IMG/VR virus record: IMGVR_UViG_3300005573_000108
Location: 1 to 57,198 of that record
Strand: one strand, 5' to 3'
Source: a virus
Lineage: Duplodnaviria; Caudoviricetes
DNA: 57,198 nt
Below the pieces are notes generated by a model. The model was given only the letters and a program-made list of their open reading frames with translations, did not search any database and was not told where the DNA came from. This document shows, piece after piece, positions 1-57,198 of the stretch. The stretch's first letter is position 1. Every line of letters begins with the position of its first letter. The position numbers were made by a program, and so were the translations under genes.

Positions 1-2
1 AA

Positions 3-158
3 ATTAAAAGGCTCCCCCTCAATGAGGCCCTCCAGCGCCTCGAGGCCGCCCGGCGGAACTGCCCGGGCAGCCTCTACGAGAGGCACCTGGAGCGGCACGT
101 CCGGATCCTCTTGGCCGGACGGCGCTCCGCCAGCGCCTTCAAAAACATGAAGGCCTAG
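3..158 (+). CDS. 3' part of a hypothetical early protein (5'-truncated)
   Basis: Frame 3 is open from the window start (IKRLPLNEALQRLEAARRNC...KNMKA) to TAG at 156-158, and is followed by hairpins. Confidence 0.45.
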   Translation: MKRLPLNEALQRLEAARRNCPGSLYERHLERHVRILLAGRRSASAFKNMKA

Positions 159-230
159 GGGGGAGCCTGACAATCCCCCCGGCATAGCGGCCTGATGCTG
201 GCCGCATAGGCCCTAGGCGGGCCAGACTAG
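158..230 (+). other. Cluster of three tandem GC-rich hairpins in an early intergenic region
   Basis: gggggga/tcccccc, gcggcc/ggccgc and ggccc/gggcc stems in series. Confidence 0.5.
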
Positions 231-246
231 TAAGGGGGATGGAGTC

Positions 247-531
247 GTGGTGAAGGCGACTATCAAGTTGCCTTCCGTCGAAGTTGGCTCCGGCTATTAT
301 CTGCACCCCGACCTTCGCTTCGGTGACCGAGTCCCTCCGGTAGCAGGCAGTGCGTTGAGGCCCCTCTGGGGCGGGGAGGGTGACCGCGGGAGGTCCGCGA
401 GCGAGCATTTTGTAGGGCGAACCTGGAAAGAGGCCTTCGACAGGGCCGAAGCCTGGGCGAGGAACGAACTCAAGCCGCTCCTTGACGCCTTGGCGGCCAG
501 AAAGGCCGCACTTGAAGCTGCTGAAGACTGA
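247..531 (+). CDS. Hypothetical early protein (94 aa)
   Basis: GTG start after a GGAG RBS; protein-like composition; followed by a hairpin. Confidence 0.7.
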   Translation: MVKATIKLPSVEVGSGYYLHPDLRFGDRVPPVAGSALRPLWGGEGDRGRSASEHFVGRTWKEAFDRAEAWARNELKPLLDALAARKAALEAAED

Positions 532-533
532 TA

Positions 534-556
534 AGGGGGGGGCGTGAGCCCCCTCT
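534..556 (+). other. GNRA-capped hairpin (processing, stability or weak terminator element)
   Basis: G-run-c GTGA g-C-run stem between the 247-531 gene and the AAA gene RBS; no U-tract. Confidence 0.5.
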
Positions 557-574
557 ACAAATAGGAGGTGAACA

Positions 575-2053
575 ATGCCAAACAAAAAGCCTGAGTGGCT
601 GCTGCTATTGCGTAGCGGCCACCCGCTGATCTGGGTCGAAACTCAAGAAGAAGACCGCACAATCAGAACCATCCTGGCGACGTCACCCGGCTACCAAGTC
701 GCAGCGTGGGATCTGGTCACCGGTCTCGTTGACCTTAAGACGCAACAAACGACACCAGTGCCTGATCCCCGCCGCGCGATAGAGGCTCTCAACACCATGC
801 CAGAAGGATCCGTCCTCGTCGTCAAAGACGGCCACCGCATGGCAAAAGAGCTGCCGGTCTATCGCACCATCAAGAATAATTTGAAAGCTTGGAAGGCCAC
901 CGACCGGCACCTCGTCTTGCTCGCAATCGACAGAAACATCCCCAAAGAGCTGATGGATGAGACGCGACTCTATGAAGTTGCACTGCCAACCCCCGAGGAG
1001 CTGGTTGCCCTTGCAGAAGCGTTGGCAAGGGCCAATGCCACCGAAGAAGACAAGGAAGGAATACGCATCTCCCCCGGCGTGGGGCAAGCTGGGGCAGGTC
1101 TCACGTACCAGCAAGCCGAGGATGCCATCTGCCTGAGTCTATTGATGCATGGAGACGTGAGGGCAGAGGTGCTGGCGAACGCCAAACTGGAGGCGATCCG
1201 CAAGAGCTCGACTTTGGAGCTGTATGAGCCAGTTCCTCTGGACAATCTGGGGGGGCTGGATGCACTGAAGGCGTATTTGCTCGCACGCAGGCCAGCGTTT
1301 GAACACCCGAACGAGTACCCGCCCCTGCGCGGGATACTCCTCGTCGGTGCCCCGGGGTGCGGGAAAAGTCTCAGCGCAAAGGTAGCAGCGAACATATTGA
1401 GGACGCCCCTCATCCGTCTGGACATGGCGGCCCTGAAGGGATCACTCGTCGGTGAGAGCGAAGCGCGGCAGCGTGAGGCGTTCCGGCTCATCGATGCCGT
1501 GGCCGGACAGACGGGCATCGTGCTTTGGATAGACGAGATCGACAAGTTCATGTCCTCGGCCCAAACCCGCAGCGAATCCGCTACCCCCAACATGCTCTCT
1601 ACATTGTTCACGTGGATGCAAGAAACAACCAGCCGCAAATATATAGTCGCAACGTGCAACGAGATTGAGCCCCTCGTCGAGGTAAGCCAAGGCGCTCTTT
1701 TGCGCAGATTCGATGATGTTTTTTATGTCTCGTTGCCCTCCGCCGTCGAAAGAGCAGAGATCATTAAAATCATGACGCGGCGATACCCAAGAGCCGCCGA
1801 AGCCCTGGCGTCGGTGGATCCCGCCCGGCTCGAAGGCTGGTCAGGAGCTGAAATCGAGAAGTTGGCGATCAACTGCATCTATGAAAACGTGGATGAGGCA
1901 TTGCGCAACATCCACCCCGTGTCTATCGCAGCAGCAAACACCATACAGAAAATGGAGCAGTGGGCGAAGCAAAATGCGAGACCCGCCTCATCCCCTCTCC
2001 TCGCCAACGAGACGCAGCAGGGCAAACGAATCAGAGCAATCAAGGAGGTGTGA
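575..2053 (+). CDS. AAA+ ATPase, Ycf46-like (degenerate N-terminal AAA domain plus active C-terminal AAA domain)
   Basis: Walker A GAPGCGKS, Walker B WIDEIDK, sensor ATCN, Arg finger LLRRFD, GWSGAEIE; N-terminal 'PLIWVETQEEDR' is typical of Ycf46-like proteins; AGGAGG RBS. Confidence 0.9.
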   Translation: MPNKKPEWLLLLRSGHPLIWVETQEEDRTIRTILATSPGYQVAAWDLVTGLVDLKTQQTTPVPDPRRAIEALNTMPEGSVLVVKDGHRMAKELPVYRTIKNNLKAWKATDRHLVLLAIDRNIPKELMDETRLYEVALPTPEELVALAEALARANATEEDKEGIRISPGVGQAGAGLTYQQAEDAICLSLLMHGDVRAEVLANAKLEAIRKSSTLELYEPVPLDNLGGLDALKAYLLARRPAFEHPNEYPPLRGILLVGAPGCGKSLSAKVAANILRTPLIRLDMAALKGSLVGESEARQREAFRLIDAVAGQTGIVLWIDEIDKFMSSAQTRSESATPNMLSTLFTWMQETTSRKYIVATCNEIEPLVEVSQGALLRRFDDVFYVSLPSAVERAEIIKIMTRRYPRAAEALASVDPARLEGWSGAEIEKLAINCIYENVDEALRNIHPVSIAAANTIQKMEQWAKQNARPASSPLLANETQQGKRIRAIKEV

Positions 2054-2055
2054 TA

Positions 2056-2382
2056 ATGCCGTGCTATTACTCAAACAAAGTCCAGCAAACCAAGATGACA
2101 GACCCCTTGCTCGTATTGCGAGCCGCAGGCCGCCTGGGACTGACGTGTCAACAGCGCGGGGCAACCGAATTGTATCTGCAAGGCGGAGGCCGACAGGCCG
2201 TGCTCAACACACAAGATGGACGCATGTCCGGCAATCTAGACCGCAGCACCGTGACGGCTTTAGAAGCATGGTACTCCGCCGAGATGCTCAAGGCGGAAGC
2301 CCAGGCGAGCGGCGCAGTGTGGGAGGAAATGTGGGACGAAGAACGCAACGAAATCACAATCCGGGTAACAGAATGGAGGTGA
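2056..2382 (+). CDS. DUF1257 (Ycf35)-like small protein
   Basis: ATG at 2056 after GGAGGTG; pattern 'MPCYYS..QTKMTDPLLVLRAAGRLG...Y.AE.LKAEAQASG...E......ITIRV' and position downstream of a Ycf46-like ATPase. Confidence 0.6.
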   Translation: MPCYYSNKVQQTKMTDPLLVLRAAGRLGLTCQQRGATELYLQGGGRQAVLNTQDGRMSGNLDRSTVTALEAWYSAEMLKAEAQASGAVWEEMWDEERNEITIRVTEWR

Positions 2383-2386
2383 AGAC

Positions 2387-2575
2387 ATGAAAATCTTGGA
2401 AATCAAAATTAACACGCGCACAGGACAAATAGAAGGACGTAGCCTCTATGAAGAGCATATCCGCCCTGACCACATCGAGATGATGACCAAATTGTGGGGG
2501 CCATCCTTGACTATGATTTTCCAGGGCGAGCATGCCCATGACCACGAGCATGAGCACGAACATGAGGAGGTATGA
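2387..2575 (+). CDS. DUF2997-like small protein with His-rich tail
   Basis: 'MKILEIKINTRTGQIE' beta-hairpin start, about 60 aa, C-terminal HAHDHEHEHEHEE; GGAGGTG RBS; synteny with the AAA and DUF1257-like genes. Confidence 0.5.
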   Translation: MKILEIKINTRTGQIEGRSLYEEHIRPDHIEMMTKLWGPSLTMIFQGEHAHDHEHEHEHEEV

Positions 2576-3537
2576 AAATGACAAGCAAAATAGCACAGAG
2601 AGCCGTCATCGCAAGGGTGAACATCGGCAGATGGTCTCCCTGGAAGAAAGACAGGTCCCTGGCCAGTAGCGTAGCCGAAGAGAAAAAAGCAAATCCCAAA
2701 AAGCTGCATGCCAGCAAACAACTCGTCGATCGAGAAGCCGTGCGGGCGCTGAACCGCGTCCTCAATGAATGCTACATCTATCACAAGTCACATACCCTTC
2801 AAACTGGCACGGAAGGCGACAGGCTCTTACCGACCAGTCGCATTGCCGAGCACGAAGCACGGCTCATCGCATATCGAGATCGGGTTGAAGAACTGCTGTC
2901 CGAATTTCTTGAGGTCTATCCATCTTATGTACAGGAAGCCCGGCTGGAAGCGAAAGGGCTTGGGTTGCTATGGAGTGAATTCGACTACCCTAGCGCTGAG
3001 GAGTTGGCGCAAAAGTACTATATCAAGTGGAGGTATCTCCCGCTCCCCACCTCGGCTGAGGGATTGTCCGTCGGAAACGAGCAGTTACGGATGATCAACG
3101 AATACCTACAAGCCGAGTACGAGGAGATAGAACGGCAGGTTCGGGCGGACCTGTGGGTGCGGTTGTACGAACAAACCAGCTACATGGCAAGCAAACTTAG
3201 TAGCATCAGAGTCACCAAGGACGGAAATCAGGAGGGTGCGATATTTCGAGACTCATTGGTAAGCAATGTCAAAGAACTCGCTGATCTTATGGACAGTCTA
3301 AACGTGACCGACGATGCCGCTCTCTCCGGCGCGGCGCAGCGGATCAGAGAGGCGTTGACAAAGCACAATCCCGAAATACTCCGCACAAACAGAGTAGTGC
3401 GTGCGACAGTCGCCCGTGACGCTGAGACGATTGCTCACGAGGCTCTCGGTCAACTCCGAGCGATACGTAGAGACATGATCACCGAGCCGACCGAGTGCGC
3501 AGGGGATATCCCCAAGCGACTAATCATCCCCGTGTAG
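2572..3537 (+). CDS. DUF3150-like protein
   Basis: Motifs 'V.I.RWS..KKD', 'SKQLVD', 'HTL.....RLLP', 'DYPSAEEL..KY', 'IFRDSLVSN', 'LNVTDD' match a widespread phage/ICE helical family; ATGA overlap with the upstream gene. Confidence 0.65.
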   Translation: MKMTSKIAQRAVIARVNIGRWSPWKKDRSLASSVAEEKKANPKKLHASKQLVDREAVRALNRVLNECYIYHKSHTLQTGTEGDRLLPTSRIAEHEARLIAYRDRVEELLSEFLEVYPSYVQEARLEAKGLGLLWSEFDYPSAEELAQKYYIKWRYLPLPTSAEGLSVGNEQLRMINEYLQAEYEEIERQVRADLWVRLYEQTSYMASKLSSIRVTKDGNQEGAIFRDSLVSNVKELADLMDSLNVTDDAALSGAAQRIREALTKHNPEILRTNRVVRATVARDAETIAHEALGQLRAIRRDMITEPTECAGDIPKRLIIPV

Positions 3538-3547
3538 TAGTTTGGTA

Positions 3548-3587
3548 TTGACAAACTCATGCGCCATGGAGTACCGTGGCGCATGAG
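3548..3587 (+). promoter_or_regulatory. Putative sigma70 promoter overlapped by a 14-bp inverted repeat
   Basis: TTGACA at 3548-3553 and TACCGT 18 nt downstream; ctcatgcgccatgg (3556-3569) / ccgtggcgcatgag (3574-3587). Confidence 0.5.
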
Positions 3588-3611
3588 GCTATGAGCGGGA
3601 GGAGGCAACCG

Positions 3612-3689
3612 ATGAAAACATTGTTTTTTATGGTCGTCGGGCTAGGTGCATGTGTGGCACTCTGGACTTTCTTGAGCAAAAGGAGATAG
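3612..3689 (+). CDS. 25-aa single-pass membrane peptide
   Basis: GGAGG RBS; MKTLFFMVVGLGACVALWTFLSKRR; below the ORF-track cutoff. Confidence 0.5.
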   Translation: MKTLFFMVVGLGACVALWTFLSKRR

Positions 3690-3691
3690 TC

Positions 3692-3865
3692 ATGTCAACC
3701 CCAGAACTCCCCAACAAGACCTCACAAGCGAACACATGCCCACAGATAAAGATTGAAGTCAAGAAAAACGACCAAGTGGTGTATGTCTGCACGTTACCTC
3801 TTGAATGGGACCACATTTCGTTTGACGTGGACCTACCACCGATTCTCAAAAAGCAGGCCATATGA
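3692..3865 (+). CDS. Hypothetical protein
   Basis: AGGAG RBS before the ATG at 3692; tight gene packing. Confidence 0.55.
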   Translation: MSTPELPNKTSQANTCPQIKIEVKKNDQVVYVCTLPLEWDHISFDVDLPPILKKQAI

Positions 3866-3881
3866 TATGAAAGGAGACGCC

Positions 3882-4145
3882 ATGAAGACACTTACAACCC
3901 TCCTTGTCTTGATCGGATTCACCTTTGTCTATGACACCACCAGCGGTCGTGGCCTTGTCTATGTGAACAATAGTTCGCAAAGCGGGGTGTATCTGATCTA
4001 CCCTGGCAACCACTGTGTGTTCTTCAGCGAGTCGCGCCCGCCGTTCTCCGAGAAATGCGATGAGACTATAGAAAGGTTCCAGAAGATGAACCCAAACGGG
4101 ATCAAATCCAAAAGTTATATAGTCCCCGCAGAGGGGCCAAAATGA
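3882..4145 (+). CDS. Hypothetical secreted or membrane-anchored protein
   Basis: AAGGAG RBS; signal-like N-terminus MKTLTTLLVLIGFTFV; two Cys. Confidence 0.6.
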   Translation: MKTLTTLLVLIGFTFVYDTTSGRGLVYVNNSSQSGVYLIYPGNHCVFFSESRPPFSEKCDETIERFQKMNPNGIKSKSYIVPAEGPK

Positions 4146-4405
4146 CCCTCTGTTACTGTGGCCGCCAGGCCAAATGGGGCAGTAGTCGCTGCCCCCGATG
4201 CGAGGAGCGCTATGCGCTCTGGGAGGAAGAGGAGGAGGGCCAGCAGGCCATGGTCCACTGGCTTATGGCCCTCTGTGACAGGTACGAGGAGCAAGCGCTC
4301 TTAGAGCGCAGGGCTAAGAGGATCAAGGCCCTGGCCATAGGCGGGGCATTAGTGGTGGCTACCATAGCCGGGTACCTCGTCGTGGCAGTCTGGGAGATGC
4401 TATGA
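4142..4405 (+). CDS. Hypothetical protein with N-terminal Cys cluster and C-terminal transmembrane helix
   Basis: CYC...CPRC; hydrophobic ALAIGGALVVATIAGYLVVAVW; ATGA coupling. Confidence 0.6.
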   Translation: MTLCYCGRQAKWGSSRCPRCEERYALWEEEEEGQQAMVHWLMALCDRYEEQALLERRAKRIKALAIGGALVVATIAGYLVVAVWEML

Positions 4406-4554
4406 AGATAGCGTGACCCCACATGCGCCTTGCCGGTTGCTCACAGACCGGCCACCTCCATGACTCCGCGACCGGGTTTGGGAGTCTAATGCGGGGACAC
4501 CCGGTACACCTGCTGAATAGAGAGGAGAAGATGAAAGTGAGGAGGGTTAAGGCA

Positions 4555-4767
4555 ATGCTAATTGACACAGAGAAGCTGGAAGAGCAAGAGTTCGATTTGG
4601 GCAACGAAGAGCAGGGCATCTCGATTCTGGTATCCTCCAAGGGAATCGAGGTTGCCGCATGGTATGATTGCCTTATGAAGGTCAAGGGTGGCTTTATCCC
4701 TTGGAAGAAAATCATAGAAGAGCACGAGAAAGGGATGACCAATGCGCAAAAAGAAAAGCCTGATTGA
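4555..4767 (+). CDS. Small unknown protein, paralogue 1 of 3
   Basis: GAGGAGG RBS; MLIDTEKL..FDLGNEEQGI..SKGIEV..WYD...GGFIPWKKI (alternative ATG at 4531). Confidence 0.75.
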   Translation: MLIDTEKLEEQEFDLGNEEQGISILVSSKGIEVAAWYDCLMKVKGGFIPWKKIIEEHEKGMTNAQKEKPD

Positions 4768-4972
4768 TACTAAGTTGTTCAGAAAGACCAAAACCAACTA
4801 CACCTTTGGTAATTCAAGCGAAGGGATCGGGATCACTTTATCCCCCAAAGGCATTGAGGTGTGGGGGTGGTTCGACGGCATGGTGGGAATCGAAGGAGGG
4901 TTTGTCTCCTGGGAGAAAATCAAGGAGGATTGTGGAGGAGGAGAAGATGTTAATCATTCATCACAACGATGA
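4742..4972 (+). CDS. Small unknown protein, paralogue 2 of 3
   Basis: LIDTKL...FGNSSEGIGITLSPKGIEVWGWFD...GGFVSWEKI aligns with the other two copies. Confidence 0.75.
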   Translation: MRKKKSLIDTKLFRKTKTNYTFGNSSEGIGITLSPKGIEVWGWFDGMVGIEGGFVSWEKIKEDCGGGEDVNHSSQR

Positions 4973-5780
4973 AGATGGCAGGTGTTCTGCGGCAATAGTG
5001 TTCAATGCACTGCGGGATCTCTACACAATAGAATTCCACAGTGCAGACTATGGCCAGGATCCTCCTTGGGAGGAAATGGGCAGACACGGCAAGGTGTGGA
5101 TAATAGATTTCTCATACCCACCGGAAGTGATGGCCCAGATTTATGAGGAGTATAAAGGCAACGCAATCTGGATAGACCATCATGTGACGGCTATTCAAAG
5201 CATCTGTCTCCCCTTCCCTGGGGGAAGGGCTACTTATGGCTCTGCCTGCCTTCTGACCTGGAACTATGCGCACCCTAGTTCCGCTACCCCAGGGACAGTG
5301 TTCCTCATCTCTCAATACGACACCGGTAACTTTACGCCGGAGTGCAAACAGTTTGTAAAGGGGCTCGAGATGCTCGACCAGAGCCCTACAGGTGAGCTCT
5401 GGCGTGATCTCCTGTTCTCGGAGACCCGGGAGCAAAGGGTAAAAGAGCTCATAAGTGCTGGTGAGTTACTAGTTCGCTACCAGCTTAGGCAGAATAGAAA
5501 CACACTTGAGAAGTACGGCCACGTTGTGGAACTGAGCGGGCACCAGGCCATGAAAGTTAATGCCCCTATGAGAGCAGATGGTTTTGAAGCACTGAAGGAG
5601 TATGCGCCTGAGATCCCCATACTCTGGATATGGACAGAGTATCAGGCCGATGGCAAGACACTTCGGCGGAACATCCTCTACAGCGATAGTGTTGATGTAG
5701 GGGATATCGCCAAGAGTCTGGGAGGCGGCGGGCATAAAGGGGCTGCCGGATTCGTGGAGATTTTAACCAACGAGAGGTAA
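4947..5780 (+). CDS. DHH/DHHA1-family phosphoesterase (nanoRNase-like)
   Basis: Motifs HHNDEDG, IIDFS, WIDHH and C-terminal GGGGHKGAAG; ATG at 4947 after GGAGGAGGAG. Confidence 0.9.
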   Translation: MLIIHHNDEDGRCSAAIVFNALRDLYTIEFHSADYGQDPPWEEMGRHGKVWIIDFSYPPEVMAQIYEEYKGNAIWIDHHVTAIQSICLPFPGGRATYGSACLLTWNYAHPSSATPGTVFLISQYDTGNFTPECKQFVKGLEMLDQSPTGELWRDLLFSETREQRVKELISAGELLVRYQLRQNRNTLEKYGHVVELSGHQAMKVNAPMRADGFEALKEYAPEIPILWIWTEYQADGKTLRRNILYSDSVDVGDIAKSLGGGGHKGAAGFVEILTNER

Positions 5781-5805
5781 CTAAAAAGAGAGGAGGGTTA
5801 AGGCA

Positions 5806-5997
5806 ATGCTAATTGACACAGAAAAGCTAATGGAGCACGTATTCGATCTCGGCAACGAAGAGGAGGGCATCGGGGTTCGGGTGTCCCCAAAAGGAATTGA
5901 GGTTGCGGGATGGCACGATACTTTCCTAGAGGTCAAGGGGGGCTTTATCTCTTGGAAGAAAATCATAGCAGAGTGTCTGGAGGTAACCGAGCCATGA
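5806..5997 (+). CDS. Small unknown protein, paralogue 3 of 3
   Basis: Same RBS and start context as 4555; strong protein and DNA similarity to paralogue 1. Confidence 0.75.
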   Translation: MLIDTEKLMEHVFDLGNEEEGIGVRVSPKGIEVAGWHDTFLEVKGGFISWKKIIAECLEVTEP

Positions 5998-6281
5998 TCA
6001 GCGAAGATCTCACCTATGTGCTGGACAGTATCAACCTTCTATTTGGTGACCCGAATAGGGTAGCTCTGGTATTTCGCCAATGGGACCTAGATCCAGAGGG
6101 TCTCTTACAAGTGGTTAATTCGGTCACTGGTGTTGCTGTGTCCCCTCCGATGAGGCCTCACGAGTTGAAGGACTACCTCTTGGGGTTCAGTGAGGGCCTC
6201 AGGTGGCAGTCCAGTGTGCGGGGCAGGTACTCATTCATCAAGACCGGCAGTGATGACTACGCTGCCGACAAAGGAGAGTAG
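5994..6281 (+). CDS. Hypothetical protein
   Basis: GGAGG RBS and ATGA coupling at 5994. Confidence 0.6.
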   Translation: MISEDLTYVLDSINLLFGDPNRVALVFRQWDLDPEGLLQVVNSVTGVAVSPPMRPHELKDYLLGFSEGLRWQSSVRGRYSFIKTGSDDYAADKGE

Positions 6282-6287
6282 AGTAGA

Positions 6288-6476
6288 ATGAGCACATCAC
6301 TACCAGCTATAACTCCTGATATTTGCAAGGTCTGTGCAAATTATGACTGGGATTATGATGAGTGGAAAGACCTAATCTACCGCTATTGCACCAAGAAGGT
6401 TTGGTTCCCTACCAGGAAAAAGACATGTGCCAGATGGAAAGCACTAACTACTACCGAGAAGGAGAAAGAAAGATGA
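6288..6476 (+). CDS. Small Cys-rich hypothetical protein
   Basis: CKVCANY...YCTKK...TCARW four-Cys pattern. Confidence 0.65.
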   Translation: MSTSLPAITPDICKVCANYDWDYDEWKDLIYRYCTKKVWFPTRKKTCARWKALTTTEKEKER

Positions 6477-6658
6477 TTACGCTACCAAAAAAGGAGAATG
6501 TTCAAACAGACTGGAATGCCACAATACCTCCTCCTCCAGTTTACACTTGCACGTGTAGACTAGGCACAGGGACGTTAATAAGAACTGCACCAAGTACCGG
6601 AACACCTCTACCATCCGGGCCCCAGGTAATCAGTGGGGGCAAAGGAGGGCACAGATGA
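6473..6658 (+). CDS. Hypothetical Pro/Thr-rich protein
   Basis: ATGA coupling at both ends; AGGAG RBS. Confidence 0.45.
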   Translation: MITLPKKENVQTDWNATIPPPPVYTCTCRLGTGTLIRTAPSTGTPLPSGPQVISGGKGGHR

Positions 6659-6816
6659 GTGACTTGCTCATTGCAGCCATACTTTTCACCCTGCCCCTTG
6701 CTCTGGTGGCAGCAGGTGTAGATATACTGTGGCCGATTTTCTCAAGACGAGGGAGAATCCTCTTGATTGCCACCTCTGCAGTGGCGGTAGCAGGGTGGTG
6801 GTGGATAATCTGGTGA
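6655..6816 (+). CDS. 53-aa two-transmembrane protein
   Basis: AAGGAGG RBS; MSDLLIAAILFTLPLALVAAGVDILWPIFSRRGRILLIATSAVAVAGWWWIIW; not in the ORF track. Confidence 0.6.
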   Translation: MSDLLIAAILFTLPLALVAAGVDILWPIFSRRGRILLIATSAVAVAGWWWIIW

Positions 6817-6820
6817 CTCT

Positions 6821-6975
6821 CCCGCCCTCTTCAAGAGGGCGGCAAATTCGCCTGACCTCGCCGGGGCTGGCCAATACCGGTGGGGCACTTGTACCTGGGG
6901 GCAAAGTGAACCGGAGGGGAAATATAATCTCTCGAATCAGCCCAACTAGCTCTCCCCATCCCCAGGTGGGGAGAC
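6821..6975 (+). other. Hairpin-rich intergenic region
   Basis: ccgccctct/agagggcgg, cctcgccgg/ccggtgggg, cactt/aagtg and tctccccat/gtggggaga stems. Confidence 0.45.
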
Positions 6976-7003
6976 AATCAAATAGAACAGATAGGAGGCC
7001 AAA

Positions 7004-7303
7004 ATGCCTACGCTAGAAGAACTCAGCGAGAAAAGGTTCCTGCCAGCCGCCGCAGAAGATAGAGCCGAGGAGCTGATTGCAAAGCTAGATCGGAACGTCG
7101 CAGGCGAAGTGATGAAGATCATTGACAAAATAGCTTTGTGGGTGGTCCCCGTTCCCGCTTACAACGGCGGACGGTGCCGCCTCTGTTCCAGCAGGGAATC
7201 TGTGGCCCTGGAATTCCGCACCTCCCAAGTGAAAGTCAAGGTCCTTGGTCTTTGTCAGATGTGTCTGGAAAACTTGAAAGGAGACAGAGGAGACCAGTCG
7301 TGA
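7004..7303 (+). CDS. Hypothetical zinc-ribbon protein
   Basis: AGGAGG RBS; CRLC...CQMC. Confidence 0.7.
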   Translation: MPTLEELSEKRFLPAAAEDRAEELIAKLDRNVAGEVMKIIDKIALWVVPVPAYNGGRCRLCSSRESVALEFRTSQVKVKVLGLCQMCLENLKGDRGDQS

Positions 7304-8115
7304 TCAGCGAAATTCACCAAAGCAGTTTGAACATGATCTTGCGATGTGGCGAACAATTCCGACGTCGGTATTTGGAGGGCGATATTATTCCGCCCTCGGT
7401 TGCCGCCGCGAGGGGCACTGGCGTCCACAAAGCCAGCCAAGTGAATTTGCGGAACAAAATCCGCACAAAAGAAGACCTGCCGCTGGCTGACCTTCTAGAT
7501 GCAGCTCGGGACGGGTATGTCAATGCGTTGAAAGAGGGGGTATATCTCCCGAAAGAAGACCAACCCTCAAAGAAAAGGATTCTTAACAATGGTTTGGAAG
7601 ACGCATTGAGATGCACCCGGGTATACAGAGAAAAGGTGGCCCCGAATCTAGATCCTAAGCTCGTAGAAGAACCGTTTCTCATTAACTTGAATTTGGAGTT
7701 GCCGCTTGCTGGGACCATCGACTTCGTGACCGTCAACAATGTGTTGGGAGATCTCAAGACTTCCGAACGCTCCTGGTCTTCTACCCGTGCGCAAGAAGAA
7801 ATCCAGCCGATCTTCTATTCGCTTGCGTACGAGCATCTTTACGGTACCCGACCACGATTCCTCTACTTTATCCTGTTGGCTAGGCGCGACAAGGATGGCG
7901 CGCCTAGCTCTGAAACCTGGCAGGTGGAGGATGTCGAAGTGTTAGACAAGCATTACGCAGCTTTGCTCGCAAAGATCAGTTTGATGATCCGCATGCTGCG
8001 AGCGGCTGTTTTTCCTCCGGCATTGCCGACTTCCTGGTGGTGCTCGGAGCGTTGGTGCGGATACTACACTACGTGTCCGTATGTCGGAAACGTTTTGCCC
8101 GGCAAGTGGGTATAA
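7300..8115 (+). CDS. PD-(D/E)XK exonuclease, Cas4/RecB/AddB-like
   Basis: S.LN...RC, RGTGVH, E.PF, GTID, DLKT, Q..FY motifs; 1+3 Cys pattern of an Fe-S staple (C...CSERWCGYYTTC); GTGA coupling. Confidence 0.85.
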   Translation: MISEIHQSSLNMILRCGEQFRRRYLEGDIIPPSVAAARGTGVHKASQVNLRNKIRTKEDLPLADLLDAARDGYVNALKEGVYLPKEDQPSKKRILNNGLEDALRCTRVYREKVAPNLDPKLVEEPFLINLNLELPLAGTIDFVTVNNVLGDLKTSERSWSSTRAQEEIQPIFYSLAYEHLYGTRPRFLYFILLARRDKDGAPSSETWQVEDVEVLDKHYAALLAKISLMIRMLRAAVFPPALPTSWWCSERWCGYYTTCPYVGNVLPGKWV

Positions 8116-8136
8116 ACCAAACAGGAGGAAGGAATC

Positions 8137-9534
8137 ATGGCAGAAGATGATCGTAAGAATTATTTGGACCCGGACGTCTTGGATGCCATCCAGCCCTACG
8201 AGGGCGCGAAGTTGGCCTCCGAGACAACGGCCATGATGGGGGTTGTGGGTGCTGGCGCGGCGTTGCAGCAGGTGAAAACCAGCTACACAACTGCTGTAGC
8301 TGTCCAGAAACCTCGTAGCCTTCCCAAAGTAGTTGCTGCTGTCCTGGAGGAGGCTACATTCGCCGGAAGCTCTTTCTATTACGGGTGGGTCGTGAAGAAC
8401 AAGAAAACAGGCCGCGAAAGCAAAATTGAGGGCGGGTCAATCGACCTCGCCATGGCCATGGCAAGAAATTACGGGAATGCGGCGATCGAGGTCGAAGTTA
8501 CCGAAACTCCTACTCATTATCTCTTCAAAGGGATTTTCGTCGATTTGGAAACCGGGTTCACGTGTCCACGGCTTTTCCGGCAACGGAAAGGTCAGAACAT
8601 CGGCATGGATGCCGACGCCGACCGGGCCGAGGACATTGTGTTCCAAATCGGGCAAAGCAAAGCAATCCGCAATGCGGTGCTCCGGGCAATGCCGGAATGG
8701 CTAGAAAAACAGGCGATTGAGGCCGCTAAGCGTGCAGAACTAAAGAAGATTCGTCCCGAGAATCTAGTTTTGAGTCGCGCTCAAATCTTGAACTTCTTTG
8801 CGCCTTGGGGCGTGACCCAAGATCGCATAGAGAACACCCTGGGCAAGAAAATCGAGACATGGGGACCGGAGGATATTGTCCAACTCCGTGGCATGGCAAC
8901 GGCATTGAAGGAAAGTCGAGTGTCTCCCACCGAGTTGTTCCCGCCGGTCGAAGAAGAACCCGCAAGCCAAGAACGAGAGCAGAAACAGCAGGAAACAGCT
9001 AGACTTCCTCAGCCGCGTGACGAAATGCCACCAGAGATGTCAGCACCTGCTGCGACGAGACGAAGGAAGTCATCCCGGCAGAAGCTGGAAGAAGAACAAG
9101 GCAAGCCAGCCACAACCATAGAGCCACAGCCACTTCCCGAAGAAGATGAGTGGGTTCCTCCAGAAGAAGAAGATCTGGCGGGAGAAGAATCCTACATAGT
9201 ACCGGAGCCCGAAGATCTTATCACCAAAACTCCTGCTCCACAGAGAGGCAGCCAGCGTTCTTCGTCAGCAACGCGACCAGTAGGAGGATCGCTCTTTGAT
9301 GATAGACCCAAGCCGGTAATGCCTGCATCGGCTCCTCCGTCACCTCGACGGAATGAGTTCGCCGAAGTCCAGGCGAGGATCGACGCACTGACTAAGGTGG
9401 ACGAAGAGCTGTATCGGAAAATTTGCAGGGAGATGAACATGTGGCCGATGTCAATCGCCGCCATCGAAAAAGTGGAAGCTGAGTTCAAAAAAAAGTTGCT
9501 CGAAAAGAAGAAGAGTAGCCCGGCGGAATTCTAG
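8137..9534 (+). CDS. Putative single-strand annealing/recombination protein with a long disordered acidic C-terminus
   Basis: Directly follows the exonuclease; conserved-looking core QKPR...IEGGSIDLA...ARNYGN...DLETG...SKAIRNA; function inferred from synteny. Confidence 0.5.
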   Translation: MAEDDRKNYLDPDVLDAIQPYEGAKLASETTAMMGVVGAGAALQQVKTSYTTAVAVQKPRSLPKVVAAVLEEATFAGSSFYYGWVVKNKKTGRESKIEGGSIDLAMAMARNYGNAAIEVEVTETPTHYLFKGIFVDLETGFTCPRLFRQRKGQNIGMDADADRAEDIVFQIGQSKAIRNAVLRAMPEWLEKQAIEAAKRAELKKIRPENLVLSRAQILNFFAPWGVTQDRIENTLGKKIETWGPEDIVQLRGMATALKESRVSPTELFPPVEEEPASQEREQKQQETARLPQPRDEMPPEMSAPAATRRRKSSRQKLEEEQGKPATTIEPQPLPEEDEWVPPEEEDLAGEESYIVPEPEDLITKTPAPQRGSQRSSSATRPVGGSLFDDRPKPVMPASAPPSPRRNEFAEVQARIDALTKVDEELYRKICREMNMWPMSIAAIEKVEAEFKKKLLEKKKSSPAEF

Positions 9535-9562
9535 CTGAGCAACAACGTTTTTCTCTTTTGAA

Positions 9563-9658
9563 GGCCGTCGGATTGCCCGGCTGGGGAGTACGCGCCTCCC
9601 CAGCCAGATGGGTTCCGGGGCGAAGAAGCCGGACGAAGACGGCCAGCGCGTGTTTTTT
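9563..9658 (+). terminator. Structured element or terminator between the convergent early and late operons
   Basis: 10-bp stem ggctggggag/ctccccagcc (9579-9605) inside a ggccgtc/gacggcc closing stem, followed by a T-tract. Confidence 0.55.
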
Positions 9659-12600
9659 ATTCCTGCGCTATAGCCAATTCTCTCTTGGTCGGCCTTGCCA
9701 TATCCAGAAGTTGTCTTCGCAAACTTTGTTTGGTGATTACCGGGACATAGTTGGTGTAGCCTCCTTGGACTACCTCTTCATTGTATCTGGCGATAGCATC
9801 CCACAGCTCATCAAGAGCAACGTCTTGGCCGGAGAGATACGCTCTGTACTCTTCGTACAGATCATTTCGACGCTCCGAAAAAGCTGAAGCTTGACGCTTC
9901 GCCTCCCATTGCCGCTCTTGCAACATCGCCCTCTCGGCTGAACGGAATCCCAACAACCTCAACACGGTAGCACCAGTACCCGGCAAGTACGGATAACCAT
10001 TCTCGTCCCAGACTCGATTGCCCGTCTTCGTGACAGCACCGTTCAGTTCCCGAATCGCACGGAAGATGTTCGCAACTCCCACCGGGAGCACGGTCTCGGC
10101 AACCCGTACGGGCTGTCCTGTCATCCAGTAGTGGTACGCATCGGCAATGTCGCCTGCCACGCCACCCAATGCGCCGGTCAGCTCACGCAGATTCTTGGGC
10201 ACGGCGGGGTCAAAAGCCAAAGAGCCAGAGATGTCAGCCCCTGCCGCCCCCACAAGGCCGTATCGGACAGTTTGCTCTCCATACGGCCCCAAGTTGTCCC
10301 GCACCTGGTCCCACCACCACTTTTCGGGATCCCGATCCGTGAAGGGGGCCAAGATGGCTTTCAGAATGGTCCAACCGATGACTGCGAACGGCGTACTCAT
10401 AGCGCCGCCTATGACAGCCTGGGAGCTCAACGCCCACGCGAAGGCTCTATAGTTTTTCTTTTTCAATCCCAAGTCGTACAGCATTTGGGAGTAATTGTGA
10501 CCAAATTTCATGTACACGTAATAAGCCTGCGAAACTCGCGCCAGGGGATTGGTCCCCTGCGCTATCGCTGGGAGAGTCGCCCTTCCATATATGCCATGTG
10601 CTTTTTCCATGCACTCCCGCGCCTTGTACGCGGCGCTGGCGTGATCTGCCCCCAGACGCCTGGCAACTCTGTAAGCTGCCAACATGGTTGCCCCACGGTT
10701 TAGCTGTTCCGTCTTGGAGAACAGGAAGAGAGCGCCATCGACGGCCATGCGGAAACGCCTGCCCAAAGCGCCTTGGATGGCCCCACTCGCATCCTGGATG
10801 TATTGCGGATTGTCCCATTGCCTCCGCTGTATGGCATCCAGGAGGGCCATTTCGTCATTAGTCAAACCCGTACGCTTTTTCTTGGTCATCCACCTGCCGT
10901 AATCCCGCAGGGCGACTGCCACTTCCTTGACAACTCTTGTAAAAGGCACCTTGCCGCCGCCGACGTACTCGTGGATGGAAGCCGGGACCGTGGTGGCCAT
11001 GGCAGTCAAGTTGACAAAAGGAGCCCGGACATTGGGAAGTCCGAGGTATTTCAAAGTGGCAATCGCTTTTGCCATGCCGATGAAGCGATCAACACCGTCC
11101 GAGTTCCGCAACTGTTCCGCGATATATCGTTGAGCCATCTGATAGGCTCGTGGCTCTTTGGCAGGATCAATGCCCCCGATCCGTTTGCCGTTTTCATCCC
11201 AACTCCCATTCAGAGTCACTATCATTTGGTAAGCCGCTTCTGACTTTGCGATACCTGCGGAAATGTTGCTGGTGTAGCGTACATATCGCTCAAGCGGATC
11301 TTCAATATAACCTTTGACCACCGGGCCTGGTCGCCTGCGAATTCGATGCGAACGATAGCCACGGGCCATAATCTCCCTGGCGACCTCTTCCAACAGATCC
11401 TTGCGGAAAGCAAGAAAGAGGTCGGGATCCTTCTTCTCCAGGCCCGCAGCAGCTCTGTCGATTAAGGCCTGGGTGTCCATAACTTTGATGTGTTCATAAA
11501 CTTCTTCCGGTAGCCGTCGGACTTCCTGTACTGCATCTACTTCCCAGCCTTCACGTTGGAGCCGAAGTCGCGTTCGTTCCGCAGCGAATCGGTTAGTCTC
11601 GTGATACCGTATCTCGTTTTTGCCCTTTGTGCCTTTTACTACCCATCCCCCCGCCCTAATGCGGGGAGCGTAGGTGCCCTTGAGCTTGCCCATTTCGGCC
11701 AGGACTTGTTTGAGTGTCAGAGATCTGCCTTGTCCTGTGACAAATTCCTTGATGTCCACAGCCTCCAACCGAGCTTGTAGCTTTTGTTTCAGCTTTGGCG
11801 GGAATTGCGACATCGCTACTTCAATGGCTTTTCCCCGTTTCGCTTTTTTTAAGACAGCTTTGAGATTCTCGGGGGCCAATTCCATGGCGATCCGATGCGC
11901 TTCCTTCTCTTTGAGCATGTCCAAAAGCTCGTTGAAAGGAGCCATCTGCAATTCCAAGGCTCTATCATAAGCAGCCCTGTGGGCTTTCCATACTGCTATT
12001 ACCTGGTCGCTCACCCCTTTTTTGCGCCAATACTCCTCCTGGGCATCCATGGCCTCCTCTGGGGTCATGGTCCCCTTGTTGAACTGCGTGTCGCCGTACT
12101 CCAACATATCCATTAACTGCTTGTATTCTTTACTCGTCTTGCCCATCAAGATTTCTTTTCGAGTGAGGCCTTTCGTTTTGAGCTGGTTAGTCGCCTCGGT
12201 AACAGAGTTGGTCTCCGTCCCAAGAGCGACAGTCCCCTCGTCTATCTCGCGGAAGATCTCCACCACACGATCCGTCCTTGCATGGGCGGCTCGGAAAACT
12301 CCGCGCAAGACTTCATGGTCCCACCACTCTGCAGTCCGTAACAACTGTTCGAGGAAAGAGCCTGTGGGCAGGTTAGACGGTAGATAAGACTTCAACGTTC
12401 TGGCCATCGTCACCAAGAATGCCTCTGCATCGGCCTGGATCCTAGCCGTTGCAACCTTGAGATGGTCGGGAGGCTGACTTTCTTCTTTTGGTTCTATTGG
12501 CTTGCGAACCGCATCGAAAGGATTGGTTCGGAGGGCGGCGAGCCGTTCCGTGAGCTTCGTTTGCTCCTCAGTCATAAGCTGGAAGCCGCCCGCACGGAGG

Positions 12601-15600
12601 AACTTTTGCGTCGTGACCTTTCGCTCGAATATCTCACCACTTTCAATCTTGCGGACGACACTTCTGGCCGTAGGCTGGCGAGTAAGTGCCGTAAGCAATC
12701 TATCTGCCCAATCGCTGATCTTCGTCAAGATCCTTCCAATAATGCCTTCGGGAAAGCGTCTCTCAAATAGCTTCTGAGCAATGTAGTTGGCTCTATCCTC
12801 AGATCCACCGATGGCTTTTGGGTTGAGTGTTTTGTACTTCCCTTCTCGATGAAGCTTGCGGATCTCGTTGCGCAAAGCAGCCACTTCGAGATCGTTTAGT
12901 AGTCCGATATCTTCCAGCCAATGGGTCACCTCGTGGCCGAGAACGATGATGGGATGCGACTTCGCTTGCTTCGACAATCTAATGGTGCCCGCCTTGTATG
13001 TTCCAGATATGATGGTGGTAGTCTTGTCGAATTTTTTACCATAAGCGATTTCGAAGCTGACATTAGAACTTGATATTTTTTCGACGGTGCGTATTTCAAC
13101 ATAGTCGCCATTCTTAGTCTGAACAACAATCGAACCGGCAGAGGTCCTGAAAACTTTCTGGCCCTTAAAAAACTGTTTGGCTTCATCAAGGCTGAGCATC
13201 TCTGCGACGGGCCGTGGTCCGCTGGTTTCCTCAGCCATTGGCTCTGCCTCGCCCTTGCCCCGCTCTTCCTCATTCAGGATCTCAATCACCGTGTCCGAGG
13301 GATCCATATCTGCCCGAGACGCGGCTAGTTCTTCTTCAGTGGGCTTTACGATAAACTCACTTACGTCAATGTCATAGATTAGCCTCCCGTCACGCACCTC
13401 AACCGTGTTGCCCCGCTCGGATCTCCATTGCCGTTCGGCTTCTGCCTGTCGGCGAACCAACTCTTCTGTAACCTGTTGTAGCCTCGCCTTTGCCTGGGAC
13501 AGTTCGTCGAGATCAAAAGTCTTGGCCATTTCTTGCTGCAATGCGCTGCGTTCTCGTTCTAGGCTCTGAATCGCCTCTTGGGCTTCAGCAATTCGTTTTT
13601 GAACGGACTCTCGGTAGTAGTTAATGTTTGAGGCAAGGCTGAAGGTGTCTGTGATCTGAGCTACAAACCCACTGTTCGCGTTGGTTTTCAAGATAACTTC
13701 GTATGTCTTATCAGATGGGTCGATCTTCAGATAAAGACTGGCAGTCTGCCCTTCAAGAGGGACAAATTTTTGAACCTCTTTCTGCTTTTCCACCTGCCTC
13801 GTCTTTTTGATTTCTTTGCCCTCAACCGTCTCTACATATGGTTCCTCTTCCAGATAGCTGACTTTCTCCGTCACTATTTGGCCGACTTCGCCAAACTTGT
13901 GTTCTAGCTTTGTGCCAGCCTTGAACAACTTGACAAGATCTCGAACAATCTTGTTGATTTCTGGACCGTGCTTCTCTATGGAGTAGAAGTCGCGTAGTTT
14001 GCTCTTCGTGCCAGCAGCTACGTCATGGCCAAGGAATTTGTCGGGGATCCTAACCGCTTTGATCTTATCTAAAATGTCAAGTGACTCACCGCCAAACTCT
14101 ATCTTTCTTTTCGCAGTCTCTATGTCCGCGTCTATTTCGTGATCGAGCCTTCGCTTTGCCTGGGCACGCTTTCTCAGAAACCACTGGTATTCGTTATCGA
14201 GTTGCCGCACCCTGGCCTCTAGGTCAATTTTCTCTTTGGCCAAGGGATCATTGGCGAGCAAGGCTACCATCTCCTCTGCCTGGATGGCCTCTTGGGAGAT
14301 GTCTTCCACCTCTCTCGGGACTGCTCCAGTGCTCAACACTTGGCTGAGCACACGCTCTTTCATGGCAATCTTGTCCCACATGAAGGCGTCTATGGTGCCC
14401 TCGGTACCATAATTGTATATCTCTATCTCTTTAATCCGGTTACCCCAGCGCCACCCTCTGCCGTTGCGCTGGGCGTAGTTGGAATAGTTCCAATCCACAT
14501 CTAGATGGTGGATGGCTGACACTCTTTGCTGGATGTTCAGGCCAATGCCCAAAAGCGGCGTACTACCGATGACCACTCGGACTTGGCCGTTGTTGATCCG
14601 GCGATGCAATCGTTTTACCTCATCTTCCTTCGTATACTCATGGACAATTGCTATCTGTTCCGCCGGGATACCTCCGGCAATCAGCTTGTCCCGCAAGTCA
14701 TGATAGACTGAGAACCCCGAGCCCTTCGGAGTGCCTCTGTCGGAGAAGACGAGTTGAACATGTTTCGCTTCCTCATAGTCTTCTCCAGTGGACCAATCGA
14801 TAGCTGGTCGTTTTTCTTTGTAGATTTCCAAGATTTTCTTAACTGCGTAGTTCGTCTTGGTGTCTTTGTAGTCGTGTTCATCCGGGAACAAAAGCCGGGG
14901 GTCCATTGCCATCAGACGAGCGTGAGTTGCAATTACAAGGATGTTGTCGGGCTTGTCGTTGTATTTGGCCTCGAGCGGGTTGAGCCTAACGGCCATAGCT
15001 CGCTGCTTGAGGATTTCTTGATATGCCTTCACAGCCGGATTTGGAGGAACAGTGACCGCAATCGGCTTTCCACCTTTGATCTCCGGTCTTTTGAGTTTCT
15101 TTCCAAGCGCCACAACGTCATCGAACTTGACTATGTCGAGCACCTGTCTCGTGAGATCCATAAGCTCAGGAAGGTTGATGAAACGCTGGAATCTCGTGGC
15201 TTCACGATAGCCCCCTCCCTCAATAGCCGGTTCCGTCTCCCGCGCGATTGTGCCAAAGGTATTCGCCCAGGCGTCGAACGCAGTCAGTCCCCTGTTTTCA
15301 AGTTCTGGGTACTGCAGGTACCTGGAAATTGTGTAGAGTTCCCCAACACTGTTCGTCAAAGGCGTACCTGATGCGAACAGCACGCCTCGACCGTAGCGAC
15401 CCAACAGGTATTGTGTCTTCGCAAAGAGGTCCATTGACCTGTGAGAACCAGTCGGGTTGATGCCTTTGACGTTTTTGAGATTCGTGAAAAATGCCAAGTT
15501 TTTGTAAGCATGGGCTTCATCTACTACCAGCATATCAATGCCGAGCTTGTCGAACGTCGGAACGTCGTCCCTTTCCATATCCAAATACCGTTGGAGTTGG

Positions 15601-18600
15601 GCTCTAAGCCTCAGCAAAGCCTTTTCGACGAGACGAAGTTGCTTGCCACCTCTCACGCCTGAATTCTTAGCCTGCGTTAAGTAGCTTTCAAGCTTCTCTG
15701 CTTCATTGCGAACAAACTCAGCTCGCATTTCAGGTGAAAGCGGGATCTTCGCAAAAGACTCCCGAGTGAGGACCACGGCGTCATATTGATCCGTCGCCAA
15801 CCGTCCTAGCGCCTGCTTGCGCTTGGCCTTGTCGCCGGGCACCTCAAGGTAGAGCACTCGTGCGCCGGGATAAAGCCTGCTAAATGCCGCACGTATATCG
15901 GGGACGGTTTTTTTCTCGACAACCATAACCGCACGTTTATGCAAGCGCAACCGTTTGCTTTCCATAATCGCAGCTATCATGGTATAAGTCTTGCCCGTCC
16001 CCACTTCATGGGCCAGGTATAAGCGACCGGAGCGCAGGTATCTGTAAACAGCAGCTTTCTGATGGGGCCTGAGTGAGATTAGCTCGTTGGGGACCTTTCC
16101 GGGGAACGCAAGATGCTCGCCGTTCCATTGCGCTGCCACAAATGTTCTGAATCGTTTATTGTATCGTTCGGCCTCCCCTCGGGCTATCTGGGTATTTTTC
16201 GATTTCAACAGCCAAGCACGGAATTCCTCCCTGATCCGTTGCATTCGCTGTATCGCCAGCTCTGTCGCAGCTCTATCTATCGCGGGCCTTGTGCCTGCGC
16301 CAGTTGACGGTTCTCGAACTACTGGCGTCTTTCCATTGAGAATCGCATCCAGTAGGTCAAAAAAGTCAAGCCGCCCACCAGATTCCCCGACCACTCCCCA
16401 CACATGAGTGGATTCATAGCTATTCCGAGCCATGTCTCGGTAATAGTTGGCATTGCGCCTGGTGTACCCGCTTGTGAAGTCAATGCTCCACGACCCCAGC
16501 GCCTCACACCTAGTGACACGCACGTTCTGCGCACCGGGGATCAAATCTTCGATAAAAGCCACAATTGTCTCCGGTGATAGGTAACTCGCTCCCAATTGCC
16601 ACCTGATCTCTTCCGGTGGCAAGGGGTCAGGCAAGACCGCCTGGAGCGCTTTCACGTTTCGCTCGAATGCCGGATCCAATTTGGCTGCTGCTTCTGCCAC
16701 CTGAAGCTTCGCGGCGACATCACCTGAGAGATATTCCTCTTTGGTGATCCAACCTCTTTGCGGGTCATCGAAGATCTTGTCGCCAAGTGCTTGAACAAGT
16801 CGATTCTGATCCATTCCAGCGAGCTGCGACATATAAGCGAGATCCACACGACCACGCCACCCCAAGGAGATCAGAAGCGCTTCGTCAGCGTCTTTGGCAG
16901 TGGTTGGAGGACTTGGTGCCAAAGTGTTTTCTGTAAAAATCGCGGCTAAGGATTCGACTTTGCCTGTGACCTCATCGTATTCTTCTAAACCAAGAAGCAA
17001 ATATGCATCTGGATCCTTTGCGAAAAGTCTTACGTTTTTCACGTTGTTAAGTGGGCCGTACTTTTTCACAAACGCATCGTAGAGTTTGCGAAGCTGAGCT
17101 CGCTCCGCAGAAATCGTAACTTCAGGTTGCCGTTCTCCTTGGAGTCGGAGAAGCTTATGAACCTGGTCACGGATTTGTACCATGCCCTTTACGCGGGCTT
17201 CTGCTTCTTTGCCCGTTCGGCCACCAGCGTCTTTGTAAAGAACGGGGGCACCGCTTTCATTCACGTAAACCTTGCCGTCTCTGATGAAATAGGCACCATC
17301 CCGGATCTCACCTTCTTTGACTATGCCCGCAAGGGGGTCAAAATCCATTTCCCTATCTTTCATGAATATCCCGGCGGGCAAGGTTTCCGCAATGCGCTCC
17401 AACTGTTCACCGATGTTGTCCAAAGACCCAATCGTGATTGTTCGATTTTGACCGGGATTGAATCCTATTTTGCCCAACACATGAGTTGACTTCTCGAAGA
17501 AATAATTATTGATACGCGCCTCGGCCTTGCCAGTTATCTCGGTGTGAAGCGTCCCGCTTTCATACACATAGGGTAGCCTTTCAGTCCTGGTCTGGATCCA
17601 ATCGGGGGTCGCTGGCAATTCAGGCAAATCAGTTCCTTTTTTCCTGAAAATTAACAAGTCCGCGCCAGCTTCTGCATCAGCGAAGATGCCATTGGGAAGT
17701 CGGATGGCGGCCACTAGGTCTGCCTTCCGACTGAACATTTCCCTGGCAGAAGTGTCCTGGGTGTCCATGGTGTAAGTCGAAGTCAACGTTACCAGAAGAC
17801 CGCCAGGCTTGAGCAAGTCCAAGCTTTTGTTGATGAAATAGTTATGAAGGTTAAGCTTGCCCCCTGGATTGTGTAGCGGATCGTAGGGTCCTATCTCGTG
17901 AAACGGCACGTTGCCTACGACCAGGTCATAGTATTCAAGCGGCATAGCCGCTTCCTCGAAAGGCGAATTCAATATCGTCCGGGTTTGATAAAGCTGGGCG
18001 GCTATCTTCGCCGTGACCGGATCAAGTTCGACACCCACGACAGATGAAAGATCTCGCATGGGTTCGGGCATCATTCCTATGATATGACCACTTCCAGCTG
18101 CTGGCTCAAGGACGCGACCTCCACGGAAGCCCAGCCGTTGAACCATATCCCACATCTGAGATATCACTTCAGGCGGCGTATAGTAGGCCGTCAGTGAACT
18201 CTCTCTTGCAGAAGACAACTCATCGGGAGTCAGGATGTTCCGAAGAACTTCCGATCTGTTTCTCCATTGCTCGGTTGGATAGTGGGCAAGGGCCGGGCCT
18301 AAACCACCCCAGCCTGAAAACTTCACGAGGATGGCCTGTTCCTCTTCCGTGGCAAGTCGATTCTCGGCTTCTAGCTTGCGTAGAATGCGAATCGCGGCAA
18401 GATTGTCTTGAAACCGTTTTGCAAGACTGCGTCCTTGGTCAATGTCTCCTTGCTTGATGGTGTAGTCTTTCCGTTGGGCCTTCTGGACATCTTTGAGGGC
18501 TTTTTCCCCTTCCGCATCTAGGCTTCCTCGAACATTTGGTCCAATTGGGGCATGACCAGTTCCTCCGCGAACAGTGGATTCACCCCCTGGCGCGATATCA

Positions 18601-21600
18601 GGTCCGCCAGGGCGTCCGCCCCCCTGTCCGAGATTTCCGTCGCCAACTGGCGCAACGACCCCTCCTCCAGGTTTTTTACCTTCGTCGGATACTTCTCCTT
18701 CCACCTCTCCAGCAAAGCTCTCTCTCCAATCCCGTAAGTCGCCATCTTTCACCTCCACGGTGACAATGGTGGTCCTTCCTTCTAATTTGACCGGTATCAG
18801 CCCGTAAGATATTACTTGTTCTGTTTTTAACGGGCTGGCATACCCTACCGCGCCTTTGATCTCTGAGTCTTCGCGCTGGCCCTCGCGGCGATAGTCATCG
18901 TCAAAGGCTTCATAGTTTGGGGGCTGCATTGCCTCTCCCCGTGTTGAAACCGTATAAGCGTACCAGTAGAGATCGTTCTGGGAGGGTTTTCCTTGGTAAA
19001 TGGCCCGCAAGATTGAGTCCAGCTTTTCCTCTATCCGTTTCATTGCTTCCCGCACTTCGATGTCGATCTGGACAGTGACTGGGACATAATCAGCGGAAAG
19101 TCGGGGCACGCCGTCTTCTCCCCATTCGATCGAAGAAAAGAACCGATCGAACAAACCATCGAAGTATTCACTTTCCTCCTGGCTTGGATAGGCGTCTGGC
19201 TGGTTGAAATGCTCCTTTACAAACCCGGGGGAAACGAAAGCCTTGTCTACTAAGTAAGCATTGTCTGCGTCTAGCTTTCTCGAAACCCACGCCTCAAAGG
19301 CACGGGCGAACATCTCTTCTTTCTTTGACCAGTACTTGCCTTCAACATTCTTGTCCAGTGCGAGCGCATTCTTGAAAAATGCAGTCTTTGACTTATACCT
19401 GCCCGGGTATTGAAGCAAGTTCTTCGCTGCCTCGATTCTATCGGCTTGAGAAGCGTGGCCCCAGAGGCCTCGAAGTATTTGGTCAACGTCTCGCTCAACG
19501 CTGTCTATATCCTCTCGGGCTTTCAACGCCTCCATCAGATCGTCGAAAGGCGAGTAGGAACGATACTTGTAGTTGGTATTGTTTTCCAAAGTAATGGTTC
19601 GAGAACCCATATAATGGAGAGCATGGCCCCATTCATGAGCAAGGCTTCCATCGCCCCTCGTCTTGGTTAGATTGATGACATGGTTGCCCGGCTCATAATG
19701 CGCAGCAGCTTTTCCATGTCCACGGCTACCGAAGGCCAATCCCAATTGAAATGCAGTTCCAGCTCCTAGACCAATGCCACGTTGCGGGGCTCCGATCGCC
19801 TCAGCCAGCATGGCCAAAGAATCGTAGGCTAAGTTGACACTCTGCTGGCGATGGGTGGCTTCCGTCCACTCACCGAATTCGACACCGCGCAACCCGTACG
19901 TTTTTATCAGATCATCGCCAGCCACGTTTTTGCCGTCTCTGTATTTGGCTGGTGTGGTGATCTGCATCAGCGGGGTAGACACTCGCTCAATCGGTTGGGG
20001 GCCTACAATCTCAACCTGTTCCTTCTCGACAAAGCTATCGTAAGAGTCAAAGGATCTGAACAATCTGTAGACCCTTCCTGTTAGGGCCTTGTAAAGTAAC
20101 TTTCCGTAGTCGGTGAGCTCAGCCTCAATTTGCTCTGCATTCCCGGAGAGTAGCGTCTGGAAGCGGCCAGAAGGAGCATGTTTCTCCTTGTCCGACAAGA
20201 GATTTTCTTTCAGGGACTGAAAAGCTTCTTCAACGCTTACAGCCTTGGAGAAGATATCGCTTAAGCGTTCTATCGCTGCTTGGTATTCGGCTGCGCCTTC
20301 CAGGAACCAGTCTTTGTACTTTCTGCCCCCATATTTGGGACTAATTTCCTCACTCTGGAGCTTAGTTGCAATAAGGTCGAGGAAGGGCGCACTCCACCTA
20401 GTTTTGGACATTCGGTATGCTCCGGCCATCCTTGCGGCTATTTCTGTAAACGTGGGAACTGTGGCACTCACAAACTCCGCGTACCTCTTGAGGCCCGGAG
20501 AAGCTACCTCGGCGAATTGAGGCTTGAATGTCTTTCGTTTTCCAACTATAGACAGCACTTCTCCCACCCAGTCCAGCGTGTTTCTGCCTTGGGTTCGTTC
20601 GTCGATCATAAGGCGAATGGCTTCGGCATTCTCTCGCGGATCCTTTGAGGACCTCTTGCCCGCCATTTTCTCACCGGCATCAATCAGCTTTTCGACTTTG
20701 GTCCCTTTTGGTTTTTTTTCTTCCTTTGGTTTGCCCTCTTCCCCAACTCGGATGATGCCCTCACCTTCTTCACCCCCTGGCGCTACGGGCTTGGCTTCTT
20801 CTCTCTTGCGTCCCCCGGGCAGTTCCTCCTTCGCGAATTTTTTGAAATATGGCAGACCCTTCTCGCCCAGCAGATGGACCGCAAGCGAAACGAACTCTTT
20901 CATCGCCATCCCGGCTTCGACAGCTTTGTCATACATCTCCCAGAGCTTGTCGCGTACCTTTTCCCACTTTGCAGGATCCACTTCTTCAAATGAAACGGAA
21001 CCTCTTTCCCCTCCGATGATTTCAGAAATTTCTTTGGCAATGCGCCGCATGTCAGTAAGAGCGTCGCGCACGGCCTTTTTCTTTTCCTTCATTTGTTTTT
21101 TGATCTCTATCTCACGCTTGATCTTCGGCGTTTTCTTTGCTTCTTCCACCTGCCTTTCAAACTCCGCTATCAACTCGTCGGGGGTAGCTCCCAGTCCAGA
21201 AATTTTGGCTTCTTCTGGAAGAGTTTCTTTTCCTTCCGGCTTTGGCTCTTCCGTGGCTTCTGGAGCAGGAGCTTCTGCAAGAGCCTGTTCGACGGTTTGG
21301 CCCGGAGCTACCTTCACTTCTCGGTCATTTTCGTCATCTGATACAACGATAGTACCGTCTTCCTGTTCCTCAACAAGAGACGCATTCAATCCCTTGGCTT
21401 TGATTTCCTCTTGAAGCGCTTTCCACCGTTGGACTGATCTCGTTTCCTTGACATCATCCTCAAAGCCCTGCATTGCGTTGTAGAGGGGATCTTGGTCCCC
21501 GCTTTTTTGAGCCCTGGCGGCGGCATCTTCAAGACTTTCGTCAGGTCTCAAGCGGAACGGCACGCGCTTCCCATCGTCAAGAGTGGCGATGAATACAGGG

Positions 21601-23894
21601 ATGCTGTTGTTAAGCCCAGTCTGTCTGTAGTGGTCTCGTGGAGGCATCAAGCCAAGAAATTCCACCTTGGGCTTTTCTATTTGCTTGGCTACTCGCTCGT
21701 AGCCCGGCACCGACAAGCGCTCTTTTGCCTCTTCCACCAGAGTCGCATGATATTCCATCGGGTTCTTTACTATTTGCTTGGCCTCTTGCTCGCTGAAGGC
21801 TGGTAAGGTAGCGTAGGCCCCGGGTTGTGGAGGTTTCCAGGCTTTGAGCTCTGAGACCGCAGCCGCTCCTTCTGCCACTGGCGCAGGGGCGGCCTCGGGC
21901 TTCGGCACCTGCTGCTCTTCGCTCGGAACAGGCTGGGCAACCGCTGGAGTGACCGGCACTTCGGGTTGAGGAGCGGCAACAGCTTCTTCTGAGGCTCTGA
22001 CCGCTTCTTGAGCCCCCGCTTCTTTCCCTAGACCTTCTGCCTCTTCTCTTGCCAGTCTTTCTTTTAGTAACTTCATGCCTGCTGGATGTTGAGCCAAGGC
22101 TCGATCCAGATAAGCTCTCATCCTTTCTTTTGCGGCTTTCTTGGCTTCCTCGGTTTTGGCCTTTTCGGCTTCTTTTTGGAGTCGTTCTTCTTCTGCCTTG
22201 AAGTGTTCCTCAAAAGCCCTTGCGGATTCCTCCGCACTCTTGGCCACCACCGTGGGTCCCGGCCTGGGAGTTTCTTCCGCAGGTTTTTCTTCGATTCGCC
22301 AGACAGCGTACCCGCCCTTAACCGGCACCACTTCTGCGGCTATGCCCTGAGATTCGAGTTCTTTTTTGCGTCGTAGTGCAAGAAGTTTGTTAGCGAACTG
22401 AGCTCCCGTCTCGGATTCCGCCCCTGCCCGCGTGGGACGTGTGGGTGCTCCAGCAGGAGGAGTTTCTCCCAATGGCGTCCGAGGAGTTTTCTCTTCCCGG
22501 AGGGGCTCAGTTTCACTGATCACCATCCCGCCACTTCGCCTGGACGCTGCGGCTTCCGCAGTCGGACCGAGGTCCAGTCTTCCGGCCCAATGCTCAATGA
22601 TGAGATCGTTGAGCTGATCTACCAAGCCGAGCTTCTGGATGGCGGGATCTCGCCTCAGTTTGAAGACATCGTCAACACTAAACTCCTCTCCTGCGGGAGT
22701 TTTGCCTGTGGCGAGACTCTCTCTTATCTCATCAAAGATCTGTCTCCGATCTTTCAGCAAGCCGCTCAAATTCTCGCCGACTTTTTCCATTGGGGACGGT
22801 TCGAGCGCTGGCACTGTCCTACTCGCCACGGTACCTACCCCGGCTCCCAGGGCACCAAGTGGTAATGCCACGAGGCCGGAATAGAGAGCATCCTTGGTTA
22901 CCTCTGGTAATTTGTTGATGAACTCGCCGATCGCCTTGATCGTAGACTTGTCGGCCTGTCTTGCCCATATCCTGCTGAACTCATCAGGATATTGCTGGAC
23001 GAATTCTTCAAGCCCTTCCGTCCCCATGCCTACCAAGAAGTCCAAGACCTTCTTGTAAATTGGTCGTCCAGGCTTCCAAGCGTTCAGGACCTTCTCGAGC
23101 CCCAATGTTTCAAGAGGTGTTTGTAGGCTGGCATTCATGATGGAAGCTATGAATGCCCTGTCTTTGTCCACTCCTTCATCCACCAAGTCTGCATAGGTGC
23201 CACCGGCGATCTGGGCGAACATCTGAGTCCCGGCAGTCATCTTTGCGCCTTGCGCGAAAATTTTTGCTGCCTCTTCCGCCCCCAACGTTCTCCCAGCTTT
23301 TTCAGCAGCTTTTATCGCCTCACGGCGCAACAAACCGCCTCCAACACCACCGGTCAGCATTGCGACGCCGAACTGAGGGGCAGTCCGAGCCACATCCTCC
23401 CAAAAGCCGGAACTCTGCTCATCGTATTCTGGACTCGGTTCCAACGCGGGCTTGACACGTTCCCATAGACCAGTGTCTTTTAAGATTTTGCCAGTCTCGC
23501 TGACGCCCCGGGCAACGCTGCCGAAGCCGGGTATTGTTTTGAGCACCCTGCCGACAAACGGGTGCTCTTGTTCCACTTCTCTAGCTGCGACGGGGAACTC
23601 AAGTGTTTCTCTCACCACATCTTTGATGCCTTCTGGAATGGCTCCAGCTATTCTGCCAAGGGTGGCTTCAGGCTGCGGCTCGGGTTCGCCCATCAAACGC
23701 CCTAGACGTCCGTGGCGAGGTCCCTCTGTCTCAAATTGCGACAGATATCTATTTCTTATCTGTTCTTGCCTTTCTTTAGGAAGCGTCCAGAATTCCGTAT
23801 CAGTCATGTTTTCATCGAAGAAATTGGAGCGGACTTTACGCTTCTCTTCCCTCGACAAACTCGCGAATTCGGGATCCTGTTCCCACTCCCACAT
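9657..23894 (-). CDS. Giant (4745 aa) polyvalent virion-injected protein: LPD1-like zincin + DarA C-terminal-like domain + DarB-like adenine methyltransferase + SNF2 helicase + second zincin + helical C-terminal ejection-protein region
   Basis: GVEFGEW...LGLAFGSRG...AHYEP...INLTK..GDGSLAHEWGH...EMFARAFE; YYTP, LEPAAGSG, GVELD, GNVPF; LRPHQK, AHEVGTGKT, VDEAH, SGTP, QRNGRGWR; GHEVTHW; last gene of the virion operon. Confidence 0.9.
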   Translation of the reverse strand: MWEWEQDPEFASLSREEKRKVRSNFFDENMTDTEFWTLPKERQEQIRNRYLSQFETEGPRHGRLGRLMGEPEPQPEATLGRIAGAIPEGIKDVVRETLEFPVAAREVEQEHPFVGRVLKTIPGFGSVARGVSETGKILKDTGLWERVKPALEPSPEYDEQSSGFWEDVARTAPQFGVAMLTGGVGGGLLRREAIKAAEKAGRTLGAEEAAKIFAQGAKMTAGTQMFAQIAGGTYADLVDEGVDKDRAFIASIMNASLQTPLETLGLEKVLNAWKPGRPIYKKVLDFLVGMGTEGLEEFVQQYPDEFSRIWARQADKSTIKAIGEFINKLPEVTKDALYSGLVALPLGALGAGVGTVASRTVPALEPSPMEKVGENLSGLLKDRRQIFDEIRESLATGKTPAGEEFSVDDVFKLRRDPAIQKLGLVDQLNDLIIEHWAGRLDLGPTAEAAASRRSGGMVISETEPLREEKTPRTPLGETPPAGAPTRPTRAGAESETGAQFANKLLALRRKKELESQGIAAEVVPVKGGYAVWRIEEKPAEETPRPGPTVVAKSAEESARAFEEHFKAEEERLQKEAEKAKTEEAKKAAKERMRAYLDRALAQHPAGMKLLKERLAREEAEGLGKEAGAQEAVRASEEAVAAPQPEVPVTPAVAQPVPSEEQQVPKPEAAPAPVAEGAAAVSELKAWKPPQPGAYATLPAFSEQEAKQIVKNPMEYHATLVEEAKERLSVPGYERVAKQIEKPKVEFLGLMPPRDHYRQTGLNNSIPVFIATLDDGKRVPFRLRPDESLEDAAARAQKSGDQDPLYNAMQGFEDDVKETRSVQRWKALQEEIKAKGLNASLVEEQEDGTIVVSDDENDREVKVAPGQTVEQALAEAPAPEATEEPKPEGKETLPEEAKISGLGATPDELIAEFERQVEEAKKTPKIKREIEIKKQMKEKKKAVRDALTDMRRIAKEISEIIGGERGSVSFEEVDPAKWEKVRDKLWEMYDKAVEAGMAMKEFVSLAVHLLGEKGLPYFKKFAKEELPGGRKREEAKPVAPGGEEGEGIIRVGEEGKPKEEKKPKGTKVEKLIDAGEKMAGKRSSKDPRENAEAIRLMIDERTQGRNTLDWVGEVLSIVGKRKTFKPQFAEVASPGLKRYAEFVSATVPTFTEIAARMAGAYRMSKTRWSAPFLDLIATKLQSEEISPKYGGRKYKDWFLEGAAEYQAAIERLSDIFSKAVSVEEAFQSLKENLLSDKEKHAPSGRFQTLLSGNAEQIEAELTDYGKLLYKALTGRVYRLFRSFDSYDSFVEKEQVEIVGPQPIERVSTPLMQITTPAKYRDGKNVAGDDLIKTYGLRGVEFGEWTEATHRQQSVNLAYDSLAMLAEAIGAPQRGIGLGAGTAFQLGLAFGSRGHGKAAAHYEPGNHVINLTKTRGDGSLAHEWGHALHYMGSRTITLENNTNYKYRSYSPFDDLMEALKAREDIDSVERDVDQILRGLWGHASQADRIEAAKNLLQYPGRYKSKTAFFKNALALDKNVEGKYWSKKEEMFARAFEAWVSRKLDADNAYLVDKAFVSPGFVKEHFNQPDAYPSQEESEYFDGLFDRFFSSIEWGEDGVPRLSADYVPVTVQIDIEVREAMKRIEEKLDSILRAIYQGKPSQNDLYWYAYTVSTRGEAMQPPNYEAFDDDYRREGQREDSEIKGAVGYASPLKTEQVISYGLIPVKLEGRTTIVTVEVKDGDLRDWRESFAGEVEGEVSDEGKKPGGGVVAPVGDGNLGQGGGRPGGPDIAPGGESTVRGGTGHAPIGPNVRGSLDAEGEKALKDVQKAQRKDYTIKQGDIDQGRSLAKRFQDNLAAIRILRKLEAENRLATEEEQAILVKFSGWGGLGPALAHYPTEQWRNRSEVLRNILTPDELSSARESSLTAYYTPPEVISQMWDMVQRLGFRGGRVLEPAAGSGHIIGMMPEPMRDLSSVVGVELDPVTAKIAAQLYQTRTILNSPFEEAAMPLEYYDLVVGNVPFHEIGPYDPLHNPGGKLNLHNYFINKSLDLLKPGGLLVTLTSTYTMDTQDTSAREMFSRKADLVAAIRLPNGIFADAEAGADLLIFRKKGTDLPELPATPDWIQTRTERLPYVYESGTLHTEITGKAEARINNYFFEKSTHVLGKIGFNPGQNRTITIGSLDNIGEQLERIAETLPAGIFMKDREMDFDPLAGIVKEGEIRDGAYFIRDGKVYVNESGAPVLYKDAGGRTGKEAEARVKGMVQIRDQVHKLLRLQGERQPEVTISAERAQLRKLYDAFVKKYGPLNNVKNVRLFAKDPDAYLLLGLEEYDEVTGKVESLAAIFTENTLAPSPPTTAKDADEALLISLGWRGRVDLAYMSQLAGMDQNRLVQALGDKIFDDPQRGWITKEEYLSGDVAAKLQVAEAAAKLDPAFERNVKALQAVLPDPLPPEEIRWQLGASYLSPETIVAFIEDLIPGAQNVRVTRCEALGSWSIDFTSGYTRRNANYYRDMARNSYESTHVWGVVGESGGRLDFFDLLDAILNGKTPVVREPSTGAGTRPAIDRAATELAIQRMQRIREEFRAWLLKSKNTQIARGEAERYNKRFRTFVAAQWNGEHLAFPGKVPNELISLRPHQKAAVYRYLRSGRLYLAHEVGTGKTYTMIAAIMESKRLRLHKRAVMVVEKKTVPDIRAAFSRLYPGARVLYLEVPGDKAKRKQALGRLATDQYDAVVLTRESFAKIPLSPEMRAEFVRNEAEKLESYLTQAKNSGVRGGKQLRLVEKALLRLRAQLQRYLDMERDDVPTFDKLGIDMLVVDEAHAYKNLAFFTNLKNVKGINPTGSHRSMDLFAKTQYLLGRYGRGVLFASGTPLTNSVGELYTISRYLQYPELENRGLTAFDAWANTFGTIARETEPAIEGGGYREATRFQRFINLPELMDLTRQVLDIVKFDDVVALGKKLKRPEIKGGKPIAVTVPPNPAVKAYQEILKQRAMAVRLNPLEAKYNDKPDNILVIATHARLMAMDPRLLFPDEHDYKDTKTNYAVKKILEIYKEKRPAIDWSTGEDYEEAKHVQLVFSDRGTPKGSGFSVYHDLRDKLIAGGIPAEQIAIVHEYTKEDEVKRLHRRINNGQVRVVIGSTPLLGIGLNIQQRVSAIHHLDVDWNYSNYAQRNGRGWRWGNRIKEIEIYNYGTEGTIDAFMWDKIAMKERVLSQVLSTGAVPREVEDISQEAIQAEEMVALLANDPLAKEKIDLEARVRQLDNEYQWFLRKRAQAKRRLDHEIDADIETAKRKIEFGGESLDILDKIKAVRIPDKFLGHDVAAGTKSKLRDFYSIEKHGPEINKIVRDLVKLFKAGTKLEHKFGEVGQIVTEKVSYLEEEPYVETVEGKEIKKTRQVEKQKEVQKFVPLEGQTASLYLKIDPSDKTYEVILKTNANSGFVAQITDTFSLASNINYYRESVQKRIAEAQEAIQSLERERSALQQEMAKTFDLDELSQAKARLQQVTEELVRRQAEAERQWRSERGNTVEVRDGRLIYDIDVSEFIVKPTEEELAASRADMDPSDTVIEILNEEERGKGEAEPMAEETSGPRPVAEMLSLDEAKQFFKGQKVFRTSAGSIVVQTKNGDYVEIRTVEKISSSNVSFEIAYGKKFDKTTTIISGTYKAGTIRLSKQAKSHPIIVLGHEVTHWLEDIGLLNDLEVAALRNEIRKLHREGKYKTLNPKAIGGSEDRANYIAQKLFERRFPEGIIGRILTKISDWADRLLTALTRQPTARSVVRKIESGEIFERKVTTQKFLRAGGFQLMTEEQTKLTERLAALRTNPFDAVRKPIEPKEESQPPDHLKVATARIQADAEAFLVTMARTLKSYLPSNLPTGSFLEQLLRTAEWWDHEVLRGVFRAAHARTDRVVEIFREIDEGTVALGTETNSVTEATNQLKTKGLTRKEILMGKTSKEYKQLMDMLEYGDTQFNKGTMTPEEAMDAQEEYWRKKGVSDQVIAVWKAHRAAYDRALELQMAPFNELLDMLKEKEAHRIAMELAPENLKAVLKKAKRGKAIEVAMSQFPPKLKQKLQARLEAVDIKEFVTGQGRSLTLKQVLAEMGKLKGTYAPRIRAGGWVVKGTKGKNEIRYHETNRFAAERTRLRLQREGWEVDAVQEVRRLPEEVYEHIKVMDTQALIDRAAAGLEKKDPDLFLAFRKDLLEEVAREIMARGYRSHRIRRRPGPVVKGYIEDPLERYVRYTSNISAGIAKSEAAYQMIVTLNGSWDENGKRIGGIDPAKEPRAYQMAQRYIAEQLRNSDGVDRFIGMAKAIATLKYLGLPNVRAPFVNLTAMATTVPASIHEYVGGGKVPFTRVVKEVAVALRDYGRWMTKKKRTGLTNDEMALLDAIQRRQWDNPQYIQDASGAIQGALGRRFRMAVDGALFLFSKTEQLNRGATMLAAYRVARRLGADHASAAYKARECMEKAHGIYGRATLPAIAQGTNPLARVSQAYYVYMKFGHNYSQMLYDLGLKKKNYRAFAWALSSQAVIGGAMSTPFAVIGWTILKAILAPFTDRDPEKWWWDQVRDNLGPYGEQTVRYGLVGAAGADISGSLAFDPAVPKNLRELTGALGGVAGDIADAYHYWMTGQPVRVAETVLPVGVANIFRAIRELNGAVTKTGNRVWDENGYPYLPGTGATVLRLLGFRSAERAMLQERQWEAKRQASAFSERRNDLYEEYRAYLSGQDVALDELWDAIARYNEEVVQGGYTNYVPVITKQSLRRQLLDMARPTKRELAIAQE

Positions 23895-23909
23895 TTTCGT
23901 TTCCTTTCC

Positions 23910-24650
23910 TTACTTTGCGAACTGTCTCCAATCCATCACCCCACCGCCGCCGCCGGACCCTTCTTCGCCCCCCATGTCAGCCATGTATTTGCTCCTCCAT
24001 TTGTTGAATACAGCTTCCTGCTGGTCCGGGGTCAGCTTCATCCACTGCTTCCTGAATGTTGGGTCCGATCTTTGCATCTCTTGGATTCTGGTCTCGGCGG
24101 CTTTGCTTGCCTCCAGGTTAAGTCTCTGCCGGAGGAGTTCTAACTGCTGCTCTTTGCTTTGCTGCTCGGCTTCATATCTTTGCCCTAAGATCGTGTGCTG
24201 CCGACCGAGTTCTTCCAGTTTCGCCCTTTCTATGCCTCTTTCGCCGTACAGCATCTCGTTGCGCCGTTCTTCGATGTCGCGCAATCGGTCCAGGATATCT
24301 TCATGCCTAGACTTTATCCCAAGCTCCTGACTAGCTAGGCCGATCTTCTGTCGCTCTATGCCGCCTTCTCCATACTTCGCTTCAAGCTCCTTCGCGGTAA
24401 GAGACTCCGGTCCGTACTGCAACTGGGCTCGTGCCATGGCACCAGTTTCCTGCTCCCTGAGCCGTTGCAAGGCAGCTTCGTCGGCCATCTGCTGGCGAAG
24501 CCTCTCTTCCTCTCCTTTCTTGCCTATCTGTTCAAGCTGGTATCCCTGTAACTCCTGCCGTCTCGCTTCCCTGGCTTTAGGAGTCGTCTGTGCTATCACG
24601 GATTGTCTCACTTCGTTGTATCTATCGGGGTAAAAGGTAGGCATTAGCAA
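23910..24650 (-). CDS. Putative internal virion (ejection) protein, coiled-coil
   Basis: Q/E/R-rich helical protein immediately upstream of the giant protein. Confidence 0.6.
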   Translation of the reverse strand: MLMPTFYPDRYNEVRQSVIAQTTPKAREARRQELQGYQLEQIGKKGEEERLRQQMADEAALQRLREQETGAMARAQLQYGPESLTAKELEAKYGEGGIERQKIGLASQELGIKSRHEDILDRLRDIEERRNEMLYGERGIERAKLEELGRQHTILGQRYEAEQQSKEQQLELLRQRLNLEASKAAETRIQEMQRSDPTFRKQWMKLTPDQQEAVFNKWRSKYMADMGGEEGSGGGGGVMDWRQFAK

Positions 24651-24662
24651 ACCCTCCTTTCT

Positions 24663-25568
24663 TTACATCTGAAATTCATAATTGTAGTTGTGAGATTCAG
24701 ACCTTCTTTCCTCTTCGGACTCGCTAAAGCTGTACCTGTAGCCACCTTCGTATTGCAAATGCGCCCCCACGCTGGTGCCCGCAAGAGCGCTGGCAGTGAG
24801 TTGCGCTGCAACGCTCGCTCCTGCCTTGATGGTCTCCAGGCGTAGTGCATTGGCTTCCAAAGCGATCTTCATGTTCACGTCTGCGTTTTTGATCAAAACA
24901 TCGACCTTAGCTTTGAACTTCTCAATTTCTGCCTTGAAAAGTTCGACGGCCATGAGCACCTGGGCCTTGGCAGCCTCTAGGGTGCGATCAGCATACTTAT
25001 TGAAATAATCGAAATAATTCTTCAAAACTTCCGAAGCTGTAGCTTTGGCCAGCTCACTATTTTTCTGTGCAAGCTCGGCCTGCTTGATCATGATCTCGTA
25101 GTTGAGTTGGGCATCGGCGCGAGTCTGCTCAGTCAATGCTTCTGCCAAGCGACCACCCAATGCCCCAGGCGGGATGGTCCATCCTCTGGCTGCGTAGAAT
25201 TGCAGTGCCTCGTTGTAGGTACGCTCGTTGGCCAGTTCCTGCCGAGCACGAGCCCGTTCCCAAATGGCGTTCTCTACGTCCTCATCAAGCCCCGTCCCGC
25301 CATTTTGGATAAGATCAGTCAGGGCCGCAGCTAAGGTATCATAGAGATCGGACTGGAAGGGCGGCTCCGAATAGTTGAAGTTGTTAGGCGGTGCGGCTGG
25401 CATTGTCCCGACATCAACCTCGGTGAAGTCGGGATCATATAAGGTGGGGTCTTGAAGATTAGTAAGGAAGGTCGAAACGAGCCCCCACGCCTGGTTGGCA
25501 TAGTCAGTTGCCATGTCCAGGCGATTTTCTACCAAATCGAAGGTCTCTTGCTGGTACTGTATCGTCAT
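24663..25568 (-). CDS. Putative internal virion/structural protein
   Basis: Ala-rich helical protein with 'ENAIWERARAR...AARGWTIPPGAL' motif typical of this position in podophages. Confidence 0.65.
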   Translation of the reverse strand: MTIQYQQETFDLVENRLDMATDYANQAWGLVSTFLTNLQDPTLYDPDFTEVDVGTMPAAPPNNFNYSEPPFQSDLYDTLAAALTDLIQNGGTGLDEDVENAIWERARARQELANERTYNEALQFYAARGWTIPPGALGGRLAEALTEQTRADAQLNYEIMIKQAELAQKNSELAKATASEVLKNYFDYFNKYADRTLEAAKAQVLMAVELFKAEIEKFKAKVDVLIKNADVNMKIALEANALRLETIKAGASVAAQLTASALAGTSVGAHLQYEGGYRYSFSESEEERRSESHNYNYEFQM

Positions 25569-25623
25569 TTAGGCCTCCTCTCTTCCCCACCCGCCTACTC
25601 ACTACTCATTCAAAACTGTAAAC

Positions 25624-27012
25624 CTACTCACAATTAGGGTCAACATTGGCTATCGAATAATCGATCGTTATTTTGTACTGGCTCGAATCCCATTTGTCCT
25701 CTCTGCAACCATAGCGCTTCAGCAGAGGCCAAAGTTCGGGGTCCGAAGGCTTGAACCTGAAATCCACCTCGCTCATGCGCAATGGGAGTGTCGGCGTGCT
25801 TATGTTGTTGCTGTGTGGTACAGAGACTGGAATCATATAGTCCGGTGGATCGCCACAGCCTGTTTGGGCTCCAGTAGGCCAGACGGTGCTACCCCAACTG
25901 ACATCCCCGTATAGCTCCCCATGATAATATCGATTGTTGACCGTTCCATCGCTCTTCATCGAATAGGAAACGTATGCGTATGCATAGTAATCATCTTGTA
26001 ATGGGCCTATAGTGGGTATGGTCTGACCACCATACTCAGGACATGAGGTGGGGATGGTGGCATACCAAAGGGCACCATCGTTTATGTAGTGGTATTTGGA
26101 ACTTCCACCTTCGTTGATCGCAGGCAATAGCTTACCTGTCGCGTCCTCCCAAAGATCTGGCAGCCATGCAAAACCCACCGATAGGTTGTGCCACCAATCG
26201 GAGGATGTTCCTTCGGCAGTAGGCCACGCAGCAGTTCTCACCGTCACGGTGATTGGACCGTTAGCGCCTTCCTGGTAGGTAAAAGTTGTACCCTCAGCAC
26301 CAGCAAAATAGAGAGGAAACTCCAACTCCGGGAATTTTCGTCCGAATGTTAAGGGGTACAAAGTGTAGACATCGCCATTATATTCGACTTCGAGTCGTTC
26401 TTTATGTGTTTTGAGGTCAATAGGAGCCCAAGGGAGGTAGCCTTGATCCCAATAGCCAGCCGAGCCCTTGGTCAAAATCTTCCAGGTCCTCGGAATACCG
26501 GTAATCTTGAGCCATGTTTTGGCTGTCCACACGAAATCCGTTATCTCTATATCATTGATATAAAACGCTTTGGTATCAGTATATTCAGGAGGTATGTGTG
26601 TAATCGTCAGCTTCCTCGCTTGTTCGGAATCCAATCGCCGATCGCCAGGCAAGGAAAGGATCTCTCCACTTACTTCATGCAATGCGGGCGGGTTGGTCGG
26701 AGGAGGCGGGGGAGGTAACTGTAGAAGTTTTATCTCTCTTTGGATGGGGACCGGCAACCCCTTTTTCTTCTCTTCTTCTTCTTCTGGGATTTCTTGTTCA
26801 ACCAGAGGGGGAACGTAGATTTGTACTTCGTCGTCCCCAAAATGTGATCGAATGGTTATCTTGGAACCATCTGCGAGATAAACCCGTCTGATGTCCTGTT
26901 TGAGGTCCCTGAACTGCATGAGTTCATGGAGGATATCCTGCTGCTGAAGTGCGAATCTCCGAAGAAGCTTCCCGGCGGCAGTGTCTCCTTGGTATGTGAT
27001 TCTGGTTGCCAT
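25624..27012 (-). CDS. Putative tail or receptor-binding protein
   Basis: Short N-terminal anchor domain, poly-E/K and poly-P linker, aromatic/Gly/Thr-rich beta C-terminus; lies in the tail module. Confidence 0.55.
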   Translation of the reverse strand: MATRITYQGDTAAGKLLRRFALQQQDILHELMQFRDLKQDIRRVYLADGSKITIRSHFGDDEVQIYVPPLVEQEIPEEEEEKKKGLPVPIQREIKLLQLPPPPPPTNPPALHEVSGEILSLPGDRRLDSEQARKLTITHIPPEYTDTKAFYINDIEITDFVWTAKTWLKITGIPRTWKILTKGSAGYWDQGYLPWAPIDLKTHKERLEVEYNGDVYTLYPLTFGRKFPELEFPLYFAGAEGTTFTYQEGANGPITVTVRTAAWPTAEGTSSDWWHNLSVGFAWLPDLWEDATGKLLPAINEGGSSKYHYINDGALWYATIPTSCPEYGGQTIPTIGPLQDDYYAYAYVSYSMKSDGTVNNRYYHGELYGDVSWGSTVWPTGAQTGCGDPPDYMIPVSVPHSNNISTPTLPLRMSEVDFRFKPSDPELWPLLKRYGCREDKWDSSQYKITIDYSIANVDPNCE

Positions 27013-27015
27013 ATT

Positions 27016-27501
27016 TCATCTGGTATCCGATGTCCTCGGGCCTAAAAAAACTGGATAGAACTCAATCGAGTCTAGCGAAAAATCGCCTCCTTCGACATTG
27101 GATAGAGCGACCTTCCAGTATCTGCCTCTGCCGTTTCTTCCCACGACAACCTTGGCGTTGTGGGACAAAAGTCCGACCTTCCTCGGAGCTACCACATAAT
27201 CTCTGGCGGTGCCTTCATCGGCAGTCAAACTGACAGTCAGCGGATCAGTGTCGGCTTCAAAGCCGAAGTGCATGCTTCTGATCCTTGCCATGCCAAGATC
27301 AATCATGGGGAACTCCACAAAGGCCGTAATGGGCTCGTCATCGTCATCGTCGCCGGTCTCCACTACGTAGATCCCATCTGAGTTGGCGCCCAACAGGGTG
27401 CCTCCGAACGCCCTGCACATGGAATTGAAATTCCAGTGTGCGTACTGGCTGACTGCCAAGTTGGTAAGGTTTATTCTGAGGCCGAGCCATTCCTCTTCCA
27501 C
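27016..27501 (-). CDS. Tail structural protein (resembles a nozzle C-terminal beta domain)
   Basis: 'AVSQYAHWNFNSM...GRNGRGRYW' pattern; tail module position. Confidence 0.6.
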   Translation of the reverse strand: MEEEWLGLRINLTNLAVSQYAHWNFNSMCRAFGGTLLGANSDGIYVVETGDDDDDEPITAFVEFPMIDLGMARIRSMHFGFEADTDPLTVSLTADEGTARDYVVAPRKVGLLSHNAKVVVGRNGRGRYWKVALSNVEGGDFSLDSIEFYPVFLGPRTSDTR

Positions 27502-27504
27502 GTT

Positions 27505-28434
27505 TTACCTCACATATCTTAGGACATAGCCATCAAAGCGTCCCAATGGCTTCCCATAGGCTTCGAGGACTAGAGCCGGTAGCGATTCGCTTAATTCGCC
27601 GCCTTCGCAGTCCAGATAGCCGATCGCAGCCAATTCCAGAATAGCTAATTGTTTCGCGCAGTTGCCAATAACTCCGGCAAAGCCTTCGGCTGTTGAGTAA
27701 ATAATTGGTAGGAACTGTCCCAAGACTCCATCGATTTCTACATCGCTTTGCGCTGCGGCAGATAGTGTTGGCAGATTGCGAATGAGTGAACCGACATTCT
27801 CTTCGTAACTCTCGCCCAAGATTGCGGGTAAATTCTTTATGAGACTGCCTACCACCAGACTCTCGCTGTTTGAGTCATAGGATGCGAGTACATCTGTTCC
27901 TTCGTCTAAATAATACTCGAATTCGATATGATACTCACCTGTAGTGTAGTTTATAGTGGAATTCGTGATCTTGTAACCGGTAATTGTCCCGCCCGCATCA
28001 CTCGTGGCAGTCCAATTGAACAATCCCCCAGAATAGTATCCTGAGAAATCGATGTTAGTTGTATCATCAGGAGGATCCGTCCAAACGAGTGAGAACTCAC
28101 CAGTACGATAGTCAATAGTGCCGGAGCCATAGCCAGTCAGGTTGCCGTTACCATCATCTGTGAGGTCCTGTCCCACGCCGCTAATCGTCGCGGTAAATTG
28201 AACCGTATTAGGATTGATAAAATTTTGCATCAAATACCCACTAAACTCTGTGGTAACGCCATCTCCGGTGGCAACGGTTTCATTATGGATGCCTTCACCA
28301 TACAAATAGTATTTGATTTCAAATGAACTTGCTACGACTGGAGGGAAAGCTACCGTACCCTCCATCACAATGTTTAAGGTCTGGGGCCAAGCTCCTGGAG
28401 TCCCAATAACCTCGTTGTCAACGTGGCCAGGCAT
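27505..28434 (-). CDS. Tail structural protein with duplicated 'GTIDY.TG' beta domain and C-terminal 'G.L...LP' repeats
   Basis: GTIDYRTGEF and STINYTTGEY; five C-terminal repeats (GSLIKNLP, GSLIRNLP, GVLGQFLP, GNCAKQLA, GELSESLP). Confidence 0.6.
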   Translation of the reverse strand: MPGHVDNEVIGTPGAWPQTLNIVMEGTVAFPPVVASSFEIKYYLYGEGIHNETVATGDGVTTEFSGYLMQNFINPNTVQFTATISGVGQDLTDDGNGNLTGYGSGTIDYRTGEFSLVWTDPPDDTTNIDFSGYYSGGLFNWTATSDAGGTITGYKITNSTINYTTGEYHIEFEYYLDEGTDVLASYDSNSESLVVGSLIKNLPAILGESYEENVGSLIRNLPTLSAAAQSDVEIDGVLGQFLPIIYSTAEGFAGVIGNCAKQLAILELAAIGYLDCEGGELSESLPALVLEAYGKPLGRFDGYVLRYVR

Positions 28435-28462
28435 TTCATCACCTCAGAATACACAAAACATG

Positions 28463-29167
28463 TTACACGTTGGCTGGCAGAGTTAGCTGGAATGTAGATA
28501 TCGTCACTGAGCCACCAGTCGCGATGCTAACACTGCTGAGATTCAGATCTGCGCCGGAGAGGCCCACCGATCCGTCAAAGCGTCTTTTGTAGTTAGTGCC
28601 ATCGGCTCCCGTCTGGTAAGCATTGTCGTAGAAACGGAACCAGCCCGCTGTGCCATTTGCCAGACCGATTCCCTTCCACGTTTCACCGCTTGCTTTGGAT
28701 ATAACTCCACTCGATGGCTCGTCGAAATTGAGACCATTGGTTGATTCGCCAGCAGTGAATGCTCCGGCATCTACAGTAATTGAGCAGAGCTTGGTGCCTG
28801 TTTCTATGGCGTCTGCGCTAGATGGCTGACTTCCACTGTAGATGTCAATGATTCCGTACTTCATCACATCTCTCAATGATGCTCCATGGCCAGCCAGCTG
28901 GAGTGTAAATGAGCTTCCTGCGGCCTGGTCCACGACAGTCTCGCTCACAGTGATGGCTCCGGCGGCTACGGAAACTATCGTGAAGTACCCAACGTTTCCG
29001 GTGATGTCAGAATGGATCACGTCGCCAGGACGGAAGCCTTTGATCAAAAGTTGGTTCGCTGAGTCGCGGAACTGTTTGGACGCTGCATCTGCGCTGATGG
29101 TTGTCGCAGTGTAATCGACCTGATACCCGAGAAGTGCATTTCGTAGAGCAGTGCTCAGCCTAAGCAT
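28463..29167 (-). CDS. Virion structural protein with an inserted beta domain
   Basis: 'LSTALRNALL...IDIYSGSQP..AD...GTAGWFRF...DGSVG.SGADLNL' phage structural pattern. Confidence 0.7.
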   Translation of the reverse strand: MLRLSTALRNALLGYQVDYTATTISADAASKQFRDSANQLLIKGFRPGDVIHSDITGNVGYFTIVSVAAGAITVSETVVDQAAGSSFTLQLAGHGASLRDVMKYGIIDIYSGSQPSSADAIETGTKLCSITVDAGAFTAGESTNGLNFDEPSSGVISKASGETWKGIGLANGTAGWFRFYDNAYQTGADGTNYKRRFDGSVGLSGADLNLSSVSIATGGSVTISTFQLTLPANV

Positions 29168-29185
29168 CTTTTGCCTCCTTTGCGG

Positions 29186-30100
29186 TTATGGTTCCAAGGT
29201 AGTGATGTAATGTCCGTCACTGTAGAGACCTCCACCGAATCTAGCTGAAGGGATTACCAAGTTACGCTCAGTGAGATTCTTGAACCCCCCATTGGCAATT
29301 CCGATGCAAATACCCCTCGGACTTGTCCATAAAATGAATCTCTTCGCCTGCGTCTCTTCTTGGCCGGTGAGGCCGCCCTCGACAATCACATCAGTACCTC
29401 GGATAGCAGGGTATTCGGCAATGGTTGTGATCCCGAGCTGGGGAGCATCTTCCCCAGCCAAGAAATAAGTTTTGGCTTCGTCTGAAACGTAGAGCCCTCC
29501 ATCAACGGCTCTCATCATTTGTATTTCAGAAGCGAATGGGATCCAGTTCGATGCGAGGTTAAACCAAGAGTACGCGAATGGCTCCGAGTACCATATGACT
29601 TCACCTTCCGCGATGTACATGCGTCCGTTGTAGACCTCTAGGAGATGCCCCGCAGGCGGGTCGGAAAAAGTTTTGGTCGTGGTTGGACCCACATAATCTT
29701 CGCCGACCCAATCGACGGCGACGCCATTGCGGACAATGCCATTCTCGCTACCGTTGCTGTAATAGATATCATTGCCTGCCCGCACATACGACATCCTTGC
29801 CCCCACCTTCAACCCGGTTCGCAATTCTTCCGTGTCATAGCTCGGAAAAAGGCGATAGAGACTGCTCTCTGAGACGAAAAGGCAGATGTCATCAGTGCCG
29901 AAGATGGAGTGCACCGAACCGTCGAAAATCCGAGTGTAGCCCTTGCGCCGCGTAAGCCGTCCGCTGTCGTCTATGTCTACGTTGTAGGCTGCGGCTAGAG
30001 CCGTCAGACCGTTTTCCAGATCGGCTCTCAGCCGCGTTGCGTCAACTCGGTTGTTCAGGCCGGAAGTAGCTTTGAACAGAACGAGTCTCGTTGGAGGCAT
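29186..30100 (-). CDS. Tail nozzle/stabilisation protein (P22 gp10-like beta-propeller)
   Basis: GLNN...A.NVDIDDSGRLTRRKGY start, YNGRMYIA, WYSEP; follows the adaptor gene. Confidence 0.7.
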   Translation of the reverse strand: MPPTRLVLFKATSGLNNRVDATRLRADLENGLTALAAAYNVDIDDSGRLTRRKGYTRIFDGSVHSIFGTDDICLFVSESSLYRLFPSYDTEELRTGLKVGARMSYVRAGNDIYYSNGSENGIVRNGVAVDWVGEDYVGPTTTKTFSDPPAGHLLEVYNGRMYIAEGEVIWYSEPFAYSWFNLASNWIPFASEIQMMRAVDGGLYVSDEAKTYFLAGEDAPQLGITTIAEYPAIRGTDVIVEGGLTGQEETQAKRFILWTSPRGICIGIANGGFKNLTERNLVIPSARFGGGLYSDGHYITTLEP

Positions 30101-30984
30101 CAGATAAACCCATCCCAGTCAATGTTGAACATGCCCATTGATATCGGCATTTTCGGCTCAGGCCCGATGTAGAGCTTGAGCTCGGCAATGCCAGATTCAA
30201 ACTCTTGAAAATAATACTGGGTGTTAGTCTTTGATCCTTCTATCCCATCTTCTATTTGAGAAAAAATCTGCTTGCATACCCAGTCCGCCAGAATCTTATG
30301 CAAGTGCGGAGGAACGCCTTCTGGTTCGTCTGCGTCCTCCGACATTGTTTCGGGTACTCGGTAGTAGTAGAGATCCAGTGTTTGTGGCGCACTCGGGATG
30401 TGTTGATAATAAAGCCTGCTCCTGCCTTGTGCCGCGATGTGCAAGATGTCCCCACCTTGGTCCGGTTGGGGAAAGAAACTGAACATCGTGCGGTGGTTAG
30501 GGTATATGGCGATCTTACGACTGATGGTTTGGTTGTAACAAGCGTACAACTCTCTCATGTAATCAGTGGGCAAGGGTACATTGTTCGGCCCTTGGTTGAC
30601 GATAGTGATCGTCGCTCCTGCACCTTCATCTTGCAATGCCTCGCTCACGGTCAAAGAACCTGCGCTCGCTGCGCTAACTGTATAGGTTCCGTCATTCGAG
30701 GTACTACCGGTGACTGTGATCTCATCGCCCACATTGAAACCACCGGTGACGAAACCACTACCGCCATCTGTAATGGTTTTGGTAGTGGAATCAAAGGAGA
30801 TGGTATTGGCGGACAGATAAGCAGTCCCAGCGTAGACCGTAGTTTTGGTCTGTAAGTCAGGCAATAAAACCCGCCCAGCCACGTACTGCAGGGCTTGGTT
30901 GAGTAGGTCCTGGATTTCAGATGGAGAGTAAGAAGAGTCTTGGACCGCTGCTTGGACGCGAGATATGAGATCCGCTAGGGTCAT
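30100..30984 (-). CDS. Head-to-tail adaptor protein with an inserted beta domain
   Basis: MTLADLISRVQ..VQD...LLNQA N-terminus, LPTDY, YYRVP..M..D.DEPEGVP..LH..L C-terminus. Confidence 0.75.
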   Translation of the reverse strand: MTLADLISRVQAAVQDSSYSPSEIQDLLNQALQYVAGRVLLPDLQTKTTVYAGTAYLSANTISFDSTTKTITDGGSGFVTGGFNVGDEITVTGSTSNDGTYTVSAASAGSLTVSEALQDEGAGATITIVNQGPNNVPLPTDYMRELYACYNQTISRKIAIYPNHRTMFSFFPQPDQGGDILHIAAQGRSRLYYQHIPSAPQTLDLYYYRVPETMSEDADEPEGVPPHLHKILADWVCKQIFSQIEDGIEGSKTNTQYYFQEFESGIAELKLYIGPEPKMPISMGMFNIDWDGFI

Positions 30985-30999
30985 GCTGGCCTCCCCTCT

Positions 31000-32106
31000 T
31001 TATCCTTGACCAGCACGGGAGATAACAGACTCCCGCGAAAGATTATCCGCCAAAATATCGTTTTGTTCAAGTTCCAAGCCCAGGTGGCTATAAACTTTAT
31101 CCCACAGCCTTTTTGCTGTGGCCGGAATGCTGTGATACGTCTGCGCCCAATACCGCGCTTCATGTTTTCGCCGCTCGATATCTGAATCAGACATGTCTGA
31201 CAGGGCAGTCAAGCACTCCTCCAATGCCTCCGGGGTATTGGCGATATGCAACGCGGGGGGAGTTCCGTACTGAACTCGATACTCGTTCGTTGCAAGGCTG
31301 TTGGTTATGACTATTTTGCCCAGTGCTGCGGCTTCCAAGGCAGTGTTGCCCCATTCGCCGTATTTCCTCCCAGCAATGTCTACGTTCAAGGTTTCTATAA
31401 TGATATCGCACGCTTTCATGCGTGCCAAATTCTCTTCCCATGACACCCAGTGGTTGGTGCCCTGGGTATTTCGGACACCTTGATACGCAAGTCGTTTGCT
31501 AACAGCAGGCTTCCTGAATAGCTTCTCAATGACTTTGAGGATGGTAGCAGTTCCTTTTACAGTCGGGTCACTGGGAAAATGCCCGATGACCAGTTTACCG
31601 GCAAGCGGTCTTGTATAGTCAGGTTGGATCTTTTCCGTGTCAACAGGATAGTAGATCAAAGTCTCGTTCTTTGCTCCGAGGCCGAGCAGATCAGGGCATT
31701 GGATGATCGTCGCCGAAGCGATGGGATTGAATATCTGATTGCATCTCTCAGGTGCCAGCCGGTAAGTAGAACCTCCGTGTTGTACCACTATCTTTGTCCC
31801 GTTTCTCGCCCAATCCCAGTTGGGAACCACCACGTAGGTGGACCCGATGAAATGCACAACCTTGCTTTCTGCAAGGAGCGTCTCTAGGTAGGGGGCCATA
31901 ACCGTGACCGGGTACAAGTCAACGGGTAGGCCCGTGAGGGAGGGGTGAAGGGGGGCTTGGTTGGGGTAGGCGAAGGGGTGGGCGTTGCCCTTGAACATGA
32001 TGGAGTTGAGCCCCAGGCTCCTAACGCATCGCCAAAACCGGTACCCGGTGTTGGCCCAGTCGTTCTTTGCCAGCATCAACACATCGATTTGCCTGCTCTC
32101 ACCCAT
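31000..32106 (-). CDS. Glycosyltransferase, GT-B fold (GT4-like)
   Basis: QHGGS, YPVD, GHFPS...KGT, 'MKACDIII', 'GNTALEAAALGKIVIT' nucleotide-sugar binding motif. Confidence 0.85.
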   Translation of the reverse strand: MGESRQIDVLMLAKNDWANTGYRFWRCVRSLGLNSIMFKGNAHPFAYPNQAPLHPSLTGLPVDLYPVTVMAPYLETLLAESKVVHFIGSTYVVVPNWDWARNGTKIVVQHGGSTYRLAPERCNQIFNPIASATIIQCPDLLGLGAKNETLIYYPVDTEKIQPDYTRPLAGKLVIGHFPSDPTVKGTATILKVIEKLFRKPAVSKRLAYQGVRNTQGTNHWVSWEENLARMKACDIIIETLNVDIAGRKYGEWGNTALEAAALGKIVITNSLATNEYRVQYGTPPALHIANTPEALEECLTALSDMSDSDIERRKHEARYWAQTYHSIPATAKRLWDKVYSHLGLELEQNDILADNLSRESVISRAGQG

Positions 32107-33368
32107 CAGGTCATCTCCTTGTTCTTCAAGATGTAGAGGATCCTCTTCGCTCTGGACTTAGCTAAGATTTGGAAATCCTTGCGTATCTTGGTGTCGAAAT
32201 CTTCTTCTTCAATGTAGATATATTCTTTGCCACGACTTTTGGCCGCCAGCCATCCCTCCTTGGACATTACGGTAAGCAGAACATATTCATATGAAGACAC
32301 CACGTCCAAGAGTTCGCCATAATCGCAAGGACAATCTTCGGCCCCCAAGTAGACCAGTACATCAGCGTCTGGCAGAGGATCTGAAAATATGTCTGCTTGG
32401 AATAAAAATGGAGCATATCCTATCCTGTTCATCAACTCTTGAGCAAGGGAGATATATTTAGAGCTTGTATCAAAGCCCATGTACTTCACATTGTTGAGAT
32501 GCATCAGATGGGCTCCGAGTAGACCAATTCCACATCCAGCATCCAGGACACGAAAAAAGCGCCGATAGTTTGCCGCCAGAAGGTCCTGCAACCAAGCGAT
32601 TGCTTCATCTAGGTGAGGCAACAAAACTGCCTCCGTTGCCAGGTACGGCGTGAGTCTGTCGGCCATGTCCTGCTGTGCCTGCCTGATTTCAGAGTGATCA
32701 GGGTGATAAGACCGGCCTATGATTTTTGTGTAGATGATGTCATGAAATAGATCAAAGTTGCTCGGGTGGAAAGAAAAGAAGCCTTTCCCACCCTTTACCT
32801 GCGACATGAAAACTTCAGGATGGACTGCAAGGATCCCCCCGCCGTCGCCCAATTTCCAATTGGGGTGACCACCACCCCAAAAGGCCTTCTGGAAAGAGGG
32901 AAGGCCGGTAGCTTGTTCACAAAGTTCTTCCAAATCCTTGTTGCTTGGTTTTGGTCTTCCGGCGATCTCGACTGGATAGAAGTGCCCCACAGCTGAGTGA
33001 AGTTTGATACCAAGCCTCTCCAGGGCCTCCTTGTCCTCTTTGAGCCTTTCTGAAACGGCACTTTGATCGGCGGCATCATATGCAACATTGATATGGAGGC
33101 CGAAGAGAAATCCTTCATCTTTGAAGTCATCCACCAGATCCTTGATATCGCTCCAGCTATAGTCGCTATGCACATCAAAGTACACAACAACTGGGATCCG
33201 CTTTTGGACTTTGTAAGAGCATTCCTGTTCCATCATCATATGACAAGTTTGGACATCATAGTCCACATCATGACGTATAATCGGATAGAAGCCATTGTTC
33301 AGCTTCGGATGGTTCAAGATAGCTGCGAGCCAATTGCGGTAAACTCTATTATAGACAGCCTGCTTCAT
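32106..33368 (-). CDS. Fusion: WbmS-like polysaccharide deacetylase + class I SAM methyltransferase
   Basis: N-terminal IIRHDVD...FGLH...VGH...FHP; C-terminal VLDAGCGIG, GFD, ADIF. Confidence 0.7.
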   Translation of the reverse strand: MKQAVYNRVYRNWLAAILNHPKLNNGFYPIIRHDVDYDVQTCHMMMEQECSYKVQKRIPVVVYFDVHSDYSWSDIKDLVDDFKDEGFLFGLHINVAYDAADQSAVSERLKEDKEALERLGIKLHSAVGHFYPVEIAGRPKPSNKDLEELCEQATGLPSFQKAFWGGGHPNWKLGDGGGILAVHPEVFMSQVKGGKGFFSFHPSNFDLFHDIIYTKIIGRSYHPDHSEIRQAQQDMADRLTPYLATEAVLLPHLDEAIAWLQDLLAANYRRFFRVLDAGCGIGLLGAHLMHLNNVKYMGFDTSSKYISLAQELMNRIGYAPFLFQADIFSDPLPDADVLVYLGAEDCPCDYGELLDVVSSYEYVLLTVMSKEGWLAAKSRGKEYIYIEEEDFDTKIRKDFQILAKSRAKRILYILKNKEMT

Positions 33369-34332
33369 TCTTGCCTCCAGATGAGGAATTTTCGGCAGCT
33401 GGCAAATCTCGATAGTACTTTATCGTCGCATCAAGTCCCACCCCCAAGTTTGTTTTGCAGGAGAAACCACGGCTTTCAAGAAAAAGGCACGAAACCCAGA
33501 AATCCTTGATGTCCCCCTGTCTAGGGGGCAGATAATTAACTTGTGGCCGGATCCCCAACTTCCGTGCAATGAGATCCAGGGCGTCCTTCAACTGCCAAGC
33601 GTATTCTCTGGCTAAGTTGAATACCTGCCCTCCCATTTCTTCTATCTCTTGGAAATGTTCGAGTGCCCAGAAATTTGCTTTGACGACGTCTCCCACAAAC
33701 GTGAAGTATCTCGTCTGCGTTCCGTCGCCGTGAATGTTGACCGGTTCTCCCTTCAGAAGTTTGGTTATGAATATGGGGATGACTCCTCCGGTCTTAGGGC
33801 ATGCAGACTGTCTCGGCCCATAAACATGAAAGTATCGGAATGCCACATATTTGAGTCCGTGCAATTGTTTCAATACGGCCAGATATTTTTCGGCGGCTAG
33901 CTTGCTGACTCCATACCAGCTAACAGGGTTCGTCAATTGATCTTCATGCAATAGCCCATCACACTTGCCATAAACCGATCCCGTGGAAGCGTGTATCATC
34001 AAAGCTCCCACCTGAGCAGCAAGTTCCCCCACCCTCATCGTGCCCTGAGCGTTGACATGCAGATCATAGGCAGGGAAAGCAAATGACTTTTGGCATTTCA
34101 CGCAAGCTTCGTGAAAGACAACTTGCACGCCCTCCATGTCCTGCGGGGACAAGGAGGTGACGCTTTTCTGTATGAATTTGCAGGCTTTGTCATCCCACCA
34201 ATCTTGCTTGATGTTGGCTAGGCTACCGTTGCTCAAATCGTCTACTACTACTACTTCATGGCCGGTTTTGCAGGCGTATTCCACCAGATGCGACCCGATA
34301 AATCCCGCCCCTCCGGTCACCATCACGCGCAT
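33349..34332 (-). CDS. NAD-dependent nucleotide-sugar epimerase/dehydratase (extended SDR)
   Basis: TGGAGFIGSH, DDLSNG, AST, YGVSK, RYFHVYGPRQ, HGDGTQTR. Confidence 0.95.
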   Translation of the reverse strand: MRVMVTGGAGFIGSHLVEYACKTGHEVVVVDDLSNGSLANIKQDWWDDKACKFIQKSVTSLSPQDMEGVQVVFHEACVKCQKSFAFPAYDLHVNAQGTMRVGELAAQVGALMIHASTGSVYGKCDGLLHEDQLTNPVSWYGVSKLAAEKYLAVLKQLHGLKYVAFRYFHVYGPRQSACPKTGGVIPIFITKLLKGEPVNIHGDGTQTRYFTFVGDVVKANFWALEHFQEIEEMGGQVFNLAREYAWQLKDALDLIARKLGIRPQVNYLPPRQGDIKDFWVSCLFLESRGFSCKTNLGVGLDATIKYYRDLPAAENSSSGGKNEAGCL

Positions 34333-35222
34333 CTCATCACCCCTTCCCAAAGGTCCAACATCTCGGCTAGTTCAGCGGCTTCTTGCATGTATGCTTGATG
34401 GCCAGCCACAAGCTGCGCAAATTCCTTCCACCATCGACTGGCTTCCATCTGATTCCCTAGGGTGGAATAGGCAATGGCTAGGTTTGAATAGGCAATGTAC
34501 AGTCCCCAGGGCTTCTGGCTCTTCTTCTCTTCCAGCAACGCCACAGTCTTGAGGAAATAGTCTATCGCCTCCTGGGTGCGCTGTCGTTCCAGCATATGCA
34601 TCCCCAGATAGGTTGTCACCCTGGGATCGTCTTTGCATTCTTCGTATTCCTTCGACAATATGGCAAAGGTCCGGTCATGTTTGCGGCGGATGGTTTCTGC
34701 ATCGGGGTAACCTCGATGCTCGATGAAAATGTCAGTCTCTTCCACTTTGATGCCCGAGGCTTCGATGGCTGACATAATCTCATTGTGTGCTCGACCCCTA
34801 TAGCGAAGGCCGGGCAGGTTTGGAAAAACTCTGACCTGGCGATAGATGGCACTCGGAGAATAAAAACCGGGGTTATCGACGTAGAACAAGAAAGCTGTCT
34901 GCCCGTCCATCTTGGACTTGAGATCAACGACTTTCTGCGCGTTAGTCAAATCCATTCGGTCATCTGCATCCAGGATCATGATGTGGTCACAAGTGGCTTG
35001 TGCTATGCTGAAATTGCGAGCAGCAGAGAAGCTATCAGTCCAGACGTAGTCGAAGATTCTTGCGGACTTACAAGCGTCTTTTACGACTTGCTTGGTCCCA
35101 TCACGTGATCCTGTATCCACGATAATGACTTCATCGGCGAATGGATAAATGTCTCTCAAGATATAGCCGACGTTGTTTTCTTCGTCTCGCACAATCATGC
35201 ACACGGACAATCCTGGCGTCAT
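34323..35222 (-). CDS. GT2 glycosyltransferase with C-terminal TPR repeats
   Basis: LSVCMIVRDEE, VDTGS.DGT, FSAARN, LDADD, HNE, HRGY followed by TPR helices; ATG at 35222 after AGAGGT. Confidence 0.9.
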   Translation of the reverse strand: MTPGLSVCMIVRDEENNVGYILRDIYPFADEVIIVDTGSRDGTKQVVKDACKSARIFDYVWTDSFSAARNFSIAQATCDHIMILDADDRMDLTNAQKVVDLKSKMDGQTAFLFYVDNPGFYSPSAIYRQVRVFPNLPGLRYRGRAHNEIMSAIEASGIKVEETDIFIEHRGYPDAETIRRKHDRTFAILSKEYEECKDDPRVTTYLGMHMLERQRTQEAIDYFLKTVALLEEKKSQKPWGLYIAYSNLAIAYSTLGNQMEASRWWKEFAQLVAGHQAYMQEAAELAEMLDLWEGVMRCA

Positions 35223-35322
35223 CAAGGCACCTCTTGTCAAAGAAAGGCCCTCTGGGTCCGCTATCATGGCAGACCACAAGAGGGCCTCGTGTAGAAGAGA
35301 GCCATAGGCTTTTGCTCCGGCT

Positions 35323-35589
35323 CTAATAGCCTATGGCCATAAAGTCGATGTACTCACAGCCTGCCGTGTGTATCACGGTTACTGCACTGCCATCGCACGG
35401 TAACGATTCATTGAGCGTTACGGCATCTGCGACGACGCTGGAACTCCTTGGGGTGAGAACGATCATCTCGCAACTTCTCAGGCCAGTGTCGATTTCTCCA
35501 CCTGTGCCTGAGCCAGTGGCAGTTCCGATGTGGACTCTTTTGTTTCCGAAGACGGTCCTCACTCTAAGCTGGCTGGTAAGCGCTGCCAT
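35323..35589 (-). CDS. Small virion structural/decoration protein
   Basis: GGAGG RBS; beta-rich 88 aa downstream of the capsid genes. Confidence 0.6.
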   Translation of the reverse strand: MAALTSQLRVRTVFGNKRVHIGTATGSGTGGEIDTGLRSCEMIVLTPRSSSVVADAVTLNESLPCDGSAVTVIHTAGCEYIDFMAIGY

Positions 35590-35615
35590 CTTTGGCCTCC
35601 TGTGGTAAGTGACAA

Positions 35616-35639
35616 GGCAGAGGGCCGTCTCCCTCTGCC
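35616..35639 (-). terminator. Hairpin (attenuating terminator or stability element) after the capsid decoration gene
   Basis: ggcagaggg-ccgtct-ccctctgcc; weak U-tract on the - strand. Confidence 0.5.
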
Positions 35640-35652
35640 CCGTCAGTGGTTA

Positions 35653-36456
35653 TTATCTCTCCATGTCATAGATGACAGGGAAGGCGTGCCTGGTATAAGC
35701 CGATGCCGTGTTCGCCAAACCCGCAAACCTAGCTATGATCGGGTTGTGCGGGTACATGGTGATACTGGAATCGTTGTACGGGAACAGGTAGCCCGGACTG
35801 ACCGAGAGTGCAAGACCTTGGCCCGGACTCAGAGTCATGGTAGCCATGGCCTTCCTGCTCTTGATGCGACCCGGCCCCTGGCCCTTGGTAAGGATCCAGA
35901 AGTAGCTCCCGCTATCGACGTTGATCAAGGGAACTCCTACAGGTACGACTCCGGCAATGGCTGCGCTACTCGCCCCACTTGACTGATCGACACTTGCCCA
36001 CAGGTTGGGCTGGATTCGGAAATAGTCGCTCGTGGTCAATGCTTTCACAAGCGGCTCTTCGAGTACCAACGTCAGGGAAGTGTCGGTTGCCCCGAGGGCA
36101 CTATTCCACGCGATGGGATAGGAGTAGCCATCCGGGGCACTATCGACTGTCGCCCCCTTGGTGACGATGAATAGACCGCCCTCCAACTGCCCTTCTGACA
36201 ACGTACCCCCGGCAGCGACGGTCACAGTGAAGCTTTTGCTGCCGAGTGCGACTGCCGGGCAAGCCTTGTAGAGCCAACCGCTAGCGGGAGGGCTAGCCAC
36301 GCACATCTTGCCTGCCACCAAGTCAGCACCAGCCTTAGCGTAGTGAAAGACTCGCCCATCCCATAGCTCTCGTTTTGCACCTAGCCGTTCCTTCTTGGTG
36401 GTGCTCGCTTCGTAGATACCCTGAAAAAACCCTGTTCTCTTGACTGGACTGCTCAT
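35653..36456 (-). CDS. Putative capsid decoration/cement protein
   Basis: LG......DGRVFHYAKAG...Y.WI.T.G pattern; directly follows the major capsid gene. Confidence 0.65.
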   Translation of the reverse strand: MSSPVKRTGFFQGIYEASTTKKERLGAKRELWDGRVFHYAKAGADLVAGKMCVASPPASGWLYKACPAVALGSKSFTVTVAAGGTLSEGQLEGGLFIVTKGATVDSAPDGYSYPIAWNSALGATDTSLTLVLEEPLVKALTTSDYFRIQPNLWASVDQSSGASSAAIAGVVPVGVPLINVDSGSYFWILTKGQGPGRIKSRKAMATMTLSPGQGLALSVSPGYLFPYNDSSITMYPHNPIIARFAGLANTASAYTRHAFPVIYDMER

Positions 36457-36520
36457 GTCGTCTCTCCCTCTTGCGAGTAGCCCCCCGCTTCCTGGAGGGG
36501 GGGAGAAGAGCTATATGTCA

Positions 36521-37495
36521 TCAGCTCAGATTGGAATGCGCGATATGGGCCTTTCTGTTGTTGCAGATCGTGTTGCCGTCGCAGAGGATCTTCATGGTCT
36601 TGTCCTGGGGCGAATCGGCAATGATCTGCCACGGCGTCCTGACGAAGTACCCATTCTGGTGAATGGCGTAGCCAAAGTGATTCGAGTTGAGGGCAATGGC
36701 ATAGCCACTCGGGCAGAAATCGTCAGGGAAGATGTCCTTGCCCTCGAAATAGAGACCAGTGAAACCAGCCTTGACGGTCTCCTTGCCGTCTGTGAAACGC
36801 TGCTGGACCTGCAAAATGTCGGCGATGACGTTCCACAGTGTTTCCGTGGTCACCACCAAGTCCGGCTTCCCTCCCGCCCCATCCCTCACTTTGGCGGTAG
36901 TGGCCATGGTGCGAAGGACGTTGAGAGTGATATTCTCGGAAGTGGTAGTGCGTCTTCCCACCCACGGCTTGGTCCCGTCGGCGGCAACTAAGTCATCCTC
37001 CGCGATGCCCCCGTACGCGACAGTGGAACTGGTATTGCAGCAAGCAAGCAGACCAGTGAATCGGTTGCTCGCATTGCCTATGTCGTCATACAGACTCTCG
37101 GCGAGGACTTTGGTGATACTCTTCTGGGCACCGGAGACTCGTTGAACCACGAGTTGGACTTCCGCGTACTCCCCCGAGTTTTTCAGGTCATCGATTCGAT
37201 AGATGGTCGCATTGGCGTAGGCGTGCTTCCAGTCGAATCGTGCAGCGTTGACCGAACTTCTGTCGTCTGAAGAAAGAGTGTCTCCCTTGGAGTAGAAGCC
37301 AGCTTCCTGGCCGTCATATTCCAGGGGGATCCGAATGTGCTCACCTCCCGGGGGCCTCTCCCATAGGCCCTTTTGCTGTTTCATCAGATAGTTCATGAGG
37401 AAGGAAGTTCTAAAGTAGATGTCAACCGCCTTCCCCTCGTCTGCCATGAAGTAGTGTCTGGTGATCGCTTCCAGTTCTGTCAGACTGAGTGGCAT
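36521..37495 (-). CDS. Major capsid protein (HK97 fold)
   Basis: 324 aa after the scaffold; GGEHIRIPLEY, ARFDWK, N.GE..V.LV, FTGL, YGGI, KPDLVVTT, AGFTGLYFEG. Confidence 0.9.
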   Translation of the reverse strand: MPLSLTELEAITRHYFMADEGKAVDIYFRTSFLMNYLMKQQKGLWERPPGGEHIRIPLEYDGQEAGFYSKGDTLSSDDRSSVNAARFDWKHAYANATIYRIDDLKNSGEYAEVQLVVQRVSGAQKSITKVLAESLYDDIGNASNRFTGLLACCNTSSTVAYGGIAEDDLVAADGTKPWVGRRTTTSENITLNVLRTMATTAKVRDGAGGKPDLVVTTETLWNVIADILQVQQRFTDGKETVKAGFTGLYFEGKDIFPDDFCPSGYAIALNSNHFGYAIHQNGYFVRTPWQIIADSPQDKTMKILCDGNTICNNRKAHIAHSNLS

Positions 37496-37525
37496 GGTTC
37501 CTTACCTCCAGCGAGCCGCTTGCCG

Positions 37526-38482
37526 TCACTGGGCTTGTCTCATCTGCCTCAGTTTTTCGGCAATAGTGTTGACGAGCCCGCCGCGAGACGCCGTATTCTT
37601 CAAGTCATCATCCGGCTTGAGCAAGCCTGCACCAAGGCCGCCCGCCCCGAGTGTCCTTGCCTTGGCCTTCGCAGCGAGTTCTCTCTGTTTTGCCTCGGCA
37701 GCAGCAGCCAGATCCTTTTGAAGCTTCGCCTTCACCTGTTCTTCAATGGCCTTTTCGCGTGCTTCCTTTGTGATCATGAGGTAAGCACTCATCGCAGTGT
37801 GACCAGGGTGCTTTTTCATGTATGCCTTGATCTCCCCCGAATCCCATTTCTCTATGAAGTCGGGGTGTTCCTCTGCGAACTTGGCATACGTCCTGTCGAT
37901 TTCGGACTCCTGCTTCTTTGTCAGCTCACGCTGTTCAAGAAGCTTGTCCACGTATGAAAGCACCTCGTCAGCGACTTGCGAAGCGAAGTTGGACAAGAAC
38001 TCGATTGGGTTCTCAGAGAACTTGTCCAGAGCCGCGTCAGGTTTCATCTCCGTGATATCTTCATACTCAAAGTATTTCTTGGCTGGCTGTTGCTGCGCTG
38101 CTTCTCCCGACGGTTTATCTTGCTTCTGTGGTTCTCCGAGGGATTCGAGTTTCTGCTTGATCTCCCGGAGTTCGGCCTCAAGTCTCTGGTTTTTCTCGAT
38201 CACCTCCTTGAAGCGAGGATGGTGATCAAGCCTGTCATCCGGGGAAGAGTCGTCGCCTTCCTTCGCCTTTTTGGTAGCGTCTTGTCCGGCAATGTCCTCT
38301 TCGCCCTCTGACGACTTCCCAGGTTTGTCCTTATCCTGCTGATGGCCACTTGGCGGTTCTTTTGAGATCTGTTGAGGCCGAACAACAGTCTCAAAGACAT
38401 CAGGAGGATTTTGCGCCAGGTCGGACGAGGCCCCGGCTTCTGCGTTTAGCGTCCCTTTGTCTGTTGCGTCTTCCGGCGGCAT
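37526..38482 (-). CDS. Capsid scaffolding protein
   Basis: Acidic disordered N-terminus, 'RFKEVIEKN' coiled coil, position upstream of the major capsid gene. Confidence 0.8.
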   Translation of the reverse strand: MPPEDATDKGTLNAEAGASSDLAQNPPDVFETVVRPQQISKEPPSGHQQDKDKPGKSSEGEEDIAGQDATKKAKEGDDSSPDDRLDHHPRFKEVIEKNQRLEAELREIKQKLESLGEPQKQDKPSGEAAQQQPAKKYFEYEDITEMKPDAALDKFSENPIEFLSNFASQVADEVLSYVDKLLEQRELTKKQESEIDRTYAKFAEEHPDFIEKWDSGEIKAYMKKHPGHTAMSAYLMITKEAREKAIEEQVKAKLQKDLAAAAEAKQRELAAKAKARTLGAGGLGAGLLKPDDDLKNTASRGGLVNTIAEKLRQMRQAQ

Positions 38483-38502
38483 AGTAGCCTCCCTTTCATG
38501 TA

Positions 38503-38533
38503 TTTATATCTCTGAAACTTCATCAAATGTCAA
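38503..38533 (-). promoter_or_regulatory. Possible internal promoter for scaffold/capsid genes
   Basis: TTGACA on the - strand at 38533-38528 in an AT-rich gap; TATAAA lies at non-optimal 19-nt spacing. Confidence 0.3.
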
Positions 38534-38544
38534 GAGAAAACTCA

Positions 38545-38979
38545 TCAAGGTTTGACTACCCCTCTCGCCCGAGCTGGCACGCCGAATGCCAAAACGAAGG
38601 GCTCAACATCATGTGTTACTATAGAACCAGCACCGACAAGAGCGTATTCACCAATTGTGATGCCCGGAAGCAGAATGACACCCGCTCCGATAGTGGCTCC
38701 CCGTTTGATGAGAACACCCTGTGGTTCTGATTTTCTAAAAGCCCTCGGACGAGAAACATTGCAGCAGGTTACACGAGGGCCGATGAAACACTCATCTTCA
38801 ATGATTGCACCTTGGTGGCCCACGAAGAAAAAAGATTGTATCTTAACGTTCCTGCCGATCTTTACCCCTCGACCCACAAATGAGTGTGAGCCTACGGTAG
38901 TTCCATCTCCGATCTCCACATCTTCACAAATCACCGTGTAATCATATATTTGCGCGGTAGGTGCTATCTTGGGATTCAT
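38545..38979 (-). CDS. wbpD: Hexapeptide-repeat N-acetyltransferase, WbpD/WlbB-like
   Basis: IGRNVKIQ, IEDECFIGPRVTCCN..PRA, IKRGATIGAG..ILPGITIGEYALVGAGSIVTHDV, GVPAR; coupled to the wbpB-like gene. Confidence 0.75.
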   Translation of the reverse strand: MNPKIAPTAQIYDYTVICEDVEIGDGTTVGSHSFVGRGVKIGRNVKIQSFFFVGHQGAIIEDECFIGPRVTCCNVSRPRAFRKSEPQGVLIKRGATIGAGVILLPGITIGEYALVGAGSIVTHDVEPFVLAFGVPARARGVVKP

Positions 38980-39901
38980 CTGCGCCCTCGTATCGGTTGA
39001 AACTGACTTCTCCGCTGGCAGCACCGATTGGGTAGACTATGCTCCTGATGGCCTCTGTTACTTTGACCCCGAGTCTGGCCTGCTCGATGCCAAATCCTCG
39101 GCCAGCGAGCGTCCGTTCGTAGACTGTTGTATGAAGGTTTGTGAATTCTTTCTCGGGAAAGTCGTAATTTTTGCCATCAATAACGAAGAGACGTTGTCTT
39201 TTTTCGTCCGATCTGATTGAAAGTCTCCACGTCACAGTGGCGGTGTGCAACTCCAAGACCCCTTGGATTTCCACATCTGAAGCCCGTTCGACCAACACTT
39301 TTTGGGGAGGGCCGAAAAGCCATACGGCGAGGTCAAACAGGTGGATGCCGATATTTGTCGCCAGTCCCCCGGACTTGCTCACATCGCCTTTCCAGGAAGC
39401 AGCGTACCAGTTGCCACGGGGCGTTACGTATTCCACCCTCACGACATGGTGGCTTTTATCAAGGGCGAATTTCTCTTTGAGTTCTTGTGCTGTAGGATGG
39501 CACCTGAGTTGGAGAATCGTGTAAACGTCTCTTCCATGTTCGTTCTCCAGTTGCTTCAACACATTCAGGTTGCGCTCTCTCACCACGAGCGGCTTTTCAC
39601 AGATTGCATTTGCCCCGATGCGCAAGGCGTACCTGCAATGAGCGTCATGCAGGTAATTCGGGGAGCAAATTGACACGTAATCGATTTGAGTTCCGTTCCG
39701 TATCTGGTGGGACACGAACCTGTCAAACCTCTCGAATTCAGTGAAGAAATGGCAATCAGGGAAAAAAGAATCCAAGATACCCACGCTGTCATGCGGGTCC
39801 AAGGCAGCGACAAGATTCCCTCCGACATTCTTGATCGCTGCCATATGGCGTGGGGCCACAAATCCGGCTGCTCCGATCAACACAAAATTTTTAGCTGTCA
39901 T
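38942..39901 (-). CDS. wbpB: UDP-GlcNAcA 3-dehydrogenase, WbpB/WlbA-like (Gfo/Idh/MocA family)
   Basis: NFVLIGAAGFVAPRH, DSVGILDSFFP, FFTEFERFDR, SICSPNYLHDAH, CEKPLV, SWKGD..KSGG.ATNIGIH, FTNLHT. Confidence 0.9.
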   Translation of the reverse strand: MTAKNFVLIGAAGFVAPRHMAAIKNVGGNLVAALDPHDSVGILDSFFPDCHFFTEFERFDRFVSHQIRNGTQIDYVSICSPNYLHDAHCRYALRIGANAICEKPLVVRERNLNVLKQLENEHGRDVYTILQLRCHPTAQELKEKFALDKSHHVVRVEYVTPRGNWYAASWKGDVSKSGGLATNIGIHLFDLAVWLFGPPQKVLVERASDVEIQGVLELHTATVTWRLSIRSDEKRQRLFVIDGKNYDFPEKEFTNLHTTVYERTLAGRGFGIEQARLGVKVTEAIRSIVYPIGAASGEVSFNRYEGADESQDSTYRANI

Positions 39902-40070
39902 AGATCACGACTCCCAAACAGAGGTCTCTATCTCTAGCCACCGAAATGATAGTCAGGAGTCTAATGACTTTTGCGCTGTCTATCGTGTTGATTTTCTCTG
40001 TAAGAAGAGTAACTACTTCTGCCAATGGCGAAGGACCCACCGAATAACTCGTCACCACATAGTTGGCCAT
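39891..40070 (-). CDS. Small hypothetical protein (59 aa)
   Basis: AAGGAGG RBS; MANYVVTSYSVG...GVVIYDS fills the gap exactly; below the ORF-track cutoff. Confidence 0.6.
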   Translation of the reverse strand: MANYVVTSYSVGPSPLAEVVTLLTEKINTIDSAKVIRLLTIISVARDRDLCLGVVIYDS

Positions 40071-40097
40071 ATCTTATCCCTCCTTAGAAGACGATGA

Positions 40098-40322
40098 CTA
40101 TGCACCCCACATGCCAGCCTTCGCCTTGAGAAAGCCTGGCTTTCTCTTCCTTTTGTCCGGCGGGTTGGCATACATGGGCAAATCCTTCTCCTTTGTAGAA
40201 GCAAACTCATGCAGTTGTTTGTCGCTCATCTTGAGCAATCCCTTGTTGCGCTTGTAGAGCTTCTCGGGATGATGCTCAGCGATAGCCATTGCTGTCCTCT
40301 GCGCTTTGCTTATGGCTGGCAT
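40098..40322 (-). CDS. DUF3008-like small basic protein
   Basis: MPAISKAQR.AM.....MSDKQL.EFASTK.K.LP signature. Confidence 0.7.
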   Translation of the reverse strand: MPAISKAQRTAMAIAEHHPEKLYKRNKGLLKMSDKQLHEFASTKEKDLPMYANPPDKRKRKPGFLKAKAGMWGA

Positions 40323-40324
40323 TG

Positions 40325-40627
40325 TTATTCCTCCTCTCTTACATTGAGATTCAACCGATGGACCTGCTTTTGCCCATCGGAATAGTTTATTGTGATCTTG
40401 AGTATGTACTTATGATCCGCTTGCCCTCCCTTGATGGTCACAGACAATGTATTGGTAGCGTATGCCTGCGCCTCAATCATACTGCTTGAAAGATCTGTGC
40501 CAGACAACTCCGTGATGGCGGCTGAGGCTGTTGTAATTGTAACGCCATCCGGGATTGTGGGCTCCAGGTCGAACGATAATGTCACTATGTCGGCTGGATC
40601 CTTGGTCGCTTCGGATGGATATATCAT
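40325..40627 (-). CDS. Putative fibre adaptor protein
   Basis: KDP.D....SFD.......TIT...TIKGG....YI pattern; adjacent to the fibre-like genes. Confidence 0.6.
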   Translation of the reverse strand: MIYPSEATKDPADIVTLSFDLEPTIPDGVTITTASAAITELSGTDLSSSMIEAQAYATNTLSVTIKGGQADHKYILKITINYSDGQKQVHRLNLNVREEE

Positions 40628-40878
40628 GTATTGCCTCCGGGTCTGACGATGAAGTTACGTCTGTTCGACTGAGTCACCACAAAGTCAAGGGGACACCTTT
40701 GAGCCGCCACAAAGTTAAGGGGACACCTTAAGAAAACGGTAAACTCCATGCTAGTATAGAATTTTACCTCTTTAGCCAATGTGCTCAGCCCATAGGTAAG
40801 GGTCAGCGCGGCTCTCTCCGCGACAGTTGCCCCACCTGTGAACCAATAGCCCGCTAGAGCTTTGCCCTCTATAGCCAT
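40624..40878 (-). CDS. Small structural hypothetical protein
   Basis: Coupled to its neighbours; contains a 10-aa tandem duplication. Confidence 0.55.
   Translation of the reverse strand: MAIEGKALAGYWFTGGATVAERAALTLTYGLSTLAKEVKFYTSMEFTVFLRCPLNFVAAQRCPLDFVVTQSNRRNFIVRPGGNT
40677..40729. repeat. 30-bp-period tandem duplication within a CDS
   Basis: ccacaaagtYaaggggacacctt occurs twice. Confidence 0.7.
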
Positions 40879-42335
40879 GTAATCTTTTCCCTCGTTACCA
40901 CGTCGCCCAAAGAAGTCACTGATCCTGTGCCTATCTCTACATCGGACTCATTTTTCACACTCAGGTCGCCTGTAACAGTGTTGTAGGTCATTTTGTTGGC
41001 GAGGAGCCTATATGCGCGAAGCAGCAAAGTCAAGACAGTCTGTCCGATTCCAGAAGCGTAGTCCCATACGTCAGCCGCAGTGAGCGTCGAGCGGGAGCTT
41101 ACTGATGCGTCCAGTTTGCTTTGGGCTTCTCCAGCACTCCCAGCTACGCCGTGCCCGCTTAGAGCCTCATCCCACACGGCATCTGCAATGTCTCCGGCAG
41201 CAGGTGGCGCTGTAGCCAGGGAGTAGCCGGTCTTGTCATTGTTGGTGCCTACAGTTACGATCTCCCCATCTAGCGTGGCAACGACATCGCTCCCTGAGAA
41301 AGTCAGCTTGTCGGTCTGGCTCTTCACGGCGGAGATGGCGGCATCCAGGTTCGTCTTGACCTTCACTCCGATAGAGTTCGATGCCGCAATAGCACTCTCC
41401 AGCACATCCCAGACGGATAGGGCCAGAGAGGTAGAGAATGCACTGAGAGTCCTGGTGCTATAGGCCCAGATGTCGGATACCAAGGTGCCAAAGCTTGTGA
41501 GGGTTCTGGTCGTGTAGTCCCAAACATCCGAGGCTGTGAGCGTAGATCGAGAGCTTATCGCGGCATCCAAATACCCGGCCTTTGTGTCCGTCCAGGTAGT
41601 GTTGGAGAGAGCTGTTGAGGCAGGGGCCCTGGAACTCACTGTTGCATCCAGACGGTTCCCGAGGATGTAACCGGCAGTCCCGGAGCCATAAGCCCCAGGC
41701 AGGGATGTGGACCAGGGGTCCCCGGCACTGCCAGCGGCATTCAAAGCGGCTCCCGTGCTGCCAGAGGTCAGATGCCCGCTCAGAGCCTCATCCCACACGG
41801 CGTCCGCAGCCCCATCCGCAGTGAGTGTCGAACGGGAGCTTATGGCTGCATCCAGATACCCAGCCTTGGCGTCGGTCCAGGTAGCGTTGGAGAGAGCTGT
41901 TGAGGCGGGGGCCCTGGAACTCACCGTGGTGTCAAGGTTTGCGCCCAAGTCCCTCGCCGTTTGAGCAGTGCCCGCAACCTGCACAACATTAACGCTGGCA
42001 TAACCAGATCCAAATTTAGCATCATACTCTTGTTGAGACATCACCTCAAACTCATGCCACACTGGCAGAGCCCCAGTCATATTGACTGCAATAACCATTC
42101 TACCAATGGTGTCTGTATCTGTTGCGTCTAAGGTGGCATAGTAATAGCCATTGGCAATATGTGTTGCCCCCCCAGAGTTCTTACTAGAAAAGGTAGTACC
42201 GTTGTGTTTGTTGATCTTGATATCTGTATTGGCTATCGAAAGGCCAGTCTCCGGCGTCTTTCCATCGGTATCATCAAGAAAAGGCCCGAGCAAAACAGTC
42301 TGATCCGCGGTAGAATATCTCAATGGTAGACTCAT
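40869..42335 (-). CDS. Ser/Thr/Ala-rich repetitive fibre-like virion protein
   Basis: Repeats DAVWDEALSGH, LDAAISSRSTLTA, SSRAPASTALSN.TWTD.KAGY, VW.Y.TRTL. Confidence 0.7.
   Translation of the reverse strand: MSLPLRYSTADQTVLLGPFLDDTDGKTPETGLSIANTDIKINKHNGTTFSSKNSGGATHIANGYYYATLDATDTDTIGRMVIAVNMTGALPVWHEFEVMSQQEYDAKFGSGYASVNVVQVAGTAQTARDLGANLDTTVSSRAPASTALSNATWTDAKAGYLDAAISSRSTLTADGAADAVWDEALSGHLTSGSTGAALNAAGSAGDPWSTSLPGAYGSGTAGYILGNRLDATVSSRAPASTALSNTTWTDTKAGYLDAAISSRSTLTASDVWDYTTRTLTSFGTLVSDIWAYSTRTLSAFSTSLALSVWDVLESAIAASNSIGVKVKTNLDAAISAVKSQTDKLTFSGSDVVATLDGEIVTVGTNNDKTGYSLATAPPAAGDIADAVWDEALSGHGVAGSAGEAQSKLDASVSSRSTLTAADVWDYASGIGQTVLTLLLRAYRLLANKMTYNTVTGDLSVKNESDVEIGTGSVTSLGDVVTREKITWL
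41536..41924. repeat. 104-bp diverged direct repeat (41536-41639 and 41821-41924) within the fibre gene
   Basis: Shared tccaggtag.gttggagagagctgttgaggc.ggggccctggaactcac; offset 285 nt (in frame). Confidence 0.85.
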
Positions 42336-43282
42336 CAGGAGACCCTCCTGTTACGATAGTTCCTCATTAACAGTGGCATACCCGGCCCGCTGGGAGGAGC
42401 GGTTACGGTTCCGAGCAAGTAAAAATACTGAGTTGTATAACCCCTTGCTATCTGACAATACCCGCTACTGTCTAGTCCGACTATAGCCCATGCATGGTCG
42501 GTAGAGCCGGTCTGTGTATATATGCCAAGGGTATCCCCTTTACGCCGAGCTCCCCAGTTGTAGTTTGCCGTTACAACCTCAAATACTGCACCACTCGAGT
42601 TGGCGTCAACATAGACATCCTGCCAGGATCCCGTAATGCTGGGAGATTTATCCTGGCCATTCGTCAGGAATGAACCGCCGCCGGATTTTATATAACCCAC
42701 CAGCAGAGGCGTTTGATAAGTGATCTCGCCATAGTAGATGCCAATTTTGTTATCACTGCTCATTCCAACTATAAATCCATTGGCTTTACCCCCCTGGGTT
42801 CTGTTATCGGAACTACCATATTTCCTAGCACCTTGCAAATAGGAAGCAGATGTTCCTGAATGCTTCCAGTAAATGATAGCCGCTATAGCAGTTTCGCCCT
42901 CGGTAATATACGAAGACAAATCAATCGTATACCAACCCGTGCCAGGGCGGGGTAAGAGAATAGGGGTGAATAATGTTGAATCAGCACTCGTGAAATAACC
43001 CACTAAGTAATAGTAAATTCCAGCATAGTCTTTGTATAGATCTATTTTCTGGCTGGAAGTAAACATTGGAAGCCAACAGTGCGTCCTGCTCAAGTGAGTA
43101 ATATGATTTAGTGATGTACCATATGGTCTTGCCCCCACGTAGTATCCAGAAACATTAGTATTCCAAGCATGAACGATTACCCCTGTGGCGTTAGAGGGGA
43201 TATAAGCGGAAAGGTCTACAGTCTGCCACCCAGTTGTTCCAGGCGGGGTTATCAGTACTTCAGCAGACAGGAAGACAGGCAT
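42335..43282 (-). CDS. Putative receptor/carbohydrate-binding protein with three tandem ~100-aa beta domains
   Basis: Three units beginning TGWQTVDLS, TGWYTIDLS, TGSWQDV, each with GAR..G and L.GY/T; Tyr/Trp-rich; visibly more AT-rich DNA. Confidence 0.6.
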   Translation of the reverse strand: MPVFLSAEVLITPPGTTGWQTVDLSAYIPSNATGVIVHAWNTNVSGYYVGARPYGTSLNHITHLSRTHCWLPMFTSSQKIDLYKDYAGIYYYLVGYFTSADSTLFTPILLPRPGTGWYTIDLSSYITEGETAIAAIIYWKHSGTSASYLQGARKYGSSDNRTQGGKANGFIVGMSSDNKIGIYYGEITYQTPLLVGYIKSGGGSFLTNGQDKSPSITGSWQDVYVDANSSGAVFEVVTANYNWGARRKGDTLGIYTQTGSTDHAWAIVGLDSSGYCQIARGYTTQYFYLLGTVTAPPSGPGMPLLMRNYRNRRVS

Positions 43283-43286
43283 TGGT

Positions 43287-43484
43287 TTATTGCTCCTCAG
43301 CTTCCTGCCATTCTTGTTTCTTCTTCTTGAGCACGCGCCCTAGAGGATGTTCCTCTGAGGGCTCTATCCTCCACTTGATAACGCCTTTCTTTTGCTCAGT
43401 TTCTGGCTGTTGGGTCTGTGTTTCGGCGTCCGTTTCGGTGGATTCGGTGGCTTTCTTTTTCTTGGTAAAATCAAGCAGTCCCAT
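43287..43484 (-). CDS. Small hypothetical protein
   Basis: AGGAGG RBS; fills the gap. Confidence 0.55.
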   Translation of the reverse strand: MGLLDFTKKKKATESTETDAETQTQQPETEQKKGVIKWRIEPSEEHPLGRVLKKKKQEWQEAEEQ

Positions 43485-43884
43485 TTCCGGTGCCTCCTGT
43501 TATTTCTATTGCTTTACTTTTCTGGTATTCTCTTAACGTTTTCTCTACCAATTGATGTTCGTTGACGGGTTCCGGCTTCCGAGGTTTCTCGCCGGGTTCC
43601 ATAGGCCTCAGTCCTTCGGCAGCCATCCATTTCCGATAGTTGGTCCTCGTAGGATTGTTAAGAAATTCCCTCACGTGAGGTTTGTTGGAATCTTTGTCCA
43701 CAACTTCCAGCACACTTCGTATCCAAGGTGCGTCTTCATTGGAAGCATGAACGGTAGAAATGCCAATGACTTTTCGAGCTTGAGAACCGCAGAAGGGACA
43801 CGGATTGCTCTCGTTCTCAGGCTCGGTCAAAGCCTCGTGGATCCGCTGGCATTGACTGCACTGGAAATCAAATAATCGGATCAT
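43471..43884 (-). CDS. FmdB-like zinc-ribbon protein
   Basis: LFDFQCSQC...CPFCG...RKVI. Confidence 0.75.
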   Translation of the reverse strand: MIRLFDFQCSQCQRIHEALTEPENESNPCPFCGSQARKVIGISTVHASNEDAPWIRSVLEVVDKDSNKPHVREFLNNPTRTNYRKWMAAEGLRPMEPGEKPRKPEPVNEHQLVEKTLREYQKSKAIEITGGTGNGTA

Positions 43885-43887
43885 GGG

Positions 43888-44634
43888 TCACCACCTGATG
43901 TCGATAACGTAAGCGTCGTAGCCCCACGTCCGCTTCCATATCTCTACGGATTCCATGGGCACAGAAAACAGACCTTTTTTCCCCCAGGTCGTCCCCCAGG
44001 AATTCTGGCATAGAAGCCTGCCGAACTCAGTCCCACCAATGTAGCCGTAACTGAAATAGCAATGGCCCCCTACGATGTGACTGTCTTGCGAAGGAGCACG
44101 AAGTCTGCCGTCAGGAGAGGCATCTTCCCACTCTTCAAACCAAGGAGTGCCAAGCACCACTGGTTTGCCCCGTGCCAACGCGGAGCATATGCCCCGCAAG
44201 CCGTCAGAAACTCTGCGATATGTATAGAGTGGTCTGGTTAATGTCTTAAGTGAGAGCTTAGGAGGCGTGTGTGTATCACAATTGGGCAAGTAAGGCCAAG
44301 CGTAATTTGGCAAGATCCCGTTGCGGGCCATAAAGCGAAAAGCGTCTCGCGGGTAAGCGCCTTCCTCCTCCAGACGGCCCTCCACAAACCGTGCGCCGTT
44401 GTAAGCCCAGCGCGGAGAGGCCAAAAACGTTTCCTTGTTCTCCATCGCGCATTCCACGTTGATCACCGCCGTGGTACCGAATCCCACGCACGAGCCTTCC
44501 ATGCCTTGATCCAAAACCGGGAAAAGATACCGGTCAAGGGTCACTTCTGTCGGCAAAGTGGGCAGAAGCGGGAAACTGTAGTGATCGTCTCGCGGGTCAT
44601 AAGGATCTTTTTTCCAGCCGTATTTCCGCCTCAT
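43888..44634 (-). CDS. Papain-like cysteine peptidase (family C1A)
   Basis: YGWKKD..DPRD, DQG.EGSCVGF (oxyanion Q, catalytic C), GGHC (catalytic H), QNSWG..WG..G; ATG at 44634 after AGGAG. Confidence 0.9.
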   Translation of the reverse strand: MRRKYGWKKDPYDPRDDHYSFPLLPTLPTEVTLDRYLFPVLDQGMEGSCVGFGTTAVINVECAMENKETFLASPRWAYNGARFVEGRLEEEGAYPRDAFRFMARNGILPNYAWPYLPNCDTHTPPKLSLKTLTRPLYTYRRVSDGLRGICSALARGKPVVLGTPWFEEWEDASPDGRLRAPSQDSHIVGGHCYFSYGYIGGTEFGRLLCQNSWGTTWGKKGLFSVPMESVEIWKRTWGYDAYVIDIRW

Positions 44635-44642
44635 GGTTTCTC

Positions 44643-45080
44643 CTATTTGAAAGTCATAGTCCTTTGTTGTGGCGGCAAGAAAGGCAACGGGAAAGGCAAG
44701 GCCCCACCCCCGCCGAAAGTTCCCATCCCCCAGATAGCGAGCTTCATCATCTGCTGGATTAGAGCATAATCGTAATAACCCGGGATAGCGCAGACTTCCT
44801 GATCGTCTTTCATCGCTTCGGGCGTTGCAAGCCCAGTCGCTATGCATGCTGACGCGACTTTTTCGACAAGTAAGGGATCCGGGACAAGTGGGGCAAGTCC
44901 AAGGGCTTTGAGATAGGCCACCTGACAGGGCCATGCCTGGCATATGGCCTCTGCATTGGCTTTTATTTCATCAGGATTTCCAATGATTTCAGAGTTAAAC
45001 TGGATTGCCTGCTGGTTCACGGTAGCGCATCCGGCCAAAGTGACGAAACACATTAGGGTGAGTATACCGTTGAGCTTCAA
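44643..45080 (-). CDS. Lipoprotein of unknown function
   Basis: TTG start after GAGGAG gives signal peptide II MKLNGILTLMCFVTLAG-C; four further Cys; Gly/Pro-rich hydrophobic tail. Confidence 0.7.
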   Translation of the reverse strand: MKLNGILTLMCFVTLAGCATVNQQAIQFNSEIIGNPDEIKANAEAICQAWPCQVAYLKALGLAPLVPDPLLVEKVASACIATGLATPEAMKDDQEVCAIPGYYDYALIQQMMKLAIWGMGTFGGGGALPFPLPFLPPQQRTMTFK

Positions 45081-45185
45081 GGCTTTCTCCTCTCGTTCAA
45101 AGGCCATTGTCCATCGGGAACGTTACGACGAGATTGATCATGAAGCCTATGATCCATTTTGCAATCTGTCGGGCGCGGTCTTTCT

Positions 45186-45542
45186 TCATTCAGTCACTCC
45201 TCCAGGCTTCGCTTCAAGCTTGTTCATATAGTTGGCGACCGCCTGTCTCCCTTTGTCGCTTTTTTCAAGGTTGATGTCCATGTTTTCAAGCTGGAGAGTT
45301 ATTCTGAATCTGGTATTGGGCTTTCCCTTTTCCGTTATTTTTTCTACAGAACAGCCATCCACATGGCCTGTCCCCGTCAACGCGAACTTTTGCCCCATCG
45401 CGACTTTCTGTGGATCAAGCCCGAGTCTGTCTAAGATGTAATCTTCACATATGTCCAATCTTGTCCAGTATGGGTAAGCTGGCTCTTCGTACTTCACTTC
45501 CGATGACTTTTTCTCGCTTTTGGGTTTCTTGAGTTCAACCAT
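45186..45542 (-). CDS. Capsid staple-like protein
   Basis: YPY.TRL......L.RLGL....G.......V..CS.....ITLQLE.M pattern; follows the portal. Confidence 0.6.
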   Translation of the reverse strand: MVELKKPKSEKKSSEVKYEEPAYPYWTRLDICEDYILDRLGLDPQKVAMGQKFALTGTGHVDGCSVEKITEKGKPNTRFRITLQLENMDINLEKSDKGRQAVANYMNKLEAKPGGVTE

Positions 45543-45560
45543 GATTGCCTCCCCAGCGTG

Positions 45561-47804
45561 CTAACGTGTTCGTATGCGGTTATCGGTCTTGATCCCTGCC
45601 ACGCCTTGTCCTTTGGCCTGCCGGGTTCGCAAAAGCGGTTCATCGCTTCCGGTCCCCAAGGACGTTTCTATTTCGTGGACCACCTTGGCCCTGTCGGTCT
45701 TGAGTTTCTCCTCGTCAAACTTTATTCCGCCGAGCATCGTGTATTGCTTCACTTTTTCGGTGGTGATTTGTTCTTGGATGAGCATGGTTTGAGCTCGTCT
45801 GTATTCGGCTTCGGCTTGGGCCAGGAGAGCCTTGCTTTGGCTCTCCATCTCCATTGCACCTTCTTGTGGCGAACGCTGTGGAGAAGAAGACAGTATTTGG
45901 GCAAGGACGGCATTGAAGGAGGGAAACTCTCCCTGTTGTACGGCCCTTTGAAGCTCCTTGGGCTTCATTTGCTCGACCTGATTGATCCAATCGAGAATTT
46001 CGGGAGCCACTCCTGCTGTTTCCATTTTGGTCTTCAGATCATTGAGAGGCCCGAGGGCCATCCTACGCAGGATTTCTTTACGATTGCTCCAGTTGAGCTT
46101 TTTGAGCAATTCCTCGACATCACAGCCGCCTCTGTTGAAAATCTCAATGGCTTCTTCGCGTTCCTGAACTCTGGAGACTGGCATCGTGGAACCGGTCACG
46201 ACAGTGATTCGACCCGGGAGGATCAAATCTTTGCCCGTTATCTTTTCGGTATAGATTTCCCCCTCATATTCGATTGGGATCAGGCGTTCTTCGGTGTACC
46301 AGTTCTGGGCCAGGGCAACATACATCCTGCCCCGCTGCCTGATCATGCGACTATAGTTACGAATCTTGCCCCGGAGCATCGTGGCGGCTCTTTCGATGAG
46401 GGCCGCGATAGCTTTATATGCTATCACGTCTCTCCCTGGACCTTGCGCTTGCTCCAATTCAAATTGTCCAGCAACGATGGCGAACAAATCTTTGTAAACG
46501 CTTAGGATGGCAGGCAAATCTTGCGGGGGCTCCGGTCCGCTCATGTATCGGATCGCATTGGCCGCCATTTCGTTTGAGGGCTCTATGACGCTTGCGGTAT
46601 TGGAAAATTCCGTGCTATCAACGCCGCTCGTCTTGGGATTGATGATCTTCAGTCTTGAAGCTTTGTCTTTGTAGTAGGTCCACTGGGAAATGGTTTTATT
46701 GATTTCAACTTGGAGGGTCTCAAGCTGCTCGAAGTCGCTCATGCCCCAGATGCAGTTGGGGTCCGTTAGCGACGGCGTCAAGCTGAATGGAAACTTGTCC
46801 CAGAGGTAGGTCTTGCGGGCAAGCTCCTTTGGGAGCAGCGGGTTGATCGACGGATTGGGACGATCGTCAAGGACCAGATGCCCGCCGTTGCAAACGGTTA
46901 TGCATCTGATGCAGCCTGGGTATTTGGCTTCCCCTGTTTCTTTGTCAATAGTATAGTCCTTGACCCAGAACTCTGCGATCAAGCAAGTTTTATGATCACG
47001 TGTTGGGGCGATATCTTTGCCCACCAATGCCCGCACCACGCCCATTATCTTGGCCATGTAACTTCCGCTTTGATCTTTGCCGTAGACGAGTTCTTTTCTT
47101 GAGTCGGAGATCTCTTTGATCCATTCCTCATCCGGCTTGATCTCCTCTTTCTTCTCCGGCCACCTGAGTATTGCCTCCCACAGTGGCATGGGTCTGTAAT
47201 GGACGACCACGGTTGCTTTTTGAATATCTTCGACGTCGCTCGGATAGATTCCGAAATAAAAGGGGTCTATAACGGAGACTTCGACTTCGCCGCCCTCCTC
47301 GCCACCGATGTTGAGCAAAACATATTGTTTTGTCTCAGGATTATAGGCTATCTCACCAGGGTAGTATGAGACCTTTTCAATGGTGCATCCGTACGTCTCG
47401 CCCTGGATGATTGATCTTTCCAAAACACTTTGTTGTTCCGTTTCATTCCACCAGTACTCGCAAGCTTTTACCAGAATGTCGTATTGGAGAGAGTCCGACA
47501 TTCCTATCCTCGTCACGTCGAACGTAGGATTGTTGTCTGTGAGAAGATTTACTGTTCGCTGCCTATGAGCATGGAGCAAATTGGCTGTAAGGAGGCTGAC
47601 GTTTTTGGGATTGAGTCGCCAATGTTTGTTCTTGCCAAGCTCGTAATGCCTGTTCCATTTGTCAGCTAAGCCCAAACGATTCTTTTCGGCGATGATATCG
47701 GCGAGAATTCTAAAAAGAGCCTGCCCAAGCTCGGGATCATTCTCGGGCGGGATCAGCGACTGATAATTGTCCGTCTGGGCTTCAATCGTCGATTCCAGCC
47801 CCAT
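45561..47804 (-). CDS. Portal protein (P22-like)
   Basis: 747 aa downstream of TerL; IDPFYF..YP, FPFS, WGMSDFEQL..LQ.EINK..SQ, AI.ALIE; helical C-terminal barrel. Confidence 0.9.
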   Translation of the reverse strand: MGLESTIEAQTDNYQSLIPPENDPELGQALFRILADIIAEKNRLGLADKWNRHYELGKNKHWRLNPKNVSLLTANLLHAHRQRTVNLLTDNNPTFDVTRIGMSDSLQYDILVKACEYWWNETEQQSVLERSIIQGETYGCTIEKVSYYPGEIAYNPETKQYVLLNIGGEEGGEVEVSVIDPFYFGIYPSDVEDIQKATVVVHYRPMPLWEAILRWPEKKEEIKPDEEWIKEISDSRKELVYGKDQSGSYMAKIMGVVRALVGKDIAPTRDHKTCLIAEFWVKDYTIDKETGEAKYPGCIRCITVCNGGHLVLDDRPNPSINPLLPKELARKTYLWDKFPFSLTPSLTDPNCIWGMSDFEQLETLQVEINKTISQWTYYKDKASRLKIINPKTSGVDSTEFSNTASVIEPSNEMAANAIRYMSGPEPPQDLPAILSVYKDLFAIVAGQFELEQAQGPGRDVIAYKAIAALIERAATMLRGKIRNYSRMIRQRGRMYVALAQNWYTEERLIPIEYEGEIYTEKITGKDLILPGRITVVTGSTMPVSRVQEREEAIEIFNRGGCDVEELLKKLNWSNRKEILRRMALGPLNDLKTKMETAGVAPEILDWINQVEQMKPKELQRAVQQGEFPSFNAVLAQILSSSPQRSPQEGAMEMESQSKALLAQAEAEYRRAQTMLIQEQITTEKVKQYTMLGGIKFDEEKLKTDRAKVVHEIETSLGTGSDEPLLRTRQAKGQGVAGIKTDNRIRTR

Positions 47805-48453
47805 TTATGTCTCCTCCTTCCGGTGGTATTTCGACGGTGATTTCTCCACGGATGATCTTTTTGTCGGCTTCACCCGAAGGCTCGAGCTTTGGCCAACCAC
47901 GGCGACCAGGCGGCTTGTGCGGCCTGGTCTGAGCCACTGCTTTGTATTCTTCTGGGAAGTGAGCCACTAGGAGATGCCGGACTTGAGTATGATGCGCCAA
48001 GCCGAAAAACTTCCTGATATCGTGTAATGTCATGCCGCCTTTGTACATCTCCAACATCTGGGCGGCTTTGTCTACCGGAGGTCGTTTGGAGGCACGTTCT
48101 TTCAAGCCGAACTCATCGAGGTAGAAAATCTTAGTAACCGGCGAATCGGGATCCGGTTCATAGAGAGTCAAAAGAACCTTATCGGGTCCCCCCGCTTGGC
48201 GTGCTTTTTGAATGTCCACCTCTGTCATGCACCAGATCAGTCTGTGGCATCTTGGACAAATCATTTCCTCCCACGTAGCGCCTGGCTGCCATGGGGGCTG
48301 TAGAATGCGATCGGGGTATAAGGAAAGGAACATATCCGGGTTAACAGGGCGTTTCAAAGCGGTAAGATCAAGGACAGTAGCTATTCTGGAATGCTCTCCG
48401 GGATGCTCTCCGTTGAGGCTGCATACCATACAATGGAGATAGGCTTTAATCAT
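47782..48453 (-). CDS. Hypothetical protein with Zn-binding Cys pairs and a C-terminal HTH
   Basis: CMVC, CPRC; 'MYKGGMTLHDIRKFFGL.HHTQVRHLL'. Confidence 0.6.
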   Translation of the reverse strand: MIKAYLHCMVCSLNGEHPGEHSRIATVLDLTALKRPVNPDMFLSLYPDRILQPPWQPGATWEEMICPRCHRLIWCMTEVDIQKARQAGGPDKVLLTLYEPDPDSPVTKIFYLDEFGLKERASKRPPVDKAAQMLEMYKGGMTLHDIRKFFGLAHHTQVRHLLVAHFPEEYKAVAQTRPHKPPGRRGWPKLEPSGEADKKIIRGEITVEIPPEGGDINGAGIDD

Positions 48454-48728
48454 TGATCCTCCACGGTAGAAACTCTACCTGCGCTTGAGATATCACCAAA
48501 AGCTGCTTTTGTAAAGATGTCAGGTTCTTCCTCTCCAGTTGGCTTAGAGGATCCCTTTTCTTTCTGGTAAACGATGCGCATGTCATTGGAGCCAATCACT
48601 ATCTTTGCAGAAGCACGTCCCAGGTAGAAGCCAATCAGGATGAGACCAGTGGTGAGAGACAGAACTGCCAGTATGACGAAGGGGATGTCTGCCGCGACAA
48701 GTTCAAAGCACAGTTGGTGCATAGTCAA
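48450..48728 (-). CDS. Small membrane protein
   Basis: Single hydrophobic helix FVILAVLSLTTGLILIGFYLG. Confidence 0.6.
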   Translation of the reverse strand: MTMHQLCFELVAADIPFVILAVLSLTTGLILIGFYLGRASAKIVIGSNDMRIVYQKEKGSSKPTGEEEPDIFTKAAFGDISSAGRVSTVEDQ

Positions 48729-50406
48729 ACTCCTCTTCTGTCAGCTTGTAATCGTGAGGCATCTGAATGACTCCGAAGTCTGCGGCTCCGAATTCCGATC
48801 CCACGGTTGGAAAAATTTTTTGGCTTATCTCTCCCTCTCTCATGGCCAGGAACTCGAACTGATCTTGCATGAGGGGTTTTTGCAACTGTTCGATCCGGTA
48901 GTCCCAGAAGTGCCTGCGGTCTTTTGGAGCTTTAGCGAAGATGGGCCTGGCCATGCAAATTTGGGCGGCAGAGTCGTATGGATGGTCTTCGGCAGTGGTG
49001 TCAACCTGTTCTATGCGAAGAGGATCCATCGGTAAGGCAGCGATTGTCCGAATAAATTCCGTGCAGTTCTTGTAGACCACGAGCATCGGCATCTTACCGT
49101 CTTCGCGGACTCGCAATCTTTCTCGGAACTGCCTGAGTTTGAGATCGCGACTGGCATCGGCCTTGTTCAAGAAGATACCCTTGTTGGCAAAGATCTCGGC
49201 TGTGGAGGGGCCTTGGCCCCCGCCTTTGTAATCTGGCTTCTTGTTCCAGCAATCGTGTCCGGCAAGTCGCAGGATGGGTTTGTTTGTCAACCGCACGGTA
49301 AAATCTTTGAATTCCATTAGCCTTTCTATCTGGAGTATTCCCTCTGCGATAGCCGAATCCGTCAGACGGATGCCCTGGTTTGGCTGGCCATTCCAGCCAT
49401 ACCATTCCCAAAACAAATAAATTCGTCCATCAGCGTCAACCCACCACCAGCCGATATGGAAGGGCTTACCGTAACCCCAGTCGAAGGTCATGTAAATTGG
49501 CGCGTAGGACGGGATGGGCACGGGGTCAATCACGTGCGTAGCCACTGAAAACTCAGGGAACGCCTGCCCGAGGTAAATGTTCCAGTCGCCATCCCGATAT
49601 GCCTTCCTCATGGCTTCAGGAAGGGTATTGAGTGAATCCCAGTAGGACTCATCCAAGTAGGGGTTGTCGTCGGCTTTTGACGGGATGTAGGCGAACTGGC
49701 TTCGGAGGTCTTTGGGTTTTAGAAATTCGTCAGGGAATTTCCTATCGATCCACAGCATCTTCACCCAGCCGTGCCCTACGCCGCCGGGGTTCGTGCCTCC
49801 TACGAATTGAGCTTCGATATCCGGGAGGTATTGCCATCTGAGTCGAGTCCTGAGCAGTGAGAACTTTTCGTAACTATTTTTGGTGAGTTCGTCAACCAGG
49901 ATGGCGGCGAACTCAGCACTGGCGTACTTGGATGGGTCGTCGAGGTTACGAAAGCAGATGACCCCGGATCCCTTTTCCGGCGGGAGGATCCAGCATCTTC
50001 CATAGACCTTGTGGTCATCGTGTAGTTTGCCGAAGCCTTGATTTGTGAATTCGACTTCAATTTTGGAGAGTTGACGGTCTTTGAGGCTGGGGTAGTCTTC
50101 GCAAGCCAGCATCACTGCTGCATTGTTCCAGCCTTGTCTTTTCATCCAGAGGAGTCTTCGGAGAGCATACCATCGCAGCAGATAGGATTTGCCGCCGCCC
50201 ATCGCTCCGCCGTAGAGGAGAAATTTGACTTTGCCACTGTCGAGCAAGCGGATAGCGTCCATCTGTCGCGGAGTGAACTTCGCTATTTCGGTATCGAAGT
50301 TGCGTCTAGCGACGGTGGTTTCTTTGGGGGACTCAGCTTCCACTATCTTGTTCCTCTTCTTGCTCAGGCGATTCCTTGGGTGGCTCAAGGAAAACGCCCT
50401 GGTCAT
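48703..50406 (-). CDS. terL: Terminase large subunit
   Basis: YGGAMGGGKS, LVDELT, GTNPGGVGHGWVK, DNPYL, FDWGY.KPF, EDHPYDS; the true start may be GTG at 50343. Confidence 0.95.
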   Translation of the reverse strand: MTRAFSLSHPRNRLSKKRNKIVEAESPKETTVARRNFDTEIAKFTPRQMDAIRLLDSGKVKFLLYGGAMGGGKSYLLRWYALRRLLWMKRQGWNNAAVMLACEDYPSLKDRQLSKIEVEFTNQGFGKLHDDHKVYGRCWILPPEKGSGVICFRNLDDPSKYASAEFAAILVDELTKNSYEKFSLLRTRLRWQYLPDIEAQFVGGTNPGGVGHGWVKMLWIDRKFPDEFLKPKDLRSQFAYIPSKADDNPYLDESYWDSLNTLPEAMRKAYRDGDWNIYLGQAFPEFSVATHVIDPVPIPSYAPIYMTFDWGYGKPFHIGWWWVDADGRIYLFWEWYGWNGQPNQGIRLTDSAIAEGILQIERLMEFKDFTVRLTNKPILRLAGHDCWNKKPDYKGGGQGPSTAEIFANKGIFLNKADASRDLKLRQFRERLRVREDGKMPMLVVYKNCTEFIRTIAALPMDPLRIEQVDTTAEDHPYDSAAQICMARPIFAKAPKDRRHFWDYRIEQLQKPLMQDQFEFLAMREGEISQKIFPTVGSEFGAADFGVIQMPHDYKLTEEEFDYAPTVL

Positions 50407-51127
50407 TCTTTCGCATGTCTACTACGGATTCGGCCTCCAGCAAAGCCTTAGGTCCCTGTGGCAGGGGAGTTTCTCTTGCGACGACCAGAAGGATTTGGTC
50501 TGGAGAGTCCGAAGCTAGGGATGGCAGTTCTTTGAGTCTGCGGATCTCCGCCGAGAGTTCGAGGGCTTGGATCTTTGGGTGCATTTCGACTCTTGTGCGT
50601 CTGATTATTTTGCCGTCGTTACCGATTATTTCTTTCTGTTCGATGATCCTTATGGTGCGTTGGTCCTGTTCGCTGATTTCGGAAAAGGGTTTGACTTTGA
50701 GCTCAGCTCCCTCAAATTCAACAATCTTTGCTATGTTGGACATAGCCAAGTTATCGATTTCTTCTAAGATTTGTCTTGCGTTGAATTTGGATGCAGAGGC
50801 TATGGCTTCATTGTAATTGAGCAGGTATTCTCTCACCTTCGGATTCTTCATCAACCTATGCGCGGCGGCTGTGGCAGTGATAGCTGAATAGCCAGCACGT
50901 AAGGCCGCTTCTGTCTTGCTCATGGCGGGGTTAGCTTTGAGGGCGTTGACGAACGCCATCTGCCGTTCAGTCAGTCCTTTCCAGTTCATTGGGGCAGTTT
51001 CTTGTAGTTCTTTTATTCTTTCGGGTGTGTATACCTTCGGAGGGCCGATTGGCTTTCTGGGTTTCTCATATCCTCGTTTATATGGATACAATCTTCCGTC
51101 AGGAGTATAGTTTTTTGAGCCAGCCAT
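50333..51127 (-). CDS. terS: Terminase small subunit
   Basis: LTERQMAFV, EAALRAGYS..TA...A.RLMKNPKV, K.QALE; upstream of TerL. Confidence 0.9.
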   Translation of the reverse strand: MAGSKNYTPDGRLYPYKRGYEKPRKPIGPPKVYTPERIKELQETAPMNWKGLTERQMAFVNALKANPAMSKTEAALRAGYSAITATAAAHRLMKNPKVREYLLNYNEAIASASKFNARQILEEIDNLAMSNIAKIVEFEGAELKVKPFSEISEQDQRTIRIIEQKEIIGNDGKIIRRTRVEMHPKIQALELSAEIRRLKELPSLASDSPDQILLVVARETPLPQGPKALLEAESVVDMRKNDQGVFLEPPKESPEQEEEQDSGS

Positions 51128-51130
51128 CGT

Positions 51131-51583
51131 TCACACTCTCAATCTTTCTTTGCTAACGGCTTTGAGGGCAGCCACATCTTCTCGTATGCTTCTGGTAGCT
51201 TCGTCCGAGGTTTGCAACTTATCATGGAAGTACTTCACAAGAGAATCGACTTTCTCGAGGAACATAATTGTTTGTTCGTCGATCTTTTTGTCCAAGTTGT
51301 CGATTTTCTTTTCTATCCTGTTGTTATCTTCCGTCCAGTTAGCTCGGCATTCCGATCTGTAAGTTCTACATGACTCAACGAACCTATCCAGTTGTTGTTC
51401 TTGGGCAAGCCGTATCCTTTCAAACTCTCGTTCGGTTTTAGAGCGGTAAGATTCCAATTCCGCAACCGTATCGTCGAGGTTTGCTTTCATGTTTCTAACT
51501 TGAGCCTTCATTATGCCCCATGCCATTGCAAGGGCTGCGATGGTGGTGCATATGGTTATTGCCGTCTCCAGAGTGATATGCAT
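51131..51583 (-). CDS. N-terminal TM plus coiled-coil protein (lysis accessory or i-spanin-like)
   Basis: One TM helix followed by heptad repeats; last gene of the lysis cassette. Confidence 0.5.
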   Translation of the reverse strand: MHITLETAITICTTIAALAMAWGIMKAQVRNMKANLDDTVAELESYRSKTEREFERIRLAQEQQLDRFVESCRTYRSECRANWTEDNNRIEKKIDNLDKKIDEQTIMFLEKVDSLVKYFHDKLQTSDEATRSIREDVAALKAVSKERLRV

Positions 51584-51597
51584 CGGAGTGCCAGGCG

Positions 51598-51858
51598 TCA
51601 GGGATTGCGTCGTGTAATCTCATAGAGGCCTACTGCCGTCGCTCCGAGCATAAATCCGGCGGCGATGTAGTCAACCACGGCGGCGAATGTCGTGGTTTCT
51701 CCACGGTAGAACATAGCGATTATGCCGAGAACGATGCCCGCGAAGATGGCGATCCACGGCTTGATTTTGTCGCCGAAGTTGTAGCTTGAGTAGATGAGTC
51801 TCAGAATGACGGAAAGAAGGGCCGATGCTGCGAACTTTCCTATTTCAAACTCGGTCAT
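51598..51858 (-). CDS. Holin
   Basis: 86 aa, three hydrophobic segments, 'K..PWIAI..GIVLG...G...GA.AVGLYE', basic C-terminus. Confidence 0.8.
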   Translation of the reverse strand: MTEFEIGKFAASALLSVILRLIYSSYNFGDKIKPWIAIFAGIVLGIIAMFYRGETTTFAAVVDYIAAGFMLGATAVGLYEITRRNP

Positions 51859-51873
51859 TTCATTTTTCCTCCT

Positions 51874-52482
51874 TTACGTTGTGATAGACGGTTGTCTGGA
51901 GACGCCTGTCATTGCTTCGAGTTCCTCTCTTTCTAAACTTGCAAGGACAATGAAGTCGGGATCATACCGGATGTCGTATGGGGAGACCAATTTGTTATAG
52001 AGCGGAAGAGAGTTGGTCCATGGTTTGCCCAAGATCTGCTGGATGTGAGCGCTGAAGGAGGAGCATACCATTTTCTTCTTGTCGCTCCAGTCCGAGGAAG
52101 AAATGCCCAACTCATTCATGAGATGGGCGACCAGTTCCCATTCGTCATAGCTTAGTCGTTGGATGACCATTCTCTCGATCCAGCGGAGGGCTTTTCGTTT
52201 TCGTCTGGGGGACACGGCCTTATTGTCTTTGTGAATGCCTATGACGATGCCGTAGATTTCGCGAGGGTCAATCTCGTACATCGTCCAGTACCGAGCGCAA
52301 GGTTCGGTCATTTCGGCACCCACCACCATTCGTCGGTCAACGGAGAACAGCACCTTTCTGACGTGGGAGGGTCCGCCTTTGGTGGCTATTGTGATGCTTT
52401 CCGAAACAAGGCCGTAGCCCCAAGTGAGGACATCCGCCCAAGGGACGCAATGAGCTTTGAGCCACGTATAGAATTCTCTCAC
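51874..52482 (-). CDS. Permuted papain-like (NlpC/P60, YaeF/YiiX-type) amidase
   Basis: His first (SHV), then YD and catalytic VCSS, C-terminal SP.DI. Confidence 0.7.
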   Translation of the reverse strand: MREFYTWLKAHCVPWADVLTWGYGLVSESITIATKGGPSHVRKVLFSVDRRMVVGAEMTEPCARYWTMYEIDPREIYGIVIGIHKDNKAVSPRRKRKALRWIERMVIQRLSYDEWELVAHLMNELGISSSDWSDKKKMVCSSFSAHIQQILGKPWTNSLPLYNKLVSPYDIRYDPDFIVLASLEREELEAMTGVSRQPSITT

Positions 52483-52868
52483 CAGTCTTCTCCTGCTTCA
52501 AAGTGGTATGGATCGTGTGGGGTTTTCCATCTTCCTCCCCATCGGCCTCCGAGTGATTCCCAAAAGCGTCCGAGCTCTTCGTATCTGGGATCGTCTCTCC
52601 ATCGTATTTCATCTGGATCGATTTTGCCATCTTCGTTGACATCATCGATCAAGGCGAAGTCCATGGCAAGCCATTCTTGGTGCTTGGAAAATCTGACTTT
52701 GCTTTTGCCTTCCAAGAAAAGCCTGGTTTGTTCTTCTTGTGTGCGGTGGAAGGTGAAGCAGATGACTTGAATCTCATTTTGGGCGGCGAAGTCGAGGAGC
52801 TTAGCGATGCAGAATAGGAATTTGACGCGCTTGGGGATCTTTGCTAGTGCTGGGGTAGGCGAGTTCAT
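52479..52868 (-). CDS. Endolysin, peptidase M15 family, with an EF-hand-like loop
   Basis: RT.EEQ..L, SKH...LAMD, WGGRW...D..HFE; insertion DVNEDGKIDPDE. Confidence 0.9.
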   Translation of the reverse strand: MNSPTPALAKIPKRVKFLFCIAKLLDFAAQNEIQVICFTFHRTQEEQTRLFLEGKSKVRFSKHQEWLAMDFALIDDVNEDGKIDPDEIRWRDDPRYEELGRFWESLGGRWGGRWKTPHDPYHFEAGEDW

Positions 52869-52887
52869 TGATTCCCCCTCCCCTGAA

Positions 52888-53430
52888 TTATCTCTTTTGA
52901 TATCGCTTTTTTGTGCCGGAGTCAATAGGGGTCAAGTGGGTTTTGGGTTGGGGTTTCAAGGGTCGAGGAGGGCGCAGTTGGTTTATGGACAATCTGGCTT
53001 GGTGAAGTAGTGGGATGCCTCTTTCTTGGAACATAGCGATGAGTTCGGTGGGGCTGTCGCAGAAGACTCCTATCCCATTTCTCCTGTTTATCTGATATAG
53101 AAATTCGAGCTGAGCGGTTTCTGTTTTGGTGAGCTGTCGTGATGCGTTGTCGGGTGGGATCTTTCCGGGGGCTTTGACTTCTATGCCGAAAAAGACGCCT
53201 ATGGTTTCGACCCCCCGGTCGAGTAGAGAGCGGATATTGACGGGGATGAGGCCCACGAAATCGGGTATGCCCGGGGGCATGAAGGGGTTCCCCCAGTTTT
53301 TCCAGAAAAGCGCGCCCGAGAGACTGAGGACCTGTTTGATACCATCGGCGACGAGCTTTTCCTGAACTTTGCTTGAATTGGGGTTGGGTCTGCGCCGTGG
53401 CTTTTTGTTACTGTTGGGAGTCGGCGGCAT
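52888..53430 (-). CDS. VRR-NUC family nuclease (probable Holliday junction resolvase)
   Basis: E......I, PGIPD, GIEVKAPG, Q.EFL. Confidence 0.85.
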   Translation of the reverse strand: MPPTPNSNKKPRRRPNPNSSKVQEKLVADGIKQVLSLSGALFWKNWGNPFMPPGIPDFVGLIPVNIRSLLDRGVETIGVFFGIEVKAPGKIPPDNASRQLTKTETAQLEFLYQINRRNGIGVFCDSPTELIAMFQERGIPLLHQARLSINQLRPPRPLKPQPKTHLTPIDSGTKKRYQKR

Positions 53431-53761
53431 TTGTTTTCTCCTGTTGCTTTAGTTGGCGCTGTGCCATTTTTTGGCGACGTCTTCGTTCGGCGCAGTCATC
53501 GCAGTAGAGGTTTCTGTGTCGCCTGATTTCACTCCTGCGCCGCCATATTTCCGTGCGGCAGTCTTTGCATAGAGTTTCCCTCCATGCCTGGCCCTTGTCA
53601 GTGGGCACTCCTCTTTTGTTGAGGATTCGGCGGACGTGGGTGCCGCTGAGCCCGAAGTAAGAGGCTATCCTCTCAGAGCTGAGGAGTTGATCGACGTAGA
53701 GGGTGACGATCTCGTCGTTCCTTTCCTTGTGTCTTTCTTTGGGGACCTTGGGCTTTTTCAA
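53408..53761 (-). CDS. HTH plus zinc-finger DNA-binding protein
   Basis: RNDEIV.LY....SSERIASYFGLSGTHVRRIL; CKDC...CDDC; TTG start after GGAGGTG. Confidence 0.7.
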   Translation of the reverse strand: MKKPKVPKERHKERNDEIVTLYVDQLLSSERIASYFGLSGTHVRRILNKRGVPTDKGQAWRETLCKDCRTEIWRRRSEIRRHRNLYCDDCAERRRRQKMAQRQLKQQEKTNAADSQQ

Positions 53762-53809
53762 TTTGACTCACCTCCCCCTCGTTGGAGTGGTTCTTGTGGC
53801 ATCAGTTCT

Positions 53810-53881
53810 ACAATGCCCTACATGTTGGGAAATGTCAATCCCAAAAAATCGCTTGACATAGGTGGGGAGGGTCTGTAGAAT
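53810..53881. promoter_or_regulatory. Divergent promoter region
   Basis: + strand TTGACA(53853)-17 nt-TAGAAT(53876); a back-to-back - strand TTGACA at 53838-53833 faces the late operon with only a poor -10. Confidence 0.7.
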
Positions 53882-53966
53882 CTCGGCCCAGTTTGGTCCT
53901 CTGTCTAGCTTTGGGGGGTCAAACTCTTGAGAATACAAGATATTGTGGAGAGAAAGGAGGGGAGAG

Positions 53967-54512
53967 ATGGACGTGAGCAAGATGGTGGAAGAGTGGTATG
54001 AGCGGCACGGGTCTGACTTGGTGGAATGTCCTTTGTTCATCAAGCCTGTGCGGCGTTGTGTGGCCAGGGCTATCAAGGCACGGCCTCGGTCATTGCGGCT
54101 CGATCAGCTTTTTGCTAAGAGTCACTCTGGGACGGGCGGTTGGGACTATCTGATTGGGGTCAACAGGATGGACACGTTTTTAGTGCGTCCGAAGGAGTGT
54201 CTTTCGAGTTGCAAAATTTGTTCAAAAAAGTCCTCAAAAGCCCCCCGTTCAAACCGTCAATATTCTGACGCACGGTGCCAATCTTTTGACGCCCCTAAAA
54301 TTGCCCGAAAAAGCCCCCAAAGGTTGACAATTGCCTCAAAAAGCACCTCTCGCCGTCGTTCGGCAAAGTCTCGAGACACCTTTAACCGTGATTCAAGCGT
54401 GGGAGTTGATTCAGATTGTATTCATGTTCGTACAGTTCCAAACTGTTCCCATATGAGTACAATCTCAAAAAACGATTCCCACGATGATTCAGAGGTTCGG
54501 GGTGTCGCCTAA
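53967..54512 (+). CDS. Hypothetical protein (Cys-containing N-terminus, low-complexity tail)
   Basis: AAGGAGG RBS; downstream of a consensus promoter; the C-terminal half looks shaped by A-tract DNA. Confidence 0.5.
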   Translation: MDVSKMVEEWYERHGSDLVECPLFIKPVRRCVARAIKARPRSLRLDQLFAKSHSGTGGWDYLIGVNRMDTFLVRPKECLSSCKICSKKSSKAPRSNRQYSDARCQSFDAPKIARKSPQRLTIASKSTSRRRSAKSRDTFNRDSSVGVDSDCIHVRTVPNCSHMSTISKNDSHDDSEVRGVA

Positions 54513-54613
54513 ATGAAAAAGGTTAACTCAACTCAATTGCCGATCACATTGGTGTCAAATCTATTTATGCAAAACGTCTGTTCTTTGCTCAAAAAAGGGT
54601 TTTTCGCACCCAT

Positions 54614-54668
54614 AGCCCCTTCGGAGACCCTTCGAAGCCCCTCCGAAGGCCCTTCCAAGGCCCTTCGT
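54614..54668 (+). repeat. Five 11-bp iteron-like repeats upstream of the replication gene
   Basis: agccccttcgg / agacccttcga / agcccctccga / aggcccttcca / aggcccttcgt. Confidence 0.85.
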
Positions 54669-54692
54669 ATAGCCTACCAAAGGAGGTAAGGA

Positions 54693-55826
54693 ATGAGGCA
54701 GTATTCCAAAATCAGCCCGAACTTCTGGACCGGCAAAACAGGTAAGGAGATTCGCAAGTTAGGCCCGGAGGTCCAGGTGATAGCTCTGTATCTTTTGACG
54801 TGTCCGAATTCCAATATGTTGGGTTACTACTATTTGCCTTTACCAGTGCTTTGCCATGAAACTGGAAGCCCCTTCGAAGGGGCTTCGAAGGGCCTTCGAA
54901 GCCTAGAAAAAATCGGTTTTGCCTATTATGACCCGGAATCTGAGCATGTTTGGGTCAAAAAAATGGCGCTCCATCAAATCGGCCCCGATTTGCAGCCTAG
55001 CGATAATCGTATCAAAGGACTAGAGAAAGAGATTCGGTCTTTACGTAAGGGGGCGTATTTCAACGACTTTCTTGCTTTCTACAAAGACCGTTTTCACCTC
55101 AAAAACATAGAGCCCCTTGAAAGCCCCTCCGAAGCCCCTTCGGAGCCCCTCCCGAGCCCCTCGGGAGCCCCTCCGAAGCATAGAGATAGAGATAGAGATT
55201 TAAAAAATAAAAAACACAGTACTTTTGCTCCGAGCGCTTTCGAAAACAACCAAAACCGCTCGGAGCCGCCTGTCCATATTTTCGACATTCTTTCAGACCC
55301 AAATCTCCAACACCAAGAGAACCTCCAGGGCGAGGATGAAGCCAGTGACCCCACGCTCTTCCTCCCCGAGAAAGCAGAAGAGAAAAAGATTCCCCCCACC
55401 CGTAGAAAAAGAACCACCACCACCACCAGCACCACAGCAGCAGCCACGGCGAACGACTCGCAGATCGATGCCCCCCCTCCCGTAGTCCTTATCCCCCTCA
55501 CAGACAAATCCGAATTCGCAGTCTCACAGGCCATGGTGTCAGAGTGGAGCGAGGCGTTCCCAGCTGTTAACATCATCCTGGAACTCCGTAAAATGCGCCA
55601 ATGGTGCCTCGCTCATCCCCAGAGACGTAAAACCAAACGCGGCGTCAAAGCTTTCATCGTCTCATGGCTCTCAAGAACCCAGGACAAGGGAGGATCCCTC
55701 AACGGCAACGGCGGATCACTCGAAGACCCCTGGAGCGCCTGGAAGGAAAAACTCCAACTCCAACAACAACAACAGCAACGACTACAGCAGCAAATTGAGG
55801 AGCAAGAGGAGGAGGTGCCACTATGA
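54693..55826 (+). CDS. Phage replication initiator (lambda O-analogous)
   Basis: N-terminal wHTH-like MRQYSKISPNFW...LYLLTCPNSNMLG; C-terminal EW..AFPAVN...EL.KM..W....RRKT.RG...FI.SWL.R.QD; internal iterons. Confidence 0.85.
   Translation: MRQYSKISPNFWTGKTGKEIRKLGPEVQVIALYLLTCPNSNMLGYYYLPLPVLCHETGSPFEGASKGLRSLEKIGFAYYDPESEHVWVKKMALHQIGPDLQPSDNRIKGLEKEIRSLRKGAYFNDFLAFYKDRFHLKNIEPLESPSEAPSEPLPSPSGAPPKHRDRDRDLKNKKHSTFAPSAFENNQNRSEPPVHIFDILSDPNLQHQENLQGEDEASDPTLFLPEKAEEKKIPPTRRKRTTTTTSTTAAATANDSQIDAPPPVVLIPLTDKSEFAVSQAMVSEWSEAFPAVNIILELRKMRQWCLAHPQRRKTKRGVKAFIVSWLSRTQDKGGSLNGNGGSLEDPWSAWKEKLQLQQQQQQRLQQQIEEQEEEVPL
55111..55215 (+). repeat. Probable replication origin: six 11-bp iterons plus an AT-rich tract
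   Basis: agcccct-NNNN six times at 55111-55176, then (tagaga)x3 and tttaaaaaataaaaaa. Confidence 0.8.
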
Positions 55827-56260
55827 TCAACGATACCCTGTTCCAAAGCGAAATGAACAAGCTCATGGATCGCTTCGCCTGCAAACTAAAACCGGATCAG
55901 ATAAACCAATACTGGGAAAGCCTCCGTAACCTCGACCCCAAGGCCTTCCGCTCCGCTGTCTCCACCCTCCTCGCCGACGATAACGTCTCCCGCTTCCCAC
56001 TCCCTATCTCCATCGAACGCCTCGCCAATAAACTCACCTCCACTTCCTCCGAAGACCAATCACACTCAGAAGAATACATGAAAAACCGCATCGAAATGCT
56101 CGAACGCTACAGAAAAAAATACCAGGACCTCTACGACCAACAGTTCCTCCAATACGGCCAAGCCACCGGCCACGTAGAGTCCAAACTCAAATGGCTCTCA
56201 GATGAACTCTATAAACTCAAACCCTATAACTCTAATAATCCCAATCACTTGGATCACTAG
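55823..56260 (+). CDS. Putative helicase loader/inhibitor (G39P-like N-terminus)
   Basis: YWE.L..L....F..AV..L......RFP.P..I; ATGA-coupled to the initiator gene. Confidence 0.55.
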   Translation: MINDTLFQSEMNKLMDRFACKLKPDQINQYWESLRNLDPKAFRSAVSTLLADDNVSRFPLPISIERLANKLTSTSSEDQSHSEEYMKNRIEMLERYRKKYQDLYDQQFLQYGQATGHVESKLKWLSDELYKLKPYNSNNPNHLDH

Positions 56261-56427
56261 AACAAAAAAAGAGGCCTCTAAAACGCGCTAGAAGCTCCAA
56301 AAACCACAGGGGAGGCATAAATGTAGGGGGAAGAAAAAAACTCCTCGCCTGGAGCCAGAGAGAGGGCAAAATCGGGGGGATTCGCCAAAGAGCTGAACCC
56401 CGAAATCGAAAACCTATACCGACTTCC

Positions 56428-56472
56428 GAGAGGGGGATGGGACCCATACCCCTCCGGCTACCCCTCTTTTTT
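56428..56472 (+). terminator. Possible terminator of the replication operon
   Basis: gagggggatgg/ccatacccctc stem, with an alternative pairing to cccctct followed by a T-run. Confidence 0.4.
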
Positions 56473-56610
56473 CCCCGGGTTTTTGGGTCCCCTGAACGGT
56501 CTAGTTGCCGCGGAGGGGGTACGCCCGGGGGCGCGGGAGACGGGGAATGCGGGGGGGTGGGCGGGTGGTGGAGGCGTAGACGGCGGATCTGCGGCCCATC
56601 TCGGGCGAAA

Positions 56611-56638
56611 AGTTAACATAATGTATATTATCCGACTG
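56611..56638 (-). other. dif-like XerC/XerD recombination site
   Basis: The - strand reads CAGTCGGATAA-TATACA-TTATGTTAACT; the XerD arm is 10/11 identical to E. coli TTATGTTAAAT; 11-6-11 layout in non-coding DNA. Confidence 0.85.
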
Positions 56639-56939
56639 TGTAGGGATTCCCTACACTGCCACACTGTGGTGTGTAGGGAAACGCAACACAAGCCCGACTG
56701 AAACGCTCAAACTAACAACTATTAACACGCGCTAACCCCTCGAAGTTATTAATGTTTTCGCCCCTCCATCCCTCTTTCTTGTGACATTTTGTTGCTGCCG
56801 TATCATTTTATATACTTCGTCGCGCCCCGTCCGCCAACCAGATTACCGGAAAGCGCACGGAAATCGCTCAGTTCCGAGTTGTTATTAGTTGTTATTTTTT
56901 GTTGTGCCCCTCTTCTGTGGTGGTCTCCCCTGGTCCCCA

Positions 56940-57009
56940 GAAAAAAAAGAAAAAAAAATTCGTGACCATGCATTTTTTGCTTGACAAGGTGGGATGCATA
57001 TGGTATGTT
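56940..57009 (+). promoter_or_regulatory. Strong early sigma70 promoter
   Basis: A-tract UP element, TTGACA(56981)-17 nt-TATGTT(57004) with extended TGn; AAGGAGGTG RBS downstream. Confidence 0.8.
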
Positions 57010-57046
57010 ATTGACAAACATAAAACTTACTCAAAGGAGGTGTGCG

Positions 57047-57198
57047 ATGTACGAAATCACGATTAAAGTCAGGAAAAGCGACGGGGCGGACTACCCCGCA
57101 GAATGCGCACTCTGCGGGGCCCCCGCGGAGCTCGCGCACTATCGCATTCTGGCCCCCGAAGGGGGCCTCTCCGGGGCAGTGTGTGAGGACTGCCTCGG
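57047..57198 (+). CDS. First early gene, zinc-finger-like (runs off the window end)
   Basis: AAGGAGGTG RBS; MYEITIKVRK...CALC...CEDC, open to the end. Confidence 0.7.
   Translation, partial: MYEITIKVRKSDGADYPAECALCGAPAELAHYRILAPEGGLSGAVCEDCL

What the first reader, a model, noticed from the sequence alone, without database searches (positions are those of the whole stretch)
56611..56638. dif-like site in a tailed phage with no integrase: possible XerCD-dependent integration or dimer resolution
Seen: a 28-bp 11-6-11 site with a near-perfect XerD arm in the largest non-coding region; no tyrosine or serine recombinase and no ParA/ParB is recognisable in the window. The spacer is inverted relative to E. 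coli dif (TATACA versus TGTATA, read XerC to XerD). Known: IMEX elements such as CTX, VGJ and TLC hijack XerCD, but these are small filamentous phages or satellites; plasmids use related sites to resolve multimers. Inference: a 57-kb podophage that integrates at host dif or persists as a circle using host Xer. The XerC arm could also help identify the host.
Basis: partly seen in the sequence, partly recalled or inferred. Interest (0 to 1): 0.75.

Follow-up and report, generated by a model that had tools for sequence, protein, structure and literature searches.

The report
Bacterial dif site inside tailed phage
A 57-kb tailed phage from hot springs with no integrase carries a 28-base site almost identical to the sites where bacteria separate joined chromosomes, so it probably borrows the host's Xer enzymes, a trick so far described only for small non-tailed phages.

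Summary
The site is real. The minus strand of 56611-56638 reads CAGTCGGATAA-TATACA-TTATGTTAACT. Its 13 a-priori core bases are expected 0.01 times per window.

Its 19-base core occurs in at least 120 bacterial genome contigs, and about 4 are expected by chance. The whole 28-mer is 26/28 identical to single-copy sites in Acidobacteria and Sphingomonadales. Likeness to those loci stops at about 30 bp.

The window is a tailed phage with TerS, TerL, portal and major head protein. Six-frame searches found no tyrosine or serine recombinase, ParA, ParB, XafT or FtsK. An independent metagenome contig closes the circular map across a 376-bp variable cassette, so a hidden integrase is unlikely.

The site lies in a 786-bp non-coding stretch, after a DnaD-like helicase-loader gene and beside a perfect palindrome and iteron-like repeats.

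I found no integrated form, no junction contig, no conserved copy in relatives and no host.

The same core recurs in 84 IMG/VR contigs, including complete terminase-bearing genomes. A full dif-like site also sits in cultured, integrase-less Listeria Homburgvirus phages.

Best reading (0.6): a working host-Xer site. Whether it serves integration, multimer resolution or something else is unresolved.

The parts
56611..56638 (-). 28-bp dif-type site. XerC-type arm CAGTCGGATAA (56638-56628), central TATACA (56627-56622), XerD-type arm TTATGTTAACT (56621-56611).
   Evidence: It is 26/28 identical to single-copy genomic sites in L084, L088, L033 and L107.
56261..57046 (.). 786-bp non-coding region that holds the site. 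It is identical in an independent contig of a sister strain.
   Evidence: No Rfam family. No unusual RNA fold in 56258-56610 (z -0.60).
56638..56656 (.). Perfect palindrome GTGTAGGGA-T-TCCCTACAC that abuts (shares one base with) the XerC-type arm. It looks like a protein-binding site.
   Evidence: (I13, D2). The exact 10-mer occurs only here and at 56670 in the window.
56670..56679 (+). Third copy of the TGTGTAGGGA half-site.
56709..56898 (.). Iteron-like repeats: tandem AGTTGTTATT x2 (56877-56896) and an inverted partner at 56709-56727. Candidate origin, by inference only.
   Evidence: D7, I3.
56981..57009 (+). Sigma-70-like promoter TTGACA-17-TATGTT (10 of 12) in front of the next gene.
57047..57198 (+). 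Start of a small Cys-rich (zinc-ribbon-like) ORF that runs off the window end. It is 62 aa in the sister contig L139.
   Evidence: DZR_2 E 0.0013, below cut-off.
54693..55826 (+). DnaD-like helicase loader / replication initiation protein, two genes upstream of the site.
   Evidence: phrog_1701 E 1.1e-41. Homologues carry PF09524.
55823..56260 (+). 145-aa ORF of unknown function directly upstream of the non-coding region.
   Evidence: no family.
57148..57198 (+). Start of a strain-variable cassette that continues to window 1-231. This is where the assembly broke.
1..231 (+). Remainder of the strain-variable cassette. Homology to L139 resumes at 232.
50333..51127 (-). Terminase small subunit.
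   Evidence: PF03592 E 3.5e-16.
48703..50406 (-). Terminase large subunit.
45561..47804 (-). Portal protein.
   Evidence: phrog_156 E 1.3e-25.
36521..37495 (-). Major head protein.
   Evidence: phrog_9953 E 1.7e-27.

Best explanation
The 28-mer is a working substrate of the host's Xer recombinases (the XerC/XerD pair or its orthologues), carried by a tailed phage that has no recombinase of its own.

Mechanism, inferred from the E. coli and Vibrio Xer systems: one recombinase binds each 11-bp arm. Two such sites are brought together. Strands are exchanged at the borders of the 6-bp central region.

On a circular 57-kb phage genome this has two physical outcomes:
- Recombination between two phage copies converts multimers to monomers.
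- Recombination between the phage site and the chromosomal dif gives reversible co-integration, as in an IMEX.

Odds: 0.6 that the site is functional in this sense. Within that, about 0.25 that integration and excision at the host dif is the selected role. About 0.2 goes to multimer resolution of a persisting circle. About 0.15 goes to another use in the lytic cycle, for example closing a terminally redundant genome into a circle as Cre/lox does for P1.

Shown: the sequence, its likeness to real dif sites, its non-coding position next to the replication module, the circular map, and the lack of recognisable recombinases.

Inferred: binding, catalysis, the partner site and the benefit to the phage.
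For: 1. The a-priori core is expected 0.01 times per window.
2. The 19-mer core occurs in at least 120 bacterial genome contigs, where I calculate about 4 by chance. The taxa range from Sphingomonadales and Brevibacterium to Bacteroidia, Lentisphaerae and Acidobacteria.
3. The full 28-mer is 26/28 identical to 4 of the 119 sites extracted. Each of the 5 genomes checked holds exactly one copy, as dif does.
4. Likeness to host dif loci is confined to 22-33 bp. It is a discrete site, not a captured host fragment.
5. It has a canonical 6-bp centre and a near-perfect XerD-type arm, the best conserved part of dif (PMC2731167 passages).
6. No tyrosine or serine recombinase was found in six frames. 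The map closes through 376 bp in sister contig L139.
7. The site is non-coding, two genes after a DnaD-like loader, and beside a palindrome and iteron-like repeats. Plasmids also keep resolution sites near origins.
8. Recurrence: 84 IMG/VR contigs hold the same core. Of the 17 contigs of 29 kb or more that could be searched, 0 have PF00589. Of 16, 9 have a Terminase_6N match. In 6 of 6 fetched genomes the site lies between the longer ORFs.
9. G415 and the related contig L124 keep the site at the same place, 24/28 identical, while the flanks do not align.
10. Cultured Listeria phage P70 has ACTTCCTATAA-CATACA-TTATGTTAACT in an ~830-bp gene-free gap and no PF00589 hit.
Against: - No integrated copy or hybrid junction was seen. 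Contigs of two runs pass straight through the site. Contigs drop rare variants, so this is weak.
- The closest complete relative (TerL 60%) has no such site.
- 80 loci around homologues of the DnaD-like gene have none.
- The only other copy in this lineage is in a near-identical strain, which says nothing about constraint.
- No repressor (HTH_3), ParA, ParB, XafT or FtsK domain was found. No lysogeny or plasmid module backs either persistence role.
- The host and its dif are unknown.
- The cultured phages with a similar site (Homburgvirus) are presented as suitable for biocontrol, that is, as lytic (PMC6787319 passages). This fits neither lysogeny nor plasmid life.
- TerL was not found in the 8 genomes with the closest dif sites.
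Confidence: 0.6

Rival explanations
1. Relic. The site is a scar of a past Xer-mediated event or a recent pick-up of a host dif. It is now neutral and not used by the phage.
For: It is absent from the closest complete relative and from 80 loci with the homologous replication gene. No accessory lysogeny or partition genes were found. The phage looks lytic by annotation.
Against: A neutral 28-mer should decay. Here both arms and the centre are intact, 26/28 to living dif sites. The same kind of site recurs in unrelated phage genomes, always between genes. It is kept between G415 and L124 while the flanks diverge. That pair was found through the shared core, which biases the test.
Confidence: 0.2
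2. Look-alike with another job. The sequence is bound by a phage protein, such as an unrecognised recombinase, a replication initiator or a repressor. It works as part of the origin or early-promoter region, and its likeness to dif is incidental or convergent.
For: It sits among repeats, a perfect palindrome and a strong promoter next to the replication gene. Most early ORFs have no family. AT-rich look-alikes do occur: the 23-nt match in Staphylococcus Twortvirinae phages reads as a TTGACA-17-TATACT promoter.
Against: 26/28 identity over the whole 11-6-11 layout to real dif sites in a 52% GC genome is hard to reach by convergence. The motif does not recur elsewhere in the window, as an operator or iteron would.
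Confidence: 0.15
3. Pure chance match in an AT-rich patch.
Against: The core alone is expected 0.01 times or less per window. The arms outside the core also match real sites.
Confidence: 0.05

Closest known systems
IMEX phages (CTXphi, VGJphi, TLCphi; Microviridae proviruses and gokushoviruses; dif-type double jelly-roll and Corticoviridae-like phages)
   Same: No integrase of their own. They carry a dif-like attP recognised by host XerC/XerD. Some DJR phages mimic the full 28-bp dif (PMC12715192 passages; PMC5357621 passages).
   Different: All are small, non-tailed phages. Classical attP sites have a degenerate XerD arm or an altered or longer central region (PMC3025954 passage; PMC5357621). 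Here the XerD-type arm is near perfect and the centre is 6 bp. No XafT/DUF3653 was found. No integrated form was found here.
Gonococcal genetic island (GGI), a 57-kb IMEX
   Same: Same size class. It has a 28-bp dif-like site and relies on host XerCD (PMC5357621 passages).
   Different: GGI is a conjugative-type island, not a virus. Its site has a divergent XerD arm that blocks FtsK-driven excision. The window's site has the opposite pattern: a good XerD-type arm and a slightly unusual XerC-type arm.
dif sites of secondary chromosomes and plasmids (Vibrio dif2, Acinetobacter pdif)
   Same: Canonical 11-6-11 sites on a replicon other than the main chromosome, used by host XerCD for multimer resolution or module exchange (abstracts of PMC2533119 and PMC6449649 in listings).
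   Different: Those replicons are stably inherited and carry partition functions. Here no ParA or ParB was found, and a plasmid state is not shown. Only one site is present, so it is not a pdif-type module.
cer / psi plasmid resolution sites
   Same: A Xer core site near the origin region. Extra sequence on the XerC side governs the reaction. Here a perfect palindrome abuts the XerC-type arm.
   Different: cer and psi need about 180 bp of accessory sequence bound by PepA with ArgR or ArcA (abstract of 10.64898/2026.02.23.706985 in listing). Nothing shows that the palindrome plays that part.
P1 Cre/loxP
   Same: A tailed phage with one site-specific recombination site, used to resolve prophage-plasmid dimers (PMC5357621 passage on Austin 1981). 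By my recollection it also closes the injected genome into a circle.
   Different: P1 encodes its own recombinase. This phage would depend on the host's.

Membership tests
XerCD-type dif site | Two 11-bp arms of partial dyad symmetry around a 6-bp central region, with inner ATAA / TTAT. | tested here: met
XerCD-type dif site | XerD arm close to the conserved TTATGTTAAAT type. | tested here: met
   10/11 to E. coli K12 dif printed in PMC2731167. 11/11 to genomic sites L084, L088, L071, L078.
XerCD-type dif site | XerC arm within the range of natural sites. | tested here: met
   CAGTCGGATAA against GAGTCCGATAA (L084, L088) and CAGTCCGATAA (L033). TCGGATAA also occurs in viral contig L216.
XerCD-type dif site | One copy per replicon. 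| tested here: met
XerCD-type dif site | Bound and recombined by XerC/XerD. | not testable with these tools
   Host unknown. Needs EMSA, cleavage or resolution assays.
IMEX | No self-encoded integrase. | tested here: met
   PF00589 and PF00239: 0 hits at E<=10. The map closes through 376 bp in L139.
IMEX | Found integrated at the host dif, flanked by two dif-like junctions. | tested here: inconclusive
   No joint at the site in the contigs of 2 runs. No TerL in the 8 genomes with the closest dif. Among 120 host dif loci the only phage relative, L124, is itself a phage-sized contig. The host was not identified.
IMEX | attP differs from the host dif (arm or centre), or the element carries a Xer activation factor, so that the element stays integrated. 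| tested here: inconclusive
   DUF3653/XafT and FtsK-gamma were not found. The host dif is unknown, so differences cannot be scored.
Plasmid multimer-resolution site (cer/psi type) | Accessory sequences on the XerC side bound by PepA/ArgR/ArcA. | not testable with these tools
   A palindrome abuts the XerC-type arm, but its binder is unknown.
Phage-plasmid | Plasmid replication and partition genes beside phage genes. | tested here: not met
   ParA (PF01656) and ParB (PF02195): 0 hits. TerL has only matches below 31% identity in PLSDB. A DnaD-like loader is present.
Caudoviricetes (tailed phage) | Terminase, portal and HK97-type major head protein. | tested here: met

The most novel reading that the evidence does not exclude
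Integrase-less tailed phages of many unrelated lineages carry full, host-type dif sites and use host Xer recombination as a hidden part of their life cycle. The lineages include this hot-spring phage, complete IMG/VR genomes with terminase, and the cultured 'lytic' Listeria Homburgvirus genus. The use could be reversible hitch-hiking on the chromosome at dif, keeping a persisting circle monomeric, or closing the injected genome. This would extend Xer exploitation from small non-tailed phages to Caudoviricetes. It would also mean that some phages classed as strictly lytic have a host-enzyme-dependent persistence or recombination step.
Probability: 0.3. Interest if true: 0.85.

Novelty: new variant of a known kind. 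Interest (0 to 1): 0.7.

Why it matters
Exploitation of the host Xer system is an established route to lysogeny. In the papers my searches returned it is confined to filamentous, microvirus-like and double jelly-roll or corticovirus-like phages and to a few islands. None of them reported a tailed phage.

If tailed phages use it too, then absence of an integrase is not enough to call a phage strictly lytic. That matters for lifestyle prediction from metagenomes and for choosing phages for biocontrol.

The site could also serve as a host marker, because its arms and centre track the host's dif.

The Listeria Homburgvirus phages found in passing carry a comparable site. This makes the question testable at the bench, rather than only in an uncultured hot-spring virus.

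Tried and rejected
- Earlier findings were not open.
- The exact 23-mer of the site found nothing in viral contigs.
- Relatives through the DnaD-like protein as a single query: none.
- Through an alignment of that protein: 80 loci, 0 strict dif-like hits. The 10 loose hits are not dif-like.
- TerL relatives: 6 loci. The complete one, G001, shares only structural genes and has no credible site.
- GenBank phages: no DNA relative of 54000-57198.
- tRNAs: none. Rfam: none. RNA fold of 56258-56610 is ordinary.
- Host search: the Atlas gave only viral clusters for TerL.
- A sample of the phylum of L084: 4 of 401 genomes within 3 mismatches, with no names given.
- TerL in the 8 genomes with the closest dif sites: 0 of 8. 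The tool warns that an empty answer shows little.
- Run contigs: no joint or loose end listed at the site (3 loose ends were not shown). Contigs cannot exclude rare junctions.
- Phage_F in 50 small dif-bearing viral contigs: 0 of 50. The control rang nowhere, so this is uninformative.
- Genes next to the site in six other phage genomes share no common family. The GroEL link between G426 and L112 is coincidental.
- Homburgvirus alignment: the site is invariant in 6 of 6, but the whole 522-column region is 99% identical, so it is no test of constraint.
- The Staphylococcus Twortvirinae match is a promoter look-alike.
- I considered a pdif-type module for the variable cassette. I rejected it because there is no second site.

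Full report
**1. The observation**

The + strand of 56611-56638 reads AGTTAACATAA TGTATA TTATCCGACTG. On the minus strand this is CAGTCGGATAA-TATACA-TTATGTTAACT, an 11-6-11 site.

I compared it with E. coli K12 dif as printed in Carnoy and Roten 2009 (PMC2731167, passages). The XerD arm matches 10/11, the centre 4/6 and the XerC arm 6/11.

The core that a reader would look for a priori is ATAA-N6-TTATGTTAA. It has one match in the window against a mean of 0.01 in 100 dinucleotide-preserving shuffles. No second credible site exists.

**2. Is it like real dif sites?**

I scanned one genome for each of about 186,000 species for the 19-base core ATAATATACATTATGTTAA. My arithmetic for 596 Gb on both strands gives about 4 by chance.

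The hits are the expected chromosomal sites of Sphingomonadales, Brevibacterium, Bacteroidia, Lentisphaerae, some Bacillota, Acidobacteria and others. The 'inverted' centre is therefore an ordinary natural variant.

I extracted 119 sites. Four are 26/28 identical to the phage site:
- L084 and L088 (Acidobacteria, Vicinamibacteraceae): GAGTCCGATAATATACATTATGTTAACT
- L033 (Sphingomonadales)
- L107

Each of five genomes checked holds exactly one copy. In a sample of 401 genomes of the phylum of L084, 4 lie within three mismatches.

blastn of the non-coding region against the 120 host loci aligns only 22-33 bp at the site. The phage carries a discrete site, not a piece of a host terminus region.

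**3. What the window is**

It is an IMG/VR virus record, classed 'linear', with a CheckV completeness of 95%. Two hot-springs metagenome runs hold it.

It encodes:
- small and large terminase
- portal and major head protein
- a holin and an M15 endolysin
- a 4745-aa ORF
- an early block with an AAA ATPase, a DHH phosphoesterase, a PD-(D/E)XK nuclease and a DnaD-like helicase loader

The nearest cultured TerL relatives are about 54-kb Pelagibacter and Roseobacter phages at 26-31% identity. Plasmid matches are all below 31%.

Six-frame searches of the window gave no hit for:
- Phage_integrase and Resolvase at E<=10
- ParA/CbiA, ParB, DUF3653 (XafT), HTH_3, FtsK_gamma and FtsK_SpoIIIE at E<=1

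**4. Is something missing beyond the window ends?**

A 4847-bp contig from another metagenome (L139) matches window 52836-57198 at 99.66%. It then has 376 bp not in the window, then matches window 232-337 at 100%.

The map therefore closes on itself. In that strain the join holds only the end of a 62-aa zinc-ribbon-like ORF and the start of the next small ORF.

The window's own cassette (57148 to 231) differs, and its full length is unknown. Contigs of run X1 show further variants there. This hypervariable spot explains the contig break. A hidden integrase is unlikely, though not excluded for this exact strain.

**5. Anatomy around the site**

The site lies in 786 non-coding bases (56261-57046). 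These come after the DnaD-like gene (54693-55826) and a 145-aa ORF.

- The XerC-type arm abuts a perfect palindrome, GTGTAGGGA-T-TCCCTACAC (56638-56656). A third half-site lies at 56670.
- Further on lie a tandem AGTTGTTATT x2 with an inverted partner (56709-56727, 56877-56896), an A-run, and a TTGACA-17-TATGTT promoter before the zinc-ribbon ORF.
- No Rfam family matches, and there is no unusual RNA fold.

I read this as the origin and early-control region, with a recombination site beside it. That reading is an inference.

**6. Conservation and physical state**

These results count against the claim, or leave it untested:
- The closest complete relative (G001, 58,087 bp, terminal repeats, TerL 60%) shares only the structural block and has no credible site.
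- 80 viral loci (788 kb) around homologues of the DnaD-like protein have no dif-like site.
- L139 is identical over the whole non-coding region, so it says nothing about constraint.
- Contigs of both runs pass through the site without joints. Examples are a 25,975-nt contig over 53000-56848 and a 509-nt contig over 56399-56907.
- TerL was not found in the 8 genomes with the closest dif sites.

So neither integration nor a plasmid state is shown.

**7. The same thing elsewhere**

The 19-mer occurs in 84 IMG/VR contigs.
- Of the 17 contigs of 29 kb or more that could be searched, 0 have a tyrosine integrase.
- 9 of 16 have a Terminase_6N match, 7 of them above the cut-off. One of these, G415, is 39,246 bp, has terminal repeats and is 100% complete.
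- I fetched six genomes, with GC of 29-38%. In all six the site lies between the longer ORFs. In two of them a 59-64-aa ORF overlaps it.
- The smaller contigs have CheckV completeness of 4-67%. They look like fragments of mid-size genomes rather than microviruses. The Phage_F test itself was uninformative.

G415 and a related 40.9-kb contig (L124, binned in a Methanobrevibacter MAG, proteins 60-86% identical) keep the site just after the same ORF. The sites are 24/28 identical while the flanks do not align. L124 was found through the core, which biases this comparison.

Among cultured phages, a 42-nt query hit 17 Listeria Homburgvirus records. P70 has ACTTCCTATAA-CATACA-TTATGTTAACT in an ~830-bp gene-free gap. 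This is 27/28 to genomic site L038. P70 has no integrase match. The site is invariant in 6 of 6 aligned genomes, but so is 99% of that region.

These phages are described as suitable for biocontrol (PMC6787319, passages).

A partial match in Staphylococcus Twortvirinae phages is a promoter look-alike. This shows that partial matches can mislead in AT-rich DNA.

**8. How it most likely works**

The best-supported reading is that host Xer recombinases bind the two arms and exchange strands at the 6-bp centre.

A functional dif on a circular phage genome will recombine with a sister copy, which interconverts multimers and monomers. It will also recombine with the chromosomal dif, which gives reversible co-integration. 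Which outcome selection acts on is open.

- For integration: every phage-borne dif-like site of known function is an attP. Some double jelly-roll phages mimic the full 28 bp (PMC12715192). No partition genes are seen here.
- For resolution: the site is canonical. Classical IMEX sites have a degenerate XerD arm or an altered centre (PMC3025954; PMC5357621). It also sits by the replication module.
- Against both: no lysogeny or plasmid module is recognisable, and the Homburgvirus phages are treated as lytic. This leaves room for a role in the lytic cycle.

One such role would be closing a terminally redundant genome into a circle, as I recall for P1 Cre/lox. In B. subtilis the translocases are not known to activate CodV/RipX directly (PMC5357621). 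Recombination away from the septum is therefore conceivable in such hosts.

My odds:
- working Xer site 0.6 (integration 0.25, resolution 0.2, other use 0.15)
- neutral relic 0.2
- look-alike bound by something else 0.15
- chance 0.05

**9. Known or new?**

I ran full-text searches for IMEX, XerCD or dif with tailed phage, Caudovirales, Caudoviricetes, podo-, sipho- or myovirus, phage-plasmid and Homburgvirus. I also read passages of six papers that bear on this.

They returned Xer exploitation only in Inoviridae, Microviridae, double jelly-roll or Corticoviridae-like phages, and in islands such as the 57-kb GGI. I found no report for a tailed phage. Subscription journals and supplements were not searchable.

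I file the finding as a new variant of a known kind: a dif-type site in an integrase-less tailed phage.

**10. Limits**

- The host is unknown. The genome scan was truncated at 120 rows, so the true host clade may be unlisted.
- All functional claims are inferred from sequence.
- The recurrence data were gathered with the window's own core, so they show that such phages exist, not how common they are.

Noticed in passing
window 57148-57198 and 1-231: Strain-variable cassette right after the early promoter. L139 replaces it with 376 unrelated bases, and contigs of run X1 show at least two further variants. This is where the assembly broke. It may hold fast-evolving early genes.
   Followed up: partly
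window 9657-23894 (-): A single 4745-aa ORF, a quarter of the genome. Only residues 216-338 find a match in relative G001. Its function was not examined.
   Followed up: no
window 56638-56679: Perfect 9-1-9 palindrome GTGTAGGGA-T-TCCCTACAC that abuts (shares one base with) the XerC-type arm, plus a third half-site 14 nt on. The exact 10-mer occurs nowhere else in the window. The binder is unknown.
   Followed up: partly
L329 2494-2521 (Listeria phage P70, NC_018831.1, about 55360-55388): The cultured, integrase-less Homburgvirus phages (17 records hit) carry a full dif-like 28-mer in an ~830-bp gene-free gap. I found no paper linking them to Xer or dif.
   Followed up: partly
IMG/VR loci L148-L227; genomes G411-G427: 84 viral contigs share the 19-base core. 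They form several families with their own XerC-type arms, for example TTGTTATATAA, AAAGGTTATAA and TTTTCGCATAA. 0 of 17 large contigs have an integrase and 9 of 16 have a terminase match.
   Followed up: partly
L124 (contig JAFRFD010000049.1, 40,887 bp) and G415: A phage-sized contig binned in a Methanobrevibacter MAG is 60-86% identical in protein to the complete viral genome G415 (GC 29%). It keeps the dif-like site after the same small ORF. It is either mis-binned or a hint at the host.
   Followed up: partly
L235 17224-18810 (G426): A 63.8-kb viral genome with terminal repeats encodes a full-length GroEL-type chaperonin (Cpn60_TCP1, E 1.4e-47) 2.7 kb from its dif-like site.
   Followed up: no
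L330 1494-1526 (Staphylococcus phage vB_Sau_Clo6): A 23-nt match to the site is really a TTGACA-17-TATACT promoter. It is a caution that partial dif matches in AT-rich phages can be spurious.
   Followed up: yes
window 55760-55792: A GCA-repeat stretch inside the DnaD-like gene attracts pieces of unrelated contigs in both runs. All loose ends listed lie at 55126-55792, and this repeat accounts for those at 55760 and 55792. None is at the dif-like site.
   Followed up: no
window 7138-9534: A PD-(D/E)XK exonuclease is followed by a 465-aa protein of phrog_3657 (unknown function). This is possibly a phage recombination pair, which would raise multimer formation.
   Followed up: no
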